IMG/VR virus record: IMGVR_UViG_2667528045_000005
DNA length: 30,049 nt
Source of the DNA: a virus
Lineage: Duplodnaviria > Heunggongvirae > Uroviricota > Caudoviricetes
Reading direction: 5' to 3' (one strand)
Shown here: piece after piece, positions 1-30,049 of the stretch
Position numbering within the stretch: the stretch's first letter is position 1
Layout of the letters: each line of letters opens with the position of its first letter
The notes under the pieces: generated by a model
The model's database searches: none
Told to the model about the DNA's origin: nothing
What the model saw: the letters and a program-made list of their open reading frames with translations, nothing else
Made by a program: the position numbers and the translations under genes

Positions 1-1170
1 TCACTCCTCATTTTCTTCTGAGCTGTACTCCACATCGGAGAGTTTAACCTCAAGCTCTAAGCCCGTCGTGAAACCGTTATTATTGAGGTTGTGGGTCACC
101 TTGCTGATTAACCATGCCTGCTCGTCTATGACGCGCTTAAAGCCTGACACGCGTACAGGCGTCTCAGGAAATAAATCCGCTCGCCCTAGCGCCAGTGTGA
201 TTGAAAACTCCGCAACGCCTCGCTGCAGTTTATCCCACTTAGCCTGAGCGGCGCGCATCGCCTGTGCCTTTGAGGCATAGACTGTCGTCAGCGCCAGCAC
301 GTTATCGGCTTCACCGGCCATGTACTCACCCTCACGTGCTTCCTGTTCTTTTTTGACCTTTGTCTTTTTGCTGACCGGCTTTGCTTTTGGGTGTTCCAGT
401 GCGCGCAGGTGCTTCTCTTTTGGCTTGCGTTTCAGCGTTACTTTCTGCTTTTGTGGCTTCGGGTCTTTGGTGTGCAACCATTTAGCAGTGACGCCGGTAT
501 AAGCCCCACGGTCGGCAATGGCAAACTGATGACGGTCACCATCACTGCGGGTCAGCGTCATTTGCGGGACGGGTTTGCCGCTGGCCGTCATCGCACTACC
601 GGCTTTCAGAAACAACAGTTTCCCTGCCTTCACCGATACCGTTGCCCCGTTGCGGTCAGCCAGTCGACTCAAAAATACCGCGTCGGATTCCTGCGACTGG
701 TCGATATGCGGTACCGGGATTTTTTTCAGCGATTCCGCAATGCTGGCCGTCAGTTTGTTGCGCTTTGCGATGGTACTGACCAGTTCGCCGATGGTGGTGT
801 CGTGCCATGACTCTTCACGCCTGGAATTTAGCGTGCCGCGAAAGTCCGCGCTGCGCGCCCGGATGGTCAGGGTATCAGGAGCCCCCCGGTGCTCAATCTC
901 ATCGACCGTAAAAACCCCCTTATTCAGCAGCGCCGAACCCTGCCAGCCAAGCCACAACGTCAGCACTGCCCCGCGCAGGGGTAACTCGACTTTCCCATCG
1001 GTGTCATCGAGCTCAATGTCGAGCTGGTCAGCTTCAAAGCCCCTATTGTCCGTCATGGTGAGAGAAATCAGCCGGTCGCTGAAGTTGCTGGTAATGTCCT
1101 GACTGTTCAGCGTCAGCATAAAAGCCGGTGCAAGGCTGGCACCGGCGTCAATTGCCATCCCCGTTATCAT
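1..1170 (-). CDS. D: tail protein gpD
   Basis: 389 aa; N-terminus MITGMAIDAGASLAPAFMLTLNSQDITSNF matches P2 gpD as I remember it; last gene of tail operon; stop codon at window positions 1-3. Confidence 0.88.
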   Translation of the reverse strand: MITGMAIDAGASLAPAFMLTLNSQDITSNFSDRLISLTMTDNRGFEADQLDIELDDTDGKVELPLRGAVLTLWLGWQGSALLNKGVFTVDEIEHRGAPDTLTIRARSADFRGTLNSRREESWHDTTIGELVSTIAKRNKLTASIAESLKKIPVPHIDQSQESDAVFLSRLADRNGATVSVKAGKLLFLKAGSAMTASGKPVPQMTLTRSDGDRHQFAIADRGAYTGVTAKWLHTKDPKPQKQKVTLKRKPKEKHLRALEHPKAKPVSKKTKVKKEQEAREGEYMAGEADNVLALTTVYASKAQAMRAAQAKWDKLQRGVAEFSITLALGRADLFPETPVRVSGFKRVIDEQAWLISKVTHNLNNNGFTTGLELEVKLSDVEYSSEENEE

Positions 1171-1652
1171 GCAGTGAAACCTCCGGGCATACCCTGCAGT
1201 TTATCTGTCAAATTACCGGCAGAGCCGAGAAGCTCACTGGCCTGTTTATTCAGGTCACCAAACATCTCTGTCAGCGATTCATCAACCCGTTTTAGCGAAA
1301 GCGTGAAATCAATCTTTCTGGCCGCACCATCACTGAAAAACTCGGTGCGTGTAGTCGATACTTTATCGACGATATACATCCCGAGGATATTTCCGGTTCC
1401 CTCTATCAACGGCCACGCTCTGCCTTCATTGGCTATCACCTCTACAGCCTTAAGTGAGATCCAACCGCCAGTGATAGCGGGGTATAGCGTACCAGCAAGC
1501 TGTATAGAGGTTTCCCCCTCGCCAATAAACTGATAGGCAGGTGGTTTACCCACCCGGTCATTGGACACCCAGCGATAATCTTTCGAATGCTGCATCGACT
1601 GGTAAGGCAGGGTGCGAAGTTCAAACACAAACATTCCGAGAGCAAGCATCAT
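1167..1652 (-). CDS. U: tail protein gpU
   Basis: 161 aa; position between T and D; 4-nt overlap with D start (coupling); sequence resembles P2 gpU. Confidence 0.85.
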   Translation of the reverse strand: MMLALGMFVFELRTLPYQSMQHSKDYRWVSNDRVGKPPAYQFIGEGETSIQLAGTLYPAITGGWISLKAVEVIANEGRAWPLIEGTGNILGMYIVDKVSTTRTEFFSDGAARKIDFTLSLKRVDESLTEMFGDLNKQASELLGSAGNLTDKLQGMPGGFTA

Positions 1653-1665
1653 CGTTTAATCCCCC

Positions 1666-4110
1666 TCAATAGTCGTGGGTCATGTTGGCACGCTGGCGGG
1701 CGCGTTTATCGCGCTCAATCTGTTCGAGCGTGTCGCGTAGTTGTCTGTCAAGCTGATGCCCCGGCGCAACACCTCCCGGCAGATTGATGTTGTATTCGCT
1801 TTTGCTCTGGTCAATGTAAGAGCGCCCCGCCGGTGCGGTAACTGGCTGATAAGCCTGATAGCCGCCATATGTGCTGGTTGCCGGGATGTAGGAATTACCC
1901 TGTGTGGCGGCATTGGTTTTGGCGGCGGTCTGGTCGAGGCTGTCCGACTCTTTGTTGATGATGCCGAGCTTTTCGAGAAGCCAGTCGACACCGCTGCGCA
2001 GCTTGTTAAAAACATTGAGCGGAGCCATCAAGGCAGAGGCCAGTGCCTGACCAAATATGACGCCGACACTTTTGCAGCTATCAAGCGTTTCCTGCGTGGC
2101 CTTAATCGGTGCTATCAGGTCTTTAAACCACTGCCAGACGCCGCGCAGTTTCTCGCCGAGACCATCAAAAATGGGAGCCAGTGGAGCGAACATTTCCCCG
2201 ACTGGGGCAAAGGCACTCATGATGCCCTCAATCACTCCCGAGAAAAATGCGCTGATGGGCTCCCAATATTTACGGATGAGTAGCGCCCCCGCCACAATCG
2301 CCGCACCGACGGCCACTATCGGCCAGGTAATCGCACCGAGCGCTGTCGCAATGGCACTACCGACGACAGTAAAGACCGTACCCAGCACGCCAGCAGCGGC
2401 GATAATGGCATTAATCCCCATGACAACCGGCCACGCAACGAGACCAATGCCGCCGATGATACCAATCAGCGCCAGCGCACCACCGGCGATGATGCCGATA
2501 GTTTCCGCTAACTCCTTGTTGTCTTTGATCCAGTCATCAAGCTTTAGCACATACCGTGTTGCTGTCTGAGTTAGCTGACGCAATGAGCTATCTTGCTGGT
2601 CGTAGAGGTCGGTACCGACGGCCTCATAAGCGGATTGAAACTCTTTGAAGTCGCCACCTAAGTTATCCTGCATAATTTTAACAAGCTCTGCGGTTTTTCC
2701 GTCTGAGGCTTTCAGGGTGGAGGTTAGCTGGTCAAGTTTGCCGGTTGAGGCGGCAGTCATGAGCACCGCCGCCGCCGAACTGGCTTCCTCACCGAATATC
2801 GTTTTCATGTATTCGGCTTGTTGACCGGTGCCGAGATTGTTACGCTCAAAACTGGCCTGCATTTCCTTGAGGATGGTAAAAATCGGGCGCGTGTTGCCTT
2901 TACTGTCGGAAGTTTTGACACCCAGCTCCTTAAGCGCATCCCACGCTTTACCGGTCGGAGCCTGCAGGCGGCTTAAAACCGCACGGCTCCCGGTGCCGGC
3001 CATCGAGCCGGTGATTTTGGCGTCATGCAGGGCGCCCACCATTGCGGCAGTTTCTTCAATGCTGACACCGGCATTTTTCGCCACCGGCGCGGCGTATGTC
3101 AGCGCATCGCTCAGCCCGTCGAAATCGGCAGCAGTTTTATTCATCACCGTCGACAGAACGTCGCCAATGTGCGCCACCTTGTCATTGGAAAGCTGAAACG
3201 CAGAGCGCATCCCCATCAGTAATGCGGCGTTTTCTTCCATCGTGCGACGGTTGGCAAGCGCCATATTGAGGGTGACCGGTGTCGTCGCCTGAATGGCTGC
3301 CGCATCGCCGCCCCCTTTGGCGATAATAATCTGCGCACTGGCTGCATCATCAGCAGAAGCGGCTGTATTGTCACCGAGCTGGCGTGCCTGTTTGCGTAGC
3401 GCCTCCATTTCTGGCGACTGCTTATCGACCCCGAGCACGGCCTGCAGCTCGGAATTTTTCTGCGCAAAGTCATAACCGGGCATCAGTAATTTCACCCCGG
3501 CCATCGTTCCCGCTGTCGCGATACCTACCCCGGCAGCCCCTGCAGCGGCCATGTTACCGGCAAGCTCCTTGCCTGATTTATATCGCTCTTTCACCCGGCC
3601 TAATTTCGCCTGCTGCGCACTGACGCGCGCCAGTGCCTCACGCTGGCGGTTAAGCTGCGCCGTCGTTTCGCTGATGGAGGTTTTGAGCCGACGCTCATCG
3701 GCAGAAAGGGTGCGGGTATTAATACCGGCCTGCATCAGTTCGGAGCGCTGGCGCTGTACAGACGTTCTCAGATTGTTGTACTTCGTCTGTAGCTCAGAGG
3801 CAGCACGCTTTGCCGCTTCGAGTGCCTGCGCCTGCGCGCGGGTCGGACTGGTGGAGTTTTTAAACTGCACGGCCAGTTCACCGGCTTCGCGTTTCGCTTT
3901 CTCAAGCGCCTGACTGGTCACGGCCAGTTGCGCACTGGCCTTACGAAAGCCGTCGATTTTTGACGCCTGACCATTCAGGTCACGCAGCCCTTTTTGTGTT
4001 TCGCGAATATCGCCCGACAGGGTTTTACTCGCGGTCTGGATGGATTTAAGCGGTCGGGTCGCCTGGTCGACCGCTTTCAGCAAAACCTCAAGTCTCAGGT
4101 TATTACTCAT
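1666..4110 (-). CDS. T: tail tape measure protein gpT
   Basis: 814 aa, Ala/Gly-rich with coiled-coil N-terminus and hydrophobic central glycine-zipper segment; follows E/E' as in P2. Confidence 0.9.
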   Translation of the reverse strand: MSNNLRLEVLLKAVDQATRPLKSIQTASKTLSGDIRETQKGLRDLNGQASKIDGFRKASAQLAVTSQALEKAKREAGELAVQFKNSTSPTRAQAQALEAAKRAASELQTKYNNLRTSVQRQRSELMQAGINTRTLSADERRLKTSISETTAQLNRQREALARVSAQQAKLGRVKERYKSGKELAGNMAAAGAAGVGIATAGTMAGVKLLMPGYDFAQKNSELQAVLGVDKQSPEMEALRKQARQLGDNTAASADDAASAQIIIAKGGGDAAAIQATTPVTLNMALANRRTMEENAALLMGMRSAFQLSNDKVAHIGDVLSTVMNKTAADFDGLSDALTYAAPVAKNAGVSIEETAAMVGALHDAKITGSMAGTGSRAVLSRLQAPTGKAWDALKELGVKTSDSKGNTRPIFTILKEMQASFERNNLGTGQQAEYMKTIFGEEASSAAAVLMTAASTGKLDQLTSTLKASDGKTAELVKIMQDNLGGDFKEFQSAYEAVGTDLYDQQDSSLRQLTQTATRYVLKLDDWIKDNKELAETIGIIAGGALALIGIIGGIGLVAWPVVMGINAIIAAAGVLGTVFTVVGSAIATALGAITWPIVAVGAAIVAGALLIRKYWEPISAFFSGVIEGIMSAFAPVGEMFAPLAPIFDGLGEKLRGVWQWFKDLIAPIKATQETLDSCKSVGVIFGQALASALMAPLNVFNKLRSGVDWLLEKLGIINKESDSLDQTAAKTNAATQGNSYIPATSTYGGYQAYQPVTAPAGRSYIDQSKSEYNINLPGGVAPGHQLDRQLRDTLEQIERDKRARQRANMTHDY

Positions 4111-4590
4111 TGTGGTGTCCGCTACGCTGCAGCGCCTTTTCGCGCCATGTGATGAGCTCGGTCAGGCTCAGGGAATAGAGCTCTGATAGCGGCCAGTGGA
4201 ATATCACCGCGATATCCGCCATCAGGTCATCGGTCGACAGGTCGGGCGGGAAATCTACTCCGCCGAAGCCGGTGACAAAAAACCAATCACCTTAGCGGCC
4301 AGCGACAGCATATCGGGCAGGTTCATTGCGGTAAGCTCCTGCGCCGTAAGCGCGGGGTAGGTCATGCGTGGCAATACCTTAATCAGCGCATCGACTTCGG
4401 ACTGCGCCACCGCTGCCAGACTGACACCGCGCAGGGTACCGGCGTTCGGCTCAATCAGTGTGACTTTATCAATCGTCTGACCGGCGCGCTTAATCGGCTT
4501 GTCGAGGGTCACGACGTTCGGGTTTACGGTGTCAATTTCATTGCCAGCCATATCAACAAATTCAGCGGTTTTACGTGGTGCTTTTGCCAT
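4103..4590 (-). CDS. E': gpE+E' programmed -1 frameshift product
   Basis: Slippery TTTTTTG (minus strand, plus coords 4276-4282); -1 frame continues ...HWPLSELYSLSLTELITWREKALQRSGHHNE and stops at TAA 4103-4105, overlapping the T start codon, as in P2. Confidence 0.7.
4255..4590 (-). CDS. E: tail assembly chaperone gpE
   Basis: 111 aa ending GFLSPASAE; the GGT TTT TTG codons near the 3' end form the T6G slippery site. Confidence 0.85.
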   Translation of the reverse strand: MAKAPRKTAEFVDMAGNEIDTVNPNVVTLDKPIKRAGQTIDKVTLIEPNAGTLRGVSLAAVAQSEVDALIKVLPRMTYPALTAQELTAMNLPDMLSLAAKVIGFLSPASAE

Positions 4591-4653
4591 GATGTTTTTC
4601 TCTGCTCTGAATGGGGATTAATAACCGGCCAGCAGTGCTGACCGGTCAGGGAA

Positions 4654-5172
4654 TTACAGCCCGATTGCGCGGCGGTGCTGTTCCAGACGGTCGACGCCGT
4701 TCACCTTCTCAACCATGTTGACGGTATCGATTTCGATGACGTCGCTACCATCAATCGTGAGGCGGTAATAGGTGCATACGGTCGACAGTTTGGTCGAGGT
4801 GTTTTCACCCTGCTTATTCTCGCCGCCGTCGATTTCTTTATGACGGCCACGCATGACCACCTCGACCGCCACGATTTCGCCAGTGTCGTCACGTTGGTAA
4901 GAGCCAGCAAAACGCAACGGCACAGCGTCAGCACCCGGCGCGGCGTACTGCGCCCACAGCGCCACATCAGGCAGGCCACCGACAGACCATTCGACGGTGA
5001 GCGCATCATCGTCGAGACCAAGGTCAATCGCCGCCGCGCCATTCATGCCGCCGCCGCGATAGTTTTCGAGCTTGCGGGTCAGCTTCGGCAGCGTCACGGA
5101 TTCAACAACGCCCATGTAGCTAAGGCCGTCATTGAACATGTTCAGATATTTAAGTTTGCGGGGTAGTGCCAT
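4654..5172 (-). CDS. FII: tail tube protein gpFII
   Basis: 172 aa; MALPRKLKYLNMFNDG... matches P2 FII. Confidence 0.9.
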   Translation of the reverse strand: MALPRKLKYLNMFNDGLSYMGVVESVTLPKLTRKLENYRGGGMNGAAAIDLGLDDDALTVEWSVGGLPDVALWAQYAAPGADAVPLRFAGSYQRDDTGEIVAVEVVMRGRHKEIDGGENKQGENTSTKLSTVCTYYRLTIDGSDVIEIDTVNMVEKVNGVDRLEQHRRAIGL

Positions 5173-5187
5173 GTTGTTTCAGGCTCC

Positions 5188-6393
5188 TTAGCTGTTGACC
5201 GATTCGGCCAGATTTACCAGATATTTATCGGTGATACGCTGGCGCAGGGTCAGGCTTTCCAGTGGTGGAACCGGTGTATAGTCGTAGTCGATATACAGTT
5301 TCCCTGCCTTGAGGGTTTCCTTATCGTTCGATTCCTCGTCAAACCAGCATTCACCGTCCACGATGTAGCCGTTTGATTTCAGCTCGCGGAATTTGGCGTT
5401 AATGCCGTCGACAATGTCACGGATAAGTGATGCGGTGATGGGCTTATCGACCGCCCACATGTGCGCCTCGGCCATCGTGTCGGCCAGCACCTGCGCGGTG
5501 CGGGTGTAGTTCTCAAACAGGAAAAGCGGGTCATCAGAGCAGGTGCGGTTACCCCAAAAGCGGAAGCCATCCTTACGCACCAGTGTTGTGAGCCCGGCCT
5601 CGTTGAGCAGATCAGCATCGGTGCCGGATGCCTGCAAATCCCAAAACACTGACGCACTGATGCCGGTAACACCCTGCACGCCGATGTTAGACAGGGTTTT
5701 GTGCCAGCCGACGGTCTGGTCGATATAGGCACGCAGGCCGAGTGCGCGCGCAGTTGCGTATGCCGGTGCGGTGGCGTTTGTGGTGGTATCCCATGCAAGG
5801 AAATCAGGCCAGATGACCATCAGCTCGCGCTGGCTGAAATTCTCGCGATAGGCCATCGCCTCGGAAATGGTTTTACAACCCCATGCGCTGATATAGCCAA
5901 AGGCGCGCAGGCTGATACAGACCGAAGCAAGTGCGACTGCGACCTCTTTGGTATCGAGACCCGGCACGCCGAGAATGCGCGGCTTAACGCCGGTGACTGC
6001 TTCGGCAGTCAACAGCGCCTTGATGCCGGTATATTTACCGCTCTCATCCGTGCCGCCGATGATATTGGAAATGGTCTGCGCTTCGGCGTCTTCTCCGGTA
6101 CCTTCGGCAACACGCACGACAACTGTGACAGGTTTTGACTGGTCGGCGATGGCCTGCAGGGACGCGGCCAGCGTGCCTTTTTTACCGGCTTTCGCAATGG
6201 CGCTTTGCACATTGGTAATCAGTACCGGCTCGTTGAGGGGAAAGGTTGCCGCATCCGCATCGCTGGCTGTACAGACCATGCCGACGATTGCGGTTGCAAC
6301 AGTGGAAATGACGCGGGTGCCGTCGTTAATCTCAAGCACCTGCACGCCGTGGTGAAAATCACTCATCCGGTTAACTCCGTGGTTAGTGGGCAA
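5188..6393 (-). CDS. FI: contractile tail sheath protein gpFI
   Basis: 401 aa; position and sequence typical of P2 FI sheath. Confidence 0.9.
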   Translation of the reverse strand: MPTNHGVNRMSDFHHGVQVLEINDGTRVISTVATAIVGMVCTASDADAATFPLNEPVLITNVQSAIAKAGKKGTLAASLQAIADQSKPVTVVVRVAEGTGEDAEAQTISNIIGGTDESGKYTGIKALLTAEAVTGVKPRILGVPGLDTKEVAVALASVCISLRAFGYISAWGCKTISEAMAYRENFSQRELMVIWPDFLAWDTTTNATAPAYATARALGLRAYIDQTVGWHKTLSNIGVQGVTGISASVFWDLQASGTDADLLNEAGLTTLVRKDGFRFWGNRTCSDDPLFLFENYTRTAQVLADTMAEAHMWAVDKPITASLIRDIVDGINAKFRELKSNGYIVDGECWFDEESNDKETLKAGKLYIDYDYTPVPPLESLTLRQRITDKYLVNLAESVNS

Positions 6394-6464
6394 GTGTTAT
6401 TGTCCTGGCTGGTCTGTTGAGGGGCTATTTGTCAGTGTTGGGTGATGTCTGACACATTGAGACA

Positions 6465-6707
6465 TCAGCAACGGATGCGGGAAATTTTTTGTATAGCGTT
6501 GAGATACCCGAGGCGATCCAGTTTCCAGACCACAAGCGTATCGCCCTCTGACAAGGTTCTGAGTAACCTCTTTAGCCCCGGCCAGTCTGATGTTTTGCCG
6601 CTGATTTTATCTTCGAAAATCAGCTCGCATCCTGCGCACTCCAGTTCATTTCGCTGTAATGCGGTGTTCTGGTCATTTGTTGATACACGTACATAACCGA
6701 TAAACAT
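6465..6707 (-). pseudogene. truncated Hin/Gin/Pin-family serine DNA invertase (N-terminal ~67 aa only)
   Basis: MFIGYVRVSTNDQNTALQRNELECAGCELIFEDKISGK...GDTLVVWKLDRLG aligns with the Hin N-terminus (catalytic Ser in RVST present); homology stops after DRLG and the ORF ends 13 codons later; only ~70 bp remain before the FI start. Confidence 0.75.
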
Positions 6708-6761
6708 GAGAAATAACCCGGTAAAAAGTCGGGATCATGCCAACTGAACGGAATATCTGCA

Positions 6762-6787
6762 TTTTCTAAAAGGTTGGTTTGGGAGAA
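6762..6787. other. hix/gix-like 26-bp inversion crossover site (outer site)
   Basis: TTTTCTAAAAGG TT GGTTTGGGAGAA; its inner half is the exact inverted copy of the inner half of the site at 8660-8685; in frame with the start of the alternative fibre ORF. Confidence 0.6.
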
Positions 6788-7126
6788 GCGGCTAAAAGGA
6801 ATGTAGGGACAGGGGCGAATCAGATACCTGATATGGGTAGCTTCACGCTTTCTGTTTCAGGTACTGGATATCAAAAATTACCATCAGGTTTTATTCTTCA
6901 GTGGGGCTCAATCGGCGCACCAGGCATTGCACAGGATGTAGTAACCCATTTCCCGATTGCATTTCCAAACAGATGTCTGCGTGTTTTGGTCTCACAAGAC
7001 TACACACCAGATAGCGGGGCTGTTGGTTATATTGCCTGTGCAGGTTTTAGTCCCGACCCGGTTAAATTTATATCCAGAGCCAGTACTCCTGGCCTCGGCG
7101 CTTCATTTTTAGCGTTAGGCTGTTAA
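6779..7126 (+). CDS. alternative tail-fibre C-terminal variable segment (Sv'-like), silent in this orientation
   Basis: 115-aa ORF with no ATG (begins TTG inside the crossover site); reading frame continuous with the H constant part after inversion; contains a [11 protein letters not shown]-type fibre-tip sequence. Confidence 0.55.
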
Positions 7127-7147
7127 TTTAGCTATATGGAGTGAAAA

Positions 7148-7588
7148 ATGAATTACATATATTCCGCGACTACAAACTCTTTCTATCCGCTGGAGATGAA
7201 AGAGGATTACACTCAAGCTGACTCATGGCCAGATGATGCTGTTGAAGTTGATGAGCAAGTGTATATTGAGTTTTCCGGATTACCGCCGAAAGGAAAAATC
7301 CGTATCGCTGGAGAAAATGGTTTTCCTGCATGGTCTGAAATTCCACCACCAACACATGAGGAACAGATTGCTGCAGCCGAACTGGAAAAGCAGCAACTGA
7401 TTAATCAGGTCAACGATTATATGAACAGTAAACAATGGCCTGGTAAAGCCGCTATTGGTCGTCTGAAAGATGATGAACTGGCGCAATATAATTTGTGGCT
7501 GGATTATCTGGACGCACTGGAGCTGGTCGATACTTCCGGTGCGCCAGATATTGAATGGCCTACGCCTCCGGCAGTTCAGGCCAGATGA
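7148..7588 (+). CDS. tail fibre assembly protein (alternative, U'-like)
   Basis: 146 aa, Tfa-like C-terminus (LWLDYLDALELVDTSGAPDIEWPTPP); own GGAG RBS; convergent with and overlapping the 3' end of G. Confidence 0.8.
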   Translation: MNYIYSATTNSFYPLEMKEDYTQADSWPDDAVEVDEQVYIEFSGLPPKGKIRIAGENGFPAWSEIPPPTHEEQIAAAELEKQQLINQVNDYMNSKQWPGKAAIGRLKDDELAQYNLWLDYLDALELVDTSGAPDIEWPTPPAVQAR

Positions 7589-8162
7589 CATCCGGCGCGG
7601 TGCTGGTATCTGTTGCCGTCACCGCGTCAATGTAATCCAGCACAGCGTTAAGGCGGGTTGTTTCTGCCTGCGTCAGTTTACGTCCGGCCTGCAATTTCAG
7701 CTGAATCAGACTGATGGAGGCCATTGCAGTATCAATCAGCGACTGGCGCTGTGCTTCTGCTGCATCTACTGCTGCGCCGTGCTGTGCCTCGGTATCCGTC
7801 ACCCATTTCTCACCATCCCATTTATCGTATGGCGTTAACGGGGCGATAGTGGTTGTATTTTCATGGTAATCACCCGGAGCTGTGATTTCTTTTGATTCTC
7901 CTGTTTCAGTGCTATATACCGTTTCACCACGGTGGTCTGGCACATATACCCATGAGTTAAAATCTGCAGAACGGCAGATTGCATAACCAGCTTTATATGA
8001 GTCAGGAGCATCTAAACAGGAGCATGCCGGAATGCCGACACCCACAGCAAGATATTCAGTTGATGTGAAAATATATTCCCGTGTTTCACCATCATAGTTA
8101 TAAACAGTAATATTTCCTGCTTGGGTGGCGATAAATTCGTTATTTAATACGGCGTAATCCAT
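7560..8162 (-). CDS. G: tail fibre assembly protein gpG
   Basis: 200 aa; Tfa-family C-terminus (LDYIDAVTATDTSTAPDVIWPELPEA); immediately downstream of H. Confidence 0.85.
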   Translation of the reverse strand: MDYAVLNNEFIATQAGNITVYNYDGETREYIFTSTEYLAVGVGIPACSCLDAPDSYKAGYAICRSADFNSWVYVPDHRGETVYSTETGESKEITAPGDYHENTTTIAPLTPYDKWDGEKWVTDTEAQHGAAVDAAEAQRQSLIDTAMASISLIQLKLQAGRKLTQAETTRLNAVLDYIDAVTATDTSTAPDVIWPELPEA

Positions 8163-9280
8163 TATGCAGCCCTCACGATATACGCAAATGCCAGGTTCCG
8201 TGGTCTGGTTTCTTTAATTAAAGAGGAGGCATCAGGTGAACTCACTGATTCAGCACCATTTCTTCCACCAGTGGTATAAGTAAAAACTCTTTCACTGTTA
8301 GACCAGTAATCCACACCAACTGTTTTTGCTGATGAAAAAATGGTTTCATCAGATATAACCTGTTCTATTCCATACGGGATATTAGTAACTGACCCCACTT
8401 TTGTAGGTATTCCATGATTATGAGAAATTACTGCATGCTCTTGATTCGTTAATAAAGTACGACCGCTATCCACTCCACGCCCGTCATCCCAGCCACGAAT
8501 AAACTCACCACGTAAATCAGGCAATTTATTTGTCGGATAAGCCTTTGCCAGTTCCGGGTATTCTTCAGCAGAAAAAGCGGCACCGTTGCATTTCAGCCAG
8601 CCTGTTGGCGGAGTGGCGGAAGGCCACGGAACAGGCACGCCAACGGGTAATGCCGAACCTTCTCCCAAACCAAGGTTTTTAAGAACGTCGCCGGCCAGTC
8701 CCGCGTCAACCATTTCTTTCAGAGCATTAGCGATTAACGGGTACTGCTTGTGTGGATTGGCGGCCTCAACATGTTTTTTCATCAGGTCATCAGCATATCC
8801 TTTCACCTCGATAATCTTGTCGTCGACATACTGGCGCGTTGCCAGCACGACTGCCGGGTCGATTTTCAGGGTGATTGCCGATGTGCTCGACACAACCAGA
8901 ATCATGCGAATGGTCTGCGTGCGACCGCTTCCCTCCTGCAGTTGTGGCTTGTAGGTCTCCGGACAGTTCGCCACGGCAATCAGAATACCATCATCGTCAT
9001 AGAGACCAATCTCGCGGATCCAGAAACCACCTTCATTCTCGGGAATAATCTGTTCCGCGATAATCTGACTGGTATTGGCCGGGTCAACGGTCAGCAGGTT
9101 CAGCGGCGCGATGCGTTTCTGGTTAATGAGCTTCGTCTGCGCCGGGTCAGGGGTCGGCAACGTACCATTCGCATCACCGACGGCCATCTGCGTCAGGTTG
9201 AGTTTGGTACCGAGTGCCGCCGCGTTCGCCAGCCGCGCCGCGCCCTGATTGGTCAGAATGGCAAAATATTTTGCGGTCAT
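8162..9280 (-). CDS. H: tail fibre protein gpH (constant N-terminus + current variable C-terminus)
   Basis: 372 aa; N-terminus aligns with P2 gpH (MAVGD...AVANCPETYKP...SGR.QT.RM..VVSS); a hix-like site lies within the coding sequence at residues ~199-207. Confidence 0.85.
   Translation of the reverse strand: MTAKYFAILTNQGAARLANAAALGTKLNLTQMAVGDANGTLPTPDPAQTKLINQKRIAPLNLLTVDPANTSQIIAEQIIPENEGGFWIREIGLYDDDGILIAVANCPETYKPQLQEGSGRTQTIRMILVVSSTSAITLKIDPAVVLATRQYVDDKIIEVKGYADDLMKKHVEAANPHKQYPLIANALKEMVDAGLAGDVLKNLGLGEGSALPVGVPVPWPSATPPTGWLKCNGAAFSAEEYPELAKAYPTNKLPDLRGEFIRGWDDGRGVDSGRTLLTNQEHAVISHNHGIPTKVGSVTNIPYGIEQVISDETIFSSAKTVGVDYWSNSERVFTYTTGGRNGAESVSSPDASSLIKETRPRNLAFAYIVRAA
8660..8685. other. 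hix/gix-like 26-bp inversion crossover site (inside H)
   Basis: TTCTCCCAAACC AA GGTTTTTAAGAA; about 21/26 identical to Salmonella hixL as I remember it; encodes VLKNLGLGE of H. Confidence 0.6.
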
Positions 9281-9885
9281 GCGTTCACTCTCAGGTTATC
9301 AATCAAATGGATGGCCGAGGCCGGGTAATATTCACCGCCGACGACAATCTCCTCGGGGGTGTAGGGGTAAACAGTCAGCGCGTCGCCGTGATAGCATCCC
9401 GCGCCGACATACAGTTCGCCGGTCGAGCTCAGACTGATAGCCAGCCCGGTCAGGTGGCGACTTGCCGGTTTGGCGTCTTCAATCAGGCGCTCAAGCTCCT
9501 GATACATTTCGTCAGTGATGCCGCTGTCGAGGACGCCAACAACGAGGCGGAATGTGCCTGGCTCCTCGTCGAGTTGCCACCACTCGCGCACCTCAATCAG
9601 AAAGCCGAGCGGCTCGACGACCCGACGCAATGCGCTGATGGTGCCTTTGTGCTGATGGACGAAAAACGAGGACGCGCAGACGTTGCGCTTTGTCGCCTCC
9701 GGCCATTTCTCATCCCACCTGTCGACCGACAGCGCCCACGCCAGATACGGCAGCAGCTTTACCGGGCAGGTGCGCCAGTTCCACAGGGTGCGCAGCGGTA
9801 CCGGCACGCGCTGAATCTCAGAGAACGCAGCGGCGGCGGCAACCTCCAGCGGCGACGAGCCAACGGGTAATAGCCGGTCACTCAT
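9277..9885 (-). CDS. I: baseplate assembly protein gpI
   Basis: 202 aa; position and sequence consistent with P2 gpI. Confidence 0.85.
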   Translation of the reverse strand: MSDRLLPVGSSPLEVAAAAAFSEIQRVPVPLRTLWNWRTCPVKLLPYLAWALSVDRWDEKWPEATKRNVCASSFFVHQHKGTISALRRVVEPLGFLIEVREWWQLDEEPGTFRLVVGVLDSGITDEMYQELERLIEDAKPASRHLTGLAISLSSTGELYVGAGCYHGDALTVYPYTPEEIVVGGEYYPASAIHLIDNLRVNA

Positions 9886-10786
9886 CCGAGCCCCCGATAG
9901 TTATCTGGTACTCAGTACAATTCGACGCCTGCGACTTACTCAGCACAATGTCGGCCTGCGGTGATGCCAGTTCGACACGCTGCACCCCCTCAACATGCAG
10001 CGCCGCGTAAATGGCCGACAGACGGATATCACGCCCGAGGCGGTGCTGCGCGCTGATGTAACTCTGCAGCTTTTGTTCTGATGCCTGCCTGATGGGCTCA
10101 GACTCGGGGCCGGGGTAAACGTAGAGCGTCGCGTCAATTTGGTACGGCACAATCTCGGCTGACTGGACGGTCACCCGGTCAGCCACCGGGCGCACATCTT
10201 CGGCATTCAGCGCTTTATCAACAATCGCCAGTAAATCAGGGCTGGCGGTGCCGTTGCCCTCACGTGATAGCACAGTAATCGTCACGCAGGCTGGCGACGG
10301 ACTGGCGACCGAAACGTCAGCGACCCGCCCGTCGGCACTGCGACCATGATACTCATATGCTCCGACCGGCCCCGCCACACTCAAGCCCTCAAACGCTTGT
10401 TGCGTGCGCAGTCGCAGGTCAGTATCTGATTCCATAACGGCAGGCGTCGGCGGGATGGTAGTGTCATCCGCCGGGGTGATGGTCAGGCGCTCGGTATTGT
10501 TGTTCCCGGCCACGACGTCGAGGTCGTTACCGGCAGAATAGGCCAGCGTTACCGCCTGCGCGGCTTCGTTCACCCGCTGACGCCAGATAATTTCACGGTA
10601 GGCGTTTTCCTGCAGCAGCTTAACAATCGGCTCTGACTCAAGTGCGAGCGTCCGGGCAATGGCCTCCTGCTGGTCTTCGGGATAGAGCGAAATCAGTATC
10701 GCTTTGCGTTCCGCAAGGATGGTTTCATAGTCCAGTTCCTCAACCACATCGGGAACGGGTAACTGACTCAGGTCAACGTTTGCCAT
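9878..10786 (-). CDS. J: baseplate protein gpJ
   Basis: 302 aa; P2 gpJ-like (gp6-like baseplate wedge). Confidence 0.88.
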   Translation of the reverse strand: MANVDLSQLPVPDVVEELDYETILAERKAILISLYPEDQQEAIARTLALESEPIVKLLQENAYREIIWRQRVNEAAQAVTLAYSAGNDLDVVAGNNNTERLTITPADDTTIPPTPAVMESDTDLRLRTQQAFEGLSVAGPVGAYEYHGRSADGRVADVSVASPSPACVTITVLSREGNGTASPDLLAIVDKALNAEDVRPVADRVTVQSAEIVPYQIDATLYVYPGPESEPIRQASEQKLQSYISAQHRLGRDIRLSAIYAALHVEGVQRVELASPQADIVLSKSQASNCTEYQITIGGSDE

Positions 10787-10792
10787 AGTGAT

Positions 10793-11140
10793 TTAACTCA
10801 GTGAAACAGTGGTTGAAACTGACGCACCGGTATCGGTACGCATCCCGGTAATATCGACATACATTTCGCCAGCGTCGCCGGTCTCAAAGCTGATGGCGGT
10901 AAGCCTGATGCGCGGCTCCCACTTCTGGATAGCCGAATAGCACGCCACCATAATTTGCAGCCTGAGCGCCGGGTTTTGCGGCATATCAATCAGCGCCGAC
11001 AGAAGCGAGCCATATTCTCGACGCATTACCCGCGAACCGACCGGCGTCAGCAGAATATCGCGCATGCTCTGGCTGATATGCTCGGTATCGCTGATGCCGA
11101 GGCCGGTATTTCGGTTCATACCCTGATAGCGCGCCGTCAT
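10793..11140 (-). CDS. W: baseplate protein gpW (gp25-like)
   Basis: 115 aa; matches P2 gpW length and sequence pattern. Confidence 0.88.
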   Translation of the reverse strand: MTARYQGMNRNTGLGISDTEHISQSMRDILLTPVGSRVMRREYGSLLSALIDMPQNPALRLQIMVACYSAIQKWEPRIRLTAISFETGDAGEMYVDITGMRTDTGASVSTTVSLS

Positions 11141-11772
11141 AACGGTGTCCCCGTTTGCCCGCCGCTGTCCCCCGGGTGTTTATGGGTGTGGAGTACCTTG
11201 CCATTAGACGACAGTGACCCGCCGGTATGTTCGATATTGCCGCTCATCTTGCCGCCTTTTTGTACCTCAAGCGTCGCTGTCGTCAGCTTATTGGTGCAAA
11301 TTACCTCCGGGGTGTCGAGGGTGATACTGGTCGAGGCTTTCACCAGTACCAGCGGTACGGTTGCAGTGATGGACTCCGATGCCGTCACGTCGGCAGTTTT
11401 GATACCGCTGACCGTCAGCGCGCCGGTCTCGGGCTCGTACTCAATGACCGCACCATCAGGGAAAACCACATGCCACGCATCCGCCGAGGCAGAGGGGGCG
11501 GGGTTATCGTCGGAGAAAATTCCAGGCAGCACGAAAGCGGTATCAAGCTCGCCACCGATTGCCAGCAGCAGAACCTGCTCACCGACCGAGGGAGCCCACC
11601 ACGTCCGCGAACGACCGGCGCGGGTGGTCAGCCAGTTCAGCCATGTAGTCTGGATCCCGCCGCTTTGTACGCGGCACAGCCCCTGCACGGTATCAACCTC
11701 AGTCACCACACCTGAGCGGATGAGGTTGCGAATCGCACGCGCGAGCTCCTGTATCGTGTATAACGTATTCAT
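11137..11772 (-). CDS. V: baseplate spike protein gpV
   Basis: 211 aa; P2 gpV-like. Confidence 0.88.
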   Translation of the reverse strand: MNTLYTIQELARAIRNLIRSGVVTEVDTVQGLCRVQSGGIQTTWLNWLTTRAGRSRTWWAPSVGEQVLLLAIGGELDTAFVLPGIFSDDNPAPSASADAWHVVFPDGAVIEYEPETGALTVSGIKTADVTASESITATVPLVLVKASTSITLDTPEVICTNKLTTATLEVQKGGKMSGNIEHTGGSLSSNGKVLHTHKHPGDSGGQTGTPL

Positions 11773-11840
11773 AGTGCAAGGATGCCTCTGGTCTGGAGTC
11801 GCGCCAATTCGCGCGGCTCCGGTGGTGGTTCACACAATAT

Positions 11841-12290
11841 TTATTTGCCGAGATGCCTGATAATGACGTCTTCAATCATCTGCTCATCGTCGCGGGTGAA
11901 ACCGAGTAACGGGCGCGCCTCGTACTGCACATCCCGGCTGTTGCGGTTTGGTCTGTCTTTGAGCCCGTACTGATGCACCCGCGCCATGCGCTGCACCTTG
12001 CCGGTAAACTCCACCACCGCCGCACTGTCGCTGCCTTTGGCTTTCATAAAGCGACTGGTGCGCAGTTTGGCGAACATTTCATGTTTAATCCGACCTTTCT
12101 TGCTCCTCACCGGCTGGCGCTTTCGTGCCGCATACGGGGTGCCGTCTGGTGCCTGCTGGCGCTTGATACGCTGTTGCTGACTGGTACGCAGCCTTTTCGC
12201 AATCTCAGCCGCCATTTGCCGACGCGCCGCCGGTGACAGGCTGGCAATCAGACCGGCAAGGCGTTCCTGCAGTGCGGTTAACTCACTCAT
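11841..12290 (-). CDS. S: tail completion protein gpS
   Basis: 149 aa; P2 gpS-like. Confidence 0.85.
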   Translation of the reverse strand: MSELTALQERLAGLIASLSPAARRQMAAEIAKRLRTSQQQRIKRQQAPDGTPYAARKRQPVRSKKGRIKHEMFAKLRTSRFMKAKGSDSAAVVEFTGKVQRMARVHQYGLKDRPNRNSRDVQYEARPLLGFTRDDEQMIEDVIIRHLGK

Positions 12291-12759
12291 CCCACTTACT
12301 CACCAGTTCGCCATTAACGTACAGCTCGACCGGGCGCGTCACCGGCTCAGGCAGCGGCGGCTCAGGGGCATAGCTGACATGCAGCGCGCCGTCGACCTCT
12401 TTGACGAGCGTGCGCTCGGTGAGCCTCAGGCTGATACTGATATCGAGCGAATCGTCGTTATTGATATCAATAATCCAGGTGAATCCTTTTTCCCGCCCGT
12501 CGTCGGTGGTCATAATGTCCGGCTGATGTTCACGCAGCCACGCCTGCACCGGCACGAATATCAAATCAAGGTCACCGGTGAAGTCGGTCACCACCACGTT
12601 AAGCACGTACACCTTTTCAAACGACAGCGAGCTCGCCAGTCTGGAATCGGTATGGCCGTTGTCGGCAAAAAGGCGCAGCATATCGGGGTTGTTTCGGAGC
12701 TGCGGCACGGCGTTAATCAGCGCTTTGCGCAGGCTTTTGTGCTTCTGCATCGAGTTCAT
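12283..12759 (-). CDS. R: tail completion protein gpR
   Basis: 158 aa; P2 gpR-like. Confidence 0.85.
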   Translation of the reverse strand: MNSMQKHKSLRKALINAVPQLRNNPDMLRLFADNGHTDSRLASSLSFEKVYVLNVVVTDFTGDLDLIFVPVQAWLREHQPDIMTTDDGREKGFTWIIDINNDDSLDISISLRLTERTLVKEVDGALHVSYAPEPPLPEPVTRPVELYVNGELVSKWDE

Positions 12760-13003
12760 CCTGACAGTGTTTGACGGTTTTGACCTGTAGCGCGCAGGCG
12801 ATCAGCGCACCCTCAAGGCGGCGGATATCTGCGCTCAGGTCACCATTGGTTTTCGGGTCACTTCCCGGCATCGGGCAAAGGCTCACTCTCGGGCATCCGT
12901 TGACCACAATCACCGGCGCTGGCGCAGGCGGTGCGGATGTGCAACCGACGCACAACATCAGGTAAAGCAGCGTTATACCAGCGGCGAAAGGCTTCATTTT
13001 CAT
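12713..13003 (-). CDS. lysC: LysC outer-membrane spanin (Rz1-like lipoprotein)
   Basis: 96 aa; signal peptide plus lipobox (LCVGC), Pro-rich mature part; begins inside lysB in another frame and runs into R. Confidence 0.72.
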   Translation of the reverse strand: MKMKPFAAGITLLYLMLCVGCTSAPPAPAPVIVVNGCPRVSLCPMPGSDPKTNGDLSADIRRLEGALIACALQVKTVKHCQDELDAEAQKPAQSAD

Positions 13004-13271
13004 TAAGTAACCTCGTTATTGATTGCTCGCGGCGGCTGGCTTCCTCGCTGGCCTTTGCGAGCTGTTCACGCAGTGCCACCTGCGCAGATTCATTACGTCT
13101 GGCAAGCTGACCGGCAACACTGAGCTGATTTTTCAGCATGCCAATCGTCGTCTTTTGTTCGCTCGCGACGCGGTTTGCTGTCTCAAAGGAGCGGGATAAA
13201 TTGCCGTTCTCATGGCGCAACCACAACATCCCGAGCACAGTCAGCACCAGAAGTGTAATCAGGATTTTCAT
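12858..13271 (-). CDS. lysB: LysB inner-membrane spanin (Rz-like)
   Basis: N-terminal TM helix (MKILITLLVLTVLGMLWL) then coiled coil; start trimmed to the ATG that overlaps the K stop (ATGA) rather than the 146-aa ORF-track start. Confidence 0.78.
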   Translation of the reverse strand: MKILITLLVLTVLGMLWLRHENGNLSRSFETANRVASEQKTTIGMLKNQLSVAGQLARRNESAQVALREQLAKASEEASRREQSITRLLNENEAFRRWYNAALPDVVRRLHIRTACASAGDCGQRMPESEPLPDAGK

Positions 13272-13765
13272 TCCATTACCCCGCCAGCGGTGCGCCATAC
13301 GGTGACCAGTTTGTCGAGGCTGTGCTCACGTTGGCCGTAACCGGCACCCGGTAACGACGCCCAGATATTGCGGCACCGTGAAATTGCCCGCTCAATACGC
13401 CCCGCCTTAATATCCTCAATGGCACCGCGTTCGCGGATTAACTGAATCGCAAGTTTGTCCTGCGACAACGGGCTGAAATCAGGCAATGCGAGTTGTTTCT
13501 GATAATGCGGCCAGTAGAGATAAAGCTGTTGGTAACGCCCTGATGCCGTGGATTTTTCGCCGCGTCGATTAAACACTTTCGCTGGTCTGCCATGTGCGAA
13601 AGGGTGGTCGGTGTAGTCGGTGAAAATTTCCGGCTTGCCATCAAGGCCAGTGACAATGACGTCGTAACCACGATTTTTCGTCAGCGGATGCGTCGCCGTC
13701 CCTTCGGAATAGGCCAGCATGTCCAGAAATGCGGCGATATTCTGGTGAGTATTAATGACCGGCAT
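13268..13765 (-). CDS. K: endolysin gpK (lysozyme)
   Basis: Starts MPVINTHQNIAAFLDMLAYSEGT as P2 gpK; 165 aa; the 242-aa ORF in the track is an upstream over-extension. Confidence 0.9.
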   Translation of the reverse strand: MPVINTHQNIAAFLDMLAYSEGTATHPLTKNRGYDVIVTGLDGKPEIFTDYTDHPFAHGRPAKVFNRRGEKSTASGRYQQLYLYWPHYQKQLALPDFSPLSQDKLAIQLIRERGAIEDIKAGRIERAISRCRNIWASLPGAGYGQREHSLDKLVTVWRTAGGVME

Positions 13766-14048
13766 CGCTATCCCCCTGTTGTGACTTAAAGCGGCGCTGA
13801 ATGGCGATTTCCACCACCTGATAACCTGCAATGCCGAGCATGGATCCAATCCCGCAAACGGCAGGCAGTGACATATCTGGAAACTGCACCAGAACAACAC
13901 CGGCGACCATTGAAACAAAACCGCCGAGCAGCATGCGGCCGATAAACAGGCGCGGGGTAATGGGCTCACCACCCGCCAGCACTTTTCCGACAACAATCAT
14001 CACGCCAATCACAAACAGTGACAGGACGCCTTTTTCCCCTTCTGTCAT
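13752..14048 (-). CDS. Y: holin gpY
   Basis: 98 aa with multiple TM segments and charged C-terminus; directly upstream of K. Confidence 0.85.
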   Translation of the reverse strand: MTEGEKGVLSLFVIGVMIVVGKVLAGGEPITPRLFIGRMLLGGFVSMVAGVVLVQFPDMSLPAVCGIGSMLGIAGYQVVEIAIQRRFKSQQGDSDAGH

Positions 14049-14051
14049 GGT

Positions 14052-14255
14052 TTACTCCCAAAGGTTGATAGTTTCTGTTACGGGTGACGATGCCACGTCG
14101 GGCAGGTCAATCGCCGTGCCATGCGGCAGAATGACGCCCAGCTCAGACAGACCGGGATTAGCCTGCAGCACCGTCTCGACCACGCCCTCAGTGCGCCCGT
14201 AATACCGGGCGCAAAGCGCGTCGAGGGTGTCGCCCTGCATCGCGTAGACTTTCAT
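14052..14255 (-). CDS. X: tail protein gpX (LysM-like)
   Basis: Start trimmed to MKVYAMQGDTLDALCARYYGRTEGVVETVL..., matching the 67-aa P2 gpX; ATGA overlap with the L stop. Confidence 0.8.
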   Translation of the reverse strand: MKVYAMQGDTLDALCARYYGRTEGVVETVLQANPGLSELGVILPHGTAIDLPDVASSPVTETINLWE

Positions 14256-14764
14256 CAGAGCTGACCCACGATGCAGCGCGGCTTGTCCTGCAGACGCGAG
14301 ACCGACCAGCGCATATCCCGCCACAGGTCATCAATGGTGGTTTCGACGCTGTCGGCTTTTTTGTCACCCTTGCCCGTGGCCTCAACCCCGCGATAACGCT
14401 CATACAGGGTGGCGGTCGCCATCGCCGTCACGGCGCTGAGGTAGTGGAAAACGCGCACATTCTCGCCGTCGATTTCCTCGGAGTCAGGCACGTCGGCCAG
14501 TGTCTTAAACCCTGCGGCAATCTGGCGCAGCCGGTAGTCGTAAAGCTCCGCATTGGTTTCCGCCATGCCGGTCTTGATGGCGTTGCGCAGGCGCGCATCG
14601 GAAACCGTCTGCTCAAGGCGCATCAGTTCGCGCACCCGCTTCGGATCCACATCAGGGAAAAAGAACGTGTTTTTAATCACTGCGTCGCCCGTCTCCGGTG
14701 CGGGAATCACCACGCCCGGTACGTCCTGCGGTTCGTCGGGCTGATTCAGTATTACTGTCGTCAT
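14255..14764 (-). CDS. L: head completion/stabilisation protein gpL
   Basis: 169 aa; P2 gpL-like. Confidence 0.88.
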   Translation of the reverse strand: MTTVILNQPDEPQDVPGVVIPAPETGDAVIKNTFFFPDVDPKRVRELMRLEQTVSDARLRNAIKTGMAETNAELYDYRLRQIAAGFKTLADVPDSEEIDGENVRVFHYLSAVTAMATATLYERYRGVEATGKGDKKADSVETTIDDLWRDMRWSVSRLQDKPRCIVGQL

Positions 14765-14857
14765 GACAACCTCATTAGGTTGGGCGGTGGACGCCGGTCG
14801 CCGTCAGGGTCAAAACCCGCTTTGACCGGCGTGCCGCCCGGCTCGGGGAGCGTTCAG

Positions 14858-15607
14858 TTAACCGGCGGTTTTTACCGCCTTTGGTGGACGCCCGCGCTTT
14901 GCCGCCGGTTTGTTGGCAGGTTTGCGCGTGCGCGGTTTAGTCGTTTTACGGGGCGCGGCCTCTGGCTTTGGCTTCAATGCCCGTTCCAGTCGCTCAATCT
15001 CCTTGCGCACACCGGCATTGCGGTCGAGCTGCATCGCGCGCTGAAACTGCGCCAGCGCCTCTGCATTCATACCGGCATCACGCAGGGTCAGGCCTGTCAC
15101 CTTATGCAGACGGGCGCGCACCATATCGGGAACGTCAGCGCCGTCGGTCAGGTCGATAGTGGTCTGCAGCCAGGAAAGGTCGACAGACTCACCGGCATCG
15201 CGCAGGCGCTGCGCAGCAAGCGCCACTTCCTCAACCAGCATGTAAGGTGTTGTGCGGCGGTGGTCAGAGGTGAGGCCGTATTTCAGCGCGTACGGGGCAA
15301 TTTCCAGCGCGCCAGCGATATCACCGGCATCGAGACGCCACAGCATGACGGTCATGACAATGTCATCCTGCGCACCACGGCCATCAGCCAGCACACCGGC
15401 GACCCACGGCGCATAGAACGGCAGCAGCTCGCGCTTTTTCTCGGCTTTACGTTCGTTTGAACGGATGTTTTTTAACGTGCGGCGGTCATCGGCCAGCTTA
15501 ACCAGCATCTGCTCATAGGCGGTTGCATGGCGCAGCGGGGCTTGCTCCCGCTGCGCGGCTTGAGAGGCCGAGACCCGCATCATGTGACGCTGTGCGGGGC
15601 TCGTCAT
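14858..15607 (-). CDS. M: terminase small (endonuclease) subunit gpM
   Basis: 249 aa with basic Lys/Pro-rich C-terminal tail; P2 gpM-like. Confidence 0.88.
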   Translation of the reverse strand: MTSPAQRHMMRVSASQAAQREQAPLRHATAYEQMLVKLADDRRTLKNIRSNERKAEKKRELLPFYAPWVAGVLADGRGAQDDIVMTVMLWRLDAGDIAGALEIAPYALKYGLTSDHRRTTPYMLVEEVALAAQRLRDAGESVDLSWLQTTIDLTDGADVPDMVRARLHKVTGLTLRDAGMNAEALAQFQRAMQLDRNAGVRKEIERLERALKPKPEAAPRKTTKPRTRKPANKPAAKRGRPPKAVKTAG

Positions 15608-15610
15608 GGT

Positions 15611-16678
15611 TTAGGCTCCGCTTTCCGGTGCTGCAGGTGCGGTGAAATCGCCCAGGGTGATGTTTTCCAGCAGGCACCCGGCGGCATACGCCTCGACCAC
15701 ATAGTCGATATTCATCGACTCGTAGTTTTCAACGCGGTCTTTTTTCGGGTTTTCATCAATGCTGCGGCGGTGACTCTCATCCATGAAATAGATAGATAGG
15801 TTTTCCAGCGTGGTCACTAACACGGCATTCGCCGGGAAGTACGGCACACGCACAGCAGGCAGGTTGCCGATTCGCTTCTGGCTGATGATGATATCTGCCG
15901 CAAGCGCCTCGCTGTTTTCCTGCGGCTTGTTCACCAGCGGGAAATATTTGTCGGCCAGCAGCTTACGGCCAACGATGGCAACGAGTTTCGGGTCATCCTG
16001 ATAAACCTCGTCAATCAGGTTGTTGGTGGCGTCCATCACCAGCGCGTCGAGGTTCTCATAGTCGCCGTTTCGACCTACACGAATCACTGCTGAAACGACC
16101 TTACCGTCAGCGTCGGTGATGTTGCTCATCACGCGCGTCGGGGCTTCATTGCGGTATTTCTGCAGCCAGCCGACGGCCACATCCTGCAGCATCGGATTTT
16201 TGGTGCGGTCAGAGGTGGCGGCGCGGGTGGTACCGTTAAAACCGGCCATGATGAAATCCAGTGCCTGACGTTTGACAATGGCGTCGCGGATGCGGCGCTG
16301 GAAGTCCTGAAAACGCGCCCACAGGTCGAGGGTTTTATATTTCAGATGGAAGTCAAAATTAATTTGGTCGCACTCGTACTTGTTGGACTCAAGCGCGGTG
16401 AAGTCGGCGGTCTTACGCTCATCATCGCCCGAGGTGTCGGTCGTGCTGGCGATAGTACCGGTCACACCGACGCCGATTTTCTCACCCTTCATTTCTGCGA
16501 CCGGCAGAATATTAATCGTCTGCAGAAACGCGGATGACTCCTGCACTTTGTTCATCAGTGTTTGCGTGACGGACGGCTCGACGGTGAATTTTTTACTGAC
16601 GTCATCAGTGCTGATGCCGTTCAGCTCAGCGACGCGGGTCAGATAGGCATTGAACTTAAAACGGGTATCCGGGCGCAT
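15611..16678 (-). CDS. N: major capsid protein gpN
   Basis: 355 aa; P2 gpN-like. Confidence 0.9.
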   Translation of the reverse strand: MRPDTRFKFNAYLTRVAELNGISTDDVSKKFTVEPSVTQTLMNKVQESSAFLQTINILPVAEMKGEKIGVGVTGTIASTTDTSGDDERKTADFTALESNKYECDQINFDFHLKYKTLDLWARFQDFQRRIRDAIVKRQALDFIMAGFNGTTRAATSDRTKNPMLQDVAVGWLQKYRNEAPTRVMSNITDADGKVVSAVIRVGRNGDYENLDALVMDATNNLIDEVYQDDPKLVAIVGRKLLADKYFPLVNKPQENSEALAADIIISQKRIGNLPAVRVPYFPANAVLVTTLENLSIYFMDESHRRSIDENPKKDRVENYESMNIDYVVEAYAAGCLLENITLGDFTAPAAPESGA

Positions 16679-16754
16679 AGTATTTCCTGTTTGAATTTAT
16701 CGGTTAGTCACTGCATCGGGCGGGGATGCCGCCCGGTTTCTGGTCTGCGGTTTA

Positions 16755-17609
16755 TCAGCAGTCTGTCAGCAGCTCATCGCCACCACCGCCGCTGGCTTTC
16801 GTGCGTCGCGGCTGGCTGAAACTTTCGGTTTTATCGAGGGTGGTTTTCAGGTCGGAAAATGCCTGGCTGGTTTCTTCAACCTTGCCGGTCAGTTCCTGTT
16901 TGAAAGTGGCAAACGCGGTTTCCATAGCGGAAAGGCGCTCGTCCTGTTTTGTCAGGTTGGTTTGCACATGTTCGCTGACGGTGGTCACCGCTTCATGCAC
17001 ATCATTCAGGCGCGCATCGTCGCTGACCTGCTTACGGCTGAAAATGGCTTTCACCTTATCGGCCAGGCTGTTGAGCACCGTGTCGGGAACGTCTTCAAAC
17101 TCCAGCTCGGCCAGAGTGGCAGCGGAAAAGACGTTTTCAGGGTTGGTCTTAAAGCGCTGCAGCGGGTTGTGCTTCGCGTTGCGGCAGAATTCGAGGTATT
17201 CAGTGCCGAGGCTCGCCGGGTCATCGGTGACAGCAAGGCCGACGAGGTAGCATTTGCCGGTATTGGCAAAATTCGGCTGAATTTCCATTGAGGTGTAGAC
17301 CTTCTGCAATTTTTTATTCATAGCAATCAGGTCGTCGGTTGGGGTGATTCTGGCGAACAACGCCCATTTGCCGTTAAGCGCAGAATCGTCGTCAATTATT
17401 TCAGCTTTCAGTTCAACCACATCGCCTAAGCGTTTGAAGTCGCCATCAGGAAAGAGACCGCGAATATGCTCAAGGTTAATGCGGCAACCGTAGACGCGAG
17501 GGTCAAACGATTCGGCCATTTCCTGAATATCGTTGCCGCTGATAATGCGGCCGTCGCAGGTGTCACCCTCGACGCCGATGCGAAAGAATTTTGAGACTTT
17601 TTTTGCCAT
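16755..17609 (-). CDS. O: capsid scaffolding protein gpO
   Basis: 284 aa; P2 gpO-like; divergent from P. Confidence 0.88.
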   Translation of the reverse strand: MAKKVSKFFRIGVEGDTCDGRIISGNDIQEMAESFDPRVYGCRINLEHIRGLFPDGDFKRLGDVVELKAEIIDDDSALNGKWALFARITPTDDLIAMNKKLQKVYTSMEIQPNFANTGKCYLVGLAVTDDPASLGTEYLEFCRNAKHNPLQRFKTNPENVFSAATLAELEFEDVPDTVLNSLADKVKAIFSRKQVSDDARLNDVHEAVTTVSEHVQTNLTKQDERLSAMETAFATFKQELTGKVEETSQAFSDLKTTLDKTESFSQPRRTKASGGGGDELLTDC

Positions 17610-17774
17610 TGTCAGGAGTCCTGAGGTTGAGGTTACTGGTCACCGCCAGTTTCCAGACTCAGGACACGCCAGACCACTAATGACGACTGGACAACCGCCC
17701 ACACAACAGCACCTTAGCGAATCACTGACGGCCATTAAGTAGCCTTGCCCTGAATCCACTACGGCGAGGCATCA
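17610..17774. promoter_or_regulatory. divergent late promoter region (P_O / P_P equivalents)
   Basis: 165-bp gap between divergent O and P starts, the site of the Ogr-activated late promoters in P2; no exact TGT-N12-ACA found, so positional only. Confidence 0.4.
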
Positions 17775-19544
17775 ATGACCATTTCCACCGATACAACCTT
17801 GTTGCATGACCCGCGACGGCAGGCATCGCTGCTTTACTGGCAGGGTTTTTCCGTGCCACAGATTGCCGAAATGCTGCAGGTCAAGCGCCCGACCGTGCAG
17901 AGCTGGAAGCAGCGCGACGGCTGGGACGGCATCGCGCCGATTTCCCGCGTTGAAAGCAGCCTTGAGGCCAGGCTGATTCAGCTCATCGCCAAGCCGCAAA
18001 AGACAGGGGGTGATTTCAAAGAGATTGACCTGCTCGGACGGCAGATTGAACGGTTGGCGCGAGTCAACCGCTACAGCCAGACCGGCAACGAAGCCGACCT
18101 TAACCCCAACGTCGCCAACCGCAACAAAGGGGAGCGCAAAAAGCCGAAAAAGAATTTTTTCAGCGACGAGGCTATCGATAAACTAGAGGAATTATTTTTC
18201 GACCAGTCTTTCGAGTACCAGTTGCAGTGGTACCGCGCAGGACTGGAGCACCGTATTCGTGACATTCTCAAATCCCGCCAGATTGGCGCGACATTCTATT
18301 TCTCCCGCGAGGCACTGCTGCGCGCACTCAAAACCGGCCATAACCAGATATTTTTATCAGCCAGTAAAACGCAGGCTTACGTGTTCCGCGAATACATCAT
18401 CCAGTTTGCGCGACTGGTCGACGTTGATCTGACTGGCGACCCGATTGTCATCGGTAACAACGGCGCAAAACTGATTTTTCTCGGTACCAATTCCAACACC
18501 GCGCAGAGCCATAACGGCGATCTGTATGTCGATGAAATATTCTGGATCCCGAATTTTCAGAAACTGCGCAAAGTCGCCTCGGGCATGGCCTCGCAAAAGC
18601 ACCTGCGCTCGACCTATTTTTCGACACCTTCCACGCTGGCGCACGGCGCTTACCCCTTCTGGTCTGGCGAGCTGTTCAACAAGGGGCGCAGCCGGATTGC
18701 CGACCGCATCGAAATCGACATCAGTCACAGCGCGCTCGCCGGTGGCCAGCTCTGCGACGATGGCCAGTGGCGGCAGATTGTCACCATTGAGGACGCCCTT
18801 GCGGGTGGCTGCACCCTGTTCGACCTCGACCAGCTCAAACGCGAAAACAGTGATGAGGACTTTAAGAACCTGTTTATGTGCGAGTTTGTCGACGATAAAG
18901 CGTCGGTATTCCCGTTCGAGGAGCTGCAGCGCTGCATGGTCGATGTGATGGAGGAATGGGAGGACTTTGCCCCGTTCGCCGACCATCCGTTCGGCTCTCG
19001 TCCTGTCTGGATTGGCTACGACCCGTCACACACCGGCGACAGTGCCGGGTGCGTCGTGCTCGCGCCGCCGGTGGTCTCTGGTGGCAAGTTCCGCATGCTG
19101 GAGCGCCACCAGTGGAAGGGCATGGATTTTGCAGCACAGGCAGAGGGCATCCGCAAGCTGACCGAGAAATACAACGTCGAATACATCGGCATTGACGCAA
19201 CCGGCCTCGGTCTCGGCGTGTTCCAGCTGGTGCGCTCATTTTACCCGGCGGCACGCGGCATCCGTTACACACCTGAAATGAAAACCGCAATGGTACTCAA
19301 GGCGAAAGACACCATACGCCGTGGCTGTCTGGAGTACGACGCCGGAGCAACCGACGTCACGCAGTCGTTTATGTCCATCCGCAAAACCATGACCAGCAGC
19401 GGGCGCTGCGCCACCTATGAGGCCAGCCGCACCGAGGAAGCCAGCCACGCCGATATCGCATGGGCGACCATGCACGCCCTGTTAAACGAACCGCTTTCTG
19501 CCGGTAGCGGCATGCAGCCTAAATCTATTCTGGAGTTCAACTAA
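17775..19544 (+). CDS. P: terminase large (ATPase) subunit gpP
   Basis: 589 aa; P2 gpP-like. Confidence 0.9.
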   Translation: MTISTDTTLLHDPRRQASLLYWQGFSVPQIAEMLQVKRPTVQSWKQRDGWDGIAPISRVESSLEARLIQLIAKPQKTGGDFKEIDLLGRQIERLARVNRYSQTGNEADLNPNVANRNKGERKKPKKNFFSDEAIDKLEELFFDQSFEYQLQWYRAGLEHRIRDILKSRQIGATFYFSREALLRALKTGHNQIFLSASKTQAYVFREYIIQFARLVDVDLTGDPIVIGNNGAKLIFLGTNSNTAQSHNGDLYVDEIFWIPNFQKLRKVASGMASQKHLRSTYFSTPSTLAHGAYPFWSGELFNKGRSRIADRIEIDISHSALAGGQLCDDGQWRQIVTIEDALAGGCTLFDLDQLKRENSDEDFKNLFMCEFVDDKASVFPFEELQRCMVDVMEEWEDFAPFADHPFGSRPVWIGYDPSHTGDSAGCVVLAPPVVSGGKFRMLERHQWKGMDFAAQAEGIRKLTEKYNVEYIGIDATGLGLGVFQLVRSFYPAARGIRYTPEMKTAMVLKAKDTIRRGCLEYDAGATDVTQSFMSIRKTMTSSGRCATYEASRTEEASHADIAWATMHALLNEPLSAGSGMQPKSILEFN

Positions 19545-19545
19545 A

Positions 19546-20592
19546 ATGGGTAAACAAAAATCCCGTAAAGCCAACGCACAAAAGGCCAGCAAACCACAAC
19601 AACTGACCGCCAGCGCACCGCCAAAAACGACAGCGTTCACCTTCGGCGAGCCGGTGCCGGTACTCGATAAGCGCGACATTCTGGATTACGTCGAGTGCAT
19701 CAGTAACGGCAAATGGTACGAGCCGCCGGTCAGCTTCTCAGGGCTGGCAAAGAGCCTGCGCTCTGCCGTGCATCACAGCTCGCCAATTTATGTTAAGCGT
19801 AACGTGCTCGCGAGCACCTACATTCCGCACCCGTTGTTATCCCGTCAGGATTTCAGCCGCTTTGCGCTCGATTATCTGGTGTTCGGTAACGCCTTTCTTG
19901 AGCAGCGCCACAGCGTCACCGGCCAGTTAATCAAACTGCTGGCCTCGCCAGCCAAATACACCCGACGCGGAGTCGACGATTCGATTTTCTGGTTTGTGGA
20001 AAACTTCACCCAGCCGCACGAGTTCGCGCCTGATACCGTGTTTCACCTGCTGGAGCCCGACATTAATCAGGAGATTTACGGTCTGCCGGAATATCTCAGC
20101 GCGCTTAATTCCGCTTGGCTGAATGAATCCGCGACGCTGTTCCGCCGCAAGTATTATCAGAACGGCGCGCACGCAGGCTACATCATGTATGTGACTGACC
20201 CGGCGCAGAGCGCGACCGACGTCGAATCGCTGCGCGAGGCGATGCGCAACTCAAAAGGGCTCGGCAACTTTAAGAACCTGTTTTTCTACGCTCCCGGCGG
20301 AAAACCGGACGGCATCAAAATCGTGCCACTGAGCGAGGTCGCCACAAAGGATGACTTTTTCAACATCAAGAAGGCCAGTGCCGCCGATCTGATGGACGCG
20401 CACCGCGTACCGTTCCAGCTCATGGGCGGCAAGCCCGAGAATATCGGTTCACTCGGTGATGTTGAGAAGGTGGCAAAGGTATTTGTGCGCAACGAGCTGT
20501 CGCCGCTACAGGACAGGTTCAGGGAGGTAAATGACTGGCTCGGCATGGAGGTCATCAGATTCAAAGAGTACACCCTCGACAACCCAGAATAA
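19546..20592 (+). CDS. Q: portal protein gpQ
   Basis: 348 aa; P2 gpQ-like; 1 nt after the P stop. Confidence 0.9.
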   Translation: MGKQKSRKANAQKASKPQQLTASAPPKTTAFTFGEPVPVLDKRDILDYVECISNGKWYEPPVSFSGLAKSLRSAVHHSSPIYVKRNVLASTYIPHPLLSRQDFSRFALDYLVFGNAFLEQRHSVTGQLIKLLASPAKYTRRGVDDSIFWFVENFTQPHEFAPDTVFHLLEPDINQEIYGLPEYLSALNSAWLNESATLFRRKYYQNGAHAGYIMYVTDPAQSATDVESLREAMRNSKGLGNFKNLFFYAPGGKPDGIKIVPLSEVATKDDFFNIKKASAADLMDAHRVPFQLMGGKPENIGSLGDVEKVAKVFVRNELSPLQDRFREVNDWLGMEVIRFKEYTLDNPE

Positions 20593-20622
20593 CTTAGGCC
20601 GCCACAATCTCTGCGCTCATTA

Positions 20623-20651
20623 TTGAAGATGCAATCTGCGAAAGCTATAGT
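20623..20651 (+). promoter_or_regulatory. sigma70-like promoter (TTGAAG - 17 nt - TATAGT) for the 334-aa orphan gene
   Basis: -35 at 20623-20628, 17-nt spacer, -10 at 20646-20651; ATG at 20670. Confidence 0.45.
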
Positions 20652-20669
20652 GCATCGAATATCAAAACA

Positions 20670-21674
20670 ATGGGCGCGGAGATTAATATTTTGGAAACTG
20701 ATTTTAAAATAACCCTCGAAGGTTTCGCTACTGAGCAAGAAGCAAATAATATCGGTAATTTCACACTAGAAGCTATCCGAGCTTTAACAAAAAATCTCAA
20801 TCTTGATATCTCCAAATTAAAATGCGTGATTGTTTCCTATAACTTCAGTGAAGCTCTTCAAAAGGTAACATCCTCTTACCAACACAAATCCCCTAGTTCA
20901 TTTACCAATAGCAAACAGGGCGCAGCCGTCGGGCAGTTAGTAACAAAAATTGGCAATGATGGGCTATGTGAAGAATATACCCTTGTGCTATCGATTGATT
21001 TTTTTGTTGAGCTTTTCAATGATGGTAGCTTCTTAAAACTGAAAGAAGAAGGATACCTCGCAGTCATCCATCGCATTCACCATGAATTAGTGCACGTACA
21101 TGAAAAAAACTTACTAACATGCTTAGCCCAAAACTTTACAGTCAACGAGTATGGTAGCGCGCTTCTTATCTCAGCCACGCGTGCATGGTCTGAATATCTC
21201 GCTAATTACATGTCTTCGGGGTCTGCCCCTCAAGAAACTATCGATTTATTTTTAGAGAATCTTGACACTGTTGTAAATGAAGTATCTGACGAGATTGAAA
21301 AACTCATCTGGGGTTATAAGTACGGTAATATTTCTCTGAATGACATGTATCTTGAAGTAAAAAAACGTATCAGGCTAATCATCAACTCTTATGCTTATGC
21401 GATGGGTTATGTCCATTCTCTAAACATCAATATTAAAGAATACGATCCAAAGCTATCCCTTACACTATCCAACTCAAAGATAAGATATCAATTATCAGAA
21501 TTAGGCATTGCTTTTCAGAATCTTTATGGGAAGTTTAATGACCAGCACATTACAGGTTTTGGTGATTTTCGGGAGATAACAATAATCATTGATGAAATAT
21601 TCAAGCAGTTTGGGCTTGTTTTAGAGTGTCCCGATTGGTCTGGCGACGGTGAACTCTACATACATGTAAATTAG
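20670..21674 (+). CDS. hypothetical protein, AT-rich orphan gene; HRIHHELVHVHE segment (HExxH-like or HEPN-like)
   Basis: 334-aa intact ORF; markedly lower GC than flanking phage genes; inserted between portal Q and cos. Confidence 0.6.
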   Translation: MGAEINILETDFKITLEGFATEQEANNIGNFTLEAIRALTKNLNLDISKLKCVIVSYNFSEALQKVTSSYQHKSPSSFTNSKQGAAVGQLVTKIGNDGLCEEYTLVLSIDFFVELFNDGSFLKLKEEGYLAVIHRIHHELVHVHEKNLLTCLAQNFTVNEYGSALLISATRAWSEYLANYMSSGSAPQETIDLFLENLDTVVNEVSDEIEKLIWGYKYGNISLNDMYLEVKKRIRLIINSYAYAMGYVHSLNINIKEYDPKLSLTLSNSKIRYQLSELGIAFQNLYGKFNDQHITGFGDFREITIIIDEIFKQFGLVLECPDWSGDGELYIHVN

Positions 21675-21893
21675 TTTAATCATAGTAGAAACATAATTAG
21701 CAGTTTGAATCCTGCCACTCCTATAAAGCCGCTGCTCCTGGTGGCTTTTCCATGCACACCACCATCACGCATCAGATGCGTCTCACGCGCACGAACACAC
21801 TCGACCACCAACGAACCAGCAGCGACCACGACAGCGCCATCACGACGCGCTCAGAGGATAATTTTTATTATTATGCATCACTGCTGGCGCGCA

Positions 21894-21912
21894 ATGCTTT
21901 CCCCGCCACGCC
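21894..21912. other. cos cohesive-end sequence (186-type)
   Basis: ATGCTTTCCCCGCCACGCC is the reverse complement of GGCGTGGCGGGGAAAGCAT, the phage 186 cohesive end as I remember it (2 mismatches to P2). Confidence 0.7.
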
Positions 21913-22072
21913 TGCCCGCTTTATGGGGCGGTTTTAATGCAGTTGCATGACAACTCTGGATCCGCGCTAGCTCTGGCGGCGCACGGACAGAACGGGCAAG
22001 ACTGACGCATGCAAAACCATGCACCTAATGCATGCACGACTAAAAAACGGGAAATTCGCGGAAAAATGGCAT

Positions 22073-22106
22073 AAAAAAACCGGCATTCAGGGTGCCGGTT
22101 TTAGTC
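22073..22106. terminator. bidirectional intrinsic terminator
   Basis: A7 - CCGGCA TTCAGGG TGCCGG - TTTT; on the minus strand the hairpin is followed by seven Ts. Confidence 0.6.
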
Positions 22107-22120
22107 TGGTTTTGTCGCGA

Positions 22121-22222
22121 TTAATGGCCGCGCAATGCGCCAATAACACTGTTGAGGCACATGCTGGCAAAAATCATCAGAAAAATCGTCGTCCACGGAT
22201 TTTCATAAACGAGAGATAACAT
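22121..22222 (-). CDS. possible small hydrophobic membrane peptide (33 aa)
   Basis: MLSLVYENPWTTIFLMIFASMCLNSVIGALRGH; AAGAGGA upstream of the ATG; last ORF before the terminator; not in the ORF track (under 60 aa). Confidence 0.25.
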   Translation of the reverse strand: MLSLVYENPWTTIFLMIFASMCLNSVIGALRGH

Positions 22223-22238
22223 ATTTATATAGTTCCTC

Positions 22239-22523
22239 TTATTTGCGCATTCTGATGTGATTTAACAGGTGTTTGATAACGACTGATAGCTCATCTTTAC
22301 CGGCCTGCTCGACCATTTTTGCGGTGTAGCTTTCCACCTCGCGAGAGCTCAGGTCGTTATTTAAAGCCATTAAAGTCAGATTCTTTGCCCAATCGGCAAA
22401 CGGGTCATTTTTCGATGAAAGGGGATTTTGCATGTCCAAAAACCTCGAATTATTTAACCAGCAGACGGTTGAAGTATTTGCGACGCTATGACCGGCTAAC
22501 GCCTCGCGTAGCTCGTTGTTCAA
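22239..22523 (-). CDS. hypothetical protein (start uncertain: TTG at 22523 or ATG at 22433)
   Basis: 94-aa ORF in the cos-proximal island; N-terminal codons overlap repeat copy R1. Confidence 0.4.
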   Translation of the reverse strand: MNNELREALAGHSVANTSTVCWLNNSRFLDMQNPLSSKNDPFADWAKNLTLMALNNDLSSREVESYTAKMVEQAGKDELSVVIKHLLNHIRMRK

Positions 22524-22564
22524 CCCCGCCAGACCTGAAAGCGAGTTTCAGCTCCGGCGGCGTT
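22496..22564. repeat. 69-bp structured direct repeat, copy R1
   Basis: 60/69 identical to 22901-22969, no gaps; contains imperfect palindrome CCGCCAG..CTGAAA..TTTCAG..CCGGCGG; starts right after the 69-aa ORF stop. Confidence 0.6.
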
Positions 22565-22566
22565 AT

Positions 22567-22776
22567 CTATGGTCGACGTGGTGGCGGTGAGTAATGTGTC
22601 GGCTTGCTGATGCTATCCAGCTTGCCGTAATTATCCCTGACTATTTCGGCACACCCGACCAGCTCGGCGGGTGTCAAATTCTCATTGACCATTATCTGCT
22701 GCAGACGATGAACGATGGCCATCAGTTTGATGCTTTTAGTTTTGTGCTGCGGAATTTCGCCCGGTAGTCGATGCAT
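22567..22776 (-). CDS. hypothetical protein (69 aa)
   Basis: ORF with GAGGG RBS; bracketed by the two 69-bp repeats. Confidence 0.4.
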   Translation of the reverse strand: MHRLPGEIPQHKTKSIKLMAIVHRLQQIMVNENLTPAELVGCAEIVRDNYGKLDSISKPTHYSPPPRRP

Positions 22777-22900
22777 ATTATCGCCCTCAATGAATTTTAT
22801 TTAGCGCTGCCACAGCGCCACTATAAAACCCGCTAAGGTAACGTCCCATTCATCACTGGTGTGTAACCAATAAAACATCGAGAAACTTTGAGAGGAAGAA

Positions 22901-22969
22901 CTAGCGCCTCGCGGTGCGAGTTGTTCAACCCCGCCAGCACTGAAAGCAAGTTTCAGCACCGGCGGCGTT
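22901..22969. repeat. 69-bp structured direct repeat, copy R2
   Basis: Copy of R1; starts right after the DinI-like stop codon. Confidence 0.6.
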
Positions 22970-22971
22970 TG

Positions 22972-23205
22972 TTAATGCAGCCAGCTATCGTCCTCCCATA
23001 CCTGCTGCATGATTTCCATTACTCGTTTTTTATCTTCGTCCAGTTTCAAACCGCTTAGTTCAACGCCATTAGCGGAGCCCTTGCGAATTCGGATAGCAGT
23101 CTTTGGGTAAATAGGTTGAAGATTGCGGTACAGTTCAGCCTCAAGTGCATCCAATGTTGCCTGACTAATTTTTTGCTCTTTATCCAACGTGATATTGATT
23201 CTCAT
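22972..23205 (-). CDS. dinI: DinI-family protein
   Basis: 77 aa; MRINITLDK...LDALEAELYRNLQPIYP...DEDKKRVMEIMQQVWEDDSW aligns along its length with E. coli DinI. Confidence 0.82.
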   Translation of the reverse strand: MRINITLDKEQKISQATLDALEAELYRNLQPIYPKTAIRIRKGSANGVELSGLKLDEDKKRVMEIMQQVWEDDSWLH

Positions 23206-23208
23206 AAT

Positions 23209-23391
23209 CTAATCAGCCTTATAAAAATTATCATCTTCGGTTTCGTTATTTTCGCTGTTTGCTAGGTCTGCAATGAGAGTGAGCGCGAGCTTTAAGTCTG
23301 ATGGCTTGCAGTTTGCAATCAGAGATACCTCGGCAATAAATTGCACACAAGCCCACTTTTGCTGCGTTCGGCTGAAATGTTCGCCAACCAT
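23209..23391 (-). CDS. hypothetical small protein; candidate SOS-induced antirepressor (Tum-like) by position
   Basis: 60 aa, acidic C-terminus; first gene after the LexA box; stop 4 nt before the dinI-like start. Confidence 0.4.
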   Translation of the reverse strand: MVGEHFSRTQQKWACVQFIAEVSLIANCKPSDLKLALTLIADLANSENNETEDDNFYKAD

Positions 23392-23410
23392 GAAATCCCT
23401 CCCACAGGGT

Positions 23411-23430
23411 TACTGTATATTTATACAGTA
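23411..23430. promoter_or_regulatory. LexA operator (SOS box) overlapping a minus-strand promoter
   Basis: TACTGTATATTTATACAGTA fits CTGT-N8-ACAG consensus perfectly; minus strand has TTGCCA upstream and an AT-rich -10 inside the box; GGGAGGG RBS then ATG of the 60-aa ORF. Confidence 0.8.
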
Positions 23431-23504
23431 GCACGTATTGGCAAAAGATGGGAAGAAAAAAAACGAATAGAGCGATTGCTGTATGTGCATGATATGGATA
23501 TGAA

Positions 23505-25727
23505 TTACTCATGTATTGGTTTTGATGCTTCAGCCATCGCCGCAACACGATTAAGGATTTTCCGAGCTTTAGCCTCATGCGATGGTGCTGCGGAAAATAT
23601 TTCTCCTTTGGCCGTTCCGCGTAGCCATTTACCATCAAAACAACTTTTACCACCGGCCATCAGGTGCAGGGCTTCGCCCCGGCTGATATTAATGCCGGTT
23701 GTCAGATGTATCTCATCGATAGTTTTAGCTATAGCTGCGTTTTGCTCATCCGTTCCGTGGATGAATTTTCGCCGTGCTGCTGGCTTTTGCTTCCTGAGTC
23801 GGTTGGTCAATTCTCGTCTTTCACGCCGACTCAGTGGTTTTGTTAAATCCAGTATCGGTGGATCGCTTTCGCTTCCCGTACAGTTATTGACAGAACTCCG
23901 AGGGACGGCTTTGCCGTCCTGAAGGTCAACGGCCAAATCAACAGCACGCTTCGGAACAATCTTCCACTGAGTGAGCCGGGTTAAAATCGGGCTTCCTGCA
24001 CCTATGGAGGAATCGTAGACCCCCTTAATACATACCGTTTCCTCACCGTACTGATTAAGCTCGGTGCGCGGTTCATACAGTGTGCGCACCTGTAAATCAT
24101 CGCGACGGACAAACGGCCCACCCTGAGCATTAACATAACCAGCCCAGTCACCAGCGTCGGCGGCATCATGGACGGCGGCAAACTCAACGCTCAGACCGTG
24201 CGCGGTTTCGGTATCAGCGAGGCGACGCAACTCACGGTAAACCGTCACCGGCGCACCACCAATAAACTGAAACTGACGGATGTGCCAGCGCGCAGCCCAT
24301 GCTGAAACGGCGGGGGCTGTCTCTTTCAGCAGCTCACCGCTTTCATCATCGGTTTCACCATCGAGAGCATAACCGTCGATATTTTTTGAAATGTATTTAG
24401 CAACATAGCCGGTTGCGCTGCCTTTCTCCGGGTCAATGGACTCGGCGTGGAAACGTGCTTTTTTGGATTTATCGCTTTTCAGTTCGTGGCGGTCTTCTTT
24501 CCATGCGTATTTACGGACGATGGAGCGAACATATTCAACATCTTCCGGCAGCATGAACATCAGCATGTGCCAGTGTGGAGTGCCGTCGTGATGGGGCTCG
24601 GCGACACGAATACCGAAAATACGGACATCTTCCCGATGTAGTTTGGCACGGATACGCGCCCAGATACCGGTTAGATAGTTTTGCGTGTCAGCCGGGCTGG
24701 CACCGCTCCATTTGCTGTTACGGTAACCGGCTTTAGTCGTGGCGTGATATTTTGACGGCGCGGTTAGAGTGTAAAACTCACCGACATAACCGAGCTCATT
24801 ACAGATGTTTTCAAACCCACGAATGCGGGTCATGAGCTCACAGCGGCGAATCGCAGGGTTAGCAACTGAGCCATCATATTTTTCAATTAGGCTGATACGG
24901 TTGCCGTCTTCGTCTTCGAGATCCAGACCTTTGAGAAATTCACGAGTGCGGCGCTTTTGTTCACGCCAGTCAGTCACGCAGTTTTTACTCGCGTAAGTGT
25001 TTTTTTTCTTACTGACGTTGCCGACTGCAATTTGCAGGTGTTCGCGCCACGTAGCTGCAACACGGCGCAAACGACCGCGCCACCACCCATCGTTAAACAT
25101 TTTGGCGATAGCCGGTGCGATTTCATCCGCACCGACATATTTTTTTTCAACCCGCTCCCAATGTGGTGGGATAACGTTGAATTGGAGGGAAATAAAGCCA
25201 GCACGAATATACCAGGTGTACAGCGTTTTAAGCTCGCCGAATCCGTGGTCATTAATGTTGGCAAGTTCACCACGAATGAAATTAGCAATATCAGCGGCCA
25301 ACAGGTCAACATCAGCGCGCGACATGTCCGGGAGACGGTTATATTGGGCGACCATATTAACCATGCGTGACGACAGATATTGCATTTGCTGAGTATCAAA
25401 ATGACTTCCAAAAACAGCGGTTGATACCTTGCTGTTGATACCAGCGCATTCGTATTTTTTTGCGACCAGTTCAAGACGCGGCAATGCCTTTTTGCAGAAG
25501 CTGATTAAAAATGCATTGGCTCGTTGACTACCCTGATTTTGCTCCAGCACCGCAGCAGTGCGATAAACATCTAACCGCACGCAGTCGGGCTGGAGAGAAA
25601 GCACCTTTTTTGCATGCAGCAAAGCCGCGAACATACGGTCGCGGCGATGCTGTTGCTCATAAGTAAGGTATGGGCTGGAGATTGCCGACCGTGGGACGTT
25701 CCACGGATAAGCGAATTGAACAGCCAA
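23505..25727 (-). CDS. A: replication initiation endonuclease gpA (rolling-circle)
   Basis: 740 aa; P2 gpA-like. Confidence 0.9.
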   Translation of the reverse strand: MAVQFAYPWNVPRSAISSPYLTYEQQHRRDRMFAALLHAKKVLSLQPDCVRLDVYRTAAVLEQNQGSQRANAFLISFCKKALPRLELVAKKYECAGINSKVSTAVFGSHFDTQQMQYLSSRMVNMVAQYNRLPDMSRADVDLLAADIANFIRGELANINDHGFGELKTLYTWYIRAGFISLQFNVIPPHWERVEKKYVGADEIAPAIAKMFNDGWWRGRLRRVAATWREHLQIAVGNVSKKKNTYASKNCVTDWREQKRRTREFLKGLDLEDEDGNRISLIEKYDGSVANPAIRRCELMTRIRGFENICNELGYVGEFYTLTAPSKYHATTKAGYRNSKWSGASPADTQNYLTGIWARIRAKLHREDVRIFGIRVAEPHHDGTPHWHMLMFMLPEDVEYVRSIVRKYAWKEDRHELKSDKSKKARFHAESIDPEKGSATGYVAKYISKNIDGYALDGETDDESGELLKETAPAVSAWAARWHIRQFQFIGGAPVTVYRELRRLADTETAHGLSVEFAAVHDAADAGDWAGYVNAQGGPFVRRDDLQVRTLYEPRTELNQYGEETVCIKGVYDSSIGAGSPILTRLTQWKIVPKRAVDLAVDLQDGKAVPRSSVNNCTGSESDPPILDLTKPLSRRERRELTNRLRKQKPAARRKFIHGTDEQNAAIAKTIDEIHLTTGINISRGEALHLMAGGKSCFDGKWLRGTAKGEIFSAAPSHEAKARKILNRVAAMAEASKPIHE

Positions 25728-25728
25728 T

Positions 25729-25950
25729 TTATACCCCCCGATAGTGTTTGTTTTTTAGCTCTGCTATTTGCTGGCAGGTTACGCAAAAAGCCACGCCCGG
25801 AATCGCAATGCGGCGAGCTTCCGGGATTGGTGTGTCACATTCCTCGCAAAGAAAACGGGAAGGTGCAGCGATACGGGTGCGTGCGTTGCTGATGTGGCGT
25901 TCGCGGTCTTCCTGCTCGCGCAGTTGTGCTAAATCCATTGCGTCGGCCAT
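25729..25950 (-). CDS. TraR/DksA-family C4 zinc-finger protein (P2 orf82-like)
   Basis: 73 aa with CEEC...CVTC motif. Confidence 0.78.
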   Translation of the reverse strand: MADAMDLAQLREQEDRERHISNARTRIAAPSRFLCEECDTPIPEARRIAIPGVAFCVTCQQIAELKNKHYRGV

Positions 25951-26177
25951 TAGTGCAGCTCCTGTGATTCATTCTCAAAGCGGGTTGCTTCACGGCGCAG
26001 CAGTTCGGCAGCTTCGGTGCCGCTCATACCCTCTCTGGTAATATGAATAGCCAGCGCCTCAAGGCGGATGGAAACAGCGAGCGCGCGGTCTTTACGCTCT
26101 TCTTTTTTTGCATCGGTCAGCAATACGGCCAGCGCATCGCTATCAGTGTTAAAACTACGGATTTCGGTATTACGCAT
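25950..26177 (-). CDS. hypothetical early protein (P2 orf81-like)
   Basis: 75 aa, positional. Confidence 0.55.
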   Translation of the reverse strand: MRNTEIRSFNTDSDALAVLLTDAKKEERKDRALAVSIRLEALAIHITREGMSGTEAAELLRREATRFENESQELH

Positions 26178-26244
26178 AATTAACTCTCCTGCTTTCGGGC
26201 AATAAGATGCCCGGCGGGTTTACGCCATTAAATTTCTGTTTGGA

Positions 26245-26583
26245 TTAATTCGGCATGGTTAGCCGTTTGGGAAATAAGCTCACTACTGCACGAAAATGAT
26301 TCATCGCTGTAATAAGCGCCTTTTTCTCGTCAGTAGTCAGCTCACTTAATTCGAGTTCATGACGAGCCGCCGGTATTTTTGCCAGAAAGAAAATAGCGGC
26401 CAGCGCCCGATTATTTTCTTCAAATTGTGGGTCACGTTTATCGCGCATATCATCGACAAAACGTTCAACCTCTTTCCAGCTATCGCCCCAATATCTCGCG
26501 CGCAATTCGGCAACATGATTGAGACCGGCCAGACGTTCACCCGCTTTTAGCGGAACAGTCGCGGAAACAGCTTCGATAGCCAT
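26245..26583 (-). CDS. hypothetical early protein (P2 orf80-like)
   Basis: 112 aa, positional. Confidence 0.5.
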   Translation of the reverse strand: MAIEAVSATVPLKAGERLAGLNHVAELRARYWGDSWKEVERFVDDMRDKRDPQFEENNRALAAIFFLAKIPAARHELELSELTTDEKKALITAMNHFRAVVSLFPKRLTMPN

Positions 26584-26753
26584 GATCCCCCCCGCTTTTG
26601 AGTAGAGAGGCCAGCCAGTAAATCAGCCTGCGAGTGGCTCGGGTGCCAGCGCTTGCCGTCCTTACCTGCGATCCAGCCGTGGCCGTAGTGCATGCCGGGG
26701 CTTTGCTTAACGAGCAGCGATGCGAATGACGGTTCACTTTTCAGCATACGCAC
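26547..26753 (-). CDS. hypothetical small early protein
   Basis: 68 aa between B and the next ORF; overlaps the 5' end of the 112-aa ORF. Confidence 0.35.
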   Translation of the reverse strand: MRMLKSEPSFASLLVKQSPGMHYGHGWIAGKDGKRWHPSHSQADLLAGLSTQKRGGSWLSKLFPRLFR

Positions 26754-26754
26754 C

Positions 26755-27264
26755 TCAAATCAGACCAAACGATGCGCCAATACCGCTCATGGTATCGACC
26801 ACGCTCGACATAGCTGGATTAGTCTGCAGACGTGCATGCAGCGCCAGAGCCGACAATGACAACATGCGAATGCCGGAGTTAACGCTTTCAATCATGTTGT
26901 GCTTACGGGCAGTGGTCAGACGTTCATCAGATACCGCGCCGCTCGCCAGTTCGCCGAGTTCACGCATCGCGCGCATGACATAAGACTGCAATTTGTCTTT
27001 AGCCAACTCATTAACCGGCACGCATGGTAGGCAGTGAATCTGCGCTAAAAAACCATCAATGAGGGTTGAGTCTTCGGTCAGGTCAGTCAGCAGCCACAAT
27101 TCAGGCGGCGTGAACTGGTGAGGCTGTTCCGGGTTGAGCTTGTTACGTAACGTTTGAACGTTCATACCTGCACGCTCGGCCAGCTTCGCCATGTTGTGAC
27201 GCTGTGCGAAAATGCGGCATGCTTCGTCATAGTGGGGATGTTTGGAAACCTGAAAATCAAACAT
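26755..27264 (-). CDS. B: replication protein gpB
   Basis: Start trimmed to ATG at 27264 (MFDFQVSKHPHYDEACR...) with GAGGGA RBS; P2 gpB-like; track ORF begins at an upstream TTG. Confidence 0.8.
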   Translation of the reverse strand: MFDFQVSKHPHYDEACRIFAQRHNMAKLAERAGMNVQTLRNKLNPEQPHQFTPPELWLLTDLTEDSTLIDGFLAQIHCLPCVPVNELAKDKLQSYVMRAMRELGELASGAVSDERLTTARKHNMIESVNSGIRMLSLSALALHARLQTNPAMSSVVDTMSGIGASFGLI

Positions 27265-27296
27265 GGTTAAATTCCCTCTAACTTGCATAATCAAAT

Positions 27297-27668
27297 TCAG
27301 TTAAGAGCGGTGCGCTGGTCGATGTAGCGACAATCAATCGCTTGTTGAGTCAGCTTATCGCGCCATGCTTTTACATTTACGAGGGTTCGGCTTCGTTTAG
27401 CAGCTTCCTCTTTGTTGGAAAAGTCTTTGGTCGGAGCTTTGAGAAGGACTCCCTCATCGAGCCATTGCCAGACCAGACGCTCGCTAACACCGCGAGTAGC
27501 GGCGAAGTCTTTCACAGTCATCGTGTCTGACATAGCGGAGCGAATCATTGTCTGTAGAGCTGGCAGCATGGCGGTAACGATGGCATCAAACTGTGTTGGG
27601 TCTAGCAGCACAGTTTGATTTTGTGAGTTTTGCGAGTCGTGCGTCGAGATTGATTTTGCATCTGACAT
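27297..27668 (-). CDS. Cox/Apl-like HTH protein (putative excisionase / lytic-switch regulator); start uncertain
   Basis: First gene of the early operon, divergent from cI; HTH-like TVKDFAATRGVSERLVWQWL; 123 aa is longer than Cox or Apl, so an internal Met may be the true start. Confidence 0.45.
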   Translation of the reverse strand: MSDAKSISTHDSQNSQNQTVLLDPTQFDAIVTAMLPALQTMIRSAMSDTMTVKDFAATRGVSERLVWQWLDEGVLLKAPTKDFSNKEEAAKRSRTLVNVKAWRDKLTQQAIDCRYIDQRTALN

Positions 27669-27781
27669 ATCGCATTATCTCCTGTTGTTTGAAATGTAGT
27701 GCAGTGGTGTGCATCTTGGTCGGTGAGCACCAATATAGATCGCTAAATTTTGGTTGTAAACAAAATTCTTGTTGGTGTCAT
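27669..27781. promoter_or_regulatory. immunity switch region (early and repressor promoters and operators)
   Basis: 113-bp gap between divergent cox-like and cI starts; direct repeats GGTGTGCA (27706-27713) and GGTGAGCA (27722-27729), plus TTGTTTGAAA / TTGTAAACAA inverted elements. Confidence 0.4.
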
Positions 27782-28627
27782 ATGTCTAAAAATGATGTTA
27801 ATGCGTCTGCCGCATTGGAACGTGTCCTTTCTGCATACGGCTTTAAGCAGCAAAAGGAACTAGCCGAAAGGCTTGGCATACATGCAAACAACGTGAGTAG
27901 CTGGCTTGCTAGAAACGTAATCCCTAGCAACGTTTTCGTTGAGTGTGCTCTTGATACTGGAGCTGACCTGCGATGGCTAATTAATGGTGAGCTTGCAAAT
28001 GCAAGATTTGAAGTGGTGAAAACTAAGCTTAAAGGTAAGCAACTCTATGATGAAATCATGGCAAATGGAGGGAGGGCGGTTCTGCGTCGGATTCTCGATG
28101 CGTATGGTTTTACTCTGCAAAAAGAGCTTGGAGATTTATTAGGTATATCTTCCGGCACTATAAGCACTTGGGTTAGACGCGATTTTTTCCCCGGTGACGT
28201 GGTTGTCACTTGCGCCCTTGATACTGGCGTATCGTTAGAATGGTTATCAACCGGAAAAGGCCAGATGCGTAACAGTAATGATGGTGAACCGGCAAATGCT
28301 TTAACGATTAGAAAGTGCCGCCTCGAGGCTGGCGAACTCAAAGATATCGGACGCTGGACTCCTGATATATCTATGGTTCCATCAAATACTGATGATTTAG
28401 TGTTTATTGATGGTGTGAGCACATCTTGGCTTGTTGATAGTTCTAACTCGAAGATAGGAAATGGTCGCTGGCTTATTGGTATTGATGGCGCACTCGATGT
28501 TTTTGACGTAATCAGGTTGCCAGGCGGAAAGGTCAGGTTATCAAATAAGTCTGCTGAGTTTGAATGTAATATTTCAGATATCACACCATCAGGTGCGGTT
28601 ATTTTTACTTTGGAAAAGCATGTTTAA
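27782..28627 (+). CDS. cI: CI-like immunity repressor with tandemly duplicated N-terminal HTH domain
   Basis: Start trimmed to ATG 27782 (MSKNDVN...), 281 aa; two ~65-aa repeats (AYGFKQQKELAERLGI...CALDTGADLRWL and AYGFTLQKELGDLLGI...CALDTGVSLEWL). Confidence 0.72.
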   Translation: MSKNDVNASAALERVLSAYGFKQQKELAERLGIHANNVSSWLARNVIPSNVFVECALDTGADLRWLINGELANARFEVVKTKLKGKQLYDEIMANGGRAVLRRILDAYGFTLQKELGDLLGISSGTISTWVRRDFFPGDVVVTCALDTGVSLEWLSTGKGQMRNSNDGEPANALTIRKCRLEAGELKDIGRWTPDISMVPSNTDDLVFIDGVSTSWLVDSSNSKIGNGRWLIGIDGALDVFDVIRLPGGKVRLSNKSAEFECNISDITPSGAVIFTLEKHV

Positions 28628-28636
28628 GGAGCAGTA

Positions 28637-28975
28637 ATGAAAAAGTTTATATTTGCGATAGTCTGCATTGCACTTTCTTCCTCAGCCATAGCCGCTGAGA
28701 AGTTTAAAGAGATAGACGGCGCTGCATATGGTGACAAGTGGCCTCTAACCTTTGAAAAGGCAAAGGTATCATGTGTTAACCGTGCTTATGCTTTTGTGTA
28801 TGACATCAAAACTGATGATAGATATCCTCTGAATGGCATGGCGGTAGATGCTGTTAAATCAGGAAAGCTGGAGGGGTCTAACTTAGATGACGTATGGAAG
28901 GATGACCCTGAGTATGACGGCGTTAAAATTTCAATTTCACCGGTGATTGATGCCGCTACAGCCCTTTGTAATTAA
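28637..28975 (+). CDS. secreted small protein of unknown function (signal peptide), moron between cI and int
   Basis: 112 aa; MKKFIFAIVCIALSSSAIA signal peptide; two Cys in mature part; lower GC than the phage core. Confidence 0.6.
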   Translation: MKKFIFAIVCIALSSSAIAAEKFKEIDGAAYGDKWPLTFEKAKVSCVNRAYAFVYDIKTDDRYPLNGMAVDAVKSGKLEGSNLDDVWKDDPEYDGVKISISPVIDAATALCN

Positions 28976-28999
28976 TTTTCTTTTAGCCTCGGTATCGCA

Positions 29000-30049
29000 A
29001 TGACTGTAAGTAAACAAAAAAGTGGAAAATGGTTGTGTGAACTCTATCCAAATGGTCGAGAAGGGCGGCGTATACGTCGGCAGTTCAATACCAAAGGTGA
29101 GGCCGAGGCATTTGAAGCATTTACCAAAAGCGAGAGTGAAGATAAGCCGTGGCTCGGCAAGAAAGAAGACCGCCGACGCTTAAGCGAGATTATTCAGCTT
29201 TGGCACAATTTGCACGGTCAAGCGTTAGTCGCCAGTAAGTCGAGATTTGCAAAGCTTCAAATCGTATGTAATGGACTTGGCGACCCGATTGCATCTCGCC
29301 TTACCGCGAAAGACTGGGCTCATTATCGTGACCGTCGATTACGTGGTGAAATAGACAATGGTTATCATAAAGACCCCTCGAAATGGATCGCCAAACCTAT
29401 AACCGTCAATCGCGAACAACAATACCTAGAAGCAGTGTTTAATGAGCTCCGCCGGTTAGGGGAGTGGAGCCTACCCAATCCACTTGATGGGATCCGAGTA
29501 TTCAAAGAAGCTGAGAAAGAAATGTCCTGGCTAACTTTGTCTCAGCTCCCGGAGCTGTTTCGAGCCTGCGAGCAATACGGCAAAGAAGACCTCACCATGA
29601 TTGTTAAGGTGTGCCTTGCAACCGGCGCTCGATGGGGGGAAGCGGAGAGATTGACCCGACCTCAACTTTCTCCATATAAACTAACGTTCACCAAAACCAA
29701 AGGTAAGAAGAATCGCACAGTTCCTATTCCTAAATGGCTGTACGACGAGTTGTCCGTACGTCAAGGCAGAATGTTTAAACCCTGCTATCAGGAGTTTAAA
29801 AAGATGCTCAAACTAACGAATATTGAATTGACGGAAGGGCAGAAGACGCACGTTTTGCGTCATACTTTTGGTGCGCATTTTATGATGAACGGAGGGAATA
29901 TACTGGTGCTGCAGAAAATTCTCGGACATGCCAATATTCGAGAAACAATGAAGTATGCGCACTTTGCTCCTGACCACCTTGAACAAGCTGTAACCCTCAA
30001 TCCGTTATCGCTGTATGTTGGCGACAATGTGGCGGCAGAGGTTGCATAA
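29000..30049 (+). CDS. int: tyrosine integrase
   Basis: 349 aa; C-terminal catalytic signature (HVLRHTF...GHANIRETMKYAHF); ends exactly at the window edge. Confidence 0.9.
   Translation: MTVSKQKSGKWLCELYPNGREGRRIRRQFNTKGEAEAFEAFTKSESEDKPWLGKKEDRRRLSEIIQLWHNLHGQALVASKSRFAKLQIVCNGLGDPIASRLTAKDWAHYRDRRLRGEIDNGYHKDPSKWIAKPITVNREQQYLEAVFNELRRLGEWSLPNPLDGIRVFKEAEKEMSWLTLSQLPELFRACEQYGKEDLTMIVKVCLATGARWGEAERLTRPQLSPYKLTFTKTKGKKNRTVPIPKWLYDELSVRQGRMFKPCYQEFKKMLKLTNIELTEGQKTHVLRHTFGAHFMMNGGNILVLQKILGHANIRETMKYAHFAPDHLEQAVTLNPLSLYVGDNVAAEVA

Follow-up and report, generated by a model that had tools for sequence, protein, structure and literature searches.

Whether an invertible tail-fibre segment can still be switched when the invertase gene beside it has been truncated is the question raised by this locus. 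The window, meaning the whole stretch of 30,049 nucleotides that was analysed (IMG/VR record IMGVR_UViG_2667528045_000005), corresponds to a P2/186-like (Peduoviridae) Escherichia coli prophage, in which all 30 kb are prophage DNA and the integrase is placed at the window's end. The element appears to be a complete prophage of this type, not a remnant. On the minus strand, it carries the tape-measure gene (1666-4110), the tube gene FII (4654-5172), and the tail sheath gene FI, identified by Pfam (5188-6366, with its ATG at 6366), and the order beyond FI is the invertase remnant, the invertible fibre segment, the fibre gene H, and then the baseplate, head, and early genes. The early region (window 20600-30049, 9.45 kb) was found with 100% identity in a prophage integrated between rplS and yfiB in E. 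coli MB06232 (NZ_CM129885.1, locus L018). In that prophage, everything from a tail assembly gene through the capsid gene is gone (L018 18219-19020, about window 4400-16000); the loss extends over FI/FII, the remnant of the invertase, and the genes for the fibres and baseplate.

The invertase remnant and its deletion

The open reading frame (ORF) of 80 aa found at 6465-6707 on the minus strand is real. Its residues 3-67 were matched by Pfam Resolvase (E 6.8e-20), in which only profile positions 2-76 of 145 were covered, and its residues 1-68 by Gin (PDB 4m6f; E 2.4e-29), with a similarity that stops after VWKLDRLG, while the blastn alignments with full-length E. coli invertase genes ended at window 6507/6508, which is the G67 codon. 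An earlier note, made from the sequence alone, had stated that the ORF follows Hin/Gin through VWKLDRLG and then diverges, and had proposed alignment with full-length genes to map the breakpoint. These three comparisons agree with the former, and the alignment indeed located the breakpoint at 6507-6508, where G67 is joined to G171.

The retained codons 1-67 (M1 to G67; 6507..6707, minus strand), delimited by Pfam and the Gin alignment, include the Ser9 nucleophile motif VRVST, so that the serine signature Y-x-R-V-S-T is present as GYVRVST at residues 4-10. The remainder of the ORF (6465..6506, minus strand) is an out-of-frame tail, YLNAIQKISRIRC followed by a stop codon, which corresponds to a misreading of the gene's own 3′ end. 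In the other frame, the minus strand at 6425-6508 translates as GISTLYKKFPASVADVSMCQTSPNTDK and a stop, colinear with GLSTLYKKFPSSATKNKLCHPLTNRDK and the stop at the C-terminus of the 197-aa invertase of pro483. This stretch (6425..6508) represents the native last 27 codons and stop (G171-K197 in pro483 numbering), with the native stop codon kept at 6425-6427. It was observed by blastn and by reading of the sequence that homology to the N-terminal part extends to 6508 and homology to the C-terminal part starts from 6508, which defines a minus-strand junction with a 2-bp GG overlap (6507..6508) common to the G67 and G171 codons. The whole pseudogene remnant (6425..6707, minus strand) comprises the 283 bp remaining of a gene of ~594 bp, and the deletion relative to pro483 is of ~311 bp (594 minus 283), which took out approximately codons 68-170 plus 2 nt and is out of frame.

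Since the DNA past the breakpoint corresponds to the invertase 3′ end in another frame, the lesion is an internal deletion that left the 3′ end of the gene and the FI-proximal DNA intact. The earlier note had put the deletion beside the region upstream of FI and had counted only ~70 bp ahead of that gene, and neither point could be maintained. The last 27 codons, the stop, and a native spacer of 58 bp between the invertase stop and the FI start (6367..6424, minus strand; 59 bp in pro483) were kept, and the distance from the stop of the 80-aa ORF to the annotated FI ATG is 98 bp, the figure of ~70 bp having come from an upstream TTG. No exact TGT-N12-ACA motif of the late promoter PF was found upstream of any late operon in the window, where only TGT-N13-ACA motifs occurred, 88-98 bp upstream of FI, and the sigma-70 promoter and terminator scans were empty. 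Any late promoter situated close upstream of FI would have been untouched by the deletion. The deletion did not arise via a secondary crossover site, given that its junction (GATCGCCTCGG joined to GTATCTCAACG) is unlike the 26-bp site.

The deleted codons specified the remainder of the catalytic domain, helix E, which serves in oligomerisation, and the greater part of the helix-turn-helix that binds DNA. The catalytic domain of the remnant is thus incomplete, lacking the Arg that follows LDRLG; helix E is absent, as is the C-terminal helix-turn-helix DNA-binding domain, the last 27 codons remaining out of frame. Moreover, residues F2, E21, and W42 are rare in the family, since L, A, and R are found at these positions in 103, 118, and 114 of the 119 homologues, respectively, and W42 replaces the conserved Arg of the S-D-R-P-G-L motif. 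Judged by its sequence, the remnant does not belong among the functional Gin/Hin/Cin/Pin invertases (small serine recombinases), and it can have no catalytic activity. This is in line with its former description as a truncated Gin/Hin/Pin-type invertase, with an incomplete catalytic domain and, as mapped here, ~311 bp deleted.

The invertible fibre segment and the enzymes that may act on it

Two 26-bp crossover sites were found, inverted relative to each other and with 15 identical bp in common. The invertase-proximal site, TTTTCTAAAAGG TT GGTTTGGGAGAA, is located at 6762..6787 on the plus strand, and the other, TTCTTAAAAACC TT GGTTTGGGAGAA, at 8660..8685 on the minus strand, inside the fibre gene H. 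They enclose an invertible segment of 1,896 bp (6776..8671) when counted from one inner half-site to the other. In the current orientation, H (8162..9280, minus strand) encodes 372 aa, composed of a constant N-terminal region of 207 aa and a Collar-type C-terminus, and the expressed cassette includes a tail-fibre assembly chaperone gene (7560..8162, minus strand, Pfam). The silent cassette, on the plus strand, comprises an alternative fibre C-terminus (Gp53-like_C, 6779..7126) and a second tail-fibre assembly chaperone gene (7148..7588), both recognised by Pfam. The chaperone genes at 7148-7588 and 7560-8162 are convergent, with a 29-bp overlap of their 3′ ends (7560-7588) that is also present in related loci. 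Flipping the segment in silico generated an intact 319-aa H′ that has the 207 N-terminal residues in common with the 372-aa H, and a natural locus whose flanks are 100% identical to the window (L012) encodes a 319-aa H of the same architecture as H′. With inverted 26-bp sites, alternative tips with their own chaperones, and both orientations found in nature, the segment is one of the G/C/P type.

The earlier note had considered the switch probably locked. Two clonal isolates from one hospital, CH423 and CH425, with chromosomes of 4,740,904 and 4,740,899 bp, bear directly on this point, both carrying the deleted allele. Their flanks are 100% identical across 4,488 + 2,163 bp, and the 1,863-bp segment is 100% identical in reverse complement, meaning that it lies in opposite orientations, with the exchange point inside the common 15-bp core. 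The flip was observed as a single event pair, CH423 versus CH425, and with the same dead allele in both orientations the switch is not locked in this lineage, contrary to what had been anticipated. The remnant of CH423 and CH425 encodes only 44 aa; therefore, its product cannot have caused the flip, which was most likely carried out by an invertase from another prophage. The lack of an intact invertase beside an invertible fibre segment should not be taken for a locked switch.

The deleted-invertase backbone (loci L005-L014, L001, and L015/L016) was also found to bear invertible segments of at least six different kinds, 1,540-1,937 bp long, whose similarity to window 6776-8671 breaks exactly at the crossover sites. 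In L011, the flanks are 99.8-99.98% identical to the window and the segment is wholly different, and in L012 the segment is inverted and half-replaced between the 100% identical flanks. The breaks at the crossover sites and the number of segments on one backbone suggest a frequent exchange of cassettes between co-resident prophages. A further variant, in E. coli TW10598 (CP035846, L014 1-2460), represents a large rearrangement or deletion ending at the fibre-gene crossover site, in which a Collar-type fibre fragment beside the deleted invertase abuts terminase and portal genes in place of the baseplate genes and the N-terminal part of H.

Cross-action within this family of invertases is established, since PinQ, encoded by prophage Qin, acts outside its own prophage by inverting the segment of e14 (PMC12529663), and an e14 function complements Mu gin, the latter as given in the reference list of the same paper (van de Putte et al. 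1984). A helper was searched for by adding the central, deleted part of the K-12 pinE gene, in opposite orientation, to the query with the allele region, and by counting the matching places. At the megablast level, CH423, CH425, and CH458 presented one place with the allele region alone and two with the pinE centre, and in the sensitive mode these genomes showed two loci homologous to the pinE central region. These place counts, from which alone the locus is deduced, indicate a putative pinE-like locus elsewhere on the chromosome of CH423, CH425, and CH458. Together with the flip, this locus favours, for this lineage, the proviso that accompanied the notion of a locked switch, namely that a related invertase may act in trans. 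In strain 5283, which also has the deleted allele, no pinE-like locus is present on the chromosome; its plasmid NZ_CP103764.1 (~97 kb) harbours an invertase homologue with 76.8% identity over the 5′ part, which could act as a helper from the plasmid, perhaps a phage-plasmid similar in size to P1.

Inversion by such enzymes involves a Fis-dependent enhancer that is required in cis and contains two Fis sites ~47-48 bp apart, ~100 bp from one crossover site. The hin enhancer spans 65 bp, with a Fis site at each end, and is located ~100 bp away from hixL, within the part of the gene that codes for the N-terminus (PMC3798978, PMC2724282). The region homologous to these 65 bp corresponds in the window to codons 8-28 (6624..6686, minus strand) and lies wholly within the retained 201 bp, in agreement with the earlier note, in which the retained 5′ part was thought possibly to hold the enhancer. 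The proximal 15-mer GTATCAACAAATGAC, at 6672-6686, is identical in gin and pinE, and ~95 bp separate its centre from that of the crossover site. Between the window and pinE, synonymous third positions were conserved at 14 of 18 in codons 8-28 versus 12 of 33 in codons 29-67, and a higher conservation in codons 8-28 was also observed for most pairs among the window, pinE, gin, pro483, and L004. This conservation fits the presence of an embedded DNA element, the enhancer. Regarding the candidate Fis sites, the distal one has a G+C-rich centre, and the G-N13-C 15-mers are spaced by 45 or 49 bp, not by 47-48 bp. Position and homology speak for a retained enhancer, and the flip in CH423/CH425 does so indirectly.

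The explanation considered quite probable as a whole is that the locus contains a Gin/Pin-type invertase gene killed by a single old deletion of ~311 bp, that the parts acting in cis were spared, and that the segment can be flipped by the enzyme of another prophage. The sequence shows that one out-of-frame deletion inactivated the gene and spared both 26-bp crossover sites, the 5′ 201 bp with the position of the enhancer, the gene's 3′ end, and the DNA immediately before FI. The phage is therefore unable to flip its own segment, yet the segment would remain a good substrate for the invertase of another prophage, for example PinE of e14, which would bind both crossover sites and be activated by Fis at the retained enhancer. 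The inversion of the 1.9-kb segment would then exchange the fibre tip between the Collar type and the gp53 type, each with its own chaperone, and in a host lacking a helper the fibre would stay fixed. The enzyme behind the flip in CH423/CH425 and its use of the enhancer are inferred from the evidence given above.

It is possible, though doubtful, that the boundaries of the deletion are not accidental, the 5′ remnant having been selected as a cis element and the switching having been outsourced to the Pin-type invertases of the host's other prophages. In that case, the invertase-less lineage would have survived because the deletion spared the enhancer (the first ~85 bp) and the FI-proximal 3′ DNA, and host-range switching of the phage would hang on the prophage content of the lysogen.

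The switch could also be locked in the window's own host, which would have no compatible invertase, so that only the Collar-type fibre would be expressed and the gp53-type cassette would be silent. The invertase of the window is certainly dead, and all eight complete genomes of the 4-bp-insertion sublineage, in which no pinE-like locus was found at the megablast level, present one orientation, an arrangement that could reflect dependence on a helper and equally plain clonality. However, the segment of this same allele flipped between CH423 and CH425, and in the distant mode homologues of the invertase 5′ region occurred in 3,545 of the 5,426 complete E. coli genomes, and matches in 4,799 of them when the pinE central part was added. 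A locked switch in the window's host is, therefore, regarded as unlikely.

Likewise, the inversion seen in CH423/CH425 might have resulted from RecA-dependent homologous recombination between short inverted repeats, with no serine invertase involved, an idea favoured by the 15 identical bp that the repeats have in common and by the fact that the helper enzyme rests on place counts. RecA recombination is inefficient at 15-21 bp, and the repeats, of 15-21 bp, are far under the length at which it is efficient. In addition, the exchange maps within a canonical 26-bp site whose core is identical to that of the e14 Pin sites, and a putative pinE-like locus is present, which makes this route very improbable.

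Spread and decay of the deleted allele

The identical junction was found in 35 of the 5,426 complete E. coli genomes, and the same deletion in the GenBank phage record ON470592. An exact-pattern scan for the 3′ remnant revealed the deletion in all six IMG/VR contigs having this 3′ end, and the same scan of the GTDB species representatives returned nothing. In a contig collection, 276 blocks contain contigs with exactly this 80-aa product. No full-length parent with this 3′ end was found among the complete E. coli genomes or in IMG/VR; in the complete E. coli genomes, the DNA identity of full-length genes to the 5′ part does not exceed 90%, and this 3′ end occurs in none of them. The closest relative of the 5′ part at the DNA level, 30EVA2 (90%), was discarded as the parent, being frameshifted itself and having a different 3′ end. 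A protein search with the 80-aa ORF likewise returned, as relatives, only short or truncated proteins of 65-139 aa and no full-length parent.

Many further invertases truncated independently were present among the matches of this search. One of them, a 102-aa E. coli protein (P0005), follows the invertase N-terminus to RSMRHLVV and then continues with VLDYIDAVTATDTSTAPDVIWPELPEA, the sequence that ends the 200-aa fibre chaperone encoded at window 7560-8162, and represents a separate, independent rearrangement that destroyed an invertase.

The ORF has decayed further on the same deletion backbone. In CH423 and CH425, a 1-bp deletion reduced it to 44 aa, and the locus is labelled by PGAP as 'frameshifted; incomplete; missing C-terminus', whereas in the 613R3 type a 4-bp duplication generated an unrelated ORF of 104 aa. 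The phage vB_EcoM-613R3 was considered as proof that a phage with this allele is viable and was set aside: the titles and abstracts of the papers mentioning the record, a preprint on phages in genome sequences of clinical isolates and a comparative-genomics paper, give no evidence of induction.

The 80-aa product could in principle be a functional small protein, for instance a dominant-negative partner that dampens helper-driven inversion, given that the window preserves the promoter-proximal region together with the start codon and codons 1-67, and that the identical product is widespread. Nevertheless, sublineages with the same DNA backbone encode 44 aa or an unrelated 104 aa, W42 stands where Arg is nearly invariant, helix E, needed for dimerisation, has been lost, and the CH isolates with only 44 aa still flipped, so that such a function is hardly credible. 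The notion of an intact gene that only looks truncated through an error of sequencing or assembly, for which no supporting evidence was found, can be dismissed, as 311 bp are missing and not one base, and the junction is present in 35 independent complete genomes, six viral contigs, and contigs of the 276 collection blocks.

The recovery of an intact frame by correcting a single sequencing error, which the earlier note had named as the outcome that would contradict it, likewise fails with 311 bp absent and a junction that recurs across genomes. The remnant is an old fixed pseudogene, neither a sequencing error nor a new small protein, and for annotation purposes the 80-aa 'recombinase family protein' of RefSeq is a pseudogene remnant.

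Comparison with known inversion systems

The crossover sites resemble those of the Pin/P segment of the cryptic prophage e14 in E. coli K-12, in which the inner half-site with the central dinucleotide, TT GGTTTGGGAGAA, is identical (PMC12529663). Both elements present the same order, that is, the invertase, a silent tip and chaperone, and then a chaperone and the expressed fibre, and the 5′ part of the invertase gene has 83% DNA identity over codons 8-28. The e14 segment is also flipped by the enzyme of another prophage, PinQ (PMC12529663). On the other hand, e14 encodes an intact 184-aa PinE, whereas ~311 bp of the window's gene are deleted; the outer half-sites of e14 are TTTTCATAAACG and CTCTCGAAAACC and those of the window TTTTCTAAAAGG and TTCTTAAAAACC; and e14 is a remnant, unlike the window's element, which looks complete.

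The layout of the locus is found in the P2-like phages pro483 (KR073661) and 'P2' of O157:H43 T22 (KC618326), in which the invertase lies between the fibre genes H/G and FI. The invertase tail, the FI spacer (59 versus 58 bp), and the crossover core are likewise the same. Unlike the window, pro483 has a full-length gene, encoding 197 aa, and its DNA identity to the window's 5′ part is only ~78%; therefore, it is not the direct parent. In KC618326 (L003), the annotated invertase is shorter (495 bp), and the crossover site beside it (3786-3811) has the outer half TTCTCGCATACC, of the type found inside the fibre gene. Further site-like DNA, which includes CCCGTTTATGAAAA, was observed in the alignment between this crossover site and the invertase.

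Similarity to the Gin/G segment of Mu includes the match of residues 1-67 (E 2e-29), the alternative fibre tips with chaperones, and the location of an enhancer, putative in the window, at the 5′ end of the gene for the invertase. A defective Mu invertase was also rescued in trans by the enzyme of a resident prophage, as described in work from 1984 listed among the references of PMC12529663. The Mu sites differ (TTATCCAAAACC TC GGTTTACAGGAA), and the gin mutants were made in the laboratory, whereas the defect described here is a natural deletion fixed in a phage lineage.

The rescue of a defective invertase in trans has been known since the 1980s, and the locus would be an ordinary natural example of it. 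If the helper-dependent explanation is correct, the locus gives a natural and widespread example of a prophage that needs the enzyme of another prophage to vary its receptor binding, which fits the recent evidence of cross-prophage inversion in E. coli, with PinQ acting on e14 (PMC12529663), and calls for no new mechanism. Altogether, the element appears to work like the Mu G, P1 C, and e14 P switches, its sites being nearest to those of e14/Pin and its layout nearest to that of the pro483-type P2-like phages.

Follow-up and report, generated by a model that had tools for sequence, protein, structure and literature searches.

The window analysed here, a stretch of 30,049 nt from an Escherichia coli prophage, very probably holds a genuine two-state invertible tail-fibre segment of the Pin/Gin type, now an orphan substrate that depends for flipping on a related serine invertase acting in trans. 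Its crossover sites and reading frames are in place, its own invertase is dead, and both orientations occur in otherwise identical DNA.

A two-state fibre cassette in a P2-type tail module

The segment belongs to a P2-family prophage of E. coli resembling PSP3 and 186; within the first 25 kb of the window, 80-90% matched PSP3-like phages, at 89-96% DNA identity. Based on the Pfam labels of the genes called in L010 and L011, identical to the window, the gene order was V-W-J-I-H-G-(Z/fun position)-FI-FII-E-T-U-D, which is that of the P2-family (Peduoviridae) tail module. The segment was located between G and FI, the Z/fun position, and comprised the following features together with the fibre gene.

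6774-8673: invertible segment, from dinucleotide to dinucleotide, 1900 bp
8162-9280, minus strand: tail-fibre gene H (Pfam Phage_tail_fib and Collar)
8674-9280, minus strand: constant N-terminal part of H, residues 1-207 (Phage_tail_fib on 1-150)
8162-8659, minus strand: variable C-terminus of H, currently expressed (Pfam Collar; StfE-like)
7560-8162, minus strand: gene G, tail-fibre assembly chaperone, currently expressed (Pfam Caudo_TAP; TfaE-like)
7148-7588, plus strand: alternative tail-fibre assembly chaperone (Caudo_TAP, E 9e-38; TfaP-like C-terminus)
6776-7126, plus strand: alternative fibre C-terminus, lacking its own start codon (Pfam Gp53-like_C; Pfam-scanned ORF 6770-7123)

The constant part of H, which ends in NLGLGE, is not included in the segment and is expressed from the late operon upstream. 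Inside the segment the alternative Tfa converges on G, with an overlap of 29 nt between their 3' ends, and the alternative fibre frame is silent in the present orientation, its upstream extension being blocked by a TAA at 6767-6769. When the segment was inverted in silico at the central dinucleotide, a continuous ORF of 319 aa (H') was obtained, with ...VLKNLGLGE joined to the alternative tip, which ends in ...ALGC. In both states the fibre N-terminus is constant and external to the segment; promoterless tips with their own chaperones lie inside in opposite orientations, and the fusion is in frame each time. An earlier note on this DNA had proposed a switch of the Mu G, P1 C or e14 P design located in H within a P2-type tail module, and the architecture matches that design. 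Its minus-strand tip and Tfa and its plus-strand tip and Tfa, the tip lacking an ATG, were all recovered by Pfam and ORF analysis, and the fusion of the constant part to the alternative tip was reproduced by the 319-aa product. The assignment of the two tips to different Pfam families (Collar versus Gp53-like_C) suggests different receptors; inversion may alter host range, and receptor specificity presumably changes.

The exact 372-aa H was found as WP_057078433.1, and exact matches to the two Tfa proteins of the window came from the source contig alone. Pfam and PADLOC scans of the cargo ORFs yielded nothing usable. Relatives differed in the content of the cassette.

Crossover sites

The segment is bounded by two 26-bp sites of the hix/pix type, imperfectly palindromic and inverted relative to each other.

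8660-8685: crossover site inside H, TTCTCCCAAACC AA GGTTTTTAAGAA, central dinucleotide 8672-8673
6762-6787: crossover site adjoining the invertase remnant, TTTTCTAAAAGG TT GGTTTGGGAGAA, central dinucleotide 6774-6775

The pair, found at exactly the positions proposed earlier with the inner half and dinucleotide in common, ranked first among the inverted repeats of the region (I1: 21 nt, 90% complementary). The central dinucleotide (TT/AA) and the inner halves were identical at both sites, the half-sites fitted TTNTCNNAAACC, and the repeat common to the two sites amounted to only ~15 bp (TTGGTTTGGGAGAAG). The inner half GGTTTGGGAGAA occurred twice in the 30-kb window, once per strand, versus 0.09 copies expected from shuffles, and at least two copies were seen in 0 of 100 shuffles. 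Read on the coding strand, the site at 8660-8685 gives ...KNLGLGE. The inner half and central dinucleotide of the site at 8660-8685 are those of the e14 pix sites and match the repeat TTGGTTTGGGAGAAGG that PMC12529663 gives for e14; the half-sites of gix differ. In related genomes the 6762-6787 site is split: its outer half goes with the flank, and its inner half swaps together with all the sequence beyond it.

By 26-mer match, no third good crossover site was present in the 30-kb window; a 26-mer at 29687-29712 had 7 mismatches and was judged to be a chance match. A shufflon, with multiple sites and an Rci tyrosine recombinase, was also rejected, given that there are just two sites and that the remnant is a serine recombinase.

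A truncated invertase and its 5' region

6465-6707, minus strand: remnant of a Pin/Gin-type serine invertase, 80 aa (Pfam Resolvase, residues 3-67 only)
6623-6686: putative Fis-dependent recombinational enhancer, gene nt 22-85, in the 5' part of the remnant

An internal deletion was defined by alignment with pinE, gin and a full-length 197-aa invertase, which exists in the relative L002. At 6506/6507, codon 67 is followed directly by the final ~12 codons of the gene; ~110 codons in between are lost, and the protein keeps residues 1-67 of about 190. The lost part contains the remainder of the catalytic domain, the E-helix and the HTH; judged by what is left, the prophage's own invertase is dead and without catalytic capacity. 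A search of 5426 complete E. coli genomes found the same breakpoint in 35, whose sequence across it matched that of the window at 95-100% identity. Independent frameshifts were seen in the remnants of relatives.

The 5' part of the remnant may retain the enhancer. In the window, as in e14 and Mu, the invertase ATG is 67.5 nt away from the centre of the site, and a 20-nt block (GTATCAACAAATGACCAGAA), ~95 nt from the site centre, is identical in DNA between the window, pinE and gin. Two candidate G-N13-C 15-mers have centres 49 nt apart, not 48 nt as in Hin. For Hin, the enhancer and a hix site are separated by ~100 bp (PMC3798978), and the enhancer of gin is placed inside the invertase gene by the title of Kahmann 1985, cited in PMC3798978. 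Few variants were found among 13 remnants compared for avoidance of the putative enhancer.

Both orientations occur in near-identical DNA

The earlier note had called the cassette frozen. As an explanation, a frozen relic would have undergone no inversion since the deletion of its invertase, and the orientation in the window would be a fixed historical state. The dead cis invertase fits this reading, and the description holds as far as the internal deletion, which leaves 67 N-terminal residues, makes that enzyme non-functional; it fails in that the element occurs in both orientations. The exact 319-aa inverted product was present in public E. coli data as WP_192517053.1, about 20 further proteins were at least 98% identical over at least 97% of the length of H', most of them at full length, and full-length H' proteins were found on more than 60 contigs. 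The prophage lineage of the window was itself seen with the segment flipped in one metagenome scaffold and one E. coli genome (L012 and L013). Flanks differed from those of the window at 1/6453 and 0/8607 positions in L012 and at 3/6516 and 0/8607 in L013, the segment was inverted in each, and both carried the same 80-aa invertase remnant.

Two pairs of near-clonal complete genomes, both with the deletion allele of the window, differed only by a perfect inversion. The examined flanks (2 kb and 4 kb) were identical between EC12 and EC15 and between CH425 and CH423, the latter pair having a frameshift in the remnant besides the deletion. The 1871-bp segments of the EC pair and the 1867-bp segments of the CH pair were exact reverse complements with 0 mismatches. 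In both pairs the segments were joined at the central dinucleotide, with the junctions within the 26-bp sites. In the deletion-allele set of 35 complete genomes, the tip beside the remnant was of the GEAAKR type in 15 and a different one in 20. Because one breakpoint is common to all 35, the deletion is old, and since isolates with identical examined flanks (2 kb and 4 kb) nevertheless differ in orientation, the inversions post-date the deletion. A frozen relic is therefore quite unlikely.

The orientation differences might instead stem from RecA-dependent recombination between short inverted repeats, or from import of a flipped cassette from another prophage, with no site-specific inversion. 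Exchange of this kind does occur. L012 differed from the window at 21/1900 positions inside the segment versus 1/15060 in the flanks, and this far greater divergence of the interior indicates homologous exchange inside the segment; the varying cassette content of relatives points the same way. Six of the differences fell in the alternative-tip region and are all synonymous, because L012 encodes an identical H'. However, efficient RecA recombination usually needs more homology than the ~15 bp shared here, and a foreign cassette would be expected to bring differences along with it, whereas the two independent clone pairs were perfect reverse complements with junctions inside sites whose core matches that of a proven invertase substrate exactly. 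We regard recombination or import without site-specific inversion as very improbable.

Assembly artefacts were weighed as well. At least 20 draft-assembly contigs stopped exactly after ...NLGLGE, and such breaks at the site indicate that assemblers have difficulty there. Assembly of closed genomes, however, is not misled by a 26-bp repeat; two independent studies supplied four closed, complete-level genomes with clean junctions, and the contigs with full-length H' number more than 60. It is thus extremely improbable that the two orientations were created by assembly.

Comparison with known invertible segments

The closest counterpart was the P segment of e14 (PinE; stfP-tfaP / tfaE-stfE), of which the segment here is a mosaic homologue. 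The crossover core and dinucleotide (TT GGTTTGGGAGAA) are the same, and the layout is shared: the fibre N-terminus is constant and external, and the segment contains two tips and a convergent pair of Tfa genes. G was 89.5% identical to TfaE of e14, the tip of H was 54.5% identical to the stfE fragment, the alternative Tfa was 59.8% identical to TfaP over 102 aa, and the 67 N-terminal residues kept by the remnant resemble PinE. In contrast, the alternative tip here is Gp53-like and has just a weak relationship to StfP, at 26% identity, the e14 segment measures 1797 bp as opposed to 1900 bp and resides in a lambdoid remnant instead of a P2-type contractile-tail module, and the adjoining invertase gene is internally deleted here.

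Invertible loci of P2-like prophages, among which is the fin locus of Fels-2, an invertible tail-fibre locus, share the phage family and the logic of the present segment. For the P2-like prophages of EPEC E2348/69, experiments detected inversion of tail-fibre loci inside single cultures (Goldberg et al. 2014, PMC4272514), and a DNA invertase is 'often' found, with inversion of adjacent genes, at the Z/fun hotspot of P2-like prophages, the position also occupied here (bioRxiv 10.1101/2024.10.15.618418). One EPEC locus has three sites and shufflon-like behaviour, whereas the segment here has two, and the present lineage occurs in both orientations despite having lost the invertase core.

The G segment of Mu (Gin) and the C segment of P1 (Cin) follow the same design with 26-bp sites. 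The Mu site also encodes an NLGL motif at the boundary between constant and variable parts (...IQNLGLQE in Mu, NLGLGE here), and Mu shares the site-to-ATG distance and the conserved 5' coding block. On the other hand, the gix half-sites of Mu (TTATCCAAAACC TC GGTTTACAGGAA) are unlike those here, the tips of Mu and P1 are unrelated to the present ones, their invertase is intact, and the Mu segment spans 3 kb.

Proposed inversion in trans

Since the prophage's own invertase is dead while the sites are intact, as is the 5' stretch of the gene that holds the Fis-dependent enhancer in Hin/Gin systems, the segment would be an orphan substrate inverted in trans. H is read from outside the segment, its constant 207 residues ending in the NLGLGE encoded by the crossover site. 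The present orientation yields H with a collar-type (StfE-like) tip followed by the TfaE-like chaperone, and inversion between the 26-bp sites replaces them by the Gp53-like tip and the TfaP-like chaperone. Flipping is most likely carried out by enzymes from other prophages, a PinE-type or PinQ/PinR-type enzyme being a plausible candidate.

Potential sources were common. A chimeric query (anchor plus the internal region of pinE) was compared with an anchor-only control, and its matches were counted as invertase-like loci. At least one locus matching the invertase part missing from the remnant was present in 34 of the 35 deletion-allele chromosomes. The remaining one, AST217, had no other invertase-like locus, which would fit a frozen relic. 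In the source strain (GCA_001420075.1) the segment could be locked in that host.

The P segment of e14 is inverted by PinE, PinQ and PinR, of which PinQ comes from another prophage (PMC12529663), and Fin of Fels-2 acts on the H segment of Salmonella according to Kutsukake 2006, as cited in PMC4272514 and PMC12529663. In both cases the invertase of one prophage flips a segment of another element, as proposed here. These targets, however, keep an invertase of their own (PinE, Hin), and the dependence in trans would be obligatory for the present segment. pinQ and pinR are reportedly induced by phage attack.

Two further readings were considered, and we hold them to be unlikely. Loss of the invertase core may represent a stable 'client' state, in which the prophage retains its sites and the putative enhancer and leaves switching to the PinE, PinQ or PinR of other resident prophages, or the variants of H may be used by the host as StfE2-like receptor blockers. 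A client state, if true, would link tip choice to the state of the prophage community within the host.

Implications

Invertible fibre cassettes in P2-like prophages (PMC4272514; bioRxiv 10.1101/2024.10.15.618418) and trans-acting Pin invertases are already published, and the locus otherwise follows a textbook mechanism at a position already described for such prophages. What it adds to recent reports of cross-talk between prophage invertases is a probable natural case of obligatory dependence in trans. For annotation and host-range prediction, finding a truncated invertase beside an invertible fibre cassette does not justify calling the switch locked. Orientation can still vary when a compatible invertase is in the cell, and the receptor-binding tip of the induced phage can therefore vary too. 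The interior of the segment, moreover, swaps alleles much faster than its flanks.

Organization of the fibre-tip cassette

The neighbouring genes of the tail-fibre gene H were those of the P2 set (V, W, J, I, H, G, then FI, FII, E, T, U, D), and across 80-90% of its first 25 kb the window was 89-96% identical to PSP3-like Peduoviridae. Contig LIVF01000002.1 of E. coli GCA_001420075.1 and the window were identical in sequence.

Features of the fibre locus
6465-6707, minus strand: invertase remnant, matching the Resolvase catalytic domain over its first half only
About 6623-6686: putative enhancer region, upstream of the deletion junction at 6506, proposed from position and conservation
6762-6787: crossover site near the remnant, TTTTCTAAAAGG TT GGTTTGGGAGAA, by direct sequence reading
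6770-7123, plus strand: alternative fibre tip without a start codon (Gp53-like_C)
7148-7588, plus strand: tail-fibre assembly chaperone (Caudo_TAP)
7560-8162, minus strand: tail-fibre assembly chaperone (Caudo_TAP)
8162-9280, minus strand: H, 372 aa, with an N-terminal Phage_tail_fib domain and a Collar domain
8660-8685: crossover site inside H, TTCTCCCAAACC AA GGTTTTTAAGAA, by direct sequence reading

Both crossover sites lay where the earlier note had placed them, and the pair was the top inverted repeat within 6300-9400. The 30-kb window held exactly two copies of the 12-nt inner half-site, one on each strand, where dinucleotide-preserving shuffles predict 0.09. When the segment between the sites (6774-8673) was inverted in silico at the central dinucleotides, the constant part of H (...VLKNLGLGE) was joined in frame to the alternative tip, giving the unbroken 319-aa ORF H'; the note had predicted the in-frame fusion. 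Its proposal of an invertible fibre-tip cassette in H was thus right, with two sites, two chaperones, a start-less tip and an in-frame H'. A relaxed 26-mer scan of the window gave no third credible crossover site, indicating a two-state switch, and a shufflon was rejected on this ground. One weak site-like 26-mer within the integrase ORF (29687-29712, TTCACCAAAACC AA AGGTAAGAAGAA; 7 mismatches to the idealised site, left half good, right half poor) is probably due to chance.

Both orientations occur in nature

The cassette had been described as frozen. This description did not hold, since the exact in-silico H' exists in public E. coli data (WP_192517053.1, 319 aa), and inverted segments were found in two related records and two clone pairs. 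About 20 more proteins matched H' with 98% identity or better across 97% or more of its length, mostly full length, and one of them was present on 56 contigs. The metagenome scaffold L012 differed from the window at 1/6453 flanking positions on the left and 0/8607 on the right and carried the same 80-aa remnant, but its 1900-nt segment was inverted. In E. coli GCA_014862045.1 (L013; flank differences at 3/6516 and 0/8607) the segment was inverted too and carried a different collar-type tip.

We further compared near-clonal pairs of complete genomes in which both members carry the deletion allele of the invertase gene, joined at 6506/6507: EC12 versus EC15 (Hangzhou) and CH425 versus CH423 (Islamabad), the latter differing by at most 5 bp in genome size. 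Flanks were identical over the 2 kb and 4 kb examined (BLAST alignments of ~2.2 kb and ~4.4 kb at 100% identity), and the segments of 1871 bp and 1867 bp were perfect reverse complements. The outer half-sites remained with the flanks, and the exchange covered everything from the central dinucleotide on. RecA recombination or import of a cassette could also yield such orientation differences, but is unlikely given a shared repeat of only ~15 bp and reverse complements with 0 mismatches in two independent pairs. An assembly artefact is likewise unlikely, as the four genomes are closed and complete-level. Among 35 genomes with the deletion allele, the tip adjoining the remnant was of the GEAAKR type in 15 and another tip in 20. 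At least 20 draft E. coli contigs (~35-36 kb) stopped exactly at the crossover site, cutting H after ...NLGLGE, and contigs ending at the site yielded partial homologues of 8660-9280 (P0006, P0007, P0009 and P0016). These ends are consistent with both orientations being present within the cultures sequenced but are not decisive, as a repeat that begins at the site and is shared with other prophages could give the same result.

The inversions post-date loss of the invertase

The remnant was aligned with the full-length 197-aa recombinase of the related record L002, pinE and gin. The 6506/6507 junction joins codons 1-67 (through ...KLDRLG) to the final dozen codons (cf. ...STLYKKFPA), removing the remainder of the catalytic domain, the E-helix and the helix-turn-helix. 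Two independent frameshifts were seen in the remnants of relatives: a gain of 4 nt (ATCA) at gene nt 116 and the loss of 1 nt at nt 129. Both CH425 and CH423 had the -1 frameshift. With core domains deleted and frameshifts accumulating independently, the remnant protein is expected to lack function, and judged from its sequence the adjacent invertase gene is dead. The breakpoint was present in 35/5426 complete E. coli genomes and in the phage record vB_EcoM-613R3. The deletion is common to genomes that show 95-100% identity with the window over this stretch, while orientation varied among isolates whose flanks were identical; the invertase was therefore lost before these inversions took place.

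A probable enhancer in cis and a proposed invertase in trans

In the Hin system the enhancer is located ~100 bp away from a hix site (PMC3798978), and the gin enhancer is placed within the invertase gene by the title of Kahmann 1985, cited therein. Site centre and ATG were 67.5 nt apart in the window, e14 and Mu alike, and gene nt 22-41 (GTATCAACAAATGACCAGAA), centred ~95 nt from the site, had the same DNA sequence in the window, pinE and gin, synonymous positions included. An enhancer is therefore probably kept at about 6623-6686. As this region is upstream of the 6506 junction, the sites and the probable enhancer would stay in cis, and the protein alone must come from elsewhere. Both frameshifts fell downstream of the putative enhancer (nt 22-85), events too few for a test of constraint.

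The inner half-site and central dinucleotide were those of the e14 pix sites, matching the published P segment repeat TTGGTTTGGGAGAAGG (PMC12529663). That segment is reported to be inverted by PinE, PinQ and PinR, PinQ belonging to a different prophage (PMC12529663); as recounted there, PinE also acts on the Mu G and Salmonella H segments, and Fin of Fels-2 on the Salmonella H segment. We infer that the segment, with sites of the e14 type, would be flipped in trans by an invertase encoded elsewhere. Further loci were counted with a chimeric query (a 381-nt anchor plus, on the opposite strand, the 300 nt of pinE missing from the remnant), with the anchor alone as control. Of the 35 deletion-allele chromosomes, 34 had one or more additional loci that match this missing stretch (3 in EC12 and 2 each in EC15, CH425 and CH423). 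A truly locked relic is possible only where the host has no compatible invertase.

Relation to known systems

The segment is homologous to the e14 P segment in mosaic fashion: G shares 89.5% identity with TfaE, the current H tip shares 54.5% with StfE, and the alternative Tfa shares 59.8% with TfaP. Tips and Tfa alleles differed among relatives that have the same flanks, and allele exchange with other prophage cassettes seems to be much faster in the segment interior than in the rest of the prophage. Between the window (noted at 6886-7864) and L012 there were 21 substitutions in the 1900-nt segment versus 1 in 15 kb of flanks; the 6 that fall in the alternative tip must be synonymous, as H' has the same protein sequence in both. 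Invertible fibre loci have been demonstrated experimentally in EPEC P2-like prophages (PMC4272514), a DNA invertase accompanied by inversion of adjacent genes is called frequent in P2-like phages at the Z/fun hotspot (bioRxiv 10.1101/2024.10.15.618418), and programmed-inversion targets are enriched in tail-fibre genes (PMC9881135). The kind of system is thus already known; its sole twist would be the obligatory dependence on a foreign invertase, for which there are close precedents as well.

Other loci

A 334-aa ORF (20670-21674, plus strand) between portal gene Q and replication gene A had no match in Pfam or PADLOC. In P2-like phages the Q-A interval is the tin/old cargo hotspot, which makes this ORF a candidate accessory or defence gene. 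L015, another relative, carried an extra gene for a 278-aa pentapeptide-repeat protein at L015 positions 4535-5371, between tail-completion gene S and baseplate gene V, that was absent from the window. DUF2511 and DUF5347 proteins were encoded in the early region at 28637-28975 (plus strand) and 26245-26583 (minus strand), adjoining the integrase and a CII-like regulator.

Follow-up and report, generated by a model that had tools for sequence, protein, structure and literature searches.

The portal-to-cos spacer of an E. coli prophage of the 186 type (P2 family, Peduoviridae) is interrupted by a low-GC gene, hereafter referred to as the zincin gene. From its conserved sequence and predicted fold, we conclude that the encoded protein represents a new family of stand-alone, cytoplasmic, gluzincin-like predicted zinc hydrolases. 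The prophage constitutes the window, i.e., the whole stretch of 30,049 bp that was analysed. That the protein is a zinc hydrolase we regard as highly probable. As to its role, our preferred reading, held with slightly less than even confidence, is that the gene is horizontally acquired hotspot cargo whose product, a soluble, stand-alone gluzincin-type protease, would protect the lysogen from other phages. The genomic context now favours a defence role much better than before, while the role itself is conjecture.

Insertion of a low-GC gene into the portal-to-cos spacer

The left anchor of the insertion site is the portal gene (ORF at 19546..20592, + strand), a homologue of 186 W and P2 Q, which follows the terminase ATPase gene (17775-19544, +). 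It is annotated as 'phage portal protein' in near-identical records, and PF04860 was found in the Salmonella loci; the map of phage 186 is oriented in reverse to the window. The right anchor is the 19-nt cohesive end of cos, ATGCTTTCCCCGCCACGCC (21894-21912), to which the records of phages 186 and PSP3, both beginning at cos, map and whose pattern recurs at the corresponding place in 78 related loci. Since the portal ORF ends at 20592 and the cohesive end starts at 21894, the interval is 1301 bp long, in agreement with the ~ 1.3 kb given in a preliminary description of the locus.

The same description had stated that Q abuts cos in P2 and proposed a comparison of this interval across relatives. 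Among 80 IMG/VR contigs with a related portal protein, both the portal stop and cos were located in 78. The statement on Q and cos holds: the spacer proved to be short, 165-181 bp from the portal stop to cos, in 64 of the 78 contigs, which have no insert, while 14 contain extra portal-to-cos DNA (380-2269 bp). The content of the interval thus varies: the site may be empty, or it may hold the zincin gene or other cargos.

Alignment with an empty site (L023) delimited a cargo insert of ~ 1.14 kb with a GC content of 0.40 (20593..21727, +): homology ends at 20592, the terminator stem can be followed from 21728, and the BLAST match restarts at 21739. The low GC reported earlier for the ORF was recovered as well, with values of 0.35-0.41 compared with 0.54-0.58 in the portal and terminase genes. 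The cargo gene is followed by an intrinsic terminator, GCCGCT-GCTCCT-GGTGGC-TTTT (21728-21750, +; stem at 21731-21745 and then the T run), whose homologue in phage 186 is the portal (W) terminator, annotated as 'W: terminator' in the 186 record. At the left junction, comparison with the empty-site sequence AAGCCGCCAGCATGGCGGCTTTTT identified GGCCGCCA (20597-20604, +), in which the left arm of the portal terminator hairpin is retained in part or duplicated. The zincin gene is therefore enclosed, on the + strand, between the portal stop codon and the portal terminator and is co-oriented with the late portal operon. Its position upstream of the hairpin, together with GGCCGCCA at the left junction, points to recombination inside the hairpin or adjacent to it.

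Some minor features of the region may be mentioned here. A 61-aa 'hypothetical protein' annotated in near-identical prophages (RefSeq WP_000557532.1) corresponds to positions 21752-21937 (+) and is probably spurious, since its ORF crosses conserved non-coding DNA between the terminator and cos as well as the cos cleavage site. A strong terminator-like hairpin of 12 pairs, AAAACCGGCA...TGCCGGTTTT (22076-22102, +), is located ~ 170 bp past cos, in the stretch that separates it from the small minus-strand genes of the tum/DinI region. A search for RNA genes in the interval with Rfam yielded a single sub-threshold match, which was outside the insert.

Reading frame, start codon and expression signals

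The ORF at 20670-21674 (+), described previously as an intact frame of 334 aa, is indeed uninterrupted from the ATG at 20670. The existence of 78 homologous clusters at 90% identity, a dN/dS of 0.22 and a confident AlphaFold model indicate that it is a real gene. This dN/dS value was obtained between the E. coli and Salmonella copies, for which the portal gene gave 0.05; as judged from the substitution ratio, the zincin gene is under purifying selection. Two minus-strand ORFs in the insert (66 and 56 aa) and a 150-aa ORF over the 3' end of the portal gene were also considered and found to be unsupported.

The start conserved in the family is probably not the ATG but the TTG at 20691, which would give a protein of 327 aa. 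A GGAG Shine-Dalgarno sequence (20678-20681, +) is positioned 9 nt upstream of this TTG, and PGAP places the start of the gene there. Of 128 family members, 77% have a Met aligned with residue 8; the Yersinia homologue (L011) has an identical GGAG-N9-TTG arrangement and lacks the upstream ATG; and residues 1-7 are disordered in the structural model (pLDDT < 50). Residue numbers below refer to the 334-aa numbering.

Does the gene possess its own promoter, as had been proposed? The candidate sigma-70-like site, TTGAAG-17-TATAGT (20623-20651, +), is present with 9/12 matches, and both of its hexamers are retained in two Salmonella copies (L042 and L006), where the spacer differs. However, a promoter scan of the region found 5 such sites, whereas 4.6 were expected by chance from shuffled sequence, and the match alone is therefore no evidence. 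The proposal thus holds as far as the presence of the site and the conservation of its hexamers in Salmonella are concerned, but not with regard to an above-chance count. In our preferred reading, the gene would be expressed in the lysogen from this promoter and additionally by read-through from the late portal operon, the latter because it lies upstream of the terminator of that operon.

A new protein family with a gluzincin-like signature

The protein had been called an orphan, and this designation has to be abandoned. In addition to the 78 clusters at 90% identity, every one of which is annotated as 'hypothetical', a profile search revealed at least 355 clusters at 50% identity (E <= 1e-3), mostly of 305-340 aa and matching end to end, and tblastn added plasmid copies in Paenibacillus, Brevibacillus, Pseudomonas and Bradyrhizobium. 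The family extends over Gammaproteobacteria, Bradyrhizobium and Bacillota. In PHROGs, the protein corresponds to family 11743, to which no function is assigned.

On the other hand, the earlier remark that the protein could not be recognised was confirmed by the profile searches that had been recommended: no match to the window protein was found in Pfam, NCBIfam or PADLOC. A Pfam scan of 103 diverse members returned noise only (the best result being two members against Peptidase_Mx1, E 0.0025), and when both family profiles were run against PDB chains, only coiled-coil noise was returned. A further homology search with the wide profile recovered mainly close relatives. In the literature searched, we found nothing relevant on single-gene defences with a zincin or HExxH motif and no mention of the zincin accessions or of PHROG 11743; nor was the window protein found in the covered portion of Table S5 of Rousset et al. 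The family is thus undescribed in all libraries and literature searched.

The catalytic signature emerged from the family alignments. The segment HRIHHELVHVHE (residues 134-145) had been noted to fit both a zincin HExxH motif and a HEPN R-x(4-6)-H motif. In an alignment of 103 members with a mean column identity of 21%, the only invariant residues are H138, E139, H142 and E175. In an alignment of 128 sequences, H138, E139 and H142 are 99-100% conserved, E175 is invariant, and W173 and A178 are each 94% conserved; the near-invariant residues are W173, Y176, A178, G246 and G315. The HExxH codons (H138-E139-L-V-H142; 21081-21095, +) fall in a predicted helix of residues 126-148 and the WxExxA codons (W173-S-E175-Y-L-A178-N; 21186-21206, +) in a second predicted helix of residues 160-185. 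The zincin reading of the motif is accordingly the one that is conserved across the family. Taken at the level of sequence, HExxH-x32-WxExxA is a gluzincin signature, in which H138, H142 and E175 are the presumed zinc ligands and E139 the presumed catalytic residue, acting as a base.

The AlphaFold model (pLDDT 90.7, pTM 0.89) consists of a mixed beta/alpha N-terminal subdomain, the long HExxH-bearing helix, the second helix with E175, and a helical bundle (188-313) with a terminal hairpin. The N-terminal subdomain and the C-terminal bundle would enclose the catalytic core. When the model was compared with PDB and BFVD using Foldseek, no match was obtained at E <= 0.001. The protein shows two features of gluzincins (clan MA(E)), namely, a conserved helix-borne HExxH and an invariant Glu on the following helix.

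The HEPN reading fails on both sequence and fold. Even in close homologues, R135 is replaced, by L in P0055 and by K in P0062, and it lies outside the columns conserved at >= 60% in the wide alignment, and the predicted fold is a beta/alpha zincin domain instead of a HEPN helical bundle.

Among the gluzincins, M1 aminopeptidases, M30 lugdulysin, M9 collagenases and thermolysin (M4) were compared. The window protein differs from them in having no sequence match to Pfam peptidase families or PDB chains and in being small, stand-alone and cytoplasmic with a C-terminal helical bundle of its own. Membership in the M1 aminopeptidases was rejected because the spacing from HExxH to Glu is 32 rather than 18, no conserved GxMEN-like column of the exopeptidase motif precedes HExxH, and Pfam Peptidase_M1 was not matched. 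ImmA/IrrE (M78) was discarded as well, with no Peptidase_M78 match and no conserved neighbour of any type, an HTH repressor partner included, across the 12 genomic contexts. The structure 3cmn of Chloroflexus aurantiacus, a 'putative hydrolase with a novel fold', has 10% identity and was missed by both family profiles; being without known function, it adds no mechanism. We consider it very improbable that a zincin-like fold serves here for a non-protein substrate or a non-catalytic purpose, for example, as a YbeY-like metal-dependent nuclease or as a binding or toxin module.

The hotspot and its other cargos

The P2 hotspot has been defined as everything from gpA to gpQ, spanning cos (Rousset et al. 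2022, PMC9122126), and the same locus was described by Vassallo et al. 2022 (PMC9519451). The zincin gene has the attributes of hotspot cargo: it lies between gpA and gpQ, it is variable among similar phages, and known defence systems replace it. The preliminary description had assigned the region to the old/tin hotspot, which is correct insofar as the site is a defence hotspot; however, old and tin of P2 are on the gene-A side of cos, whereas the zincin gene is on the portal side.

In other phages, the portal-to-cos site is occupied by a CBASS of type I that pairs a cyclase (E 3e-160) with a 2TM effector (L071), by PD-T4-4 A and B (L099), by an NsnA/PD-T4-2_A-like DUF262 protein with a partner (L070) and, in five loci, by DUF2188, the PADLOC candidate PDC-S16. 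Three further loci (L020, L024 and L025, at about 6047-7431) encode a P-loop protein (GERGIGKS) of 407-411 aa, whose sole match, a weak one, is to the PADLOC candidate PDC-S59 (E 8e-8). All cargos at this site are low in GC. The zincin gene shares the exact site with CBASS, PD-T4-4, the NsnA-like gene and DUF2188 and is likewise of low GC and patchy occurrence; it differs from hotspot cargo in that its product is absent from the PADLOC models.

A gene pair at L062:1464-3140 (IMGVR_UViG_2731957861_000005; minus strand, GC 0.37) was not recognised. Its products are 272 and 241 aa long, the shorter one with a hydrophobic segment at its N-terminus, and neither matches PADLOC; the pair represents a further defence candidate at the portal-to-cos site.

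The orientation of the cargos is not uniform. All recognised defence cargos at the site converge with the portal gene, being encoded on the minus strand beyond the portal terminator, whereas the zincin gene follows the orientation of the late operon upstream of the terminator. The portal-to-cos site thus has two insertion geometries, one co-oriented upstream of the terminator and the other convergent downstream of it.

This arrangement also suits a function in the lytic cycle of the phage and is the main reason to keep such a role open. The protease would then serve the phage itself as a late accessory or counter-defence enzyme in lytic growth, with no protection of the lysogen, and its targets would be host defence or stress proteins or the proteins of competitors, e.g., P4-type satellites. 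A gene that is co-oriented with the terminase/portal operon and precedes its terminator should be entered by late transcripts, the recognised defence cargos are all arranged oppositely, and phage hotspots are known to mix defence with counter-defence cargo. Nevertheless, the zincin gene has a conserved promoter-like site and a Shine-Dalgarno sequence of its own, and its homologues at 21-50% identity reside in chromosomal and plasmid defence islands whose surroundings contain no phage structural genes, which would be unusual for a phage counter-defence gene. On balance, we judge this explanation improbable.

How often hotspot cargo turns out to be antiviral has been estimated in different ways. 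The success rate for cloned uncharacterised hotspot cargo was more than a third (PMC9122126), and that for randomly chosen, uncharacterised P4-hotspot loci was 6/8 (10.64898/2026.02.27.708500), while a machine-learning estimate attributes antiviral function to only 15-32% of uncharacterised P2 proteins (10.64898/2026.02.27.708500).

Neighbourhoods of the homologues

Twelve genomic contexts of homologues were examined individually. Outside the portal-to-cos site, the family members were always solo genes located in mobile or defence islands. In Colwellia (40% identity to the window protein), the neighbours are Shedu SduA (1e-152), a TIR protein and a PD-T4-7-like gene; on a metagenome contig (21%), E1-E2-JAB, PDC-M48B, AbiD and an LmuA-like protein; in Serratia (59%), a pAgo-associated (Aga) nuclease and a resolvase; in Enterobacter (63%), an integrase, DUF2188 and a resolvase; and on a Paenibacillus plasmid (~ 27%), Pycsar and CoiA. 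The Yersinia homologue (59%) is situated in the hotspot of a diverged P2-like prophage, and that of Kosakonia (50%) lies near a YafO toxin and phage remnants. In Shewanella, Brevibacillus and Pseudomonas, the contexts were uninformative, as no recognised defence gene was found there. Toxin-antitoxin genes, counter-defence genes and unrelated cargo likewise occur in hotspots and defence islands.

In Serratia (L010:5042-5614) and Enterobacter (L013:5116-5685), a divergent serine resolvase of ~ 190 aa precedes the zincin gene. In the Enterobacter locus, moreover, the zincin gene is adjoined by DUF2188, which is also present at the portal-to-cos site of other 186-like prophages. These genes may come from a common set of cargo that is exchanged between such islands and the P2 hotspot.

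Proposed function and comparison with known systems

The probability that the zincin gene has an anti-phage role appears to us evenly balanced. Under the preferred reading of a protease that protects the lysogen, proteolysis would shield its host cell against other phages. The precedent for one-gene phage exclusion is Lit, a solo HExxH protease of prophage e14 that cleaves EF-Tu upon exposure to the T4 Gol peptide late in infection. Lit (Peptidase U49) and the window protein, the latter by prediction, are both solo, cytoplasmic, prophage-encoded HExxH zinc proteases of ~ 300 aa. Nevertheless, homology between them was not detectable: PADLOC and Pfam gave no match, hhalign aligned the family profile over only 17 columns around HExxH with a probability of 14%, and the two proteins differ in the spacing of the distal Glu and in domain make-up. 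Lit may therefore be taken as the nearest functional precedent by analogy only.

By this analogy, the protease could be latent until an infecting phage supplies a trigger or a substrate; the triggered enzyme would then cleave an essential host factor or a phage protein, and the infection would be aborted or blocked. Such a Lit-like abortive mechanism would be the likeliest mode of protection, but taken by itself it seems to us rather unlikely. Somewhat less doubtful, yet still tentative, is the possibility that a new and widespread anti-phage system, made up of a single protease gene, is represented in enterobacteria by the zincin gene, with the C-terminal helical domain as a phage sensor that unlocks the active site.

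Both the hotspot and protease-based exclusion are already known, and it is the protein family that is new; the zincin gene is well suited for experimental study but does not yet amount to a discovery. If it proves protective, it would add a protease-only, one-gene immune module, of which, to our knowledge, Lit is almost the sole mechanistically understood case so far, and would provide a name and a function for several hundred unannotated bacterial protein clusters. Whatever the function, the map of the P2 hotspot is refined, with the short portal-to-cos spacer as a separate insertion site.

Distribution of the gene

The zincin gene is present at the portal-to-cos site in 26 of 5426 complete E. 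coli genomes, and it was detected on thousands of Salmonella contigs, being very common in the 186-like prophages of Salmonella enterica. If the gene is protective, phage typing and the outcomes of phage therapy in Salmonella enterica could be affected.

The same abundance can be read differently, as a sign of lysogenic conversion by a moron that contributes to host fitness outside phage conflict, such as a peptidase for the stress response or for quality control, or a virulence protease that is secreted or injected like those of the NleC/NleD/GtgA type. Virulence or fitness factors are frequent products of low-GC prophage morons that have a promoter of their own, and prophages of Salmonella and E. 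coli carry type III effectors that are zinc proteases. We hold this possibility to be quite remote, and protection of the lysogen remains the preferred reading.

Among other 186-like prophages of E. coli, CX21 has an empty site and strain 97.3 carries a DUF2188 gene there. The only deposited phage with the zincin gene is vB_EcoM-613R3 (L101). Just past cos, on the gene-A side, it contains an extra 313-aa hypothetical gene (L101:5751-6692) that is absent from the window; thus, both sides of cos are occupied in this phage. The prophage of E. coli MB06232 (L001) is 99.9% identical to the window around the zincin gene, which is intact. In this copy, truncated major-capsid and tail-assembly pseudogenes abut (L001:1478-2279), indicating an internal deletion and a defective prophage. 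The 186-like prophage of E. coli O68:H12 strain 97.3 has acquired an ltrA gene, coding for a group II intron reverse transcriptase/maturase, which separates the DinI-like gene from replication gene A (L002:5188-6675).

Follow-up and report, generated by a model that had tools for sequence, protein, structure and literature searches.

A 186/PSP3-type cos site, very probably that of an apparently intact Escherichia coli prophage, displaced from the portal gene by an inserted cargo gene

The stretch of viral DNA analyzed here (the window; 30,049 bp, running from the D stop codon to the int stop codon) carries at positions 21,894 to 21,912, on the minus strand, a single exact copy of the 19-nt cohesive-end sequence GGCGTGGCGGGGAAAGCAT, with 0 mismatches. 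This 19-mer is identical to positions 1 to 19 of the phage 186 record, which are annotated there as the cohesive end; the initial annotation had given the 186 sequence correctly. The same sequence is the cos of PSP3, whose record describes it as "identical to 186 cos," and the same 19-nt string is given for PsP3 and SEN1 in PMC5261728. The cohesive end of P2, GGCGAGGCGGGGAAAGCAC, differs from the window 19-mer at 2 of 19 positions (5 and 19). Neither a second cos nor a P2-type cos was found across the window at up to three mismatches, where 0.01 matches would be expected by chance. By virtue of its GC-rich 19-nt identity to the determined cohesive end of 186, the site belongs to the 186 subtype of the P2-family cos. 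Because the 186 annotation specifies "top strand cut at 5' end and bottom strand cut at 3' end," the nicks in the window are predicted to be staggered, falling at 21,913/21,912 on the minus strand and at 21,893/21,894 on the plus strand. The exact 19-mer was also present in four assemblies from outside the Enterobacterales (L150, L163, L167, and L149), whose labels are Martelella alba, Litoreibacter, Chryseobacterium sp., and Contendobacter MAG; its occurrence there may reflect either contamination or genuine host range.

Alignment of the window to 186, PSP3, P2, and P4, with the right end of each joined to its left end, placed the 19-mer within a conserved 55-bp cos core, the probable boundaries of which, as read from the alignment, are 21,887 and 21,941. 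The core is made up of a 29-bp right-end flank, the 19-mer, and a 7-bp left-end flank (TGCATTAAAACCGCCCCATAAAGCGGGCA / 19-mer / TGCGCGC). It is identical to 186 at 53 of 55 positions, to PSP3 at 54/55, to P2 at 50/55, and to P4 at 49/55, the figures for 186 and P2 being a comparison that the initial annotation had named as a check. In PMC5694545 and PMC3931495, the 55-bp core is credited to Ziermann and Calendar (1990).

Beyond the 19-mer, homology to 186 extends in both directions. The left-end cos flank (21,722 to 21,893) was matched by megablast to 186 positions 1 to 175 and is identical to 186 at 140 of 172 positions and to PSP3 at 143 of 172. It includes the portal-operon terminator, a plus-strand stem-loop at 21,731 to 21,745 followed by a T run, which was found by a terminator scan and is the equivalent of 186 tW (186 positions 164 to 187). 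The right-end cos flank (21,913 to 22,105) shares 169 of 193 positions with the final 193 nt of 186 and includes, on the minus strand, the SOS-operon terminator (22,076 to 22,102), identified by the terminator scan and the 186 annotation as the equivalent of t95b. The order around the site is tumA-tumB-orf-orf, terminator, cos, terminator, ORF334, Q, P, so that cos has the accessory/SOS genes of the right arm on one side and the portal-terminase operon on the other. A 61-aa "hypothetical protein" called by RefSeq (WP_000557532; 21,752 to 21,937, plus strand) spans cos; its frame is broken in 186 by single-base indels, and it is most likely a spurious gene call.

The portal gene, the homologue of P2 Q and of the 186 portal (19,546 to 20,592, plus strand), was recognized by the Pfam family Phage_portal and is 94% identical to its counterparts in 186 and PSP3 and 77% identical to that of P2. 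From its stop codon to the 19-mer we measured 1301 bp, in line with the initial estimate that cos lies ∼1.3 kb from the Q stop. In 186, PSP3, and P2 the corresponding distance is about 170 to 180 bp, the portal stop being located at record positions 196, 198, and 187, respectively. Cos lies this far from the portal gene because a 1128-bp foreign segment has been inserted between the portal stop and the terminator. This segment (20,593 to 21,720, plus strand) corresponds to a single gap in the reference phages in the alignment with 186, PSP3, and P2; its boundaries are exactly the portal stop codon and the portal-operon terminator, and its GC content is 37.7%, compared with 52.8% for the window. 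It contains one ORF, ORF334 (20,670 to 21,674, plus strand; 334 aa), which encodes an uncharacterized protein and lies on the same strand as P and Q. A promoter-like site upstream of ORF334 was no better than chance, as judged from shuffled sequence, and the geometry suggests that the late P-Q transcription unit ends with ORF334. Among the relatives, E. coli CX21 lacks the insert, and strain Res13-Sevr-PER07-33 has a DUF2188 gene between portal and cos instead.

In P2 and 186, the terminase binds cos on replicated DNA, nicks the strands 19 nt apart, and packages the DNA, and the 5′ overhangs re-anneal after injection. We consider it very probable that the site described here is the cos of an E. 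coli prophage that appears intact and belongs to the 186/PSP3 lineage (Eganvirus), and that the inserted ORF334 segment has displaced it from the portal, with cleavage predicted from the sequence. Upon induction and replication, the terminase encoded at 17,775 to 19,544 and 14,858 to 15,607 would recognize the core at 21,887 to 21,941 and nick the strands 19 nt apart, leaving 5′-protruding GGCGTGGCGGGGAAAGCAT ends that would re-anneal after injection. The foreign low-GC segment of 1128 bp carrying ORF334 would have been inserted with the cos region, the 172-bp left flank, and the terminator left untouched. Because the insert lies between the portal stop and the terminator, ORF334 would come last in the late terminase-portal operon and would also be the first gene met from the mature left end, which would read cos, the 172-bp flank with its terminator, ORF334 (antisense), Q, and P. 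This is essentially what had been proposed at the outset, namely that the packaged left end would begin with the orphan-gene region. The window provides everything that this reading requires of the sequence and that lends itself to testing, namely the core and its flanks, a cognate terminase, intact morphogenetic genes, and a 186-like length.

Both cognate subunits of the terminase are present and intact. The large (ATPase) subunit, the homologue of P2 gpP (589 aa; 17,775 to 19,544, plus strand), is 99% identical to that of 186, 97% to that of PSP3, and 89% to that of P2, and the corresponding values for the small subunit, the homologue of P2 gpM and 186 R (249 aa; 14,858 to 15,607, minus strand), are 98%, 95%, and 70%. 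Together with the ogr/B homologue and att, the whole prophage would measure ∼30.6 kb; 186 has a length of 30,624 bp. E. coli MB06232 carries the same prophage, flanked there by rplS and yfiB. In this strain (L008, 6478 to 7279), the cos region is 99.9% identical to that of the window, and an internal deletion has joined a truncated capsid gene to a tail-assembly pseudogene, which makes this copy a defective derivative.

The tail-to-capsid deletion in MB06232 lends some weight to a different reading, in which the prophage is defective and no longer packaged, its cos surviving as an inactive relic. No isolated virion with the exact arrangement was found either: the sole match to ORF334 in the phage collection was vB_EcoM-613R3, mentioned solely in a study that located phages in clinical isolates of E. 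coli, and we take it to be a predicted prophage rather than a virion isolate. A relic nevertheless seems quite unlikely to us, as the late, lysis, replication, and lysogeny genes of the window are all full-length ORFs with 80 to 100% identity to those of functional phages, the core and its flanks are intact, and many genomes of E. coli, Salmonella, and Citrobacter carry the element, a protein identical to ORF334 being encoded on 829 contigs.

To place the phage, the first 25 kb of the window were compared by megablast. The best relative, vB_EcoM-613R3, covered 90% of this region at 95.8% identity, and SW9, SEN1, PSP3, and 186 covered 76 to 83% at 89 to 90% identity. For these last four, coverage multiplied by identity amounts to ∼68 to 74%, which is near the genus threshold. 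We provisionally assign the phage to Eganvirus (the 186/PSP3 group) on the basis of its best relatives, which is distinct from a formal taxonomic test.

The initial annotation had favored a P2/186 mosaic, and a recombinant in which a P2 backbone acquired the cos and the immunity/SOS module of 186 would be expected to contain at least one segment nearer to P2 (Peduovirus). The P2-like gene order on which this view drew is real, since the late-gene order equals that of P2, but 186 has this order as well, so that it cannot tell the two apart. P and Q do abut as in P2 (junction at 19,544 to 19,546), without the 747-bp gene W that is found between portal and terminase in 186 and PSP3, and this absence is the sole specifically P2-like trait of the genome. 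Set against it are the comparisons at the DNA and protein levels. When the window was divided into 500-bp DNA tiles, the late genes were 85 to 97% identical to 186/PSP3 versus 70 to 84% to P2, and the early region had essentially no P2 DNA match, apart from one of 37 nt inside gene A. By per-gene tblastn, no gene compared over its full length was nearer to P2 than to 186/PSP3; the only ties between 186/PSP3 and P2 involved the divergent fibre-proximal genes H, I, and J, and the 94% identity of ORF K to P2 covers only 67% of an over-extended ORF. Moreover, P2 C, cox, B, old, and tin are all absent. Both the tiles and the tblastn comparison led us to reject the hybrid, since neither revealed a segment favoring P2, and we regard such a recombinant as extremely improbable.

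The mixing that is observed is of 186 with PSP3. The replication gene A is 82% identical to 186, 90% to PSP3, and 38% to P2, and int is 51%, 91%, and 37% identical, respectively. Four further genes had no match in P2: cII is closer to 186 (98%) than to PSP3 (78%), whereas cI (32% to 186 and 73% to PSP3), tumB (47% and 99%), and tumA (no match in 186 and 98% to PSP3) are closer to PSP3. On the sequence comparisons, the genome is that of a 186/PSP3-lineage prophage with 186-PSP3 mosaicism and not a P2/186 mosaic. The tail-fibre and fibre-assembly block (∼6465 to 9885, minus strand) had no DNA match to 186, PSP3, or P2, and its fibre protein is ∼47% identical over the N-terminal part; this block looks like a swapped host-range module.

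The lysogeny region is that of an Eganvirus, with a CI-type repressor and CII (Pfam matches to Phage_CI_repr plus Phage_CI_C and to Phage_CP76) and a LexA-controlled Tum antirepressor, instead of P2 C/Cox. The SOS operon is transcribed towards cos, and its head (22,972 to 23,430, minus strand) consists of a LexA box, tumA, and tumB. The LexA box (TACTGTATAAATATACAGTA; 23,411 to 23,430, minus strand) is a perfect CTGT-N8-ACAG sequence upstream of tumA (23,209 to 23,391, minus strand), which is followed by the tumB/DinI-like gene (22,972 to 23,205, minus strand), assigned by a DinI Pfam match and the PSP3 annotation. The CI domains, the LexA box, and tumA/tumB together confirm the presence of the CI and LexA/antirepressor module that had been noted from the sequence initially. 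Between tumB and the right-end terminator lie two small accessory ORFs of the SOS operon (22,239 to 22,776, minus strand), which fall into PHROGs 2454 and 11386; orf69 is 92% identical to PSP3 gp37.

With the start chosen by RefSeq, the CI repressor (27,782 to 28,627, plus strand) has 281 aa; it combines a CI C-terminal domain with two Phage_CI_repr helix-turn-helix domains in tandem. Its counterpart in 186 has 192 aa, and that in PSP3 has 286 aa and is 73% identical to it. The CI of PSP3 has been described as having "a longer C-terminal domain" (PMC3448106), but the Pfam matches point to a duplicated N-terminal DNA-binding domain. Between cI and int, as in PSP3, there is a DUF2511 gene (28,637 to 28,975, plus strand; 112 aa), the N-terminus of which, judged by eye, looks hydrophobic and like a signal peptide. 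It may be an accessory gene expressed in the lysogen.

To see how common the displacement is, we scanned IMG/VR for exact matches to the 19-mer, which gave at least 120 contigs, and located their portal genes by local tblastn with the portal protein. Among the matches listed, the portal gene was next to cos in 105, and 41 of these 105 contigs (39%) had extra DNA between the two. The cos-portal distance among these listed matches was canonical (142 to 216 bp) in 64 contigs, 374 to 488 bp in 15, and 1299 to 3792 bp in 26. ORF334 itself was present on about ten of the 120 19-mer contigs among the matches listed, and the Q-ORF334-cos arrangement was found in 26 of 5426 complete E. coli genomes; the strains 1008S13 and JKHS016 are examples with the arrangement in full. 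The IMG/VR contigs with the 19-mer exhibited two types of junction. In the first, as in the window, the insert lies between the portal stop and the terminator. In the second, replacement extends up to a point 26 nt from the end, sparing the 19-mer and TGCGCGC, even where the portals are 98 to 100% identical, and replacements that reach this far are consistent with a small essential core. In three such contigs (L078, L117, and L133), whose portals are 98 to 100% identical, the portal-side homology ends 26 to 33 nt from the end, and foreign DNA can thus abut the 55-bp core directly. That the insert impairs packaging or late expression, the arrangement being a recent deleterious accident, has nothing direct in its favor apart from a Q spacing 7 times the canonical one, and it is scarcely credible given that 39% of the listed contigs with a window-type cos have 0.4 to 3.8 kb there, that foreign DNA starts only 26 nt from the end in some contigs, and that the ORF334 arrangement is kept at 88 to 100% protein identity across diverged phages.

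Nine IMG/VR contigs with the exact 19-mer and a portal in the locus (L020, L040, L046, L048, L072, L079, L092, L116, and L123; portals 67 to 78% identical) combine a minimal gpA-cos spacing of 554 to 588 bp with 1.5 to 3.8 kb between cos and portal (9/9 among the matches listed). Their cargo lies on the portal side of cos and not on the gpA side.

Dodd and Egan (1996) and Nakayama et al. (1999) are cited in PMC5694545 for a cosL-Q hotspot, and a hotspot of antiviral systems that spans the entire gpA-gpQ interval on either side of cos was defined by Rousset et al. (2022; PMC9122126). Table S5 of that study includes, among its gpA-gpQ hotspot loci, some with the same tumA, DinI-family, and small SOS-operon ORF proteins as the window, as well as DUF2188. 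The Eganvirus paper PMC11126057 mentions neither cos nor the portal region. The phages compared here show the features of such a hotspot: they are otherwise collinear but vary in the foreign genes found beside cos between gpA and gpQ. It is thus not unusual for cos to be displaced from Q, and the displacement reflects a known hotspot rather than a new genome architecture.

The cargo gene itself gave no usable match in Pfam, NCBIfam, PADLOC, or a PDB sequence-profile search. ORF334 belongs to PHROG 11743, where its function is unassigned, and its 78 homologues, from the Enterobacterales, Shewanella, and Psychromonas, are all named hypothetical. In an alignment of 30 homologues, the motifs HHExxHxxE (residues 137–145) and WSEY (residues 173–176) were invariant down to 42% identity. 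The former contains an HExxH zinc-binding/catalytic motif, with His138, Glu139, and His142 invariant in the 30 homologues, and the invariant Glu145 and Glu175 are candidates for the third zinc ligand, which in gluzincins is a Glu on a downstream helix. A confident AlphaFold2 model of ORF334 (pLDDT of 90.8) has a predicted zincin/gluzincin-like fold with the features of a gluzincin catalytic domain, and a BFVD fold search returned only a weak "peptidase" match (E = 3.5e-3). We read ORF334 as a predicted zinc metallopeptidase.

Distant homologues of ORF334 occur in settings other than P2-like prophages. One (L135, 3998 to 4969) is found in a Shewanella chromosomal islet, adjoining a NERD-domain gene; another (L136, 6001 to 6990) is found in Kosakonia, adjoining a YafO toxin gene and a phage tail-fibre remnant. 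ORF334 is a mobile accessory gene. It does not correspond to a recognized anti-phage system, with no match in PADLOC, Pfam, or NCBIfam. Under its accession WP_225568245, it does not appear in the accessible part of Table S5 of Rousset et al. (PMC9122126), nor was it found among the tested systems of that study. A defence role is suggested solely by its location. A tentative idea is that ORF334 acts on its own as a new metalloprotease-type factor in anti-phage defence or lysogenic conversion, carried by 186-like phages in their cos-adjacent hotspot; we regard this as possible but rather unlikely.

Taken as a complete 186/PSP3-type prophage with a recognizable packaging site, the window fixes the ends of the virion chromosome for annotation or induction. 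The residual novelty lies in its cargo gene, ORF334, which encodes a predicted zinc peptidase and is located where anti-phage systems are enriched. Compared with the gluzincin zinc metallopeptidases (M1 aminopeptidases, M4 thermolysin, M9 collagenases, and M30), ORF334 has ∼10% identity and is without a family-profile match.

The closest known counterpart of the site is the cos of 186 and PSP3, which has the same 19-mer, 53 to 54 of 55 core positions in common, homologous flanks on both sides, including both terminators, and an equal position, with the SOS (tum) operon on one side and the portal-terminase operon on the other. The genome departs from these phages in that the portal stop is 1301 bp from cos, where the canonical distance is about 176 bp, the cause being the ORF334 insert; in addition, orf97 of 186 is replaced by PSP3-like small ORFs, and the W of 186/PSP3 is absent. 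The cos sites of P2 and P4 have the same architecture, with 49 to 50 of 55 core positions, 19-nt 5′ cohesive ends, and an adjoining variable cargo region, but their flanks outside the core are only ∼62 to 67% alike. As in the gpA-gpQ hotspot of P2-like phages, a foreign low-GC gene lies by cos, and relatives have alternative cargo or none; ORF334 is on the portal side of cos, whereas P2 old and tin are on the gpA side. Both the site and the phage are thus of kinds already known, and so is the cargo hotspot at which the feature lies.

Follow-up and report, generated by a model that had tools for sequence, protein, structure and literature searches.

The window, that is, the whole 30,049-nt stretch of DNA analysed here, is the sequence of a 186/PSP3-like prophage, and harbors two copies of a 69-nt direct-repeat family, which are read on the minus (gene) strand, downstream from replication gene A and within an SOS operon (Table 1). 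The p95-equivalent promoter, recognized by its LexA box, is predicted to drive transcription across both copies, and the hairpin located ahead of the cos region is likely to be the end of this operon, the equivalent of terminator t95b in phage 186. The sole recombinase encoded in the window is an Int of the 186 type, which has an arm-binding N-domain and lies approximately 6 kb from the repeats, and no function was recovered from either Pfam or PADLOC for orf69, orf64, or a 334-aa ORF.

Table 1. Features of the locus, in the order in which they are read on the minus strand (positions are those of the window).
Feature	Position	Strand	Details
Replication gene A (HUH nickase)	23505..25727	-	
LexA box TACTGTATATTTATACAGTA	23411..23430		p95-equivalent promoter, by comparison with the 186 annotation
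tumA-like gene	23209..23391	-	First gene of the LexA-controlled SOS operon
DinI-family gene	22972..23205	-	tumB equivalent of PSP3; PF06183, E 7e-24
Copy R2 (69 nt)	22901..22969	-	AACGCCGCCGGTGCTGAAACTTGCTTTCAGTGCTGGCGGGGTTGAACAACTCGCACCGCGAGGCGCTAG; begins 2 nt past the DinI/TumB stop codon; 90.7 bits
HP1 of R2, element positions 1-43	22927..22969	-	AAC/GUU clamp, G.G mismatch
HP2 of R2, element positions 45-67	22903..22925	-	AAC-AA-[CUCGC ACC GCGAG]-GC-GCU
Spacer between R2 and orf69 (124 nt)	22777..22900	-	Contains the ribosome-binding site of orf69
orf69 (69 aa)	22567..22776	-	phrog_11386, no function assigned
Copy R1 (69 nt)	22496..22564	-	AACGCCGCCGGAGCTGAAACTCGCTTTCAGGTCTGGCGGGGTTGAACAACGAGCTACGCGAGGCGTTAG; begins 2 nt past the orf69 stop codon; 92.8 bits
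HP1 of R1, element positions 1-43	22522..22564	-	
HP2 of R1, element positions 45-67	22498..22520	-	CGAGC UAC GCGAG, flanks AAC-AA and GC-GUU
orf64 (64 aa)	22239..22433	-	phrog_2454; gene downstream of R1; ATG 22433
Hairpin	22076..22102		U-tracts on both strands; just before the cos region

The two copies are spaced 405 nt apart, and are identical, with no gaps, at 60 of their 69 positions (87%), as the initial annotation had proposed; the repeat search agrees with a covariance model built on the copies of other phages, which recovers both at their exact coordinates on the minus strand. An 18-mer core is common to both copies, and was observed twice, in comparison with the 0.01 occurrences expected from shuffles. 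No third copy was found by the covariance model in the whole window, where only weak mirror matches of the palindrome were recovered besides. The initial annotation had also described an imperfect palindrome within each copy and a position just past the stop codon of a minus-strand gene (the 69-aa ORF and the DinI-like ORF), and both descriptions proved correct, with an offset of 2 nt. The idea that R1 supplies the TTG start of a 94-aa ORF, by contrast, is unlikely, and the 64-aa gene is the more probable alternative. The PHROG profile (64 positions) covers residues 1-64 of the shorter orf64, the annotation of phage SW9 has the 64-aa form, and the TTG-extended reading is probably spurious. The 69-nt two-hairpin element is referred to below as X.

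Structure and conservation of the element

X is made up of two hairpins, HP1 and HP2, separated by an unpaired G at position 44. HP1 is a hairpin of 19-20 bp, in which a stem of approximately 15 bp is framed by AAC and GUU, with a 1x1 mismatch and no bulges, and the shorter HP2 is likewise bracketed by AAC...GUU. In R2, the 15-bp stem of HP1 includes three G.U pairs and ends in a loop of 5 nt, and HP2 is the CUCGC variant, in which all the pairs are Watson-Crick. Stem positions 12/32 and 13/31 are A-U and G.G in R1, as against U.G and G.U in R2, and the HP2 of R1 has a tandem G.A/A.G. The two-hairpin fold was obtained independently by RNAalifold.

Judged from the comparison of its copies, this fold has clearly been kept by evolution. 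In an alignment of 68 diverse copies, compensatory double changes were found in 15 of the 20 pairs of HP1 (155 cells), and the covariation exceeded, by every measure, all 500 shuffles and all the slid-partner controls. The arms of HP1 may even be swapped wholesale for unrelated sequences that still pair, as in CTACAGGTGA/TCACCTGTAG and TTGCGGACGATAAAA/TTTTACCGTCCGCAA. Most of the 34 copies omitted from this alignment (31) have the same kind of hairpin, mostly with the register shifted by 1-2 nt, and the other three are matches from non-enteric genomes that fit the search pattern only, and were taken to be chance.

The pairing is specific to one strand. Pairs of the G.U type (167 cells) far outnumber A.C mismatches (19 cells), and in 137 of the 144 unique copies, the gene strand has the more stable fold of the two strands, with a mean difference of 8.7 kcal/mol, an advantage that holds for the copies in the window under both RNA and DNA parameters. 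Single-stranded DNA of the gene strand accounts equally well for the pairing data. In a sample selected by gene A alone, the AAC is conserved in 100% of the copies, the junction in 97.5%, and the tail in 97%, in comparison with 46% for the loop of HP2, and the bifurcation region is the most conserved part of X. The option of a structured RNA-type element, raised in the initial annotation together with a check of folding and covariation, is thus strongly supported as far as structure is concerned, by both the covariation and the strand-specific fold.

A number of more familiar elements were considered and rejected. The initial annotation held that the repeats are not canonical terminators, given their lack of a U-tract, and a terminator scan is indeed blank at both copies on both strands, where the combination of hairpin and U-tract required of an intrinsic terminator is missing. 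No match to the whole window was found in Rfam 15 at the gathering threshold, and at E<=10, mir-998 was the only match in the 22000-23500 region to overlap a copy. It lies on the plus (non-gene) strand, with 19.5 bits against a gathering score of 52, and was judged to be chance, and the other weak matches are located elsewhere; neither threshold provides a credible known RNA family. ARAGORN finds no tRNA or tmRNA-like gene in the window, and there is no sigma-70-like site in the region to represent a promoter within X, where the TTGAAC found at positions 42-47 lacks a usable -10. X amounts to 23 codons, and both window copies are open in the reading frame of the upstream ORF. Coding by X, or read-through of the stop codon, is nonetheless rejected, as this frame is closed in 39 of the 175 unique copies, and its peptide is not conserved.

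Some shorter motifs were dismissed in the same way. The 3' arm of HP1 contains a Chi-like octamer, GCTGGCGG, which is one base off Chi and correctly oriented toward cos; it is not conserved in the divergent copies, where this arm covaries freely. A LexA-box-like CTG-N11-CAG at the apex of HP1 has the wrong spacing, and is not conserved. The ends of X are inverted relative to one another (CAAACGCC / GGCGTTAG, 7/8 matching), but an origin from a MITE or IS is rejected, with no duplication of the flanking bases, and all the copies in a single class of genomic position.

Distribution and recombination of the copies

The search in related prophages suggested in the initial annotation was productive. 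X is present in phage 186, Wphi, and hundreds of Peduoviridae prophages of the Enterobacterales, at the edge of variable cargo and with unrelated flanks, and its structure is conserved there. A survey of Escherichia coli located 599 X sites in 526 of 5426 genomes, with a maximum of three per genome, and all the sites inspected lie inside P2-like prophages. Apparent occurrences outside these prophages were discarded, the matches in plasmids being P2-like prophages carried in IncC plasmids. No description of X was found in the accessible literature.

The genomic position is equally regular. X lies at the inner edge of the cos-adjacent variable region, just where the conserved genes of the SOS/early operon have ended, and its orientation always agrees with that of gene A. 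Among the 221 contexts with enough upstream sequence, gene A precedes X on the same strand in 213. In phage 186, for example, the annotation places X within the mapped p95 transcript, between orf97 and t95b, 8 nt past the former and 23 nt ahead of the latter. The DinI-family gene is the most common direct upstream neighbor, and the orf69 family is found ahead of X in both P2-type and 186-type phages. Of 185 unique contexts, 149 have the start of X within 15 nt of a stop codon, and in 82, the distance is exactly 2 nt; a stop triplet 2 nt upstream was recorded in 91 of 152 contexts. No terminator is present within 400 nt downstream in 105 of 186 downstream contexts, so that X is often intercistronic, rather than the 3' end of a transcript. 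X is also missing from P2 and 29 of 78 close relatives, that is, approximately one third, and is thus accessory, which implies that any benefit it provides is either modest or dependent on context. For the same reason, an essential replication or packaging signal was rejected.

The flanks of X have been reassorted extensively, with 15-19 upstream families crossed with 36-41 downstream families. Conservation is 0.75 or less ahead of X and 0.99 at position 1, and falls from 1.0 to 0.56 after position 69, and the polymorphisms of the 5' half of X follow the flank upstream of X more closely than the one downstream. Arrays of the gene-X-gene-X type exist, although orf69 is the only internal "cassette" encountered, always accompanied by the 124-nt spacer in the two-copy arrays. 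Natural deletion derivatives have the arrangement DinI-X-orf64. In one of these (L262), X is an R2/R1 hybrid, with a crossover between positions 33 and 50, and in two others (L085 and L144) it is of the R1 type from end to end, which would place the crossover at or before position 11.

The two copies recombine with each other, at what appear to be differing crossover points, and this recombination deletes orf69, with the upstream and downstream modules being reassorted across X. As its 69 bp are nearly invariant, X constitutes a homology patch for recombination. The cassette-boundary or recombination element envisaged in the initial annotation is upheld, then, with regard to the position at the edge of the cargo, the reassorted flanks, and the natural recombinants, but not as a dedicated site-specific system; the evidence is rather for ordinary homologous crossover, at variable points. 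Rousset et al. (2022; PMC9122126) speculated that the cos end and a second homologous crossover lie behind the rapid turnover of the cargo. According to a review, the "site-specific recombination" of Nilsson et al. (2004) concerns the inverted repeats that surround fun in the Z locus, and not the site of X.

Possible functions of X

The explanation favored here, with a probability of roughly 0.45, is that X may be a cis-acting RNA structure located by the stop codon, functioning as a decay barrier or a processing/insulator module, and also as a DNA homology anchor. The strand bias and the position of X indicate that it most likely acts as RNA in the transcript of the SOS/early operon. As X begins 2 nt past the stop codon, a terminating ribosome would come up against the base of HP1 and melt it in part. 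X would block 3'-to-5' decay stably, or would serve as a processing module, and would fix the fate of the conserved upstream mRNA regardless of the cargo downstream. By analogy with REP sequences, X may also damp the termination and expression of the upstream gene, given its closeness to the stop codon. This explanation is weakened by the equally good fit of the pairing data to single-stranded DNA, by the often intercistronic position of X, and by its absence from P2 and 29 of 78 close relatives. In addition, the bases of the hairpins, the junction, and HP2 are nearly invariant, which exceeds the needs of a generic stabilizer, and suggests that X may have a sequence-specific partner.

The REP/BIME sequences resemble X in being stable imperfect hairpins found in transcribed intergenic or 3' regions, often approximately 15 nt or less from a stop codon. 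The REP hairpins are barriers to 3' exonucleases and modulators of translation termination, and those close to stop codons are reported to damp the termination or expression of the upstream gene. They are dispersed over the chromosome in hundreds of copies, however, whereas X is present in 1-3 copies per genome, in P2-like prophages only, and has two hairpins and an invariant AAC/GUU clamp, without the GTAG motif or an association with RAYT. The intercistronic RNase III/processing hairpins of phage T7 and the lambda sib retroregulator are also repeated stems of approximately 20 bp, located between or after the genes of an operon. These hairpins set the stability of the upstream message, a role that is only proposed for X, and RNase III sites do not have the strict sequence conservation seen at the base of X.

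In a rather unlikely alternative, X would not be a passive barrier, but an RNA with a specific machine or factor as its binding partner, either as a put-like modifier of the RNA polymerase in cis, or as a trans-acting RNA or protein sponge derived from the 3'UTR. In the put-like version, the polymerase would be modified so as to carry on transcribing into the cargo, which lies downstream from X and could bring its own terminators. The putL and putR RNAs of HK022 are also phage-encoded and cis-acting, a mode of action inferred for X, are used in two copies, and have a similar architecture of approximately 70 nt, with two stem-loops and an unpaired G at the bifurcation (PMC9378689), which is where the conservation of X peaks, as expected of a binding platform. 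The put sites follow an early promoter, however, in contrast with the position of X at the end of an operon, and the X model finds nothing near PL or PR in the HK022 genome, where the best match has 9.1 bits (E 1.9), with Rfam also blank. In phage 186, moreover, the annotation has the p95 transcript end at t95b, a terminator reported to be functional only 23 nt past X, which argues against strong antitermination. As for action in trans, X has no promoter of its own, and no target complementary to the conserved linker GUUGAACAAC was found above chance within the window. Less probable still is a terminator or insulator working in the opposite direction, to halt antisense transcription from the cargo into the SOS/early operon, which is most improbable. 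Many of the cargo genes converge on X, and the antisense strand presents a G+C-rich stem followed by a moderately U-rich tract, GUUUGUUAAU, but folding is far poorer on the antisense strand, whose consensus contains three A.C mismatches and whose z-scores are -1.5 to -1.7, selection favors G.U on the sense strand, and the terminator scan is blank. A signal for single-strand initiation (priming or helicase loading) on the presumed displaced strand during the rolling-circle replication driven by protein A is also highly unlikely. This would fit a strand-specific pair of hairpins that follows the origin inside gene A by 0.5-2.2 kb, in constant orientation relative to A and able to fold under DNA parameters. 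It is opposed by the absence of X from P2 and the 29 of 78 close relatives, whose A genes are near-identical, by the variable distance between the origin and X, and by the lack of evident similarity to the nick-site sequence of gene A.

The structure-specific recombination of single-stranded DNA, as at the attC sites of integrons, with gene-X units being captured and shuffled as cassettes, is distinctly unlikely. The version in which X would be a phage counterpart of attC, recognized as a folded strand by an enzyme of the host or the phage, is a little more doubtful, and the gene-X units and the cos-proximal defense cargo would, on this account, be swapped at a nucleotide-precise junction. Like attC, X lies directly past ORFs, marks the edge of exchangeable genes, and occurs in gene-X-gene-X arrays, and its sequence is conserved only in the AAC/GTT cores on either side of a palindrome, which varies in sequence while its pairing is kept. 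Both edges of X are nucleotide-sharp against more than 30 unrelated downstream sequences, and the crossover interval of L262 (33-50) takes in the G|TT of HP1. The 3' side of the attC core also fits, with GTTGAAC at positions 41-47 (or GTTAG at 65-69), and the ends of HP1, GTTGAAC, GTTGAGT, or GTTGAAT, all conform to GTTRRRY. The 5' heptamers (AGCAAAC, AACAAAC, or GACAAAC) do not conform to RYYYAAC, however, and their pairing with GTTGAAC stops at the 3 bp of AAC/GTT. X has neither extrahelical bases nor an unpaired spacer at its center, adds another conserved hairpin, and folds best as the coding strand, whereas attC does so as the bottom strand. There is no IntI, attI, or Pc in the window, only the 186-type Int, and the related loci are limited to gene A, tum, and portal contexts. 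In addition, L085 and L144 imply a crossover position other than that of L262, no gene but orf69 is ever internal, and in P2-like phages without X, the turnover of the cargo hotspots is just the same (PMC9122126). Another improbable reading denies X any structural function, and considers it to be a conserved linker kept for the homologous exchange of modules between phages. This has in its favor the reassorted flanks, the recombining copies, and the 5'-half polymorphisms that track the upstream flank, and it recalls the short conserved stretches at the module junctions of mosaic lambdoid phages, whose flanks are reassorted by homologous recombination. These lambdoid linkers are not known to need a secondary structure, while X adds one that has been selected, with covariation. 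A linker predicts conservation of sequence, rather than the compensatory swapping of both arms of HP1 with the pairing maintained, and does not predict a strong strand asymmetry; the covariation largely refutes this reading. Finally, a chance similarity or the decaying relic of a local tandem duplication is refuted, of which a relic of tandem duplication was among the options of the initial annotation. The window does hold just two copies, 405 nt apart, but the core occurs far more often than chance would predict, only the 69 nt are common to the two copies, the flanks of which are unrelated, and single copies with a conserved fold and unrelated flanks are found in 186, Wphi, and hundreds of other phages.

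Relevance to P2-like prophages

The P2-like prophages are present in approximately one third of complete E. coli genomes, and their cos-adjacent site is among the best-known hotspots of anti-phage defense genes. In a sizeable subset of these phages, X marks the inner edge of the variable region with a landmark that is both conserved and structured. It demonstrably recombines, and provides a concrete experimental handle on the exchange of cargo. It is also a candidate point of post-transcriptional control in the SOS (tum/dinI) operon that governs the induction of the prophage. If X is simply a stabilizing hairpin, it would be an element of an ordinary kind that happens to have left an unusually clean signature in evolution. 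X is a new and well-supported structured motif for the databases of RNA and DNA families, and for the annotation of prophages. Several genome annotations place spurious ORFs across X.

The repeat and its locus in the window

The window is a prophage of the 186/PSP3-like (Eganvirus) type, with CI, CII and Int on the other side of gene A from the features listed below. The two 69-nt direct repeats of the initial annotation, R2 and R1, are confirmed (60/69 identical, ungapped, 405 nt apart); an 18-nt core of the copies occurs twice, against 0.01 occurrences expected by chance. A covariance model trained on the copies of other phages scored 92.8 and 90.7 bits at exactly these two places, on the minus strand, and found no third copy within the window. 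As first noted, each copy adjoins a stop codon, starting 2 nt past that of the upstream gene, and neither is followed by a U-tract. The 94-aa ORF initially proposed, with its TTG start inside R1, is probably artefactual: the form annotated in relatives and matched by the PHROG profile has 64 aa and starts at ATG 22433.

Features around the repeat, in the order of the minus-strand genes
Feature	Position	Strand	Remarks
Replication gene A	25727..23505	-	Phage_GPA
LexA box TACTGTATATTTATACAGTA	23411-23430		Near-perfect; just upstream of the tumA-like gene
tumA-like gene	23391..23209	-	After gene A and the LexA box
DinI-family gene	23205..22972	-	PF06183
Copy R2	22901-22969	-	Downstream of the DinI-family gene; followed by a 124-nt spacer
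orf69	22776..22567	-	Between the spacer and R1
Copy R1	22496-22564	-	Between orf69 and orf64
orf64	22433..22239	-	After R1; followed by a 33-codon ORF
Bidirectional terminator-like hairpin AAAACCGGCATTCAGGGTGCCGGTTTT	22076-22102		After the 33-codon ORF; 12 bp, A-runs and T-runs on either side
334-aa ORF	20670-21674	+	Flanked by the portal gene and the cos region

The position of the LexA box places both copies in an SOS-induced transcript, comparable to the p95 operon of phage 186. The terminator-like hairpin, the positional counterpart of t95b in that phage, could act as a two-way terminator between the SOS operon and cos. It is followed by a stretch that matches phage 186 at its right (cos) end, by the 334-aa ORF, which is AT-rich, and, on the other strand, by the portal and terminase genes. 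The stretch of this ORF has 33-41% G+C, against 55-60% in the phage backbone; its sole match is phrog_11743 (function unknown), and Pfam and PADLOC searches returned none. It is a candidate for a horizontally acquired cargo or defence gene across cos.

Fold, covariation and strand preference

On the gene strand, the consensus of the element (X; AACGCCGCCGGTGCTGAAACTCGCTTTCAGTGCTGGCGGGGTTGAACAACGAGCCCCGCGAGGCGTTAG) forms two hairpins separated by an unpaired G44. The first (HP1, positions 1-43) consists of three AAC/GUU pairs and a 15-bp stem, separated by a mismatch at 4/40 (usually G.G), and is capped by a 5-nt loop. The second (HP2, positions 45-67) has the form AAC-AA-[CGAGC NNN GCGAG]-GC-GUU; its inner G-A/A-G forms a tandem mismatch, replaced by two Watson-Crick pairs in the CUCGC variant seen in R2. 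The structure suspected initially from a palindrome in each copy was borne out, given that unguided RNAalifold recovered the same two-hairpin fold and that HP1 covariation exceeded all shuffles.

A first set of 66 copies, recovered by a pattern in which the 3' arm was fixed, showed 96.7% pairing in HP1 and more covariation than any of 500 shuffles. A second scan, anchored solely on the 3' half (positions 41-69) and thus leaving HP1 unconstrained, recovered many unrelated arm sequences with the pairing kept. In 68 copies of this set, compensatory double changes affected 15 of the 20 HP1 pairs (155 cells; here and below, cells are counted over mutually related sequences, and are not independent events), and all five covariation measures exceeded every shuffle and every slid control. 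Inclusion required at least 11 of 15 in-register pairs, a threshold passed by 144 of the 178 unique sequences; 31 of the 34 rejected form the same AAC-stem-GUU hairpin, mostly with the register shifted by 1-2 nt, and the remaining three are chance hits. Among loci chosen by gene A, conservation peaks at 100% in the AAC clamp, 97.5% in the junction (positions 40-50) and 97% in the tail (63-69); the HP2 loop, at 46%, varies freely.

The pairs are also asymmetric between strands, with 167 cells of G.U against 19 of A.C, and three G.U pairs in the consensus itself. Of 144 unique copies, 137 fold more stably on the gene strand than on its complement, with a mean difference of 8.7 kcal/mol; for the window copies, RNA energies are -30.7 and -35.5 kcal/mol (complement, -22.4 and -25.3), and DNA parameters give -20.7 and -20.8 (complement, -12.8 and -13.9). 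Given this, the structured strand is the one transcribed with the genes, although the pairing data fit RNA or single-stranded DNA of that strand alike and cannot alone separate them. The element is established as a real, selected and strand-specific double hairpin.

A recurrent GA<->TC polymorphism at positions 51-52 (22918-22919 in R2, 22513-22514 in R1) turns the HP2 arm CGAGC, which forms the tandem G.A with GCGAG, into the fully complementary CTCGC. It recurs across many unrelated flank contexts, and looks like quasi-palindrome (template-switch) correction.

Distribution and genomic context

A 1.4-kb query against phage 186 gave a sole match of 72 nt around R2 (93% identity), where the element (30344-30412) lies 8 nt past orf97 and 23 nt ahead of the mapped terminator t95b, between flanks otherwise unrelated to those of the window. 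The element is widespread, and its origin as a relic of local tandem duplication, one of the options raised initially, is not borne out and is unlikely. PSP3 and SW9 share the two-copy layout of the window, and Wphi and P2-EC58 have a single copy, which borders the variable tin/old ('TO') region on its inner side. Matches were found in 66 phage records, with Escherichia, Salmonella, Klebsiella, Yersinia and Erwinia as hosts, and pattern scans recovered at least 120 stretches in viral contigs and at least 120 in metagenome contigs. With one genome scanned per species, the element occurs in the Enterobacterales only; three hits beyond this order, the chance hits mentioned above, fit the search pattern alone. 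In E. coli, 526 of 5426 complete genomes carry it, at 1-3 places each, and 1724 of the same genomes have a P2-type A gene. Rfam has no family for the element, the 186, PSP3, Wphi and RefSeq records carry no annotation of it, and no description was found in the accessible literature, a coverage outside which some key P2 papers lie. It was filed with the conserved cis-acting hairpin modules and module-boundary sequences of phage operons.

Eighty viral loci were selected by gene A similarity alone (85-100% identity). Downstream sequence was present for 78, of which 49 have the element, 15 of them in two copies, always on the strand of A and 540-2200 nt past its stop codon. In the other 29, the tumA-like gene leads straight into cargo, such as a cytosine methylase with its own promoter, and in P2, 38 nt separate orf91 from tin, with no element; the element is thus dispensable. 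When every retrieved copy is considered, 213 of the 221 contexts with enough sequence have gene A upstream on the same strand, and the portal gene follows downstream on the opposite strand, at 0.5-6 kb, reflecting variable cargo size. The immediate upstream gene is DinI/TumB in 142 occurrences (including alleles just 32-50% identical to that of the window), an Orf97 homologue in 66 and orf69 in 42. The distance from a stop codon to the start of the element is exactly 2 nt in 82 of 185 unique contexts and no more than 15 nt in 149; a stop triplet stands 2 nt upstream in 91 of 152, including Orf97 contexts, in which it is a second stop further downstream. It is established as an accessory part of the SOS/early-operon transcription unit, abutting stop codons.

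The plasmid matches are P2-like prophages within IncC plasmids. One such region (NZ_CP025141.1 26244-38311), spanning integrase through capsid genes in the stretch viewed, has a reverse-transcriptase cargo gene adjoining the element, and sits in conjugative IncC plasmids of ~205 kb from Klebsiella, Citrobacter, Enterobacter, Providencia and E. coli. In many complete E. coli chromosomes and IncC plasmids, the element falls at exactly 2624-2691 or 2947-3015, and the start of one record (NZ_AP027754.1 1-6691) coincides to the base with that of prophage P2 gene A ('replication endonuclease'); start-fixing software likely took this gene as the replicon initiator.

Recombination at the element and its possible role

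The edges are sharp, conservation rising from at most 0.75 to 0.99 at position 1 and falling from 1.0 to 0.56 after position 69, and 15-19 upstream flank families combine in many ways with 36-41 downstream. Polymorphisms of HP1 follow the upstream flank, and those of the HP2 loop follow both. Two-copy arrays are always X-spacer-orf69-X, preceded by either of two very different DinI alleles or by Orf97, and natural DinI-X-orf64 derivatives without orf69 occur. The X of one locus (L262) is a hybrid of R2 and R1 whose crossover falls within positions 33-50, and that of two others (L085, L144) is R1-type over its full length, so the copies recombine. The crossover points apparently differ, and homologous exchange or replication slippage fits better than a fixed-point site-specific mechanism. 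Two observations stand apart from this reading: a right edge precise to the nucleotide against many unrelated cargos, and the cargo-X joint of Wphi, which corresponds to a point inside a tum-like gene in other phages. Hotspot turnover is also present in P2-like phages without X (PMC9122126), which therefore cannot be its general driver. Of the cassette-boundary or recombination element proposed initially, what stands is that X marks, and takes part in recombination at, the conserved/variable junction, which is established; a fixed-point site-specific mechanism is the less likely one.

The most economical mechanism, with a probability of about 0.45, is that X acts in cis as an RNA structure beside the stop codon, as a 3'-decay barrier or a processing/insulator module, in which case homology-driven recombination would be a DNA-level by-product. 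The bifurcation region is strictly conserved, which points to a specific partner and leaves a smaller probability for a factor-binding RNA. The HK022 put RNA shares the architecture of X (PMC9378689) but has no homology to it, and the working terminator t95b just past X in phage 186 speaks against antitermination. A folded-DNA recombination site of the attC type is less probable still, as several of its defining features were looked for and are lacking, and a replication priming signal, an antisense terminator and a pure homology linker are each unlikely.

The 3' arm of HP1 (positions 33-40; 22929-22936, minus strand) reads GCTGGCGG, one base off Chi (GCTGGTGG), in the orientation recognised by RecBCD entering at cos; the octamer is not conserved in divergent copies, and is probably incidental.

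In Wphi (L124 3071-3421), the annotated orf92 ends early, and a one-base frame change recovers the C-terminal half that is conserved across the orf69 family (MVNENLTP...PPQRRR), ending 2 nt ahead of the element; the gene is either frameshifted or missequenced. P2-EC58 has the conserved DNA (...CACCACGTTGACCATAG) downstream of the annotated stop. In Wphi (2830-3000), X is joined to a methylase cargo module that carries a promoter of its own, and the same module joins a tum-like gene directly in three other loci (L149, L155 and L163), ~290-450 nt after gene A; Wphi keeps ~20 nt of the 3' end of the tum-like gene after the element, a fossil of the joining event.

Follow-up and report, generated by a model that had tools for sequence, protein, structure and literature searches.

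Among the closest described systems is the SOS operon of phage 186, whose GenBank record (NC_001317) lists, in the interval considered here, the p95 promoter with its LexA site, tum, the partial terminator t95a, orf97 and the terminator t95b. For orf97 the record carries the annotation 'expression from plasmid blocks 186 infection'. With a 69-nt repeat that we call REP included, the 186 layout is tum-orf97-REP-t95b, and that of PSP3 is tumA-tumB-REP-gp37-REP-gp38. The region between gene A and the cohesive end site cos is a variable/defence hotspot of P2-like phages (Rousset et al. 2022, PMC9122126). A 2026 survey of these hotspots stated the mechanism of rapid cargo swapping there to be unresolved, and recognisable anti-defence genes were present in just 28 of the 1511 P2-like elements surveyed (PMC13586616).

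The window, by which we mean the whole 30,049-nt stretch of DNA analysed, is a PSP3/186-type (Eganvirus) prophage of Escherichia coli and belongs to the P2 family. A 1.8-kb region of it agrees at every position (100% identity) with a prophage of E. coli MB06232 and aligns with Salmonella phage SW9 at 91% identity over 97% of its length; it is also matched by PSP3, SI22, SEN1 and Escherichia phage Midge, all Peduoviridae/Eganvirus. A preliminary description of this DNA had picked out two small ORFs that lie past a dinI-like gene in the same orientation, each preceded by a copy of a 69-bp repeat, and had proposed them as accessory or anti-defence genes in a hotspot. Both ORFs, both repeats and the DinI-like gene are present as it described, all on the minus strand, and the position does lie in the A-to-cos hotspot. 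The genes and their order are already in public phage records: PSP3, SW9 and enterobacterial genomes by the hundred contain orf69 and orf64 under the name of hypothetical proteins. The less ordinary side observations are a covarying junction element (REP) and an unannotated membrane peptide (orf33). The features of the interval are as follows.

23505-25727, minus strand: replication endonuclease gene A, P2-type, 740 aa
23411-23454, minus strand: p95-like promoter, with −35 TTCCCA at 23449-23454, an 18-nt spacer and −10 TACTGT
23411-23430: LexA box, 20 nt, TACTGTATAAATATACAGTA, overlapping the p95-like promoter
23209-23391, minus strand: tumA-like gene, 60 aa (phrog_1993, E=1.1e-31)
22972-23205, minus strand: tumB/DinI-like gene, 77 aa (Pfam DinI PF06183, E=7.4e-24)
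22901-22969, minus strand: REP copy B, hairpin at about 22926-22970 (−38.6 kcal/mol, z=−4.65)
22567-22776, minus strand: orf69, 69 aa, ATG start (PSP3 gp37 family/PHROG 11386)
22496-22564, minus strand: REP copy A, hairpin at about 22521-22565 (−37.8 kcal/mol, z=−4.92)
22432-22491, plus strand: 19-codon stub of an opposite-strand gene, from the window sequence against intact relatives
22239-22433, minus strand: orf64, 64 aa, ATG at 22433 (PHROG 2454, SW9 gp44)
22121-22222, minus strand: orf33, 33 aa, MLSLVYENPWTTIFLMIFASMCLNSVIGALRGH, one membrane-spanning segment
22076-22102, both strands: bidirectional intrinsic terminator (counterpart of t95b) with a stem of 12 bp and a T-run on each strand
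21894-21912, minus strand: cos cohesive end, 19 nt, GGCGTGGCGGGGAAAGCAT, one exact match in the window
19546-20592, plus strand: portal gene Q

The order on the minus strand is p95/LexA, tumA, tumB/DinI, REP, orf69, REP, orf64, orf33, t95b and cos. An alignment of the p95-like promoter and LexA box with the p95/LexA site annotated in 186 agrees at nearly every base, and the motif CTGT-N8-ACAG at 23413-23428, which overlaps the −10 element upstream of tumA, is the sole such box in the 30-kb window. The tumA-like protein corresponds to the N-terminal part of the 186 Tum antirepressor; its gene has a pN/pS of 0.18, and in PSP3 the orthologue carries the name TumA with the note 'UV induction of prophage'. 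The tumB/DinI-like protein aligns with the C-terminal half of the PHROG 189 profile, and its annotated equivalent is PSP3 tumB. At the other end, the stretch from the terminator (22076-22102) to cos aligns closely with the t95b-to-cos stretch of 186, and the same 19-mer class of cos lies about 210 nt past orf33 in 34 related loci. Measured against the 186-type SOS operon, the window has a LexA operator on the −10 element, a Tum/DinI-like coding region and a t95b end before cos; it has neither t95a after tum nor orf97 as the distal gene.

A terminator scan found no canonical T-run terminator on the minus strand from tumB to the orf64 stop codon, and gave a weak minus-strand match at 22212-22189, inside orf33. 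The promoter scan was insensitive, missing p95 itself, so that there may be internal promoters in addition. From the homology with 186 and the gene layout we infer that orf69, orf64 and orf33 are co-transcribed from the LexA-controlled promoter as the promoter-distal part of a LexA-repressed tum (SOS) operon. The SOS control predicted for the three genes is taken entirely from the homology with 186. This operon context was missed in the preliminary description.

Selection was measured on a sample of 128 related loci, phage records included, with pN/pS pooled. The pN/pS of orf69 was 0.17 in the annotated frame, 0.29 in the antisense frame that shares third codon positions and 1.0 to 2.2 in the other four; for orf64 the corresponding values were 0.25, 0.36 and 1.0 to 2.2, and for orf33 they were 0.38, 0.54 and 0.7 to 1.4. 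The orf69 frame was open in 72 of 73 sequences, the other five frames having stops in 40 to 73 of them; the annotated frame of orf64 was the sole one open in all 37 sequences, and that of orf33 was likewise the sole open frame. Proteins were maintained while synonymous divergence reached pS values of 0.36 to 0.55. ATG starts, Shine-Dalgarno sites and lengths were conserved among the relatives of orf69 and orf64: a GAGGG lies 7 nt upstream of orf69 and a GAGG about 10 nt upstream of orf64, and all unique copies of both genes start with ATG. Thus, orf69, orf64 and orf33 are genuine protein-coding genes under frame-specific purifying selection. Conservation as coding sequence in relatives was one of the tests that the preliminary description had set for its two ORFs, and it came out in their favour (0.17 and 0.25).

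That description had also called the two ORFs unrecognisable. This holds for protein domains, since searches of Pfam and NCBIfam gave nothing significant for orf69 or orf64, but not for families: both match PHROG profiles over their full length and are annotated as hypothetical proteins in PSP3 (gp37), SW9, SI22 and RefSeq E. coli genomes. The phrog_11386 profile matches orf69 with E=1.7e-47, residues 1-69 falling on positions 1-69 of 69. PSP3 gp37 is its orthologue, with 92% identity over residues 1-63 and membership of the same 90%-identity cluster. A database search returned 184 relatives of orf69, all within Enterobacteriaceae. For the two families the host genera are Escherichia, Salmonella, Citrobacter, Klebsiella, Enterobacter and other Enterobacteriaceae, and every relative is named 'hypothetical'. 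In the AlphaFold model of orf69 (pLDDT 77) residues 10-32 and 36-57 form two long helices and the PPPRRP tail is disordered; Foldseek found no match for this model in the PDB. In P2-type phages orf69 comes immediately after gene A and orf91 and is oriented like the early operon.

The second ORF had been given as 94 aa, possibly 64 aa from an internal ATG, and it is this shorter alternative that proved correct. The phrog_2454 profile (64 positions) is fully covered, with E=1.5e-39, by residues 31-94 only of the 94-aa ORF. Among 54 relatives returned by a database search, 40 are 63-64 aa long and just three are longer (84, 91 and 94 aa). In five related loci there is a stop codon in the 94-aa extension. 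The 94-aa form (22239-22523, minus strand), whose TTG start falls inside the repeat (GTTGAACAAC), was rejected on this profile coverage, on the lengths of the relatives and on the stops in the extension. The 57-nt spacer between REP and orf64 is itself a 19-codon stub, the parent gene of which, at about 145 aa, is intact in phage Midge (CPTMidge_045) and in O157:H7 FRIK2455 (A8V32_RS16460); the ATG of the stub and that of orf64 overlap by 2 nt. The orf64 family is narrow: an exhaustive profile search through 1.84 billion proteins gave 12 cluster representatives, the longer of which contain nothing recognisable by eye. The AlphaFold model of orf64 is a generic three-helix bundle (pLDDT 72), for which Foldseek against the PDB gave nothing better than E>3. 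Profile–profile comparison of the orf69 and orf64 families gave a probability of 0.8%, so the two are not paralogues.

The third gene, orf33, comes after orf64 in all but three of the 43 non-redundant loci that have orf64 (40 of 43), in 36 cases at a distance of 17-22 nt; the gap is usually 19 nt and is 16 nt in the window. Most of the unique copies of orf33 (27 of 32) are intact, and the changes within its membrane segment are conservative. The PGAP annotation of the 100%-identical genome omits orf33, and it is unannotated in PSP3 and in SW9/SI22 too. A Pfam search with orf33 gave no significant match, and an Rfam scan of 21650-23500 found no antitoxin sRNA. We considered a type I or SOS small membrane toxin of the TisB, DinQ or Hok kind, but these searches gave neither toxin-family homology nor an antisense RNA; the agreement with these peptides is in size and single membrane helix only.

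Next we considered the repeats. Copies A and B of REP are direct repeats of 69 nt and 87% identical, and a 47-nt degenerate pattern built from both finds only these two sites in the window, against 0 expected in shuffles. REP starts 3 nt past the tumB stop (copy B) and 1 nt past the orf69 stop (copy A), and in 186 it begins 8 nt past the orf97 stop; in 86 cases a REP lies 0 to 66 nt downstream of orf69. The element folds as an 18-bp hairpin on the transcript (minus) strand, at about −38 kcal/mol compared with −30 to −33 kcal/mol for the plus strand, a difference due to several G-U pairs. When 64 distinct copies from related phages and prophages were aligned, 90.8% of cells were paired, compared with 32 to 48% when the partner was slid. 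Compensatory double changes were present in 10 of the 18 pairs, and none of 500 shuffles reached the observed values. REP is therefore a conserved, covarying, transcript-sense hairpin. Its unpaired segments, GTTGAACAAC and GGCGTTAG, are invariant, and such strong conservation of unpaired sequence suggests an additional, sequence-specific role. A candidate pseudoknot from the loop to downstream sequence was 93% paired, with just one double change.

Rfam has no family for REP at either gathering or permissive thresholds. The element was found in 67 phage records. Of 5426 complete E. coli genomes, 556 carry it, with 1 to 3 copies each, and it is never annotated. Of 613 places in these genomes, 4 were on plasmids, and all copies examined sit in P2-like prophages. 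An intrinsic terminator was rejected because the hairpin is followed by GGGGUUGAACAAC, with no U-run, and the terminator scan was silent at REP. With integron attC sites in mind, the ORFs and annotations of the A-to-Q interval were surveyed, and no integrase was found there. The orientation of REP is fixed and its sequence conserved, and homology between different gene arrangements breaks at its edges. From its position after stop codons and the ending of homology at its edges, REP is best taken to close the module upstream of it, as that module's 3′ end, and to serve as a junction for recombination, rather than to lead the next gene. The 'cassette-like punctuation' noted earlier stands in so far as REP marks module boundaries; what has to be changed is its assignment, to the 3′ end of the preceding module and not to the head of a cassette.

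The arrangement of these genes was surveyed in 110 non-redundant related loci, among which 33 gene arrangements were distinguished. In the P2-type arrangement the order is orf91-orf69-REP-cargo-cos, and in that of the window it is tumB-REP-orf69-REP-orf64-orf33-cos; others are tumB-REP-orf64-orf33-cos, tumB-orf69-REP-cos and tum-orf97-REP-orf69-REP-orf64-orf33-cos. Phage 186 has neither orf69 nor orf64; in P2 the orf69 family is missing, and the annotation of the A-to-cos region lists no orf64 gene. The syntenic comparison asked for in the preliminary description recovers both genes in relatives, present or absent in many combinations, and supports its view of them as accessory: orf69 and orf64 are dispensable genes that are shuffled as modules. 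REP, orf69 and the orf64-orf33-cos end piece are conserved flanks at which exchange could occur.

Further searches for function returned nothing informative, and none of the results indicates an anti-defence role. PADLOC-DB v2 gave no match for orf69 or orf33, and its match of orf64 to PtuB (E=0.033, 11.8 bits) is noise. Profile searches of the PDB with orf69 and orf64 gave best E values of 0.19 to 0.9. In these searches neither protein showed sequence or fold similarity to characterised inhibitor or anti-defence families that have a Pfam model or a solved structure; the structure models used are of moderate pLDDT (72 to 77) and come from shallow alignments of low diversity. In the literature, no papers were found under the accession numbers or PHROG ids of these genes, and no ribosome-profiling evidence for strains with P2-like prophages.

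The reading that we tentatively favour is that orf69 and orf64 encode accessory binder proteins, timed to induction or early growth, that act on a function of the host or of a competitor. What points this way is the lack of a catalytic fold, the dispensability of the genes and their position either behind a LexA-repressed promoter or at the end of the early operon; tiny all-helical proteins of predicted non-catalytic fold would most likely act by binding. According to this reading orf69, orf64 and orf33 are probably silent in the lysogen, and DNA damage would lead to their co-transcription with tumA and tumB, the antirepressor genes; in the P2-type relatives, by contrast, orf69 would be expressed as part of the early operon, in which it stands last. 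The most probable role would be to neutralise or modulate a function of the host or of a co-resident element as induction or early lytic growth begins, within the first minutes; such a role would be one of host takeover or counter-defence and not of lysogenic-conversion immunity. The REP hairpins would probably serve as 3′ punctuation of the mRNA past each upstream module, either as a stabiliser or as a partial barrier, and, being conserved islands between variable genes, also as points of module exchange by recombination. In this scheme the mode of action (binding), the kind of target, the SOS-dependent co-transcription and the part played by the hairpin are inferences. The annotation of 186 orf97, the sole experimental note for the same slot, points to exclusion and in that respect speaks against counter-defence, and the low count of recognisable anti-defence genes in the survey of P2-like elements (28 of 1511; PMC13586616) also weighs against it.

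A possible but rather unlikely alternative is that orf69, orf64 and orf33 are superinfection-exclusion or defence effectors, like 186 orf97 and P2 old/tin, that protect the lysogen or the induction-committed cell, with orf64 and orf33 forming a membrane module. The genes fill the slot of orf97, which blocks 186 infection from a plasmid according to its annotation, and it is in the A-to-cos region that P2-like phages have their defence hotspot (PMC9122126; PMC13586616). The membrane module would be consistent with the regularity with which orf33, a conserved single-pass membrane peptide, accompanies orf64, although each is also found without the other, orf33 in two loci and orf64 in a few. In O157:H7, moreover, orf64-orf33 adjoins a reverse-transcriptase cargo, possibly a retron. 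However, no PADLOC model was matched, and no promoter of their own was detected for the genes, which, unlike old/tin, are co-oriented behind a LexA-repressed promoter and so would be off in an undamaged lysogen. The membership of orf69 in the early operon of P2-type phages also argues against exclusion.

It is unlikely, too, that orf69 and orf64 fine-tune the phage's own induction switch by modulating CI, Tum, RecA or LexA together with TumA and TumB. Such a role would fit an operon shared with the antirepressor and with a DinI-like RecA-filament binder, and the 186 record lists several (shorter) tum products that modulate SOS induction. However, orf69 is equally common in P2-type phages with orf91 in place of tum and with no LexA box: 31 orf91-orf69 loci lack tumB, compared with about 35 loci in which orf69 goes with tumB; orf64-orf33 is also present without tum, and 186 is SOS-inducible though it has neither orf69 nor orf64.

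A more ambitious combined proposal, which we regard as improbable, links the two parts of the locus: REP, as a sequence-specific signal in RNA or DNA, would form a dedicated junction that drives the rapid swapping of modules in the hotspot, and orf69 and orf64-orf33 would be SOS-timed effectors, so far unrecognised, that during induction either inactivate host defences or bring about killing or exclusion at the membrane. Finally, that the ORFs are non-functional and kept only as DNA near the cos and repeat flanks, for packaging or recombination, is hardly credible: they are short, orf64-orf33 is always about 210 nt from cos and orf33 is disrupted in one relative, but purifying selection far stronger than in the control frames largely refutes the idea, as do the conserved starts, Shine-Dalgarno sites and lengths, the maintenance of protein at the pS values given above (0.36 to 0.55) and the normal packaging of phages such as 186 that have neither orf69 nor orf64. 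Part of the probability is reserved for functions other than those named in these readings.

As it stands the finding matters little, these being ordinary genes with no functional pointer. Their placement in a putative LexA-controlled transcription unit makes DNA damage a concrete condition under which to seek a phenotype. The analysis also corrects the gene model of the second ORF to 64 aa and reveals a third, unannotated gene for a membrane peptide, and the presence of the REP hairpin at the exact breakpoints of module exchange is relevant to the shuffling of hotspot cargo in P2-like phages.

Bacterial genomes contain intercistronic hairpins of the REP/BIME type, and mosaic lambdoid phages contain 'boundary sequences'. 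The phage element resembles both in being a GC-rich, conserved, transcript-sense hairpin between cistrons, just past stop codons, and in that the homology of different arrangements stops at its edges. It differs from the E. coli REP in being unrelated to it in sequence. TisB and DinQ are SOS-induced small membrane peptides. Like them, orf33 has about 30 aa and one hydrophobic helix and lies behind a putatively LexA-controlled promoter; unlike them, it is the last cistron of what appears to be a polycistronic phage operon and not a stand-alone type I toxin, and it shares no sequence similarity with them.

The TO region of P2, with old and tin, occupies the same interval, from gene A to cos/Q, and is likewise variable in content between relatives. 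However, old and tin are large genes on the opposite strand with a transcript of their own, whereas the genes of the window are tiny, are co-oriented with the early/SOS operon and match no defence model. Among the closer relatives, SW9 has the same four annotated genes as the window (gp41-gp44 in SW9/SI22), while PSP3 has gp38 (139 aa) in place of orf64-orf33. The likeness to the 186 SOS operon extends to promoter, LexA box and terminator-to-cos sequences, which are homologous to those of the window, to the order of an antirepressor and DinI-like coding region, then accessory gene(s), then cos, and to the 69-nt REP, of which 186 has one copy, past orf97. The window differs from 186 in that tum is split into tumA and tumB, as in PSP3; in that a REP, which has no U-tract, lies at the position of t95a; and in that orf97 (243 aa, with a hydrophobic N-terminus) is replaced by orf69, orf64 and orf33.

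The 69-nt repeat REP is an unannotated structured element that is widespread among P2-like phages, and is located as follows:

22496-22564 and 22901-22969, − strand sense: the two copies of REP in the window
2845-2913 of phage 186 (L005): REP, 69 nt

In the transcript sense, REP forms an 18-bp hairpin with strong covariation, double changes being seen at 10 of its 18 pairs. Of the hairpin cells, 90.8% were paired, compared with 32 to 48% when the partner was slid, while the unpaired motifs GTTGAACAAC and GGCGTTAG were invariant. A loop-to-downstream pseudoknot (CUYGC with GCGAG) is possible, with 93% pairing and almost no double changes. Searching Rfam with REP gave no family matches. The element was carried by 556 of 5426 complete E. 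coli genomes and by 67 phage records, and its position marks the exact breakpoints between alternative gene modules.

In several complete E. coli chromosome records the distance between coordinate 1 and REP is just 2.6 to 3.0 kb (for example NZ_CP110511.1, 2624-2691, and NZ_CP054371.1, 2947-3015). This proximity suggests that the assemblies may have been given a rotated start, placed in or close to gene A, the P2-like replication gene. The pattern appears to come from start-rotation tools and not from biology.

Two further features lie beside the REP copies, one upstream of orf69 (the 69-aa ORF) and one beside orf64 (the 64-aa ORF):

22804-22818, − strand sense: a further small hairpin (GCGCUG-UGG-CAGCGC) in the stretch that separates orf69 from REP copy B
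22432-22491, + strand (opposite to orf64): a 19-codon stub (MSKNLELFNQQTVEVFATL, then stop) of a gene of ~145 aa

The small hairpin is followed by an A/U-rich stretch, and the start codon of orf69 comes ~27 nt further on. Phage Midge (as CPTMidge_045, whose annotation notes similarity to T7 5.5/5.7) and E. coli O157:H7 FRIK2455 both carry the ~145-aa gene intact. The ATG of this gene and that of orf64 share 2 nt. The deletion within this gene in the window stops at the REP edge.

The FRIK2455 locus (L129) also shows how orf64 and orf33, the 33-aa ORF that follows it, can be placed beside other cargo:

2619-4610 of L129: region with orf64 and orf33 next to cos and other genes towards gene A

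There, a reverse-transcriptase gene and an HTH gene, possibly a retron, fill the space on the gene A side. This layout illustrates that orf64-orf33 can stay as a cos-proximal end piece while the neighbouring defence cargo changes.

The interval from cos to the portal gene Q is a second variable slot:

20670-21674, + strand: a 334-aa ORF between cos and Q
21752-21937, + strand: a 61-aa 'hypothetical protein', a PGAP call in the identical E. coli genome

The 334-aa ORF matches PHROG 11743, a family of unknown function (E=2.8e-157), and gave no matches in Pfam, NCBIfam or PADLOC. Most related loci lack it; the minority that carry it include L004, L008, L036, L041, L067, L073 and L076. The 61-aa call spans the cohesive-end site at 21894-21912 and is probably spurious.

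On the other side of cos, orf33 is the final gene in the operon under LexA control:

22121-22222, − strand: orf33, an unannotated gene for a 33-aa single-pass membrane peptide

Its pN/pS is 0.38 and no other frame is open. The gap from orf64 to orf33 is 19 nt in nearly all relatives and 16 nt in the window, and in L077 and L080 orf33 is present without orf64. Although it has no sequence similarity to the SOS-induced small membrane peptides, orf33 resembles them in both size and regulation.

Follow-up and report, generated by a model that had tools for sequence, protein, structure and literature searches.

A split tum operon behind a predicted LexA box in a probable PSP3/186-type prophage of Escherichia coli

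Introduction

What role does a 60-aa open reading frame (ORF) play when it lies directly behind an SOS box and directly ahead of a DinI-family gene near the right end of a phage genome? We address this question for one locus of the window, i.e. the whole 30,049-nucleotide stretch of DNA analyzed here (IMG/VR record IMGVR_UViG_2667528045_000005). The original prediction, made from the letters of the sequence, drew a parallel to the LexA-controlled tum operon of coliphage 186 and proposed the 60-aa product as a candidate antirepressor linking prophage induction to the SOS response. The 186 mechanism has been established since the 1990s. Induction of that phage runs via LexA-controlled p95-tum, with Tum sequestering the repressor CI (PMC7708051); Tum binds its cognate repressor and blocks operator binding, and the second half of the protein is DinI-like (Lemire et al., PMC3121763). 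In Fels-2 and PSP3, tum is split by a stop codon (PMC3121763).

We find that the feature is the already described tumA-tumB operon through which PSP3-type phages are linked to the SOS response, with 186 tum split into two genes. The antirepressor interpretation is supported, but the element has already been annotated and discussed and is not new. Below we set out the evidence for this identification, weigh other readings of the locus, and describe what a comparison of relatives suggests about the two halves of Tum and their repressor partner.

Results

Genomic setting and the PSP3 counterpart

We consider it very probable that the window represents a P2-family E. coli prophage of PSP3/186 (Eganvirus-like) type and the feature its SOS operon (Table 1). 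Late genes, terminase gene P, portal gene Q, cos, small right-end genes, and replication gene A occur in that order, and A is followed by B, a fil-like gene, cII, and an apl-like gene, with cI and int on the opposite strand. The ORFs of A, cI, cII, int, terminase, and portal are intact. A 561-bp query spanning the tum region has a 100% identical counterpart in the E. coli MB06232 chromosome and detects the region in 81 of 5,426 complete E. coli genomes, in which RefSeq labels the 60-aa ORF a “hypothetical protein”. The cos sequence has 2 mismatches to the P2 cos 19-mer, against a chance expectation of 0 matches, and tumA lies between gene A and cos, an order shared with 186 and PSP3. Placement of the operon “next to cos” holds only approximately: cos is situated ~1.06 kb past tumB, and two small conserved ORFs intervene. 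Searching the entire window for Rfam families and tRNA genes gave no hits.

Table 1. Positions of the features discussed in the text, in window coordinates unless given as residues.
Feature	Position	Strand	Remarks
334-aa ORF between portal gene Q and cos	20670-21674	plus	PHROG 11743, function unknown
cos cohesive-end sequence GGCGTGGCGGGGAAAGCAT	21894-21912	minus	defines the right genome end
small ORF	22239-22523	minus	phrog_2454
small ORF	22567-22776	minus	phrog_11386, PSP3 gp37 equivalent
stable hairpin	22927-22969	minus	15-bp core stem without U tract, 3 nt past the tumB stop
tumB	22972-23205	minus	77-aa DinI-family protein
tumA	23209-23391	minus	60-aa candidate antirepressor, ATG start, homologous to the N-terminal half of 186 Tum
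Shine-Dalgarno GGGAGGG of tumA	23397-23403	minus	5 nt 5' of the ATG, read from sequence
LexA (SOS) box TACTGTATATTTATACAGTA; minus-strand reading TACTGTATAAATATACAGTA	23411-23430		
-10 hexamer TACTGT	23425-23430	minus	coincides with bases 1-6 of the box in minus-strand reading
-35 hexamer TTCCCA, p95-like SOS promoter	23449-23454	minus	by alignment to 186 p95
replication gene A	23505-25727		
apl-position gene	27297-27668	minus	123 aa, phrog_3554
cI-apl intergenic region	27669-27781		
inverted repeat AATTTTGGTT/AAACAAAATT	27746-27767		next to the cI start
cI	27782-28627	plus	281-aa 186-type immunity repressor, presumed TumA target; PF07022 x2 + PF16452
CI HTH1	residues ~12-75		
CI HTH2	residues ~99-163 (nt 28076-28270)		
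CI CTD	residues ~176-281		
DUF2511 gene between cI and int	28637-28975	plus	112 aa, lysogenic strand

The Salmonella phage PSP3 (GenBank AY135486, genus Eganvirus) is 94% identical to the window at the DNA level across 1.1 kb around the feature, and its TumA and TumB proteins are 98% and 99% identical, respectively, to those encoded here. Both genomes share one order: A, LexA box, tumA (60 aa), a 3-nt gap, tumB (77 aa), a gp37-like ORF, and cos. The AY135486 annotation describes tumA as “similar to 5' end 186 tum; UV induction of prophage” and tumB as “similar to dinI and 3' end of 186 tum”. PSP3 and the window differ in host (an E. coli chromosome here), in the cargo genes near cos, and in CI, which is of the same dual helix-turn-helix (HTH) type in both and 73% identical; the operon itself would not differ functionally.

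Several genes around the operon deserve mention in their own right. The two small conserved ORFs fill the tumB-cos interval (22239-22776, minus strand), where 186 carries the unrelated gene orf97, which encodes 243 aa and belongs to phrog_3403. At the position between Q and cos, P2-like phages carry variable cargo or defence genes; the window has there a 334-aa ORF that matches neither Pfam nor PADLOC, and phage 613R3 carries its counterpart along with two further genes. Between cI and int, the DUF2511 protein has a hydrophobic N-terminus that, judged by eye, resembles a signal peptide, and its gene resembles a moron that is expressed during lysogeny. The product of the gene at the apl position is longer than the 87-aa 186 Apl and gives a weak match to Cox-like excisionases (E = 8e-5); the gene was not detected by tblastn in relatives with a single-HTH CI.

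A predicted LexA operator and a p95-like promoter

The motif CTGT-N8-ACAG occurs a single time in the 30-kb window, at the predicted site, and 19 of the 20 positions of the box agree with TACTG(TA)5CAGTA; in shuffled sequence, 20-mers with at most 3 mismatches to this consensus are expected 0.01 times. Located 19 nt 5' of the tumA ATG, the box has the properties of a putative E. coli-type LexA operator, i.e. a palindrome near consensus lying over promoter elements. The minus-strand promoter proposed to overlap it was upheld by comparison with 186 and not by de novo detection. A generic sigma-70 promoter scan of positions 22500-23900 called no promoter, and we therefore assign the tumA promoter by homology to 186 p95 only. 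The -35 hexamer aligns column by column with the annotated p95 -35 (TTCACA), and the -10 hexamer and LexA box align with the annotated -10 and LexA site of 186, where this promoter and box occupy the equivalent place downstream of gene A. Agreement of the -35 hexamer with the consensus is 4/6 and that of both hexamers together is 7/12, which is weak.

To follow the locus among relatives, we assembled a PSP3-type set of 83 sequences, consisting of 80 IMG/VR loci (TumA identity of 77-100%), PSP3, phage 613R3, and the window. In 81 of these, the window among them, a CTGT-N8-ACAG box stands 38-42 nt 5' of the tumA start codon; one of the remaining two has no upstream sequence.

tumA encodes a homolog of the N-terminal half of 186 Tum

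The 60-aa ORF directly 3' of the box was confirmed, and alignment of its product with 186 Tum, which had been put forward as a check, revealed homology at the profile level. Profiles were needed for this because pairwise BLASTP of TumA against 186 Tum returned no alignment. TumA matches phrog_1993 from end to end (1e-31), as do residues 1-61 of 186 Tum (2e-23), and hhalign of a 41-sequence TumA alignment against a 12-sequence alignment of 186-type Tum N-termini gave E = 2.9e-5 with a probability of 74% and 34% identity over 32 columns. The homologous portion of 186 Tum comprises residues ~14-45; the Tum-N halves of the two types are ~23-27% identical, and a multiple alignment of TumA and Tum-N sequences contains the invariant residues I19, A20, C28, A36, L37, I40, A41, and A44. 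An AlphaFold2 (AF2) model of TumA (mean pLDDT 70) consists of helices at residues 8-25 and 30-50 joined by an invariant N-C-K-P turn, with a disordered acidic tail after them. No relative of TumA was found in the PDB, no match was obtained in Pfam or PADLOC, the PHROGs match is to an unnamed family of unknown function, and a literature search for “TumA” returned no relevant result.

Within the protein database the TumA family forms 208 clusters at 90% identity, nearly all of 60-61 aa and drawn from many Enterobacteriaceae; UniRef names some of them TumA. Among 46 distinct tumA alleles from IMG/VR contigs, variable sites are distributed 26/18/54 over codon positions 1/2/3, and in the conserved core the distribution is 10/3/32. 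Judged by this codon pattern, the 60-aa ORF is a real coding gene whose codons are under purifying selection. It is this conservation that effectively refutes the reading of the box, the ORF, or both as chance or as decayed, functionless remains of a defective prophage. That reading could appeal to the weak promoter hexamers and to the RefSeq label; it is countered by the low chance expectation for the box and its conserved position in relatives, by codon-level selection and a length that is nearly invariant over the 208 clusters, and by the intact ORFs of the neighboring prophage genes, and we regard it as scarcely credible.

The antirepressor role proposed for the 60-aa protein is supported by the annotation of its PSP3 ortholog as TumA and by the phrog_1993 match shared with 186 Tum. 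It is further backed by the part of PMC3121763 that deals with PSP3, which reports second-hand, from a personal communication, that the upstream PSP3 gene is the antirepressor and the downstream gene a DinI homolog.

tumB encodes the DinI-like half

As predicted, a DinI-family gene follows the 60-aa ORF. The junction reads TAG-ATT-ATG, i.e. the tumA stop, ATT, and the tumB start; translational coupling of tumA and tumB is likely because tumB starts only 3 nt past the tumA stop. TumB matches the Pfam DinI family PF06183 with E = 7.4e-24 and 84.3 bits (cut-off 24.2), and the match spans profile positions 2-63 of 63, i.e. the full length. It also aligns with E. coli DinI (PDB 1GHH, 2.6e-9), including the acidic C-terminal helix, and is 47% identical to residues 71-145 of 186 Tum.

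These alignments support the proposed parallel with the LexA-controlled 186 operon, as do the homology of TumA and the alignment of p95 and its LexA box; one detail of it needs correction. The original prediction described the 186 operon as Tum followed by a DinI-like ORF; the DinI-like element of 186 is instead the C-terminal half of Tum itself, and orf97 is not DinI-like. In its annotated record, 186 Tum is a single polypeptide of 146 aa, and tum is described with the words “expression repressed by LexA; inhibits CI DNA binding”. Internal start codons are present in frame within the gene; starting at the last one, the GTG of Tum95.5, yields the DinI-like part alone, and such truncated, DinI-only forms are annotated “modulates SOS induction”. 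The tumB ATG of the window aligns exactly with this internal GTG. A linker of ~12 residues (~36 nt) present in 186 Tum is missing from the window, where the TAG stop splits the two halves.

Past tumB, the hairpin has z = -3.2 against shuffles and occupies the position of the partial terminator t95a of 186, and a role may be assigned to it from that position only. We rejected it as a canonical intrinsic terminator: it has no U tract, and a generic terminator scan of positions 22500-23900 called none.

The DinI half is variably retained among relatives

A full DinI gene adjoins the 3' end of tumA in 48 of the 83 PSP3-type sequences, though a few of these copies also look disrupted; in two more, the DinI copy is displaced or truncated. 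In the remaining 33, which keep the box and tumA, no DinI homolog is found within 3 kb downstream of tumA, and in several of the tumB-less loci cos follows 278 bp past tumA. Where a DinI gene is present after PSP3-type tumA, it is one of two alleles that are 47% identical to each other, and either allele can accompany an identical TumA. The alternative allele encodes 76 aa, is nearer to the 186 Tum C-terminus, and occurs with the same or a 98% identical TumA in IMG/VR loci and phage 613R3 (L003 at 6076-6306, L005, L007, L009, L020, and L047). Since identical or 98% identical TumA proteins are found with differing DinI alleles, the two halves recombine independently.

This pattern bears on whether TumA and TumB might act only jointly, as a two-piece Tum whose DinI-like part is needed for induction. 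Fusion of both halves into one polypeptide in 79 of the 82 loci with a 186-type Tum would fit such joint action, as would the close spacing and probable co-translation of tumA and tumB and the annotation of the DinI-only 186 forms. It is opposed by the 33 loci without a DinI homolog and the few disrupted copies, by the pairing of identical TumA with two divergent DinI alleles, by the second-hand report that in PSP3 the upstream gene supplies the antirepressor, and by the Gifsy prophages, in which dinI deletions are without significant effect (PMC3121763). We consider obligate joint action improbable. As a hypothesis drawn from these loci, the conserved unit would instead be the LexA box plus tumA, with tumB dispensable.

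The CI repressor and its pairing with Tum

The 186-like repressor type suspected in the original prediction is supported by two PF07022 domains and one PF16452 domain and by the alignment of CI residues 100-274 with full-length 186 CI (PDB 2FJR, 4e-21). Because this segment corresponds to the complete 186 CI, which has one HTH where the CI of the window has two, HTH1 is an extra N-terminal domain. The Pfam families that CI matches at E ≤ 0.01 include no S24 peptidase, and the cognate 186-type CI is thus devoid of a RecA-stimulated autocleavage domain among the Pfam matches listed. A CI without self-cleavage cannot respond to RecA, and therefore induction needs an antirepressor.

In the PSP3 type, mean pairwise identity is 0.62 for HTH1, 0.91 for HTH2, and 0.69 for the CTD (58 relatives for HTH1 and HTH2); the linkers of CI diversify as HTH1 and the CTD do. 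Single-HTH relatives (192-205 aa) have the HTH2 type only. We compared 163 non-redundant Tum-CI pairs of three Tum types, namely PSP3 (split), DuoHS/Fels-2 (split), and 186 (fused), all from loci selected by Tum similarity and hence phylogenetically non-independent. For 159 of the 163, the cluster of the CTD-proximal HTH is the one that goes with the Tum type. Mean pairwise identity of this HTH is 0.77-0.89 among CI proteins of one Tum type, against 0.41-0.46 across types; the CTD gives 0.43-0.63 and 0.27-0.31, respectively. The CTD falls into 20 clusters, of which 14 occur within the nearly invariant DuoHS Tum type. The four exceptional pairs (L257, L253, L276, and L281) combine a fused 186-type Tum with a CI HTH outside the usual 186 cluster, which in L257 is PSP3-like, and could represent cross-reactivity or non-inducible hybrids.

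The near one-to-one match of Tum types with CI HTH types also speaks against induction by TumA through a target other than CI, e.g. Apl, CII, LexA, or RecA, as do the annotated inhibition of CI DNA binding by the 186 homolog and the reported binding of Tum to its cognate repressor (PMC3121763). In favor of such a target, identity of TumA within the PSP3 type does not track that of the whole CI, with pairs in which TumA is 100% identical and CI 67%, or TumA 78% and CI 100%. On balance we hold a non-CI target to be highly improbable, and CI remains the presumed target.

Within CI, the comparison points, if loosely, to the CTD-proximal HTH as the site of TumA contact; this would agree with the annotation “inhibits CI DNA binding”. 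The suggestion is a loose one because Mantel tests within the PSP3 type do not favor HTH2, the loci are related, and operators may explain the conservation of HTH2. An attempt to single out the contacted domain by fine-scale covariation failed: within the PSP3 type, Mantel r between TumA and CI was 0.23 for HTH1, 0.44 for HTH2, and 0.57 for the CTD, so that the CTD exceeded HTH2, a result that looks like shared phylogeny. In the cI-apl intergenic region of relatives, the side adjoining cI differs according to HTH1 type and has type-specific repeats, in the window an inverted repeat (Table 1), and the apl side is conserved; HTH1 and HTH2 may have separate operators. Given this division, constraint by operators explains the conservation of HTH2 equally well, and we have downgraded that conservation as proof of TumA docking. 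A specificity code in which each Tum-N type corresponds to one type of CTD-proximal HTH (here HTH2), with a dispensable and repeatedly lost DinI half, is a tentative proposal that we put at somewhat below even chances. If true, it would tell where on its repressor a classic antirepressor docks and explain how immunity diversifies without loss of SOS inducibility.

Discussion

By analogy with its relatives, the operon would work as follows. In the lysogen, host LexA bound to the box over the p95-like -10 would keep tumA-tumB silent. After DNA damage, activated RecA would provoke self-cleavage of LexA and the p95-like promoter would fire, allowing the 60-aa, two-helix TumA to accumulate and bind the 186-type CI. 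Titration of CI off its operators would derepress the early lytic promoter and induce the prophage. TumB, as a DinI homolog, probably modulates RecA filaments and hence the strength or duration of the SOS signal, and would be accessory and not required. The present analysis establishes the sequence elements, the homologies, and their conservation among relatives. LexA control, the binding of CI by Tum, and the requirement for the small ORF come from published work on relatives, and we infer that the window copy would behave like their operons.

Genetic evidence for the need of the small ORF comes from the DuoHS prophage of E. coli HS, in which an in-frame tum deletion abolishes mitomycin induction, as does lexA(Ind-) (PMC12055606, PMC11195241). 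Using the published primers, we recovered this locus type from 120 IMG/VR contigs. DuoHS Tum is a 62-aa ORF belonging to phrog_698 with a weak match to phrog_1993. The DuoHS/Fels-2 loci share with the window the split architecture, an upstream LexA box, and a DinI homolog immediately downstream, but their LexA box lies 61 nt before the ATG (39 nt in the window), their Tum-N subtype is ~18% identical to TumA and related to it at the profile level only, and their Tum is paired with a CI HTH type other than that of the window. Because the DuoHS locus is split and its tum deletion is non-inducible, the split architecture has been genetically tested in a sister subtype. Other systems can be likened to the operon by their logic: GfoA/GftA of Gifsy-1/2/3 and AntC of N15 are small, LexA-repressed antirepressors acting against a non-cleavable repressor. 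The Gifsy antirepressor also forms an operon with a dinI homolog, but in reversed order with dinI first, and the Gifsy prophages are lambdoid and N15 has its own context, as opposed to the P2-family window.

For the biology of this E. coli prophage, the finding identifies its probable route of sensing DNA damage. The practical gain is a correct tumA annotation: RefSeq still gives the gene a hypothetical label where the region occurs among complete E. coli genomes (81 of 5,426). What novelty is left consists of hypotheses, namely that the DinI half is dispensable, that Tum type corresponds to CI HTH type, and that this 186-type CI has two HTH domains, and these by-products of the comparison offer modest leads for researchers of the 186 switch.

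Follow-up and report, generated by a model that had tools for sequence, protein, structure and literature searches.

A long, predicted winged helix-turn-helix protein at the Apl/Cox position of a PSP3-type prophage of Escherichia coli

Introduction

What is encoded by the first early gene of this prophage, and why is its product so long? The analyzed window, the whole stretch of 30,049 nucleotides, originates from an E. coli prophage that is 186/PSP3-like, not P2-like. The initial annotation described a Cox/Apl-position protein of up to 123 aa with a helix-turn-helix (HTH) near its middle, and explained its size either by gene fusion or by translation from an internal Met. A dual role in excision and in switch repression is experimentally shown for 186 Apl and P2 Cox. 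We consider it probable that the gene is the Apl/Cox equivalent of a PSP3-type (186-like, Eganvirus) prophage, that is, an Apl-like excisionase and switch repressor with an extra helix for self-association.

Results

Translation start and length of the protein

The ATG-started open reading frame of 123 aa was confirmed, and the same 372-nt CDS is annotated by PGAP. The coordinates of all features are listed in Table 1. The protein is indeed unusually long: Cox has 91 aa and Apl has 87 aa, so it exceeds them by ~35 aa. Both its size and the position of its HTH (residues 52-72) are outside the usual Cox/Apl type, which has ~70-95 aa and the HTH near the N-terminus. The gap to the divergent repressor gene, which begins at 27782, is 113 bp (27669-27781), as initially described.

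Table 1. Features of the switch region and the int end in the window. A dot indicates no strand assignment.
Feature	Position	Strand	Basis and remarks
186-type cII (CP76)	26755..27264	minus	Pfam PF06892 Phage_CP76, 1.1e-46
Apl/Cox-position gene	27297..27668	minus	ATG-started ORF, 123 aa, 372 nt; first gene of the early lytic operon
Winged helix-turn-helix core, Cox/Apl/excisionase type	27333..27524	minus	Codons 49-112; AF2, hhalign, Foldseek
Amphipathic helix	27528..27599	minus	Codons 24-47; AF2 helix 24-47, pLDDT ~80; dN/dS 0.12-0.56
Predicted disordered tail	27603..27668	minus	Codons 1-22; pLDDT < 50; pL -35 and one ATGCA box lie in the same DNA
pL-like lysogenic promoter	27650..27678	plus	TTGATT 27650-27655, 17 nt, CATTAT 27673-27678; homology to 186 pL
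ATGCA box	27661..27657	minus	Abuts pL -35, inside codons 3-4; conserved
ATGCG box	27675..27671	minus	Overlaps pL -10; conserved
Ribosome-binding site AGGAG	27679..27683	minus	10 nt ahead of the ATG; read from sequence
Two (A/C)TGCA boxes	27714..27710 and 27704..27700	minus	10 bp apart, between the inferred starts; candidate sites of the 123-aa protein
pR-like early lytic promoter	27732..27760	minus	TTTACA 27760..27755, 17 nt, TATATT 27737..27732; promoter scan 10/12
Inverted repeat AATTTTGGTT / AAACAAAATT	27746..27767	.	Centred on pR -35; candidate immunity-specific CI operator
CI immunity repressor, 281 aa	27782..28627	plus	Pfam PF07022 (two stretches) 1.5e-47, PF16452 4.6e-19
Two Int arm-type-like repeats CTGCCGCCACA, TTGTCGCCAAC	30019..30038	minus	Inside the int 3' end, adjoining the ATGCA triplet; inference
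Third box of the att-side triplet	30043..30047	minus	Within the final codons of int; the window ends just before the other two boxes

The length would be only apparent if a normal-sized Cox/Apl protein (~75 aa) were made from Met46 or Met50 and the upstream 45 codons were an untranslated open leader. Cox and Apl align only from residue 44-47 onward, Met50 is nearly invariant among relatives, and codons 2-22 are near-neutral in comparison with distant relatives (dN/dS up to 0.94), all of which fit an internal start. However, every locus, even at ~50% identity, has the frame open behind the same ATG and ribosome-binding site. The ATG and GGAGATAATGCGAT are kept in >20 loci from Escherichia to Brenneria; GAGAT-ATGCGAT-ATG is present in all aligned loci and AGGAG itself in most. 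Close relatives are all 111-139 aa long and match from the N-terminus. Codons 23-45 are under purifying selection (dN/dS = 0.12-0.56), and a family-specific L-x-P-A-L helix is retained in relatives whose DNA is unalignable. On inspection of the sequence, no purine-rich ribosome-binding site precedes Met46 or Met50. Met46 is replaced by Leu in Brenneria, and the Cox residue aligned with Met46 is an internal Met, not its start. Translation from Met46 or Met50 is thus very improbable.

A fusion between the Cox/Apl core and an unrelated small gene, either orf78-like or another early gene, is equally hard to accept and has very little probability. It would explain the additional ~35 aa, and the N-terminal part is structurally separate and evolves at a rate of its own. 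Against it, similarity to P2 Orf78 is limited to a BLASTP match with E = 0.4 over 7 residues, and in P2 orf78 is located downstream of cox, not upstream. The N-terminal part matched nothing in Pfam, in PHROGs beyond its own family, or in PDB sequences. The first codons and the surrounding promoter are homologous to the start of 186 apl: that start and its mapped pL -10/-35 can be aligned base for base with the start region here. Given this alignment, the extra residues come after the ancestral start and before the HTH, not ahead of that start. Judged from these comparisons of sequences, the gene is translated from the first ATG as a 123-aa protein, and neither of the two initial explanations, fusion or internal Met, holds.

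Family and fold of the protein

The protein matches the phrog_3554 profile over its entire length (3.1e-75, residues 1-123 on 1-123/123) and phrog_575, "Cox-like excisionase and repressor", with 8.3e-5. By this profile match it is a full-length member of the PSP3 gp30 family. Phage members from PSP3, SEN1, SW9, SI22, Midge, vB_EcoM-613R3, and RCIP0057 are 76-99% identical over the full length and have the same neighbors; PSP3 gp30 itself is 76% identical. The versions from PSP3, SW9, and SI22 end 6 residues earlier (117 aa). The PSP3 protein was called a singleton without detectable domains by Nilsson et al. 2011 (PMC3448106).

The AF2 model, which is monomeric and of moderate confidence (mean pLDDT 69.7, pTM 0.48), contains a winged-HTH core composed of a strand at 49-51, helices at 52-59 and 63-72, a strand at 96-98, and a helix at 99-112. 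The initially proposed HTH near the middle corresponds to the first two helices. The core is strongly conserved (dN/dS = 0.02-0.04). With hhalign, Cox and Apl were both matched within residues 44-111. P2 Cox was the best match (E = 6.2e-5, residues 44-106 against Cox 6-66), and Apl followed with E = 1.3e-4 and ~20% identity over 64 aligned columns. The alignment with the Cox/Apl families proposed initially as a check thus gave a remote match. These profile matches are weak but consistent and fall on the same residues, suggesting that residues 44-111 constitute a remote Cox/Apl-type winged HTH.

With Foldseek, P2 Cox (PDB 4lhf) was the PDB fold match with the highest probability (0.89, TMt 0.62, 76 columns), but its E-value was 0.46, and no match against PDB or BFVD had E < 0.1. 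BldC was the other best-probability match. The domain types matched were Cox, BldC, excisionase, PrtN, TorI, and MerR-like, and in these matches only the domain type is informative. Phage_Cox (PF10743) was not matched by the window protein at E up to 0.1, and no Pfam threshold was reached by this protein; 18 of the 31 family members did match this Pfam family at E up to 0.05 (best 6.9e-6). The Pfam matches of the window protein alone (MS_C, SBF2, HTH_Tnp_ISL3) are considered to be noise. No usable match came from PDB sequences, whether the query was the protein or the family profile; armadillo and MmpL5 matches (E > 1) are chance matches to the helical N-terminus. The depositors of phage Midge report an HHpred probability of 98.8% to RdfS.

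The N-terminal segment

The segment in front of the core consists of two parts. In codons 1-22, dN/dS is 0.28-0.94 and dS is reduced in the comparison with close relatives; M-x-D-A-K-[SA] is conserved at the N-terminus. The predicted helix that follows has hydrophobic residues at F27, V31, M34, L38, M41, and A45, a heptad pattern that was read directly from the sequence. This helix is absent from Apl and Cox; its L-x-P-A-L motif is retained in the relatives P0058, P0059, and P0060 (profile matches with E = 3.8e-28 to 3.8e-13). The extra N-terminal part is shared and conserved across a small group of phages known since PSP3.

Two known proteins are instructive for the role of this segment. RdfS of ICEMlSymR7A (PDB 8DGL), a recombination directionality factor of the winged-HTH type, also has an extra helix at its N-terminus, which drives oligomerization and is essential in vivo (PMC11963761). 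In RdfS alpha1 is 10 residues long, whereas here a helix of ~24 residues comes after a 22-residue disordered tail. RdfS is from an alpha-proteobacterial ICE, and 8DGL was not among the top 50 Foldseek matches; the two N-terminal helices are likened here by analogy. Cox also oligomerizes through extra helices, which are C-terminal in Cox, while the extra helix is N-terminal here. By analogy with these proteins, the N-terminal segment most likely supplies protein-protein contacts for self-association.

Neighboring genes

The gene is divergent from CI and is followed by cII, fil, and the replication genes. This order is the same in 186 and in every relative examined. The first 40 nt of cII are identical to 186 cII. 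The initial annotation noted the lack of an orf78-like gene before B. There is indeed no orf78, but what follows the gene is 186-type cII and then fil, not B. The missing orf78 is therefore expected, as this is the normal 186 layout.

CI has two Phage_CI_repr HTH domains, 48% identical to each other (HTH1 versus HTH2), and the CI C-terminal domain. 186 CI is colinear with residues 100-274 of the window CI. Between immunity types, HTH2 and the C-terminal domain share 64-93% identity and the recognition-helix region is the same throughout, while HTH1 and the pR-proximal DNA vary together.

The module is found in 68 of 5426 complete E. coli genomes (~1.3%) and in several other genera of Enterobacterales. 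We considered whether the long Apl-like protein and the tandem-HTH CI are obligatorily coupled, for instance by an anti-repressor contact. This idea is weakened by Klebsiella phage 4LV2017, in which a tandem-HTH CI is paired with an ordinary 73-aa Apl-like protein.

Promoters and repeats in the switch region

The two predicted promoters are face-to-face. The inferred pR start is at ~27725 and the inferred pL start is at ~27685, ~40 bp apart. Divergence of the gene from the repressor and face-to-face promoters 40-60 bp apart are the layout of Cox/Apl switches, and the predicted layout here agrees with it. All immunity types retain TTTAC in the pR -35 as well as the -10 region. The pL hexamers correspond column for column to the annotated 186 pL -10 (CATGAT) and -35 (TTGCGA), with the same geometry to the apl ATG. 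They score 8/12 in the promoter scan and were not listed there for that reason, but they are conserved in relatives. An alternative pL, TTGAAA-17-CATCTT (27689-27716), was set aside because TTGATT/CATTAT aligns with the annotated 186 pL. A segment of 75 nt (27650-27724) is 79-99% identical in all relatives, and identity drops to 15-57% in its flanks. A structured leader RNA was also considered; Rfam gave no match over 26000-30049.

The gap had been called repeat-rich, with short direct and inverted repeats that could be operators. By sequence alone it is not: the repeat search and shuffles revealed one inverted repeat and no direct-repeat family. The inverted repeat is reached by 2% of 1000 dinucleotide shuffles. 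The best exact direct repeat, GTGCA at a distance of 10 bp, is shorter than the shuffle mean, and the 7-mer CACTGCA is not enriched in the window. Operator-like elements are nevertheless present, and both the inverted repeat and the ATGCA boxes gain meaning only because of the comparison with relatives. The sequence of the inverted repeat differs between groups of loci, and these groups coincide with those of the first HTH of CI.

At the switch, the TGCA cores do not vary across 21 distinct loci, although their spacers do; many of these loci are closely related and not independent observations. TGCA-N6-TGCA occurs twice in 30 kb, once at the switch; the motif was found after looking, and TGCA is short and palindromic. 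The spacing of the boxes at the switch is 10, 29, and 14 bp, and only the first pair is in helical phase. In one relative (40% identical), ATGCG and ATGCA are at the same two positions by the pL hexamers as here, together with three AATGCx boxes at the exact 10-bp spacing. The most distant relative is without the motif.

The att side

Boxes are also found at the int end of the prophage. The identical E. coli chromosome continues AATGCAGTGAATTGCAGTG|TTATGCAACC at the window end, and the sequence of the int-proximal att arm is AATGCAGTGAATTGCAGTGTTATGCAACC. The triplet of boxes is present in 13 related prophage and phage genomes, with TGTA in one box in some relatives. The adjoining arm-type-like repeats resemble the 186 arm-type consensus YAYCGCCAYTY given in the 186 annotation. 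Both the triplet and these repeats are on the int side of att, as are the annotated Apl sites of 186. At the level of sequence, direct repeats about one helical turn apart, a mark of Cox/Apl systems, are thus seen at both the switch and att.

The protein may instead act solely as a Cro-like switch repressor and take no part in excision; the TGCA repeats near the int end would then be Int- or IHF-related or fortuitous. Family members are named "Cro/Cl family transcriptional regulator" by NCBI, binding of the 123-aa protein at att is a prediction from sequence, and one att box is TGTA in several relatives. However, Pfam gave no match to XRE/HTH_3 or Cro families; the fold and the profile matches are of the excisionase/Cox type, with HTH_17 and MerR types besides Cox. 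No other excisionase-like match was found among the genes examined between 26245 and 30049. In the related loci carrying the paired TGCA motif (each ~4.5-7 kb), its only locations are the DNA upstream of the Apl-like gene and the 3' end of int, which are precisely the two sites of Apl and Cox action. A Cro-like role alone is unlikely, yet it is the most credible of the other explanations.

The conserved 75-nt segment could equally well be constrained by the invariant HTH2 of CI, which may bind it and its TGCA boxes in place of the 123-aa protein. A constant domain suggests a constant DNA target, and the covariation of HTH1 with the pR-proximal DNA is in line with this division. That this motif recurs at the int 3' end is more easily explained by an excision factor than by a repressor. 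The CI sites annotated in 186 are at pR, the flanking FL and FR, and pB; none is given at att. We regard binding by HTH2 in place of the 123-aa protein as quite improbable; the two readings of the boxes are not mutually exclusive.

Discussion

The Apl-like role of the protein would work as follows. The early lytic transcript from pR would yield the 123-aa protein first. An excisionase-type winged HTH, formed by the C-terminal two-thirds of the protein, would bind short ATGCA boxes one helical turn apart. Binding between and over the convergent pR and pL would shut down lysogenic transcription from pL and probably damp pR. Binding beside the Int arm sites, in the int-proximal att arm, would direct excision. 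If the protein self-associates through its N-terminal helix, much as RdfS does through N-terminal alpha1 and Cox through C-terminal helices, 2-4 boxes at each site may suffice where monomeric Apl uses 7 and 5. The binding to the boxes, the repression, the role in excision, and the function of the helix are what we infer from the comparisons above.

One of the closest models is 186 Apl. Both genes are the first early lytic gene, are divergent from cI, and are directly followed by cII and fil. Their start codons and overlapping pL -10/-35 are homologous at the DNA level, and both proteins have the GVSER...W helix-turn-helix. Short direct repeats ~10 bp apart, which are candidates here, are found in both between the convergent promoters and in the int-side att arm. 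Apl binds direct repeats 10-11 bp apart at pR-pL and att and is monomeric in solution (PMC7498355); the 123-aa protein may not be monomeric. Other differences are the ~35 extra residues between the first few codons and the HTH, including the predicted 24-residue helix, and the boxes, which are ATGCA here versus TTGGCA-like repeats read in the 186 pR-pL sequence. We count 2-4 candidate boxes at the switch and 3 at att, where Apl has 7 and 5. The inferred promoter starts are ~40 bp apart here and 62 bp apart in 186. P2 Cox (PF10743) shares the genomic role and position, but in P2 cox is followed by orf78 and B, whereas here the gene is followed by cII. The identification as a Cox/Apl-position protein was right, and the protein is a modest departure from the known Apl/Cox kind. 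We advise annotating it as a Cox/Apl-like excisionase-regulator from the first ATG, not as "hypothetical" or "Cro/CI family".

More tentatively, and possible rather than probable, the PSP3-type switch may represent a distinct P2/186 architecture. It would combine a factor with its own oligomerization helix, acting as a pre-assembled oligomer on 2-4 boxes in contrast to the Apl monomer spreading over 5-7, with a tandem-HTH CI. The variable HTH1 and the pR -35 operator would set the immunity specificity, while HTH2, pL, the boxes, and the Apl-like gene stay constant. If this is true, immunity could be exchanged through a swap of ~300 bp.

The switches of 186 and P2 are among the best quantified lysis-lysogeny circuits, and the repression role of Apl at pR-pL is still debated. 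The PSP3-type switch is a natural relative in which the cII/fil/pL framework of 186 is kept, a longer protein, apparently dependent on far fewer sites, stands in for Apl, and a tandem-HTH version takes the place of CI. It would offer a ready comparison for the trade-off of site number, cooperativity, and oligomerization in recombination directionality factors.

Identity and context of the 123-aa gene

The 123-aa gene at the Apl/Cox position is a real, correctly delimited feature. It is best described as encoding an Apl/Cox excisionase-regulator variant with an N-terminal extension, in a 186-like switch. At the right end of the window, where the gene lies, a P2-family prophage of the 186/PSP3 type (genus Eganvirus) has its immunity and early region. 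Identical DNA (100%) is carried by E. coli chromosomes, where it adjoins yfiB and dgcN (annotated as frameshifted) at a junction lacking any tRNA gene. Of 5426 complete E. coli genomes, 68 contain it. The integrase gene (+) follows the DUF2511 gene, and its stop codon is the final base of the window. The DUF2511 gene looks like a lysogeny-expressed accessory gene; in some relatives it is missing or other genes take its place.

The ORF and the 113-bp gap before the CI gene (27669-27781) are as described in the initial annotation, which also noted the lack of an orf78-like gene before B. The absence of orf78 holds and is the plain 186 layout, since in 186 cII comes directly after apl. The gene called B is instead cII, whose first 40 nt are identical to 186 cII. 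Directly upstream of it, the Apl-position gene is unalignable with apl, so that a mosaic junction is placed near the end of the 123-aa gene (27225-27300). In 186, pE and CII sites occupy this position. The PSP3, SW9, and SI22 versions of the protein end 6 codons earlier, within the junction. As 186 has dhr after fil, that segment is another replaced module. If begun at the earliest start codon available, the fil-like ORF (26547-26753, -) runs 37 nt into the DUF5347 gene (26245-26583, -).

Table. Genes, promoters, candidate boxes, and protein segments of the switch region
Feature	Position	Strand	Details
Target ORF	27297-27668	-	123 aa; first gene leftward from switch
186-type cII	26755-27264	-	Pfam Phage_CP76, 1.1e-46
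fil (PF10893), then DUF5347, DUF2732, DksA-like genes, then A-type replicase	leftward of cII	-
CI repressor	27782-28627	+	281 aa; first gene rightward from switch
DUF2511 gene	28637-28975	+	112 aa, hydrophobic N-terminus; phrog_2950; between cI and int, lysogenic operon
pR	TTTACA 27760..27755; TATATT 27737..27732	-	17 nt spacer; promoter scan
pL	TTGATT 27650-27655; CATTAT 27673-27678	+	17 nt spacer; column-for-column homology with annotated 186 pL
Two (A/C)TGCA boxes	27700-27714		10 bp apart; between the inferred start sites, in conserved segment
Third box, ATGCG	overlaps pL -10		in conserved segment
Fourth box, ATGCA	abuts pL -35		in conserved segment
Disordered tail	residues 1-22		AlphaFold2
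Helix	residues 24-47		AlphaFold2, pLDDT about 80
HTH	residues 49-51 (strand), 52-59 and 63-72 (helices)		AlphaFold2
Wing; strand; helix	strand 96-98; helix 99-112		AlphaFold2
Codons 2-22			dN/dS 0.28-0.94; protein nearly neutral, synonymous divergence depressed vs. close relatives
Codons 23-45			dN/dS 0.12-0.56; purifying selection
Codons 46-116			dN/dS 0.02-0.04; strongly constrained core

Start codon and protein family

The protein is ~35 residues longer than P2 Cox (91 aa) and 186 Apl (87 aa), as had been noted, and an internal Met start or a fusion had been offered as explanations. phrog_3554 matches it over its whole length (3.1e-75), and the same-position proteins of PSP3 (gp30), SEN1, SW9, SI22, Midge, vB_EcoM-613R3, and RCIP0057 show 76-99% identity. 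Searching 5.8 billion proteins gave 56 clusters; most full-length ones measure 117-125 aa and come from Salmonella, Klebsiella, Cronobacter, Pantoea, Kosakonia, Cedecea, and others. When 1.84 billion representatives were searched exhaustively with a profile, only 18 proteins reached E <= 0.001; close relatives among them are 111-139 aa and match from the N-terminus. The family is small, uncharacterised, and already deposited.

The ATG and the preceding GGAGATAATGCGAT are kept in nearly all of 20 genome loci, from Enterobacter to Brenneria, and the frame is open. The pattern of pairwise Nei-Gojobori dN/dS estimates (Table) implies that the first part is translated and selected as protein and that the first 22 codons are constrained mainly at the DNA level. 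These comparisons indicate that the long form is real. Initiation at Met46 or Met50 is very improbable: neither has an upstream ribosome-binding-like sequence, Brenneria has Leu at the Met46 position, and the Cox residue paired with Met46 by hhalign is an internal methionine, not the Cox start. A gene fusion is just as hard to credit, as the extra segment is unrelated to P2 Orf78, and Pfam, PHROGs, and PDB sequences yield no other match for it. The start region can be aligned with that of 186 apl (GGAGATAATGCGATATGTCAGATGCAAAATCAATC vs. GGGAATCATGCAATATGGCTTCTGAAATCGCAATC), and thus the ancestral start is retained, with the extra residues between it and the HTH.

Predicted structure and relationship to Cox/Apl

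The AlphaFold2 model obtained with the family alignment (mean pLDDT 69.7, pTM 0.48) bears out the mid-protein HTH. In helix 24-47, the hydrophobic residues F27, V31, M34, L38, M41, and A45, read from the sequence, form a 4-3-4-3-4 pattern, and its L-x-P-A-L motif is kept in the most distant relatives. The comparison with the Cox/Apl families proposed initially aligned residues 44-111 with Cox (hhalign E = 6.2e-5) and Apl (E = 1.3e-4); a GVSER...W motif is common to 186 Apl and this protein. phrog_575, "Cox-like excisionase and repressor", also matches (8.3e-5). Pfam Phage_Cox is matched by 18 of 31 family members (best E 6.9e-6), with no match for the window protein itself. Foldseek with the predicted model gave no significant match; the top-probability PDB matches were P2 Cox (4lhf) and BldC, and the viral ones were excisionase, PrtN, TorI, and MerR-like domains. 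Nilsson et al. 2011 (PMC3448106) had described the PSP3 protein as a singleton in which no domains were found. The depositors of Midge now label the protein Cox due to an HHpred match to RdfS, the recombination directionality factor of ICEMlSymR7A.

Switch promoters and the CI repressor

The gap is not repeat-rich beyond chance. The repeat search reported no direct-repeat family and a single inverted repeat, AATTTTGGTT/AAACAAAATT (27746-27767), which 2% of 1000 dinucleotide-preserving shuffles reached. The best exact direct repeat, two copies of GTGCA 10 bp apart, falls short of the mean length in the shuffles.

The -35 and -10 of pR are conserved in all relatives, and the inverted repeat straddles the -35. 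pL has the geometry of its 186 counterpart: its -10 is 5-10 nt ahead of the ATG, and codons 5-7 contain its -35. The inferred start sites, ~27725 (pR) and ~27685 (pL), are face to face and ~40 bp apart. A distance of 40-60 bp is quoted for P2-like phages, and that of 186 is two helical turns longer than here (PMC7498355).

The 75 nt at 27650-27724 are 79-99% identical in every relative, beside neighbouring codons of 15-56% identity and a CI-proximal part of 41-57% in most relatives. They are the most conserved DNA in the whole region, and the 79-99% identity holds even vs. Brenneria prophages with adjacent codons 15% identical. Directly after the pR -10, CGACCAAGATGCA is nearly invariant and is not accounted for by hexamers or boxes alone.

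CI carries, before the C-terminal domain, a tandem pair of Phage_CI_repr HTH domains with 48% identity between them; 186 CI in its entirety is colinear with just residues 100-274. Among relatives, the first domain (HTH1) falls into discrete groups (35-60% identity between, 81-96% within), and the second (HTH2) and the C-terminal domain are 64-93% identical, with an identical recognition-helix region. The DNA at the pR -35 falls into groups matching those of HTH1: from the CI start to the pR -10 (27738-27781 and aligned parts of loci L001-L025), types coincide with HTH1 groups. This suggests immunity-specific operators at the pR -35. In the Midge type, two copies of TCGATTTA, 22 bp apart, lie over the -35 and -10, and in the Kosakonia type GCGATT/AATCGC flanks the -35. 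A CGAT(C/T)TA element at the pR -10, common to most types, could be a site for the invariant HTH2. Less probably, HTH2 may also account in part for the constraint on the conserved 75 nt.

Obligatory functional coupling of the long protein with a tandem-HTH CI is unlikely, since Klebsiella phage 4LV2017 has a CI of this kind together with an Apl-like protein of ordinary size (73 aa). This ORF (1407-1628 of locus L032) lies between CI and cII, with no CDS in the deposited record. In the most distant relative (L031), an 856-aa protein with HATPase_c_3 and HD-CE domains (431-3001) is encoded directly beyond the tandem-HTH CI, at the position of DUF2511/int here; it may be defence-type cargo.

Candidate boxes at the switch and att

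Continued beyond the end of the window, the identical chromosome has AATGCAGTGAATTGCAGTG|TTATGCAACC, with three ATGCA-like boxes at 10-bp spacing that extend into the final codons of int. After them come two repeats similar to the 186 Int arm-type consensus. Since one ATGCA box and both of these repeats fall within the int 3' end (30019-30049; 5994-6017 of locus L029), the att arm is in part coding sequence. The triplet, at the int end of att beside the arm-like repeats, is conserved in relatives, many of the compared loci being close relatives of each other. In the 186 annotation, the Apl sites likewise lie on this side of the attP core.

The motif, short, palindromic in its core, and recognised post hoc, occurs as TGCA-N6-TGCA twice in the 30-kb window and, among the examined loci carrying it (each roughly 4.5-7 kb), only at the switch and the int end. 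The switch of a 40%-identical relative reads AATGCGTGTC-AATGCACTAA-AATGCAACTA. Within the switch, one box pair only is in phase; some att boxes of relatives have TGTA, and the motif is missing in the most distant relative. Apl, Cox, and other recombination directionality factors are typified by direct repeats one helical turn apart at both switch and att (PMC7498355). The protein is unlikely to be a pure Cro-like repressor without an excision role.

Proposed working

From anatomy and precedent, we infer the following working of an Apl/Cox-type regulator. After derepression or infection, pR would transcribe the 123-aa gene first. Its product would bind the candidate boxes between and over pL, probably spreading as Apl does, so that CI synthesis from pL would be shut off and pR moderated. 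It would also bend the int-proximal arm of attL or attR, favouring excision. Since each site has only 2-4 boxes, binding would call for strong protein-protein cooperativity, whose obvious candidate source is the N-terminal amphipathic helix conserved in the family. RdfS offers a direct precedent, as its own N-terminal extra helix favours oligomer formation and is required in vivo (PMC11963761). The finding is of modest relevance, chiefly for researchers of P2/186 switches and recombination directionality factors.

Follow-up and report, generated by a model that had tools for sequence, protein, structure and literature searches.

A PSP3-type prophage CI repressor with a duplicated DNA-binding head: a possible division of labour between immunity-specific and distal operators

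The cI gene of the viral DNA analysed in the present study, a stretch of 30049 nucleotides referred to below as the window, encodes the CI immunity repressor of a PSP3-type (186-like, P2 family) E. coli prophage. The protein is built in the order NTD1, linker, NTD2, linker and 186-type C-terminal domain, i.e. each chain carries two DNA-binding heads. On the evidence of sequence comparison, it is rather likely that NTD1 sets immunity specificity at the lytic promoter pR and that NTD2 reads conserved distal operators. The more general proposal, of two paralogous heads of which the fast-evolving one sets pR immunity and the frozen one reads distal operators common to heteroimmune phages, seems to us evenly balanced. 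Few alternatives to the λ switch are as well understood as that of 186, whose repressor, a protein wheel, is unusual in that a single head has to recognize operators of two unrelated classes; the PSP3-type CI seems to solve this two-operator-class problem with two heads. The gene and the domains of its product are as follows (positions are those of the window).

27782..28627, plus strand: cI, PSP3-type immunity repressor with two heads; ORF of 281 aa.
27803..27991, plus strand: NTD1, variable helix–turn–helix head, aa ~8–70 (five helices, aa 8–68), proposed immunity-specificity domain.
28037..28261, plus strand: conserved helix (aa 86–95) and NTD2 (aa ~97–160), near-invariant helix–turn–helix head.
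28307..28624, plus strand: C-terminal domain, 186 CI-type oligomerization fold (PF16452; 2FKD/2FJR by sequence and fold).

The cI ORF runs from an ATG at 27782 to a stop codon at 28625–28627; an in-frame GTG at 27593, which would give a longer ORF, is not used as a start by the annotated homologues. Pfam profile searches identified two stretches of the PF07022 (Phage_CI_repr) DNA-binding family (E = 1.5e-47), corresponding to heads at aa ~8–70 and ~97–160 that are 51% identical, and PF16452 (Phage_CI_C) at aa 176–269 (E = 4.6e-19). When aligned with each other, aa 10–70 and 99–159 are identical at 31 of 61 positions (E = 1e-23), and both repeats contain the CALDTG..L.WL motif, at aa 55–66 and 144–155 respectively. 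As 186 CI (PDB 2FJR) could be aligned only to aa 100–274, repeat 2 and the C-terminal domain represent the whole of 186 CI, and repeat 1 is an addition. These data clearly agree with the original prediction of an immunity repressor with an internally duplicated DNA-binding domain. Its statement that the C-terminal domain lacks an S24 peptidase motif also held, with no Pfam match to Peptidase_S24 in CI at E<0.1.

The structure predicted by AlphaFold has three separate domains, with five helices in each head, linkers of low confidence (aa 72–81 and 163–172) and an inter-domain geometry to which the model gives no confidence (pTM 0.47). By far the best Foldseek match of the C-terminal domain was that of 186 CI (2FKD; TM 0.89, rmsd 1.7 Å), with a remote resemblance to the β fold of LexA and λ CI (TM by target ~0.55–0.6). 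At the sequence level, CI is 91.5% identical with the CI of Salmonella phage SW9/SI22 and 73% identical with PSP3 CI, and the cI DNA is matched at 100% in E. coli MB06232, where it is annotated as ‘phage repressor protein CI’. The combination of NTD1, NTD2 and PF16452 in ~276–289 aa, with the NTD2 recognition helix SSGTISTWVRR invariant in 37 aligned members, places it with the PSP3-type repressors, a subgroup marked off by two heads from the 186-type CI with one head per chain. At 90% identity this subgroup falls into more than 120 clusters, which reduce to about ten representatives at 50%; its members are common in prophages of Escherichia, Salmonella, Klebsiella, Enterobacter, Kosakonia and Pectobacterium. 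Nilsson et al. (2011) ascribed the extra length of PSP3 CI to a longer C-terminal domain; our literature search, whose coverage left out most subscription journals, found no account of the head duplication and no paper dissecting PSP3 CI.

The two heads differ markedly in their conservation. Among the 37 homologues, mean pairwise identity is 0.90 for NTD2 (38 of 65 columns invariant) versus 0.63 for NTD1. Variation in NTD1 takes in the turn and the recognition helix (aa 34–43), of which there are at least ten variants among 54 loci; its invariant residues are R14, Y19, Q24, K25, W41, R44, C55, T59, G60, W65 and L66. Across 54 genes, amino acid identity was 0.80, 0.57 and 0.49 for NTD2, NTD1 and the C-terminal domain respectively, and silent-site identity was equal in all three (~0.40). 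Because the silent sites of NTD2 are no more alike than those of the other domains, its conservation is attributable to purifying selection, which, judged by these alignments, is much stronger on NTD2 than on NTD1, a result new to the present work.

The gene order of the window is 186-like, with cII–apl followed by cI–orf–int and a strong lytic promoter facing cI. A PADLOC scan of the low-GC ORFs gave no hits. The switch region contains the following features.

26755..27264, minus strand: cII, 186-type, PF06892, with ~95% DNA identity to 186 cII.
27297..27668, minus strand: apl/cox-position gene, 123 aa (phrog_3554; weak Cox-like match).
27648..27722, no strand: inter-promoter (pL–pR) block of 75 bp, shared without change by six phages that represent three immunity types.
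27650..27678, plus strand: inferred lysogenic promoter, pL equivalent, TTGATT-17-CATTAT (8/12 consensus matches).
27732..27760, minus strand: lytic promoter, pR equivalent, TTTACA-17-TATATT (10/12 matches).
27746..27767, no strand: type-specific palindrome AATTTTGGTT-GT-AAACAAAATT, proposed NTD1 operator, centred on the pR −35.

The pR equivalent was the sole σ70-like site found by a promoter scan of 27250–27850, and its −35 (TGTAAA) is invariant in relatives. With only 8 of 12 consensus matches the pL equivalent went unreported by the scan, and its distance from the apl start codon equals that of the annotated pL of 186 (TTGCGA-17-CATGAT). The gene at the apl/cox position has been called a singleton in PSP3 (PMC3448106). 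The 75-bp block changes with Apl type and occupies the position of the Apl sites of 186; it probably represents Apl/Cox-like sites. In or beside this block are the direct repeats that had been put forward as marking tandem half-sites for the two heads. Both copies are present (GGTGTGCA at 27706–27713 and GGTGAGCA at 27722–27729), but such a repeat is at chance level (three 8-mer pairs with at most one mismatch in the 113-bp spacer, against 2.94 expected from shuffles) and its second copy is not conserved in relatives; the proposed half-sites are therefore not upheld, and the recognizable operators are palindromes.

One family-wide palindrome, AACTTGCA-WW-TGCAAGTT (outer arms AACTTG-N6-CAAGTT), is conserved in the two-headed phages at the positions equivalent to FL, FR and the late-activator promoter of 186, and these sites are predicted CI operators. 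Two of them lie in the window.

27280..27297, no strand: FR-equivalent operator AACTTGCATAATCAAATT, proposed NTD2 site, one mismatch to AACTTG-N6-CAAGTT; overlaps the −10 of pE.
27990..28007, no strand: FL-equivalent operator AGCTTGCAAATGCAAGAT, proposed NTD2 site, inside cI at codons 70–76 (ELANARF).

With up to two mismatches allowed in the 12 outer positions, FR and FL were the only matches in the whole window. In each of the 26 loci checked, the FR palindrome stands 15 nt beyond the cII ATG; its flanks vary, and its position is that of the annotated 186 FR. Among 54 loci, the FL palindrome was found with at most three mismatches in 25 and at most four in 42, and in many loci the site departs from the distal consensus at four to six of 16 positions. 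The DNA motif at FL is retained where the encoded peptide differs, and the alanine codons within it are GCA in 40/41 and 30/36 sequences, whereas alanine codons elsewhere in NTD1 use all four forms. By this codon comparison FL is under constraint at the DNA level, with synonymous codons fixed. A palindrome in the linker-coding region of cI, GCCTCGAGGC, had been considered as FL and was dropped once the search placed FL at 27990. The third copy is found at the promoter of the late activator pag, 14–31 nt to the left of the window, and is present in PSP3, SW9, Midge and the E. coli 97.3 prophage (99.8% identical with the window). The pag promoter was taken from strain 97.3, as the MB06232 prophage is not collinear with the window. 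A pag operator common to heteroimmune phages would imply partial cross-repression, of which none is reported.

The link between this palindrome and NTD2 comes from repressors that have a single head. CI proteins of the SGTISTW type (192–196 aa; loci L055–L079), from Rahnella, Ewingella, Chimaeribacter, Franconibacter and Citrobacter prophages, lack NTD1 and align over their head and C-terminal domain with aa ~86–281 of the window CI (45–51% identity overall). Their recognition helix is nearly identical with that of NTD2 and their palindrome is the same, but it is predicted to be mostly the primary operator in the lytic-promoter spacer and not a distal site. It was found, with at most three of 16 mismatches, in the lytic-promoter region of 20 of 24 single-headed loci whose head is nearly identical with NTD2, and in L064 it occupies the 17-nt spacer of TTGACA-17-TAGATT; at the same threshold it was found at pR in 0 of 54 two-headed loci, the background being one match in 206336 positions. 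Three single-headed loci with the same recognition helix (L072, L078 and L079) have another palindrome in the pR spacer, indicating that helix-to-operator mapping is not one-to-one. The distal sites are alike in NTD1 types A, B, C, E, F and G and are found both beside four different Apl types and in loci that lack an adjacent Apl; they thus track NTD2 rather than NTD1 or Apl. Nor are they CII sites, as the cII DNA of 186 is ~95% identical and yet a different palindrome occupies its FR position. The motif TGCA-N6-TGCA (27700–27713, in the 75-bp invariant block) was rejected as an NTD2 site, since the same NTD2 occurs with a different block where Apl is of a 133-aa type; no second copy lies close to it in the window, where the sole further exact match (22010) is unrelated and does not exceed chance.

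At pR the pattern is a different one. The palindrome AATTTTGGTT-GT-AAACAAAATT is the best inverted repeat of the region; it is shared by SW9, L009 and L032, which have the same NTD1 helix, and gives way to other palindromes in other NTD1 types. There is no second copy elsewhere in 26000–29500. In promoter-anchored comparisons, pR operator identity was 0.73 where NTD1 helices are at least 90% identical, 0.37–0.41 where they are below 70% and still 0.62 where the neighbouring block differs. Alignment-free 6-mer and start-codon-anchored comparisons of NTD1-helix and operator similarity gave rho values of 0.31–0.43, not separable from linkage; the covariation as a whole is modest, physical linkage accounts for part of it, and the loci are not independent of one another. 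In these sequences, pR palindromes tend to follow NTD1 type. The idea that NTD1 also serves FL and FR was discarded, as neither ten loci nor the window contain distal copies of the type-specific pR palindromes.

The pR palindromes differ where NTD2 is identical and tend to match where NTD1 helices are the same, and NTD1 retains all structural hallmarks of PF07022 and varies in its turn and recognition helix. It is thus unlikely that NTD2 is the working head for all operators and NTD1 an accessory (a modulator, a decoy versus foreign antirepressors or a second dimerization element) whose variability reflects relaxed or diversifying selection unrelated to operator choice, although NTD2 and the C-terminal domain do make up a complete 186-type CI, at least two different palindromes occur at pR among the single-headed relatives that share the NTD2 helix, and the single head of 186 CI binds two operator types (Shearwin et al., 2002, as cited in PMC3675496). 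A model in which one chain acts like a covalent dimer, its heads occupying adjacent half-sites of composite operators in the switch region, would suit the short flexible linker between the heads, and a conserved ATCG(C) that adjoins the type-specific pR −10 sequences in most loci could be its constant half-site. We nevertheless consider it distinctly unlikely: the recognizable operators are symmetric, with identical arms, as would suit two copies of one head, the NTD2-type palindrome stands at FL, FR and pag without an adjacent type-specific half-site and is never matched in the pR region, and the GGTGTGCA/GGTGAGCA repeat is at chance level and unconserved. That NTD2 does not bind DNA and is conserved as a TumA docking surface or packing spacer, the palindromes being read by another factor or being mere promoter elements, would accord with the co-occurrence of a near-identical TumA (see below) with exactly this CI type across immunity types and with the good −10 (CATAAT) in FR and −35 (TTGCAA) in the pag site, but is very unlikely given that single-headed CI proteins, whose palindrome lies in the lytic-promoter core, have no DNA-binding domain other than this head, that FL has constrained silent sites in a coding region with no apparent promoter role, that the outer arms AACTTG/CAAGTT are conserved beyond the needs of a hexamer, and that the three positions coincide with experimentally annotated 186 CI sites.

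If NTD1 and NTD2 do divide the operators, dimerization through the C-terminal domain would provide one NTD1 pair and one NTD2 pair per CI dimer. The 186-type CI repressors assemble into a wheel of seven dimers, and a wheel of this style is probable here, as assumed from 186. The NTD1 pair would occupy the immunity-specific palindrome(s) over pR (27746–27767), switching the lytic operon off, and the NTD2 pair would bind AACTTGCA-WW-TGCAAGTT at FR, over the −10 of the CII-dependent pE, at FL in cI and at the pag promoter. With NTD2 at these distal sites, the DNA would be looped to the pR complex, pE damped and the late genes kept off. The pR-type and distal-type jobs of the single 186 head would in this way be split between two paralogous heads, and a new immunity would need just a new NTD1 and new pR operators. 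If so, immunity would diversify by the swap of a ~300-bp cassette (pR operators and NTD1), and in heteroimmune relatives both pE and the late activator could be subject to partial repression by the CI of a resident prophage, a cross-talk above classical immunity. The family may serve as a natural experiment on the separability of operator classes, looping and immunity specificity, on why immunity regions recombine where they do, and on whether conserved distal operators lead to cross-regulation between co-resident or superinfecting relatives, for which our analysis gives concrete operator predictions.

Induction by an antirepressor rather than by RecA-mediated cleavage, as envisaged in the original prediction, fits a perfect LexA box preceding a split tum gene.

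23413..23428, no strand: LexA box CTGTATATTTATACAG, upstream of tumA; no other exact CTGT-N8-ACAG occurs in the window.
23209..23391, minus strand: tumA, 60-aa antirepressor candidate (phrog_1993; 98% identical with PSP3 TumA).
22972..23205, minus strand: tumB, DinI-like (phrog_189, DinI; PSP3 TumB annotation).

TumA is 98–100% identical in exactly the ten phage records with a PSP3-type CI, and the PSP3 TumA record is annotated ‘TumA; UV induction of prophage’. In the split tum of PSP3 the antirepressor is reported to be encoded by the upstream half (PMC3121763). Taken with these annotations and with the literature on PSP3 and 186, from which the function itself is known, induction via a LexA-controlled antirepressor of the split tumA/tumB type is supported. 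DNA damage would cause LexA to free tumA, and TumA, identical across immunity types, would inactivate CI, presumably through a conserved part, either NTD2 or the C-terminal domain.

The three-domain architecture is shared, at 67–92% identity, by PSP3 CI (AAN08403) and those of SW9, SI22, SEN1, Midge, RCIP0057 and vB_EcoM-613R3. This group and the window have in common the neighbouring genes (an apl-position gene, a 186-type cII, a DUF2511 gene and int), the split tumA/tumB with near-identical TumA and the distal palindromes. The NTD1 type of the window, ‘IHANNVSSWLARN’, has its own pR palindrome and is common to SW9; PSP3, 613R3 and SEN1 form another type, and Midge and RCIP0057 a third.

With coliphage 186 (2FJR and 2FKD) the window shares the PF07022 head family and PF16452 C-terminal domain of CI, convergent pR and pL, CI sites at pR and at a distance (FL, FR and pB in 186; predicted in the window) and a Tum antirepressor under LexA. 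However, 186 CI has one head for both operator classes and the window CI has two, and FL follows NTD1 in the window but the only head in 186. By annotation, the 186 distal sites FL, FR and pB are of one palindrome type, ATTCAC-N5-GTGAAT, with other sequences at 186 pR; this type is unrelated to AACTTGCA-WW-TGCAAGTT. In addition, tum is split, unlike that of 186, and the Apl-position protein is of another type.

An N-terminal DNA-binding head and a C-terminal oligomerizing β domain of remotely similar fold are also found in λ CI and LexA-type repressors, and the long-range co-operation between operator clusters that we propose here is a λ CI-like trait. In contrast with the S24 Ser/Lys dyad of λ CI and LexA, which are induced by RecA-stimulated self-cleavage, the window CI has no recognizable Ser/Lys cleavage motif and belongs to a family induced by antirepressor. 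The P2 C repressor, a single-domain protein of ~99 aa that binds direct repeats, belongs to a different family from the 281-aa window CI, and C and CI were treated as unalignable by Nilsson et al. (2011).

The cI gene of this nearly complete 186/P2-family prophage encodes a PSP3-type immunity repressor, CI, with two N-terminal heads, NTD1 (residues ~8-70) and NTD2 (residues ~97-160). The features of the switch and induction regions are as follows.

22972-23428, - strand: split tum operon (LexA box, 60-aa tumA, DinI-like tumB)
23413-23428: LexA box CTGTATATTTATACAG, just upstream of the 60-aa ORF (tumA); no other exact match to the LexA-box pattern occurs in the window
26755-27264, - strand: 186-type cII, ~95% DNA identity to 186 cII
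27280-27297: palindrome AACTTGCATAATCAAATT at the position of the distal CI site FR, 15 nt past the cII start codon
27297-27668, - strand: apl-position gene, 123 aa; no Pfam match, and its sole PHROG match, Cox-like, is weak
27746-27767: palindrome AATTTTGGTT-GT-AAACAAAATT at the lytic promoter equivalent, pR
27782-28627, + strand: cI ORF, 281 aa
27990-28007: palindrome AGCTTGCAAATGCAAGAT at the position of the distal CI site FL, inside cI directly after NTD1
28637-28975, + strand: DUF2511 (YebY-like) gene, between cI and int
downstream of cI: int

Pfam searches identified two PF07022 (Phage_CI_repr) stretches in CI (E = 1.5e-47) and a C-terminal PF16452 (Phage_CI_C) domain at residues 176-269 (E = 4.6e-19), and gave no match to Peptidase_S24 at E<0.1. 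The two repeats (residues 10-70 and 99-159) are identical at 31 of 61 positions (E = 1e-23) and have the CALDTG..L.WL motif in common. These data confirm the original prediction of an immunity repressor that has an internally duplicated DNA-binding domain and lacks an S24 domain. An AlphaFold2 model, built on a 37-sequence alignment (mean pLDDT 75.8), placed five helices in each head (residues 8-68 and 97-157), an extra helix at residues 86-95 and a β C-terminal domain, with low-confidence linkers (residues 72-81 and 163-172) and an undefined domain arrangement (pTM 0.47). In Foldseek comparisons the C-terminal domain matched that of 186 CI (2FKD) with a TM-score of 0.89 and an rmsd of 1.7 Å, and the catalytic domains of LexA and lambda CI were remote matches only. 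As the sequence of the 186 CI crystal structure (2FJR) matches residues 100-274 only (E = 4e-21), and single-headed relatives of ~190-200 aa consistently align from residue ~95 on (1.84 billion representatives searched), NTD2 together with the C-terminal domain is equivalent to an entire 186-type CI, to which NTD1 is an addition. Arrays of this head can exceed two copies, as in proteins P0180, P0193, P0194, P0224 and P0252, which have three to seven PF07022-like stretches (for example, 525 aa with seven).

The window cI is in itself an unremarkable PSP3-type gene. Its region was matched in 68 of 5,426 genomes, and prophages in complete E. coli genomes match positions 1-500 and 27640-28640, the two stretches compared, at 99.8-100% identity. 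Two-headed CI proteins also occur in Salmonella phages SW9 and SI22 (91.5% identity), PSP3 and SEN1 (~73%), and Escherichia phage Midge and Klebsiella phage RCIP0057 (~67%), and form more than 120 clusters at 90% identity, all named 'phage repressor protein CI', from Escherichia, Salmonella, Klebsiella, Enterobacter, Citrobacter, Cronobacter, Kosakonia and others. Our literature search found no description of head duplication in PSP3-type CI; relative to 186 CI, PsP3 CI has been described as having 'a longer C-terminal domain' (Nilsson et al. 2011, PMC3448106).

The two heads have diverged to different extents. Among 37 homologues mean pairwise identity was 0.63 for NTD1, 0.90 for NTD2 and 0.71 for the C-terminal domain; 38 of 65 NTD2 columns were invariant, including the entire turn and recognition helix (SSGTISTWVRR), and the variable positions of NTD1 include its turn and recognition helix (residues 34-43), with at least ten helix variants. 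Across 54 two-headed genes, amino-acid identity was 0.57, 0.80 and 0.49 for NTD1, NTD2 and the C-terminal domain, whereas the share of identical residues that also had the same codon was equal in all three (0.39-0.41); NTD2 is therefore conserved by purifying selection and not through recent common descent.

According to its GenBank annotation, phage 186 has three CI sites at pR and further ones at three distal places: FL lies within cI, past the part encoding the head, FR is located in the apl-cII interval and covers the CII-dependent promoter pE, and two sites at pB cover the late gene B promoter. The distal places have one common palindrome (GATTCACATTAAGTGAAG, AATTCACATAAAGTGAATT, TATTCACAAAAAGTGAATT), which differs from the 186 pR sites; in 186 a single head reads two site types. 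In the model outlined in PMC3675496, 186 CI forms a wheel of seven dimers, with the three pR operators two turns apart and FL and FR, ~300 bp off, looping to the wheel; Dibbens et al. 1992 name direct repression of late gene B by CI in their title. PSP3-type phages keep this topology, but with a different palindrome in all three distal positions.

Scanning one genome per species for CI loci yielded 54 two-headed and 24 single-headed loci. The single-headed CI proteins (192-196 aa; Rahnella, Ewingella, Chimaeribacter, Franconibacter and Citrobacter) have an only head nearly identical to NTD2, and 20 of the 24 loci carry the palindrome AACTTGCA-WW-TGCAAGTT in the lytic-promoter region (≤3 mismatches in 16 positions), where in one, L064, it occupies the whole spacer of TTGACA-17-TAGATT. 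At pR of two-headed loci it was found in none of 54 at the same threshold. There, matches with ≤3 mismatches were present at the first, cII-proximal site in 26 of 54 loci and at the second, within cI, in 25 of 54, against a background of one match in 206,336 positions; at many loci the fit to the distal consensus is loose. The FR-position palindrome lay 15 nt past the cII start codon in all 26 loci with cII located, within diverged flanks, and in the whole 30 kb window 27280-27297 and 27990-28007 are the only matches with ≤2 mismatches in the outer 12 positions. In complete phage genomes the late-activator gene pag/ogr has a third copy of the palindrome overlapping its -35 (PSP3, 21278-21295; also SW9 and Midge), and in the prophage of E. 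coli 97.3, which shares 99.8% identity with the window over two compared stretches, AACTTGCAAATGCAATTT lies 14-31 nt past the window's left edge. The copy within cI is under constraint as DNA: of its two Ala codons, one is GCA in 40/41 sequences and the other in 30/36, its Asn codon is AAT in 41/41, all four Ala codons are in use elsewhere in NTD1, and the motif persists under differing peptides (NSHLQ, IANLNLQD).

The distal palindrome is unchanged across at least six NTD1 types and is found with four Apl types as well as where no Apl is adjacent. The corresponding positions of 186 lack it even though CII is nearly identical, and it is the promoter-core operator where an NTD2-like head stands alone. 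The simplest assignment is therefore that NTD2 would read the distal palindrome. At pR there are instead palindromes similar in build but different in sequence (AATTTTGGTT-GT-AAACAAAATT in the window, ATCGCAAATGCGAT in Kosakonia types and ACACGTAACGTGT in Dickeya types, among others). In promoter-anchored comparisons of 33 nt, hexamers excluded, operator identity was 0.73 for pairs with NTD1 helices ≥90% identical, 0.37-0.41 for pairs <70% and 0.62 for the same helix with a different adjacent block, among loci that are related and in which operator and NTD1 are physically linked; this lends modest support to NTD1 as reader of the pR operators. A role for NTD2 at pR as well, or for NTD1 at the distal sites, is possible, because the 186 head reads two site types and because the three single-headed loci L072, L078 and L079, which have an NTD2-like recognition helix and an AACTTG...CAAG palindrome at FR, carry a different palindrome in the lytic-promoter spacer (AACCTC-N-GAGGT / ACCTTA-N5-TAAGGT, with compensatory changes between loci).

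A promoter scan gave a sole sigma-70-like site, TTTACA-17-TATATT (27760-27732, - strand), which is the pR equivalent. The annotated 186 lysogenic promoter pL (TTGCGA-17-CATGAT, whose -10 begins 4 nt past the start codon of apl) has a putative counterpart at the same position, TTGATT-17-CATTAT (27650-27678), and the putative pL and pR would be convergent with ~40 nt of overlap. Between them, 27648-27722 (75 bp) is 100% identical in six aligned phages that represent three immunity types. In the stretch that starts at 27723 and ends at the cI ATG, the same phages fall into three sequence groups that coincide with three NTD1 types. As the invariant block changes with the Apl-position protein type in the wider locus set, and 186 Apl sites lie at the same place, it is probably an operator of the Apl/Cox-like protein rather than of CI. 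A TGCA-N6-TGCA motif (27700-27713) lies within it. The proposal that the heads recognize tandem half-sites found no support: the GGTGTGCA/GGTGAGCA direct repeat straddles the 27722/27723 boundary, relatives do not conserve its second copy, and shuffled sequence contains pairs of this kind just as often (3 observed, 2.94 expected). A GATC (Dam site, 27738-27741) directly upstream of the pR -10 is kept across most immunity types (TAGATCG) and could be an operator part or a methylation-sensitive promoter element.

Induction by an antirepressor, also predicted originally, is well supported by sequence homology. In 186 the antirepressor is Tum, under LexA control, whereas PSP3 has a split tum region whose upstream gene encodes the antirepressor (PMC3121763). 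In contrast with the fused 146-aa Tum of 186, the window has separate tumA and tumB genes behind the LexA box, with tumB starting 3 nt past the tumA stop; the 60-aa product is 98-100% identical to PSP3 'TumA; UV induction of prophage', and TumA is present in exactly the ten phage-collection records with a PSP3-type CI. Its target must be a conserved part of CI, either NTD2 or the C-terminal domain.

We propose that CI would dimerize via its C-terminal domain, with a wheel probable, and that NTD1 pairs on the pR palindrome(s) would repress the lytic operon. NTD2 pairs on FR would damp pE, others would occupy FL, and those on the pag promoter would keep late genes off; NTD2-held sites could loop to the pR complex. 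With different heads reading two operator classes, new immunity could arise by exchange of NTD1 and ~60 bp of pR alone, leaving distal sites, C-terminal domain and TumA interaction unaffected, a model that fits both the sharp 27722/27723 boundary and TumA invariance. A pag operator common to heteroimmune relatives predicts partial cross-repression. The two-headed architecture and its predicted operator partition would thus constitute an undescribed variant of the 186 switch, with directly testable predictions.

Some further observations concern relatives and neighbouring genes. L006 (Klebsiella phage 4LV2017) has a 313-aa CI (32% identity) that aligns over both heads in one piece, lacks the AACTTG palindrome and possibly represents a separate two-headed lineage. 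A 334-aa ORF (20670-21674, + strand; phrog_11743; no PADLOC match) lies in an island of low GC (0.37-0.41, with ~0.5 in the surroundings) that separates the portal gene from the tum region, and resembles a moron inserted at a P2-type hotspot. The DUF2511 protein, kept in PSP3 (gp28) and relatives, has a signal-peptide-like N-terminus, and its gene is presumably co-transcribed with cI in the lysogen. At the apl position relatives carry at least four different proteins (74, 111, 123-125 and 133-138 aa), at least two types of which have a C-terminal wHTH-like segment in common, and the 5' part of the window's gene contains an inverted repeat with 14-nt arms (ATCAAACTGTGTTG / CAGCACAGTTTGAT) and a 7-nt gap at 27585-27619.
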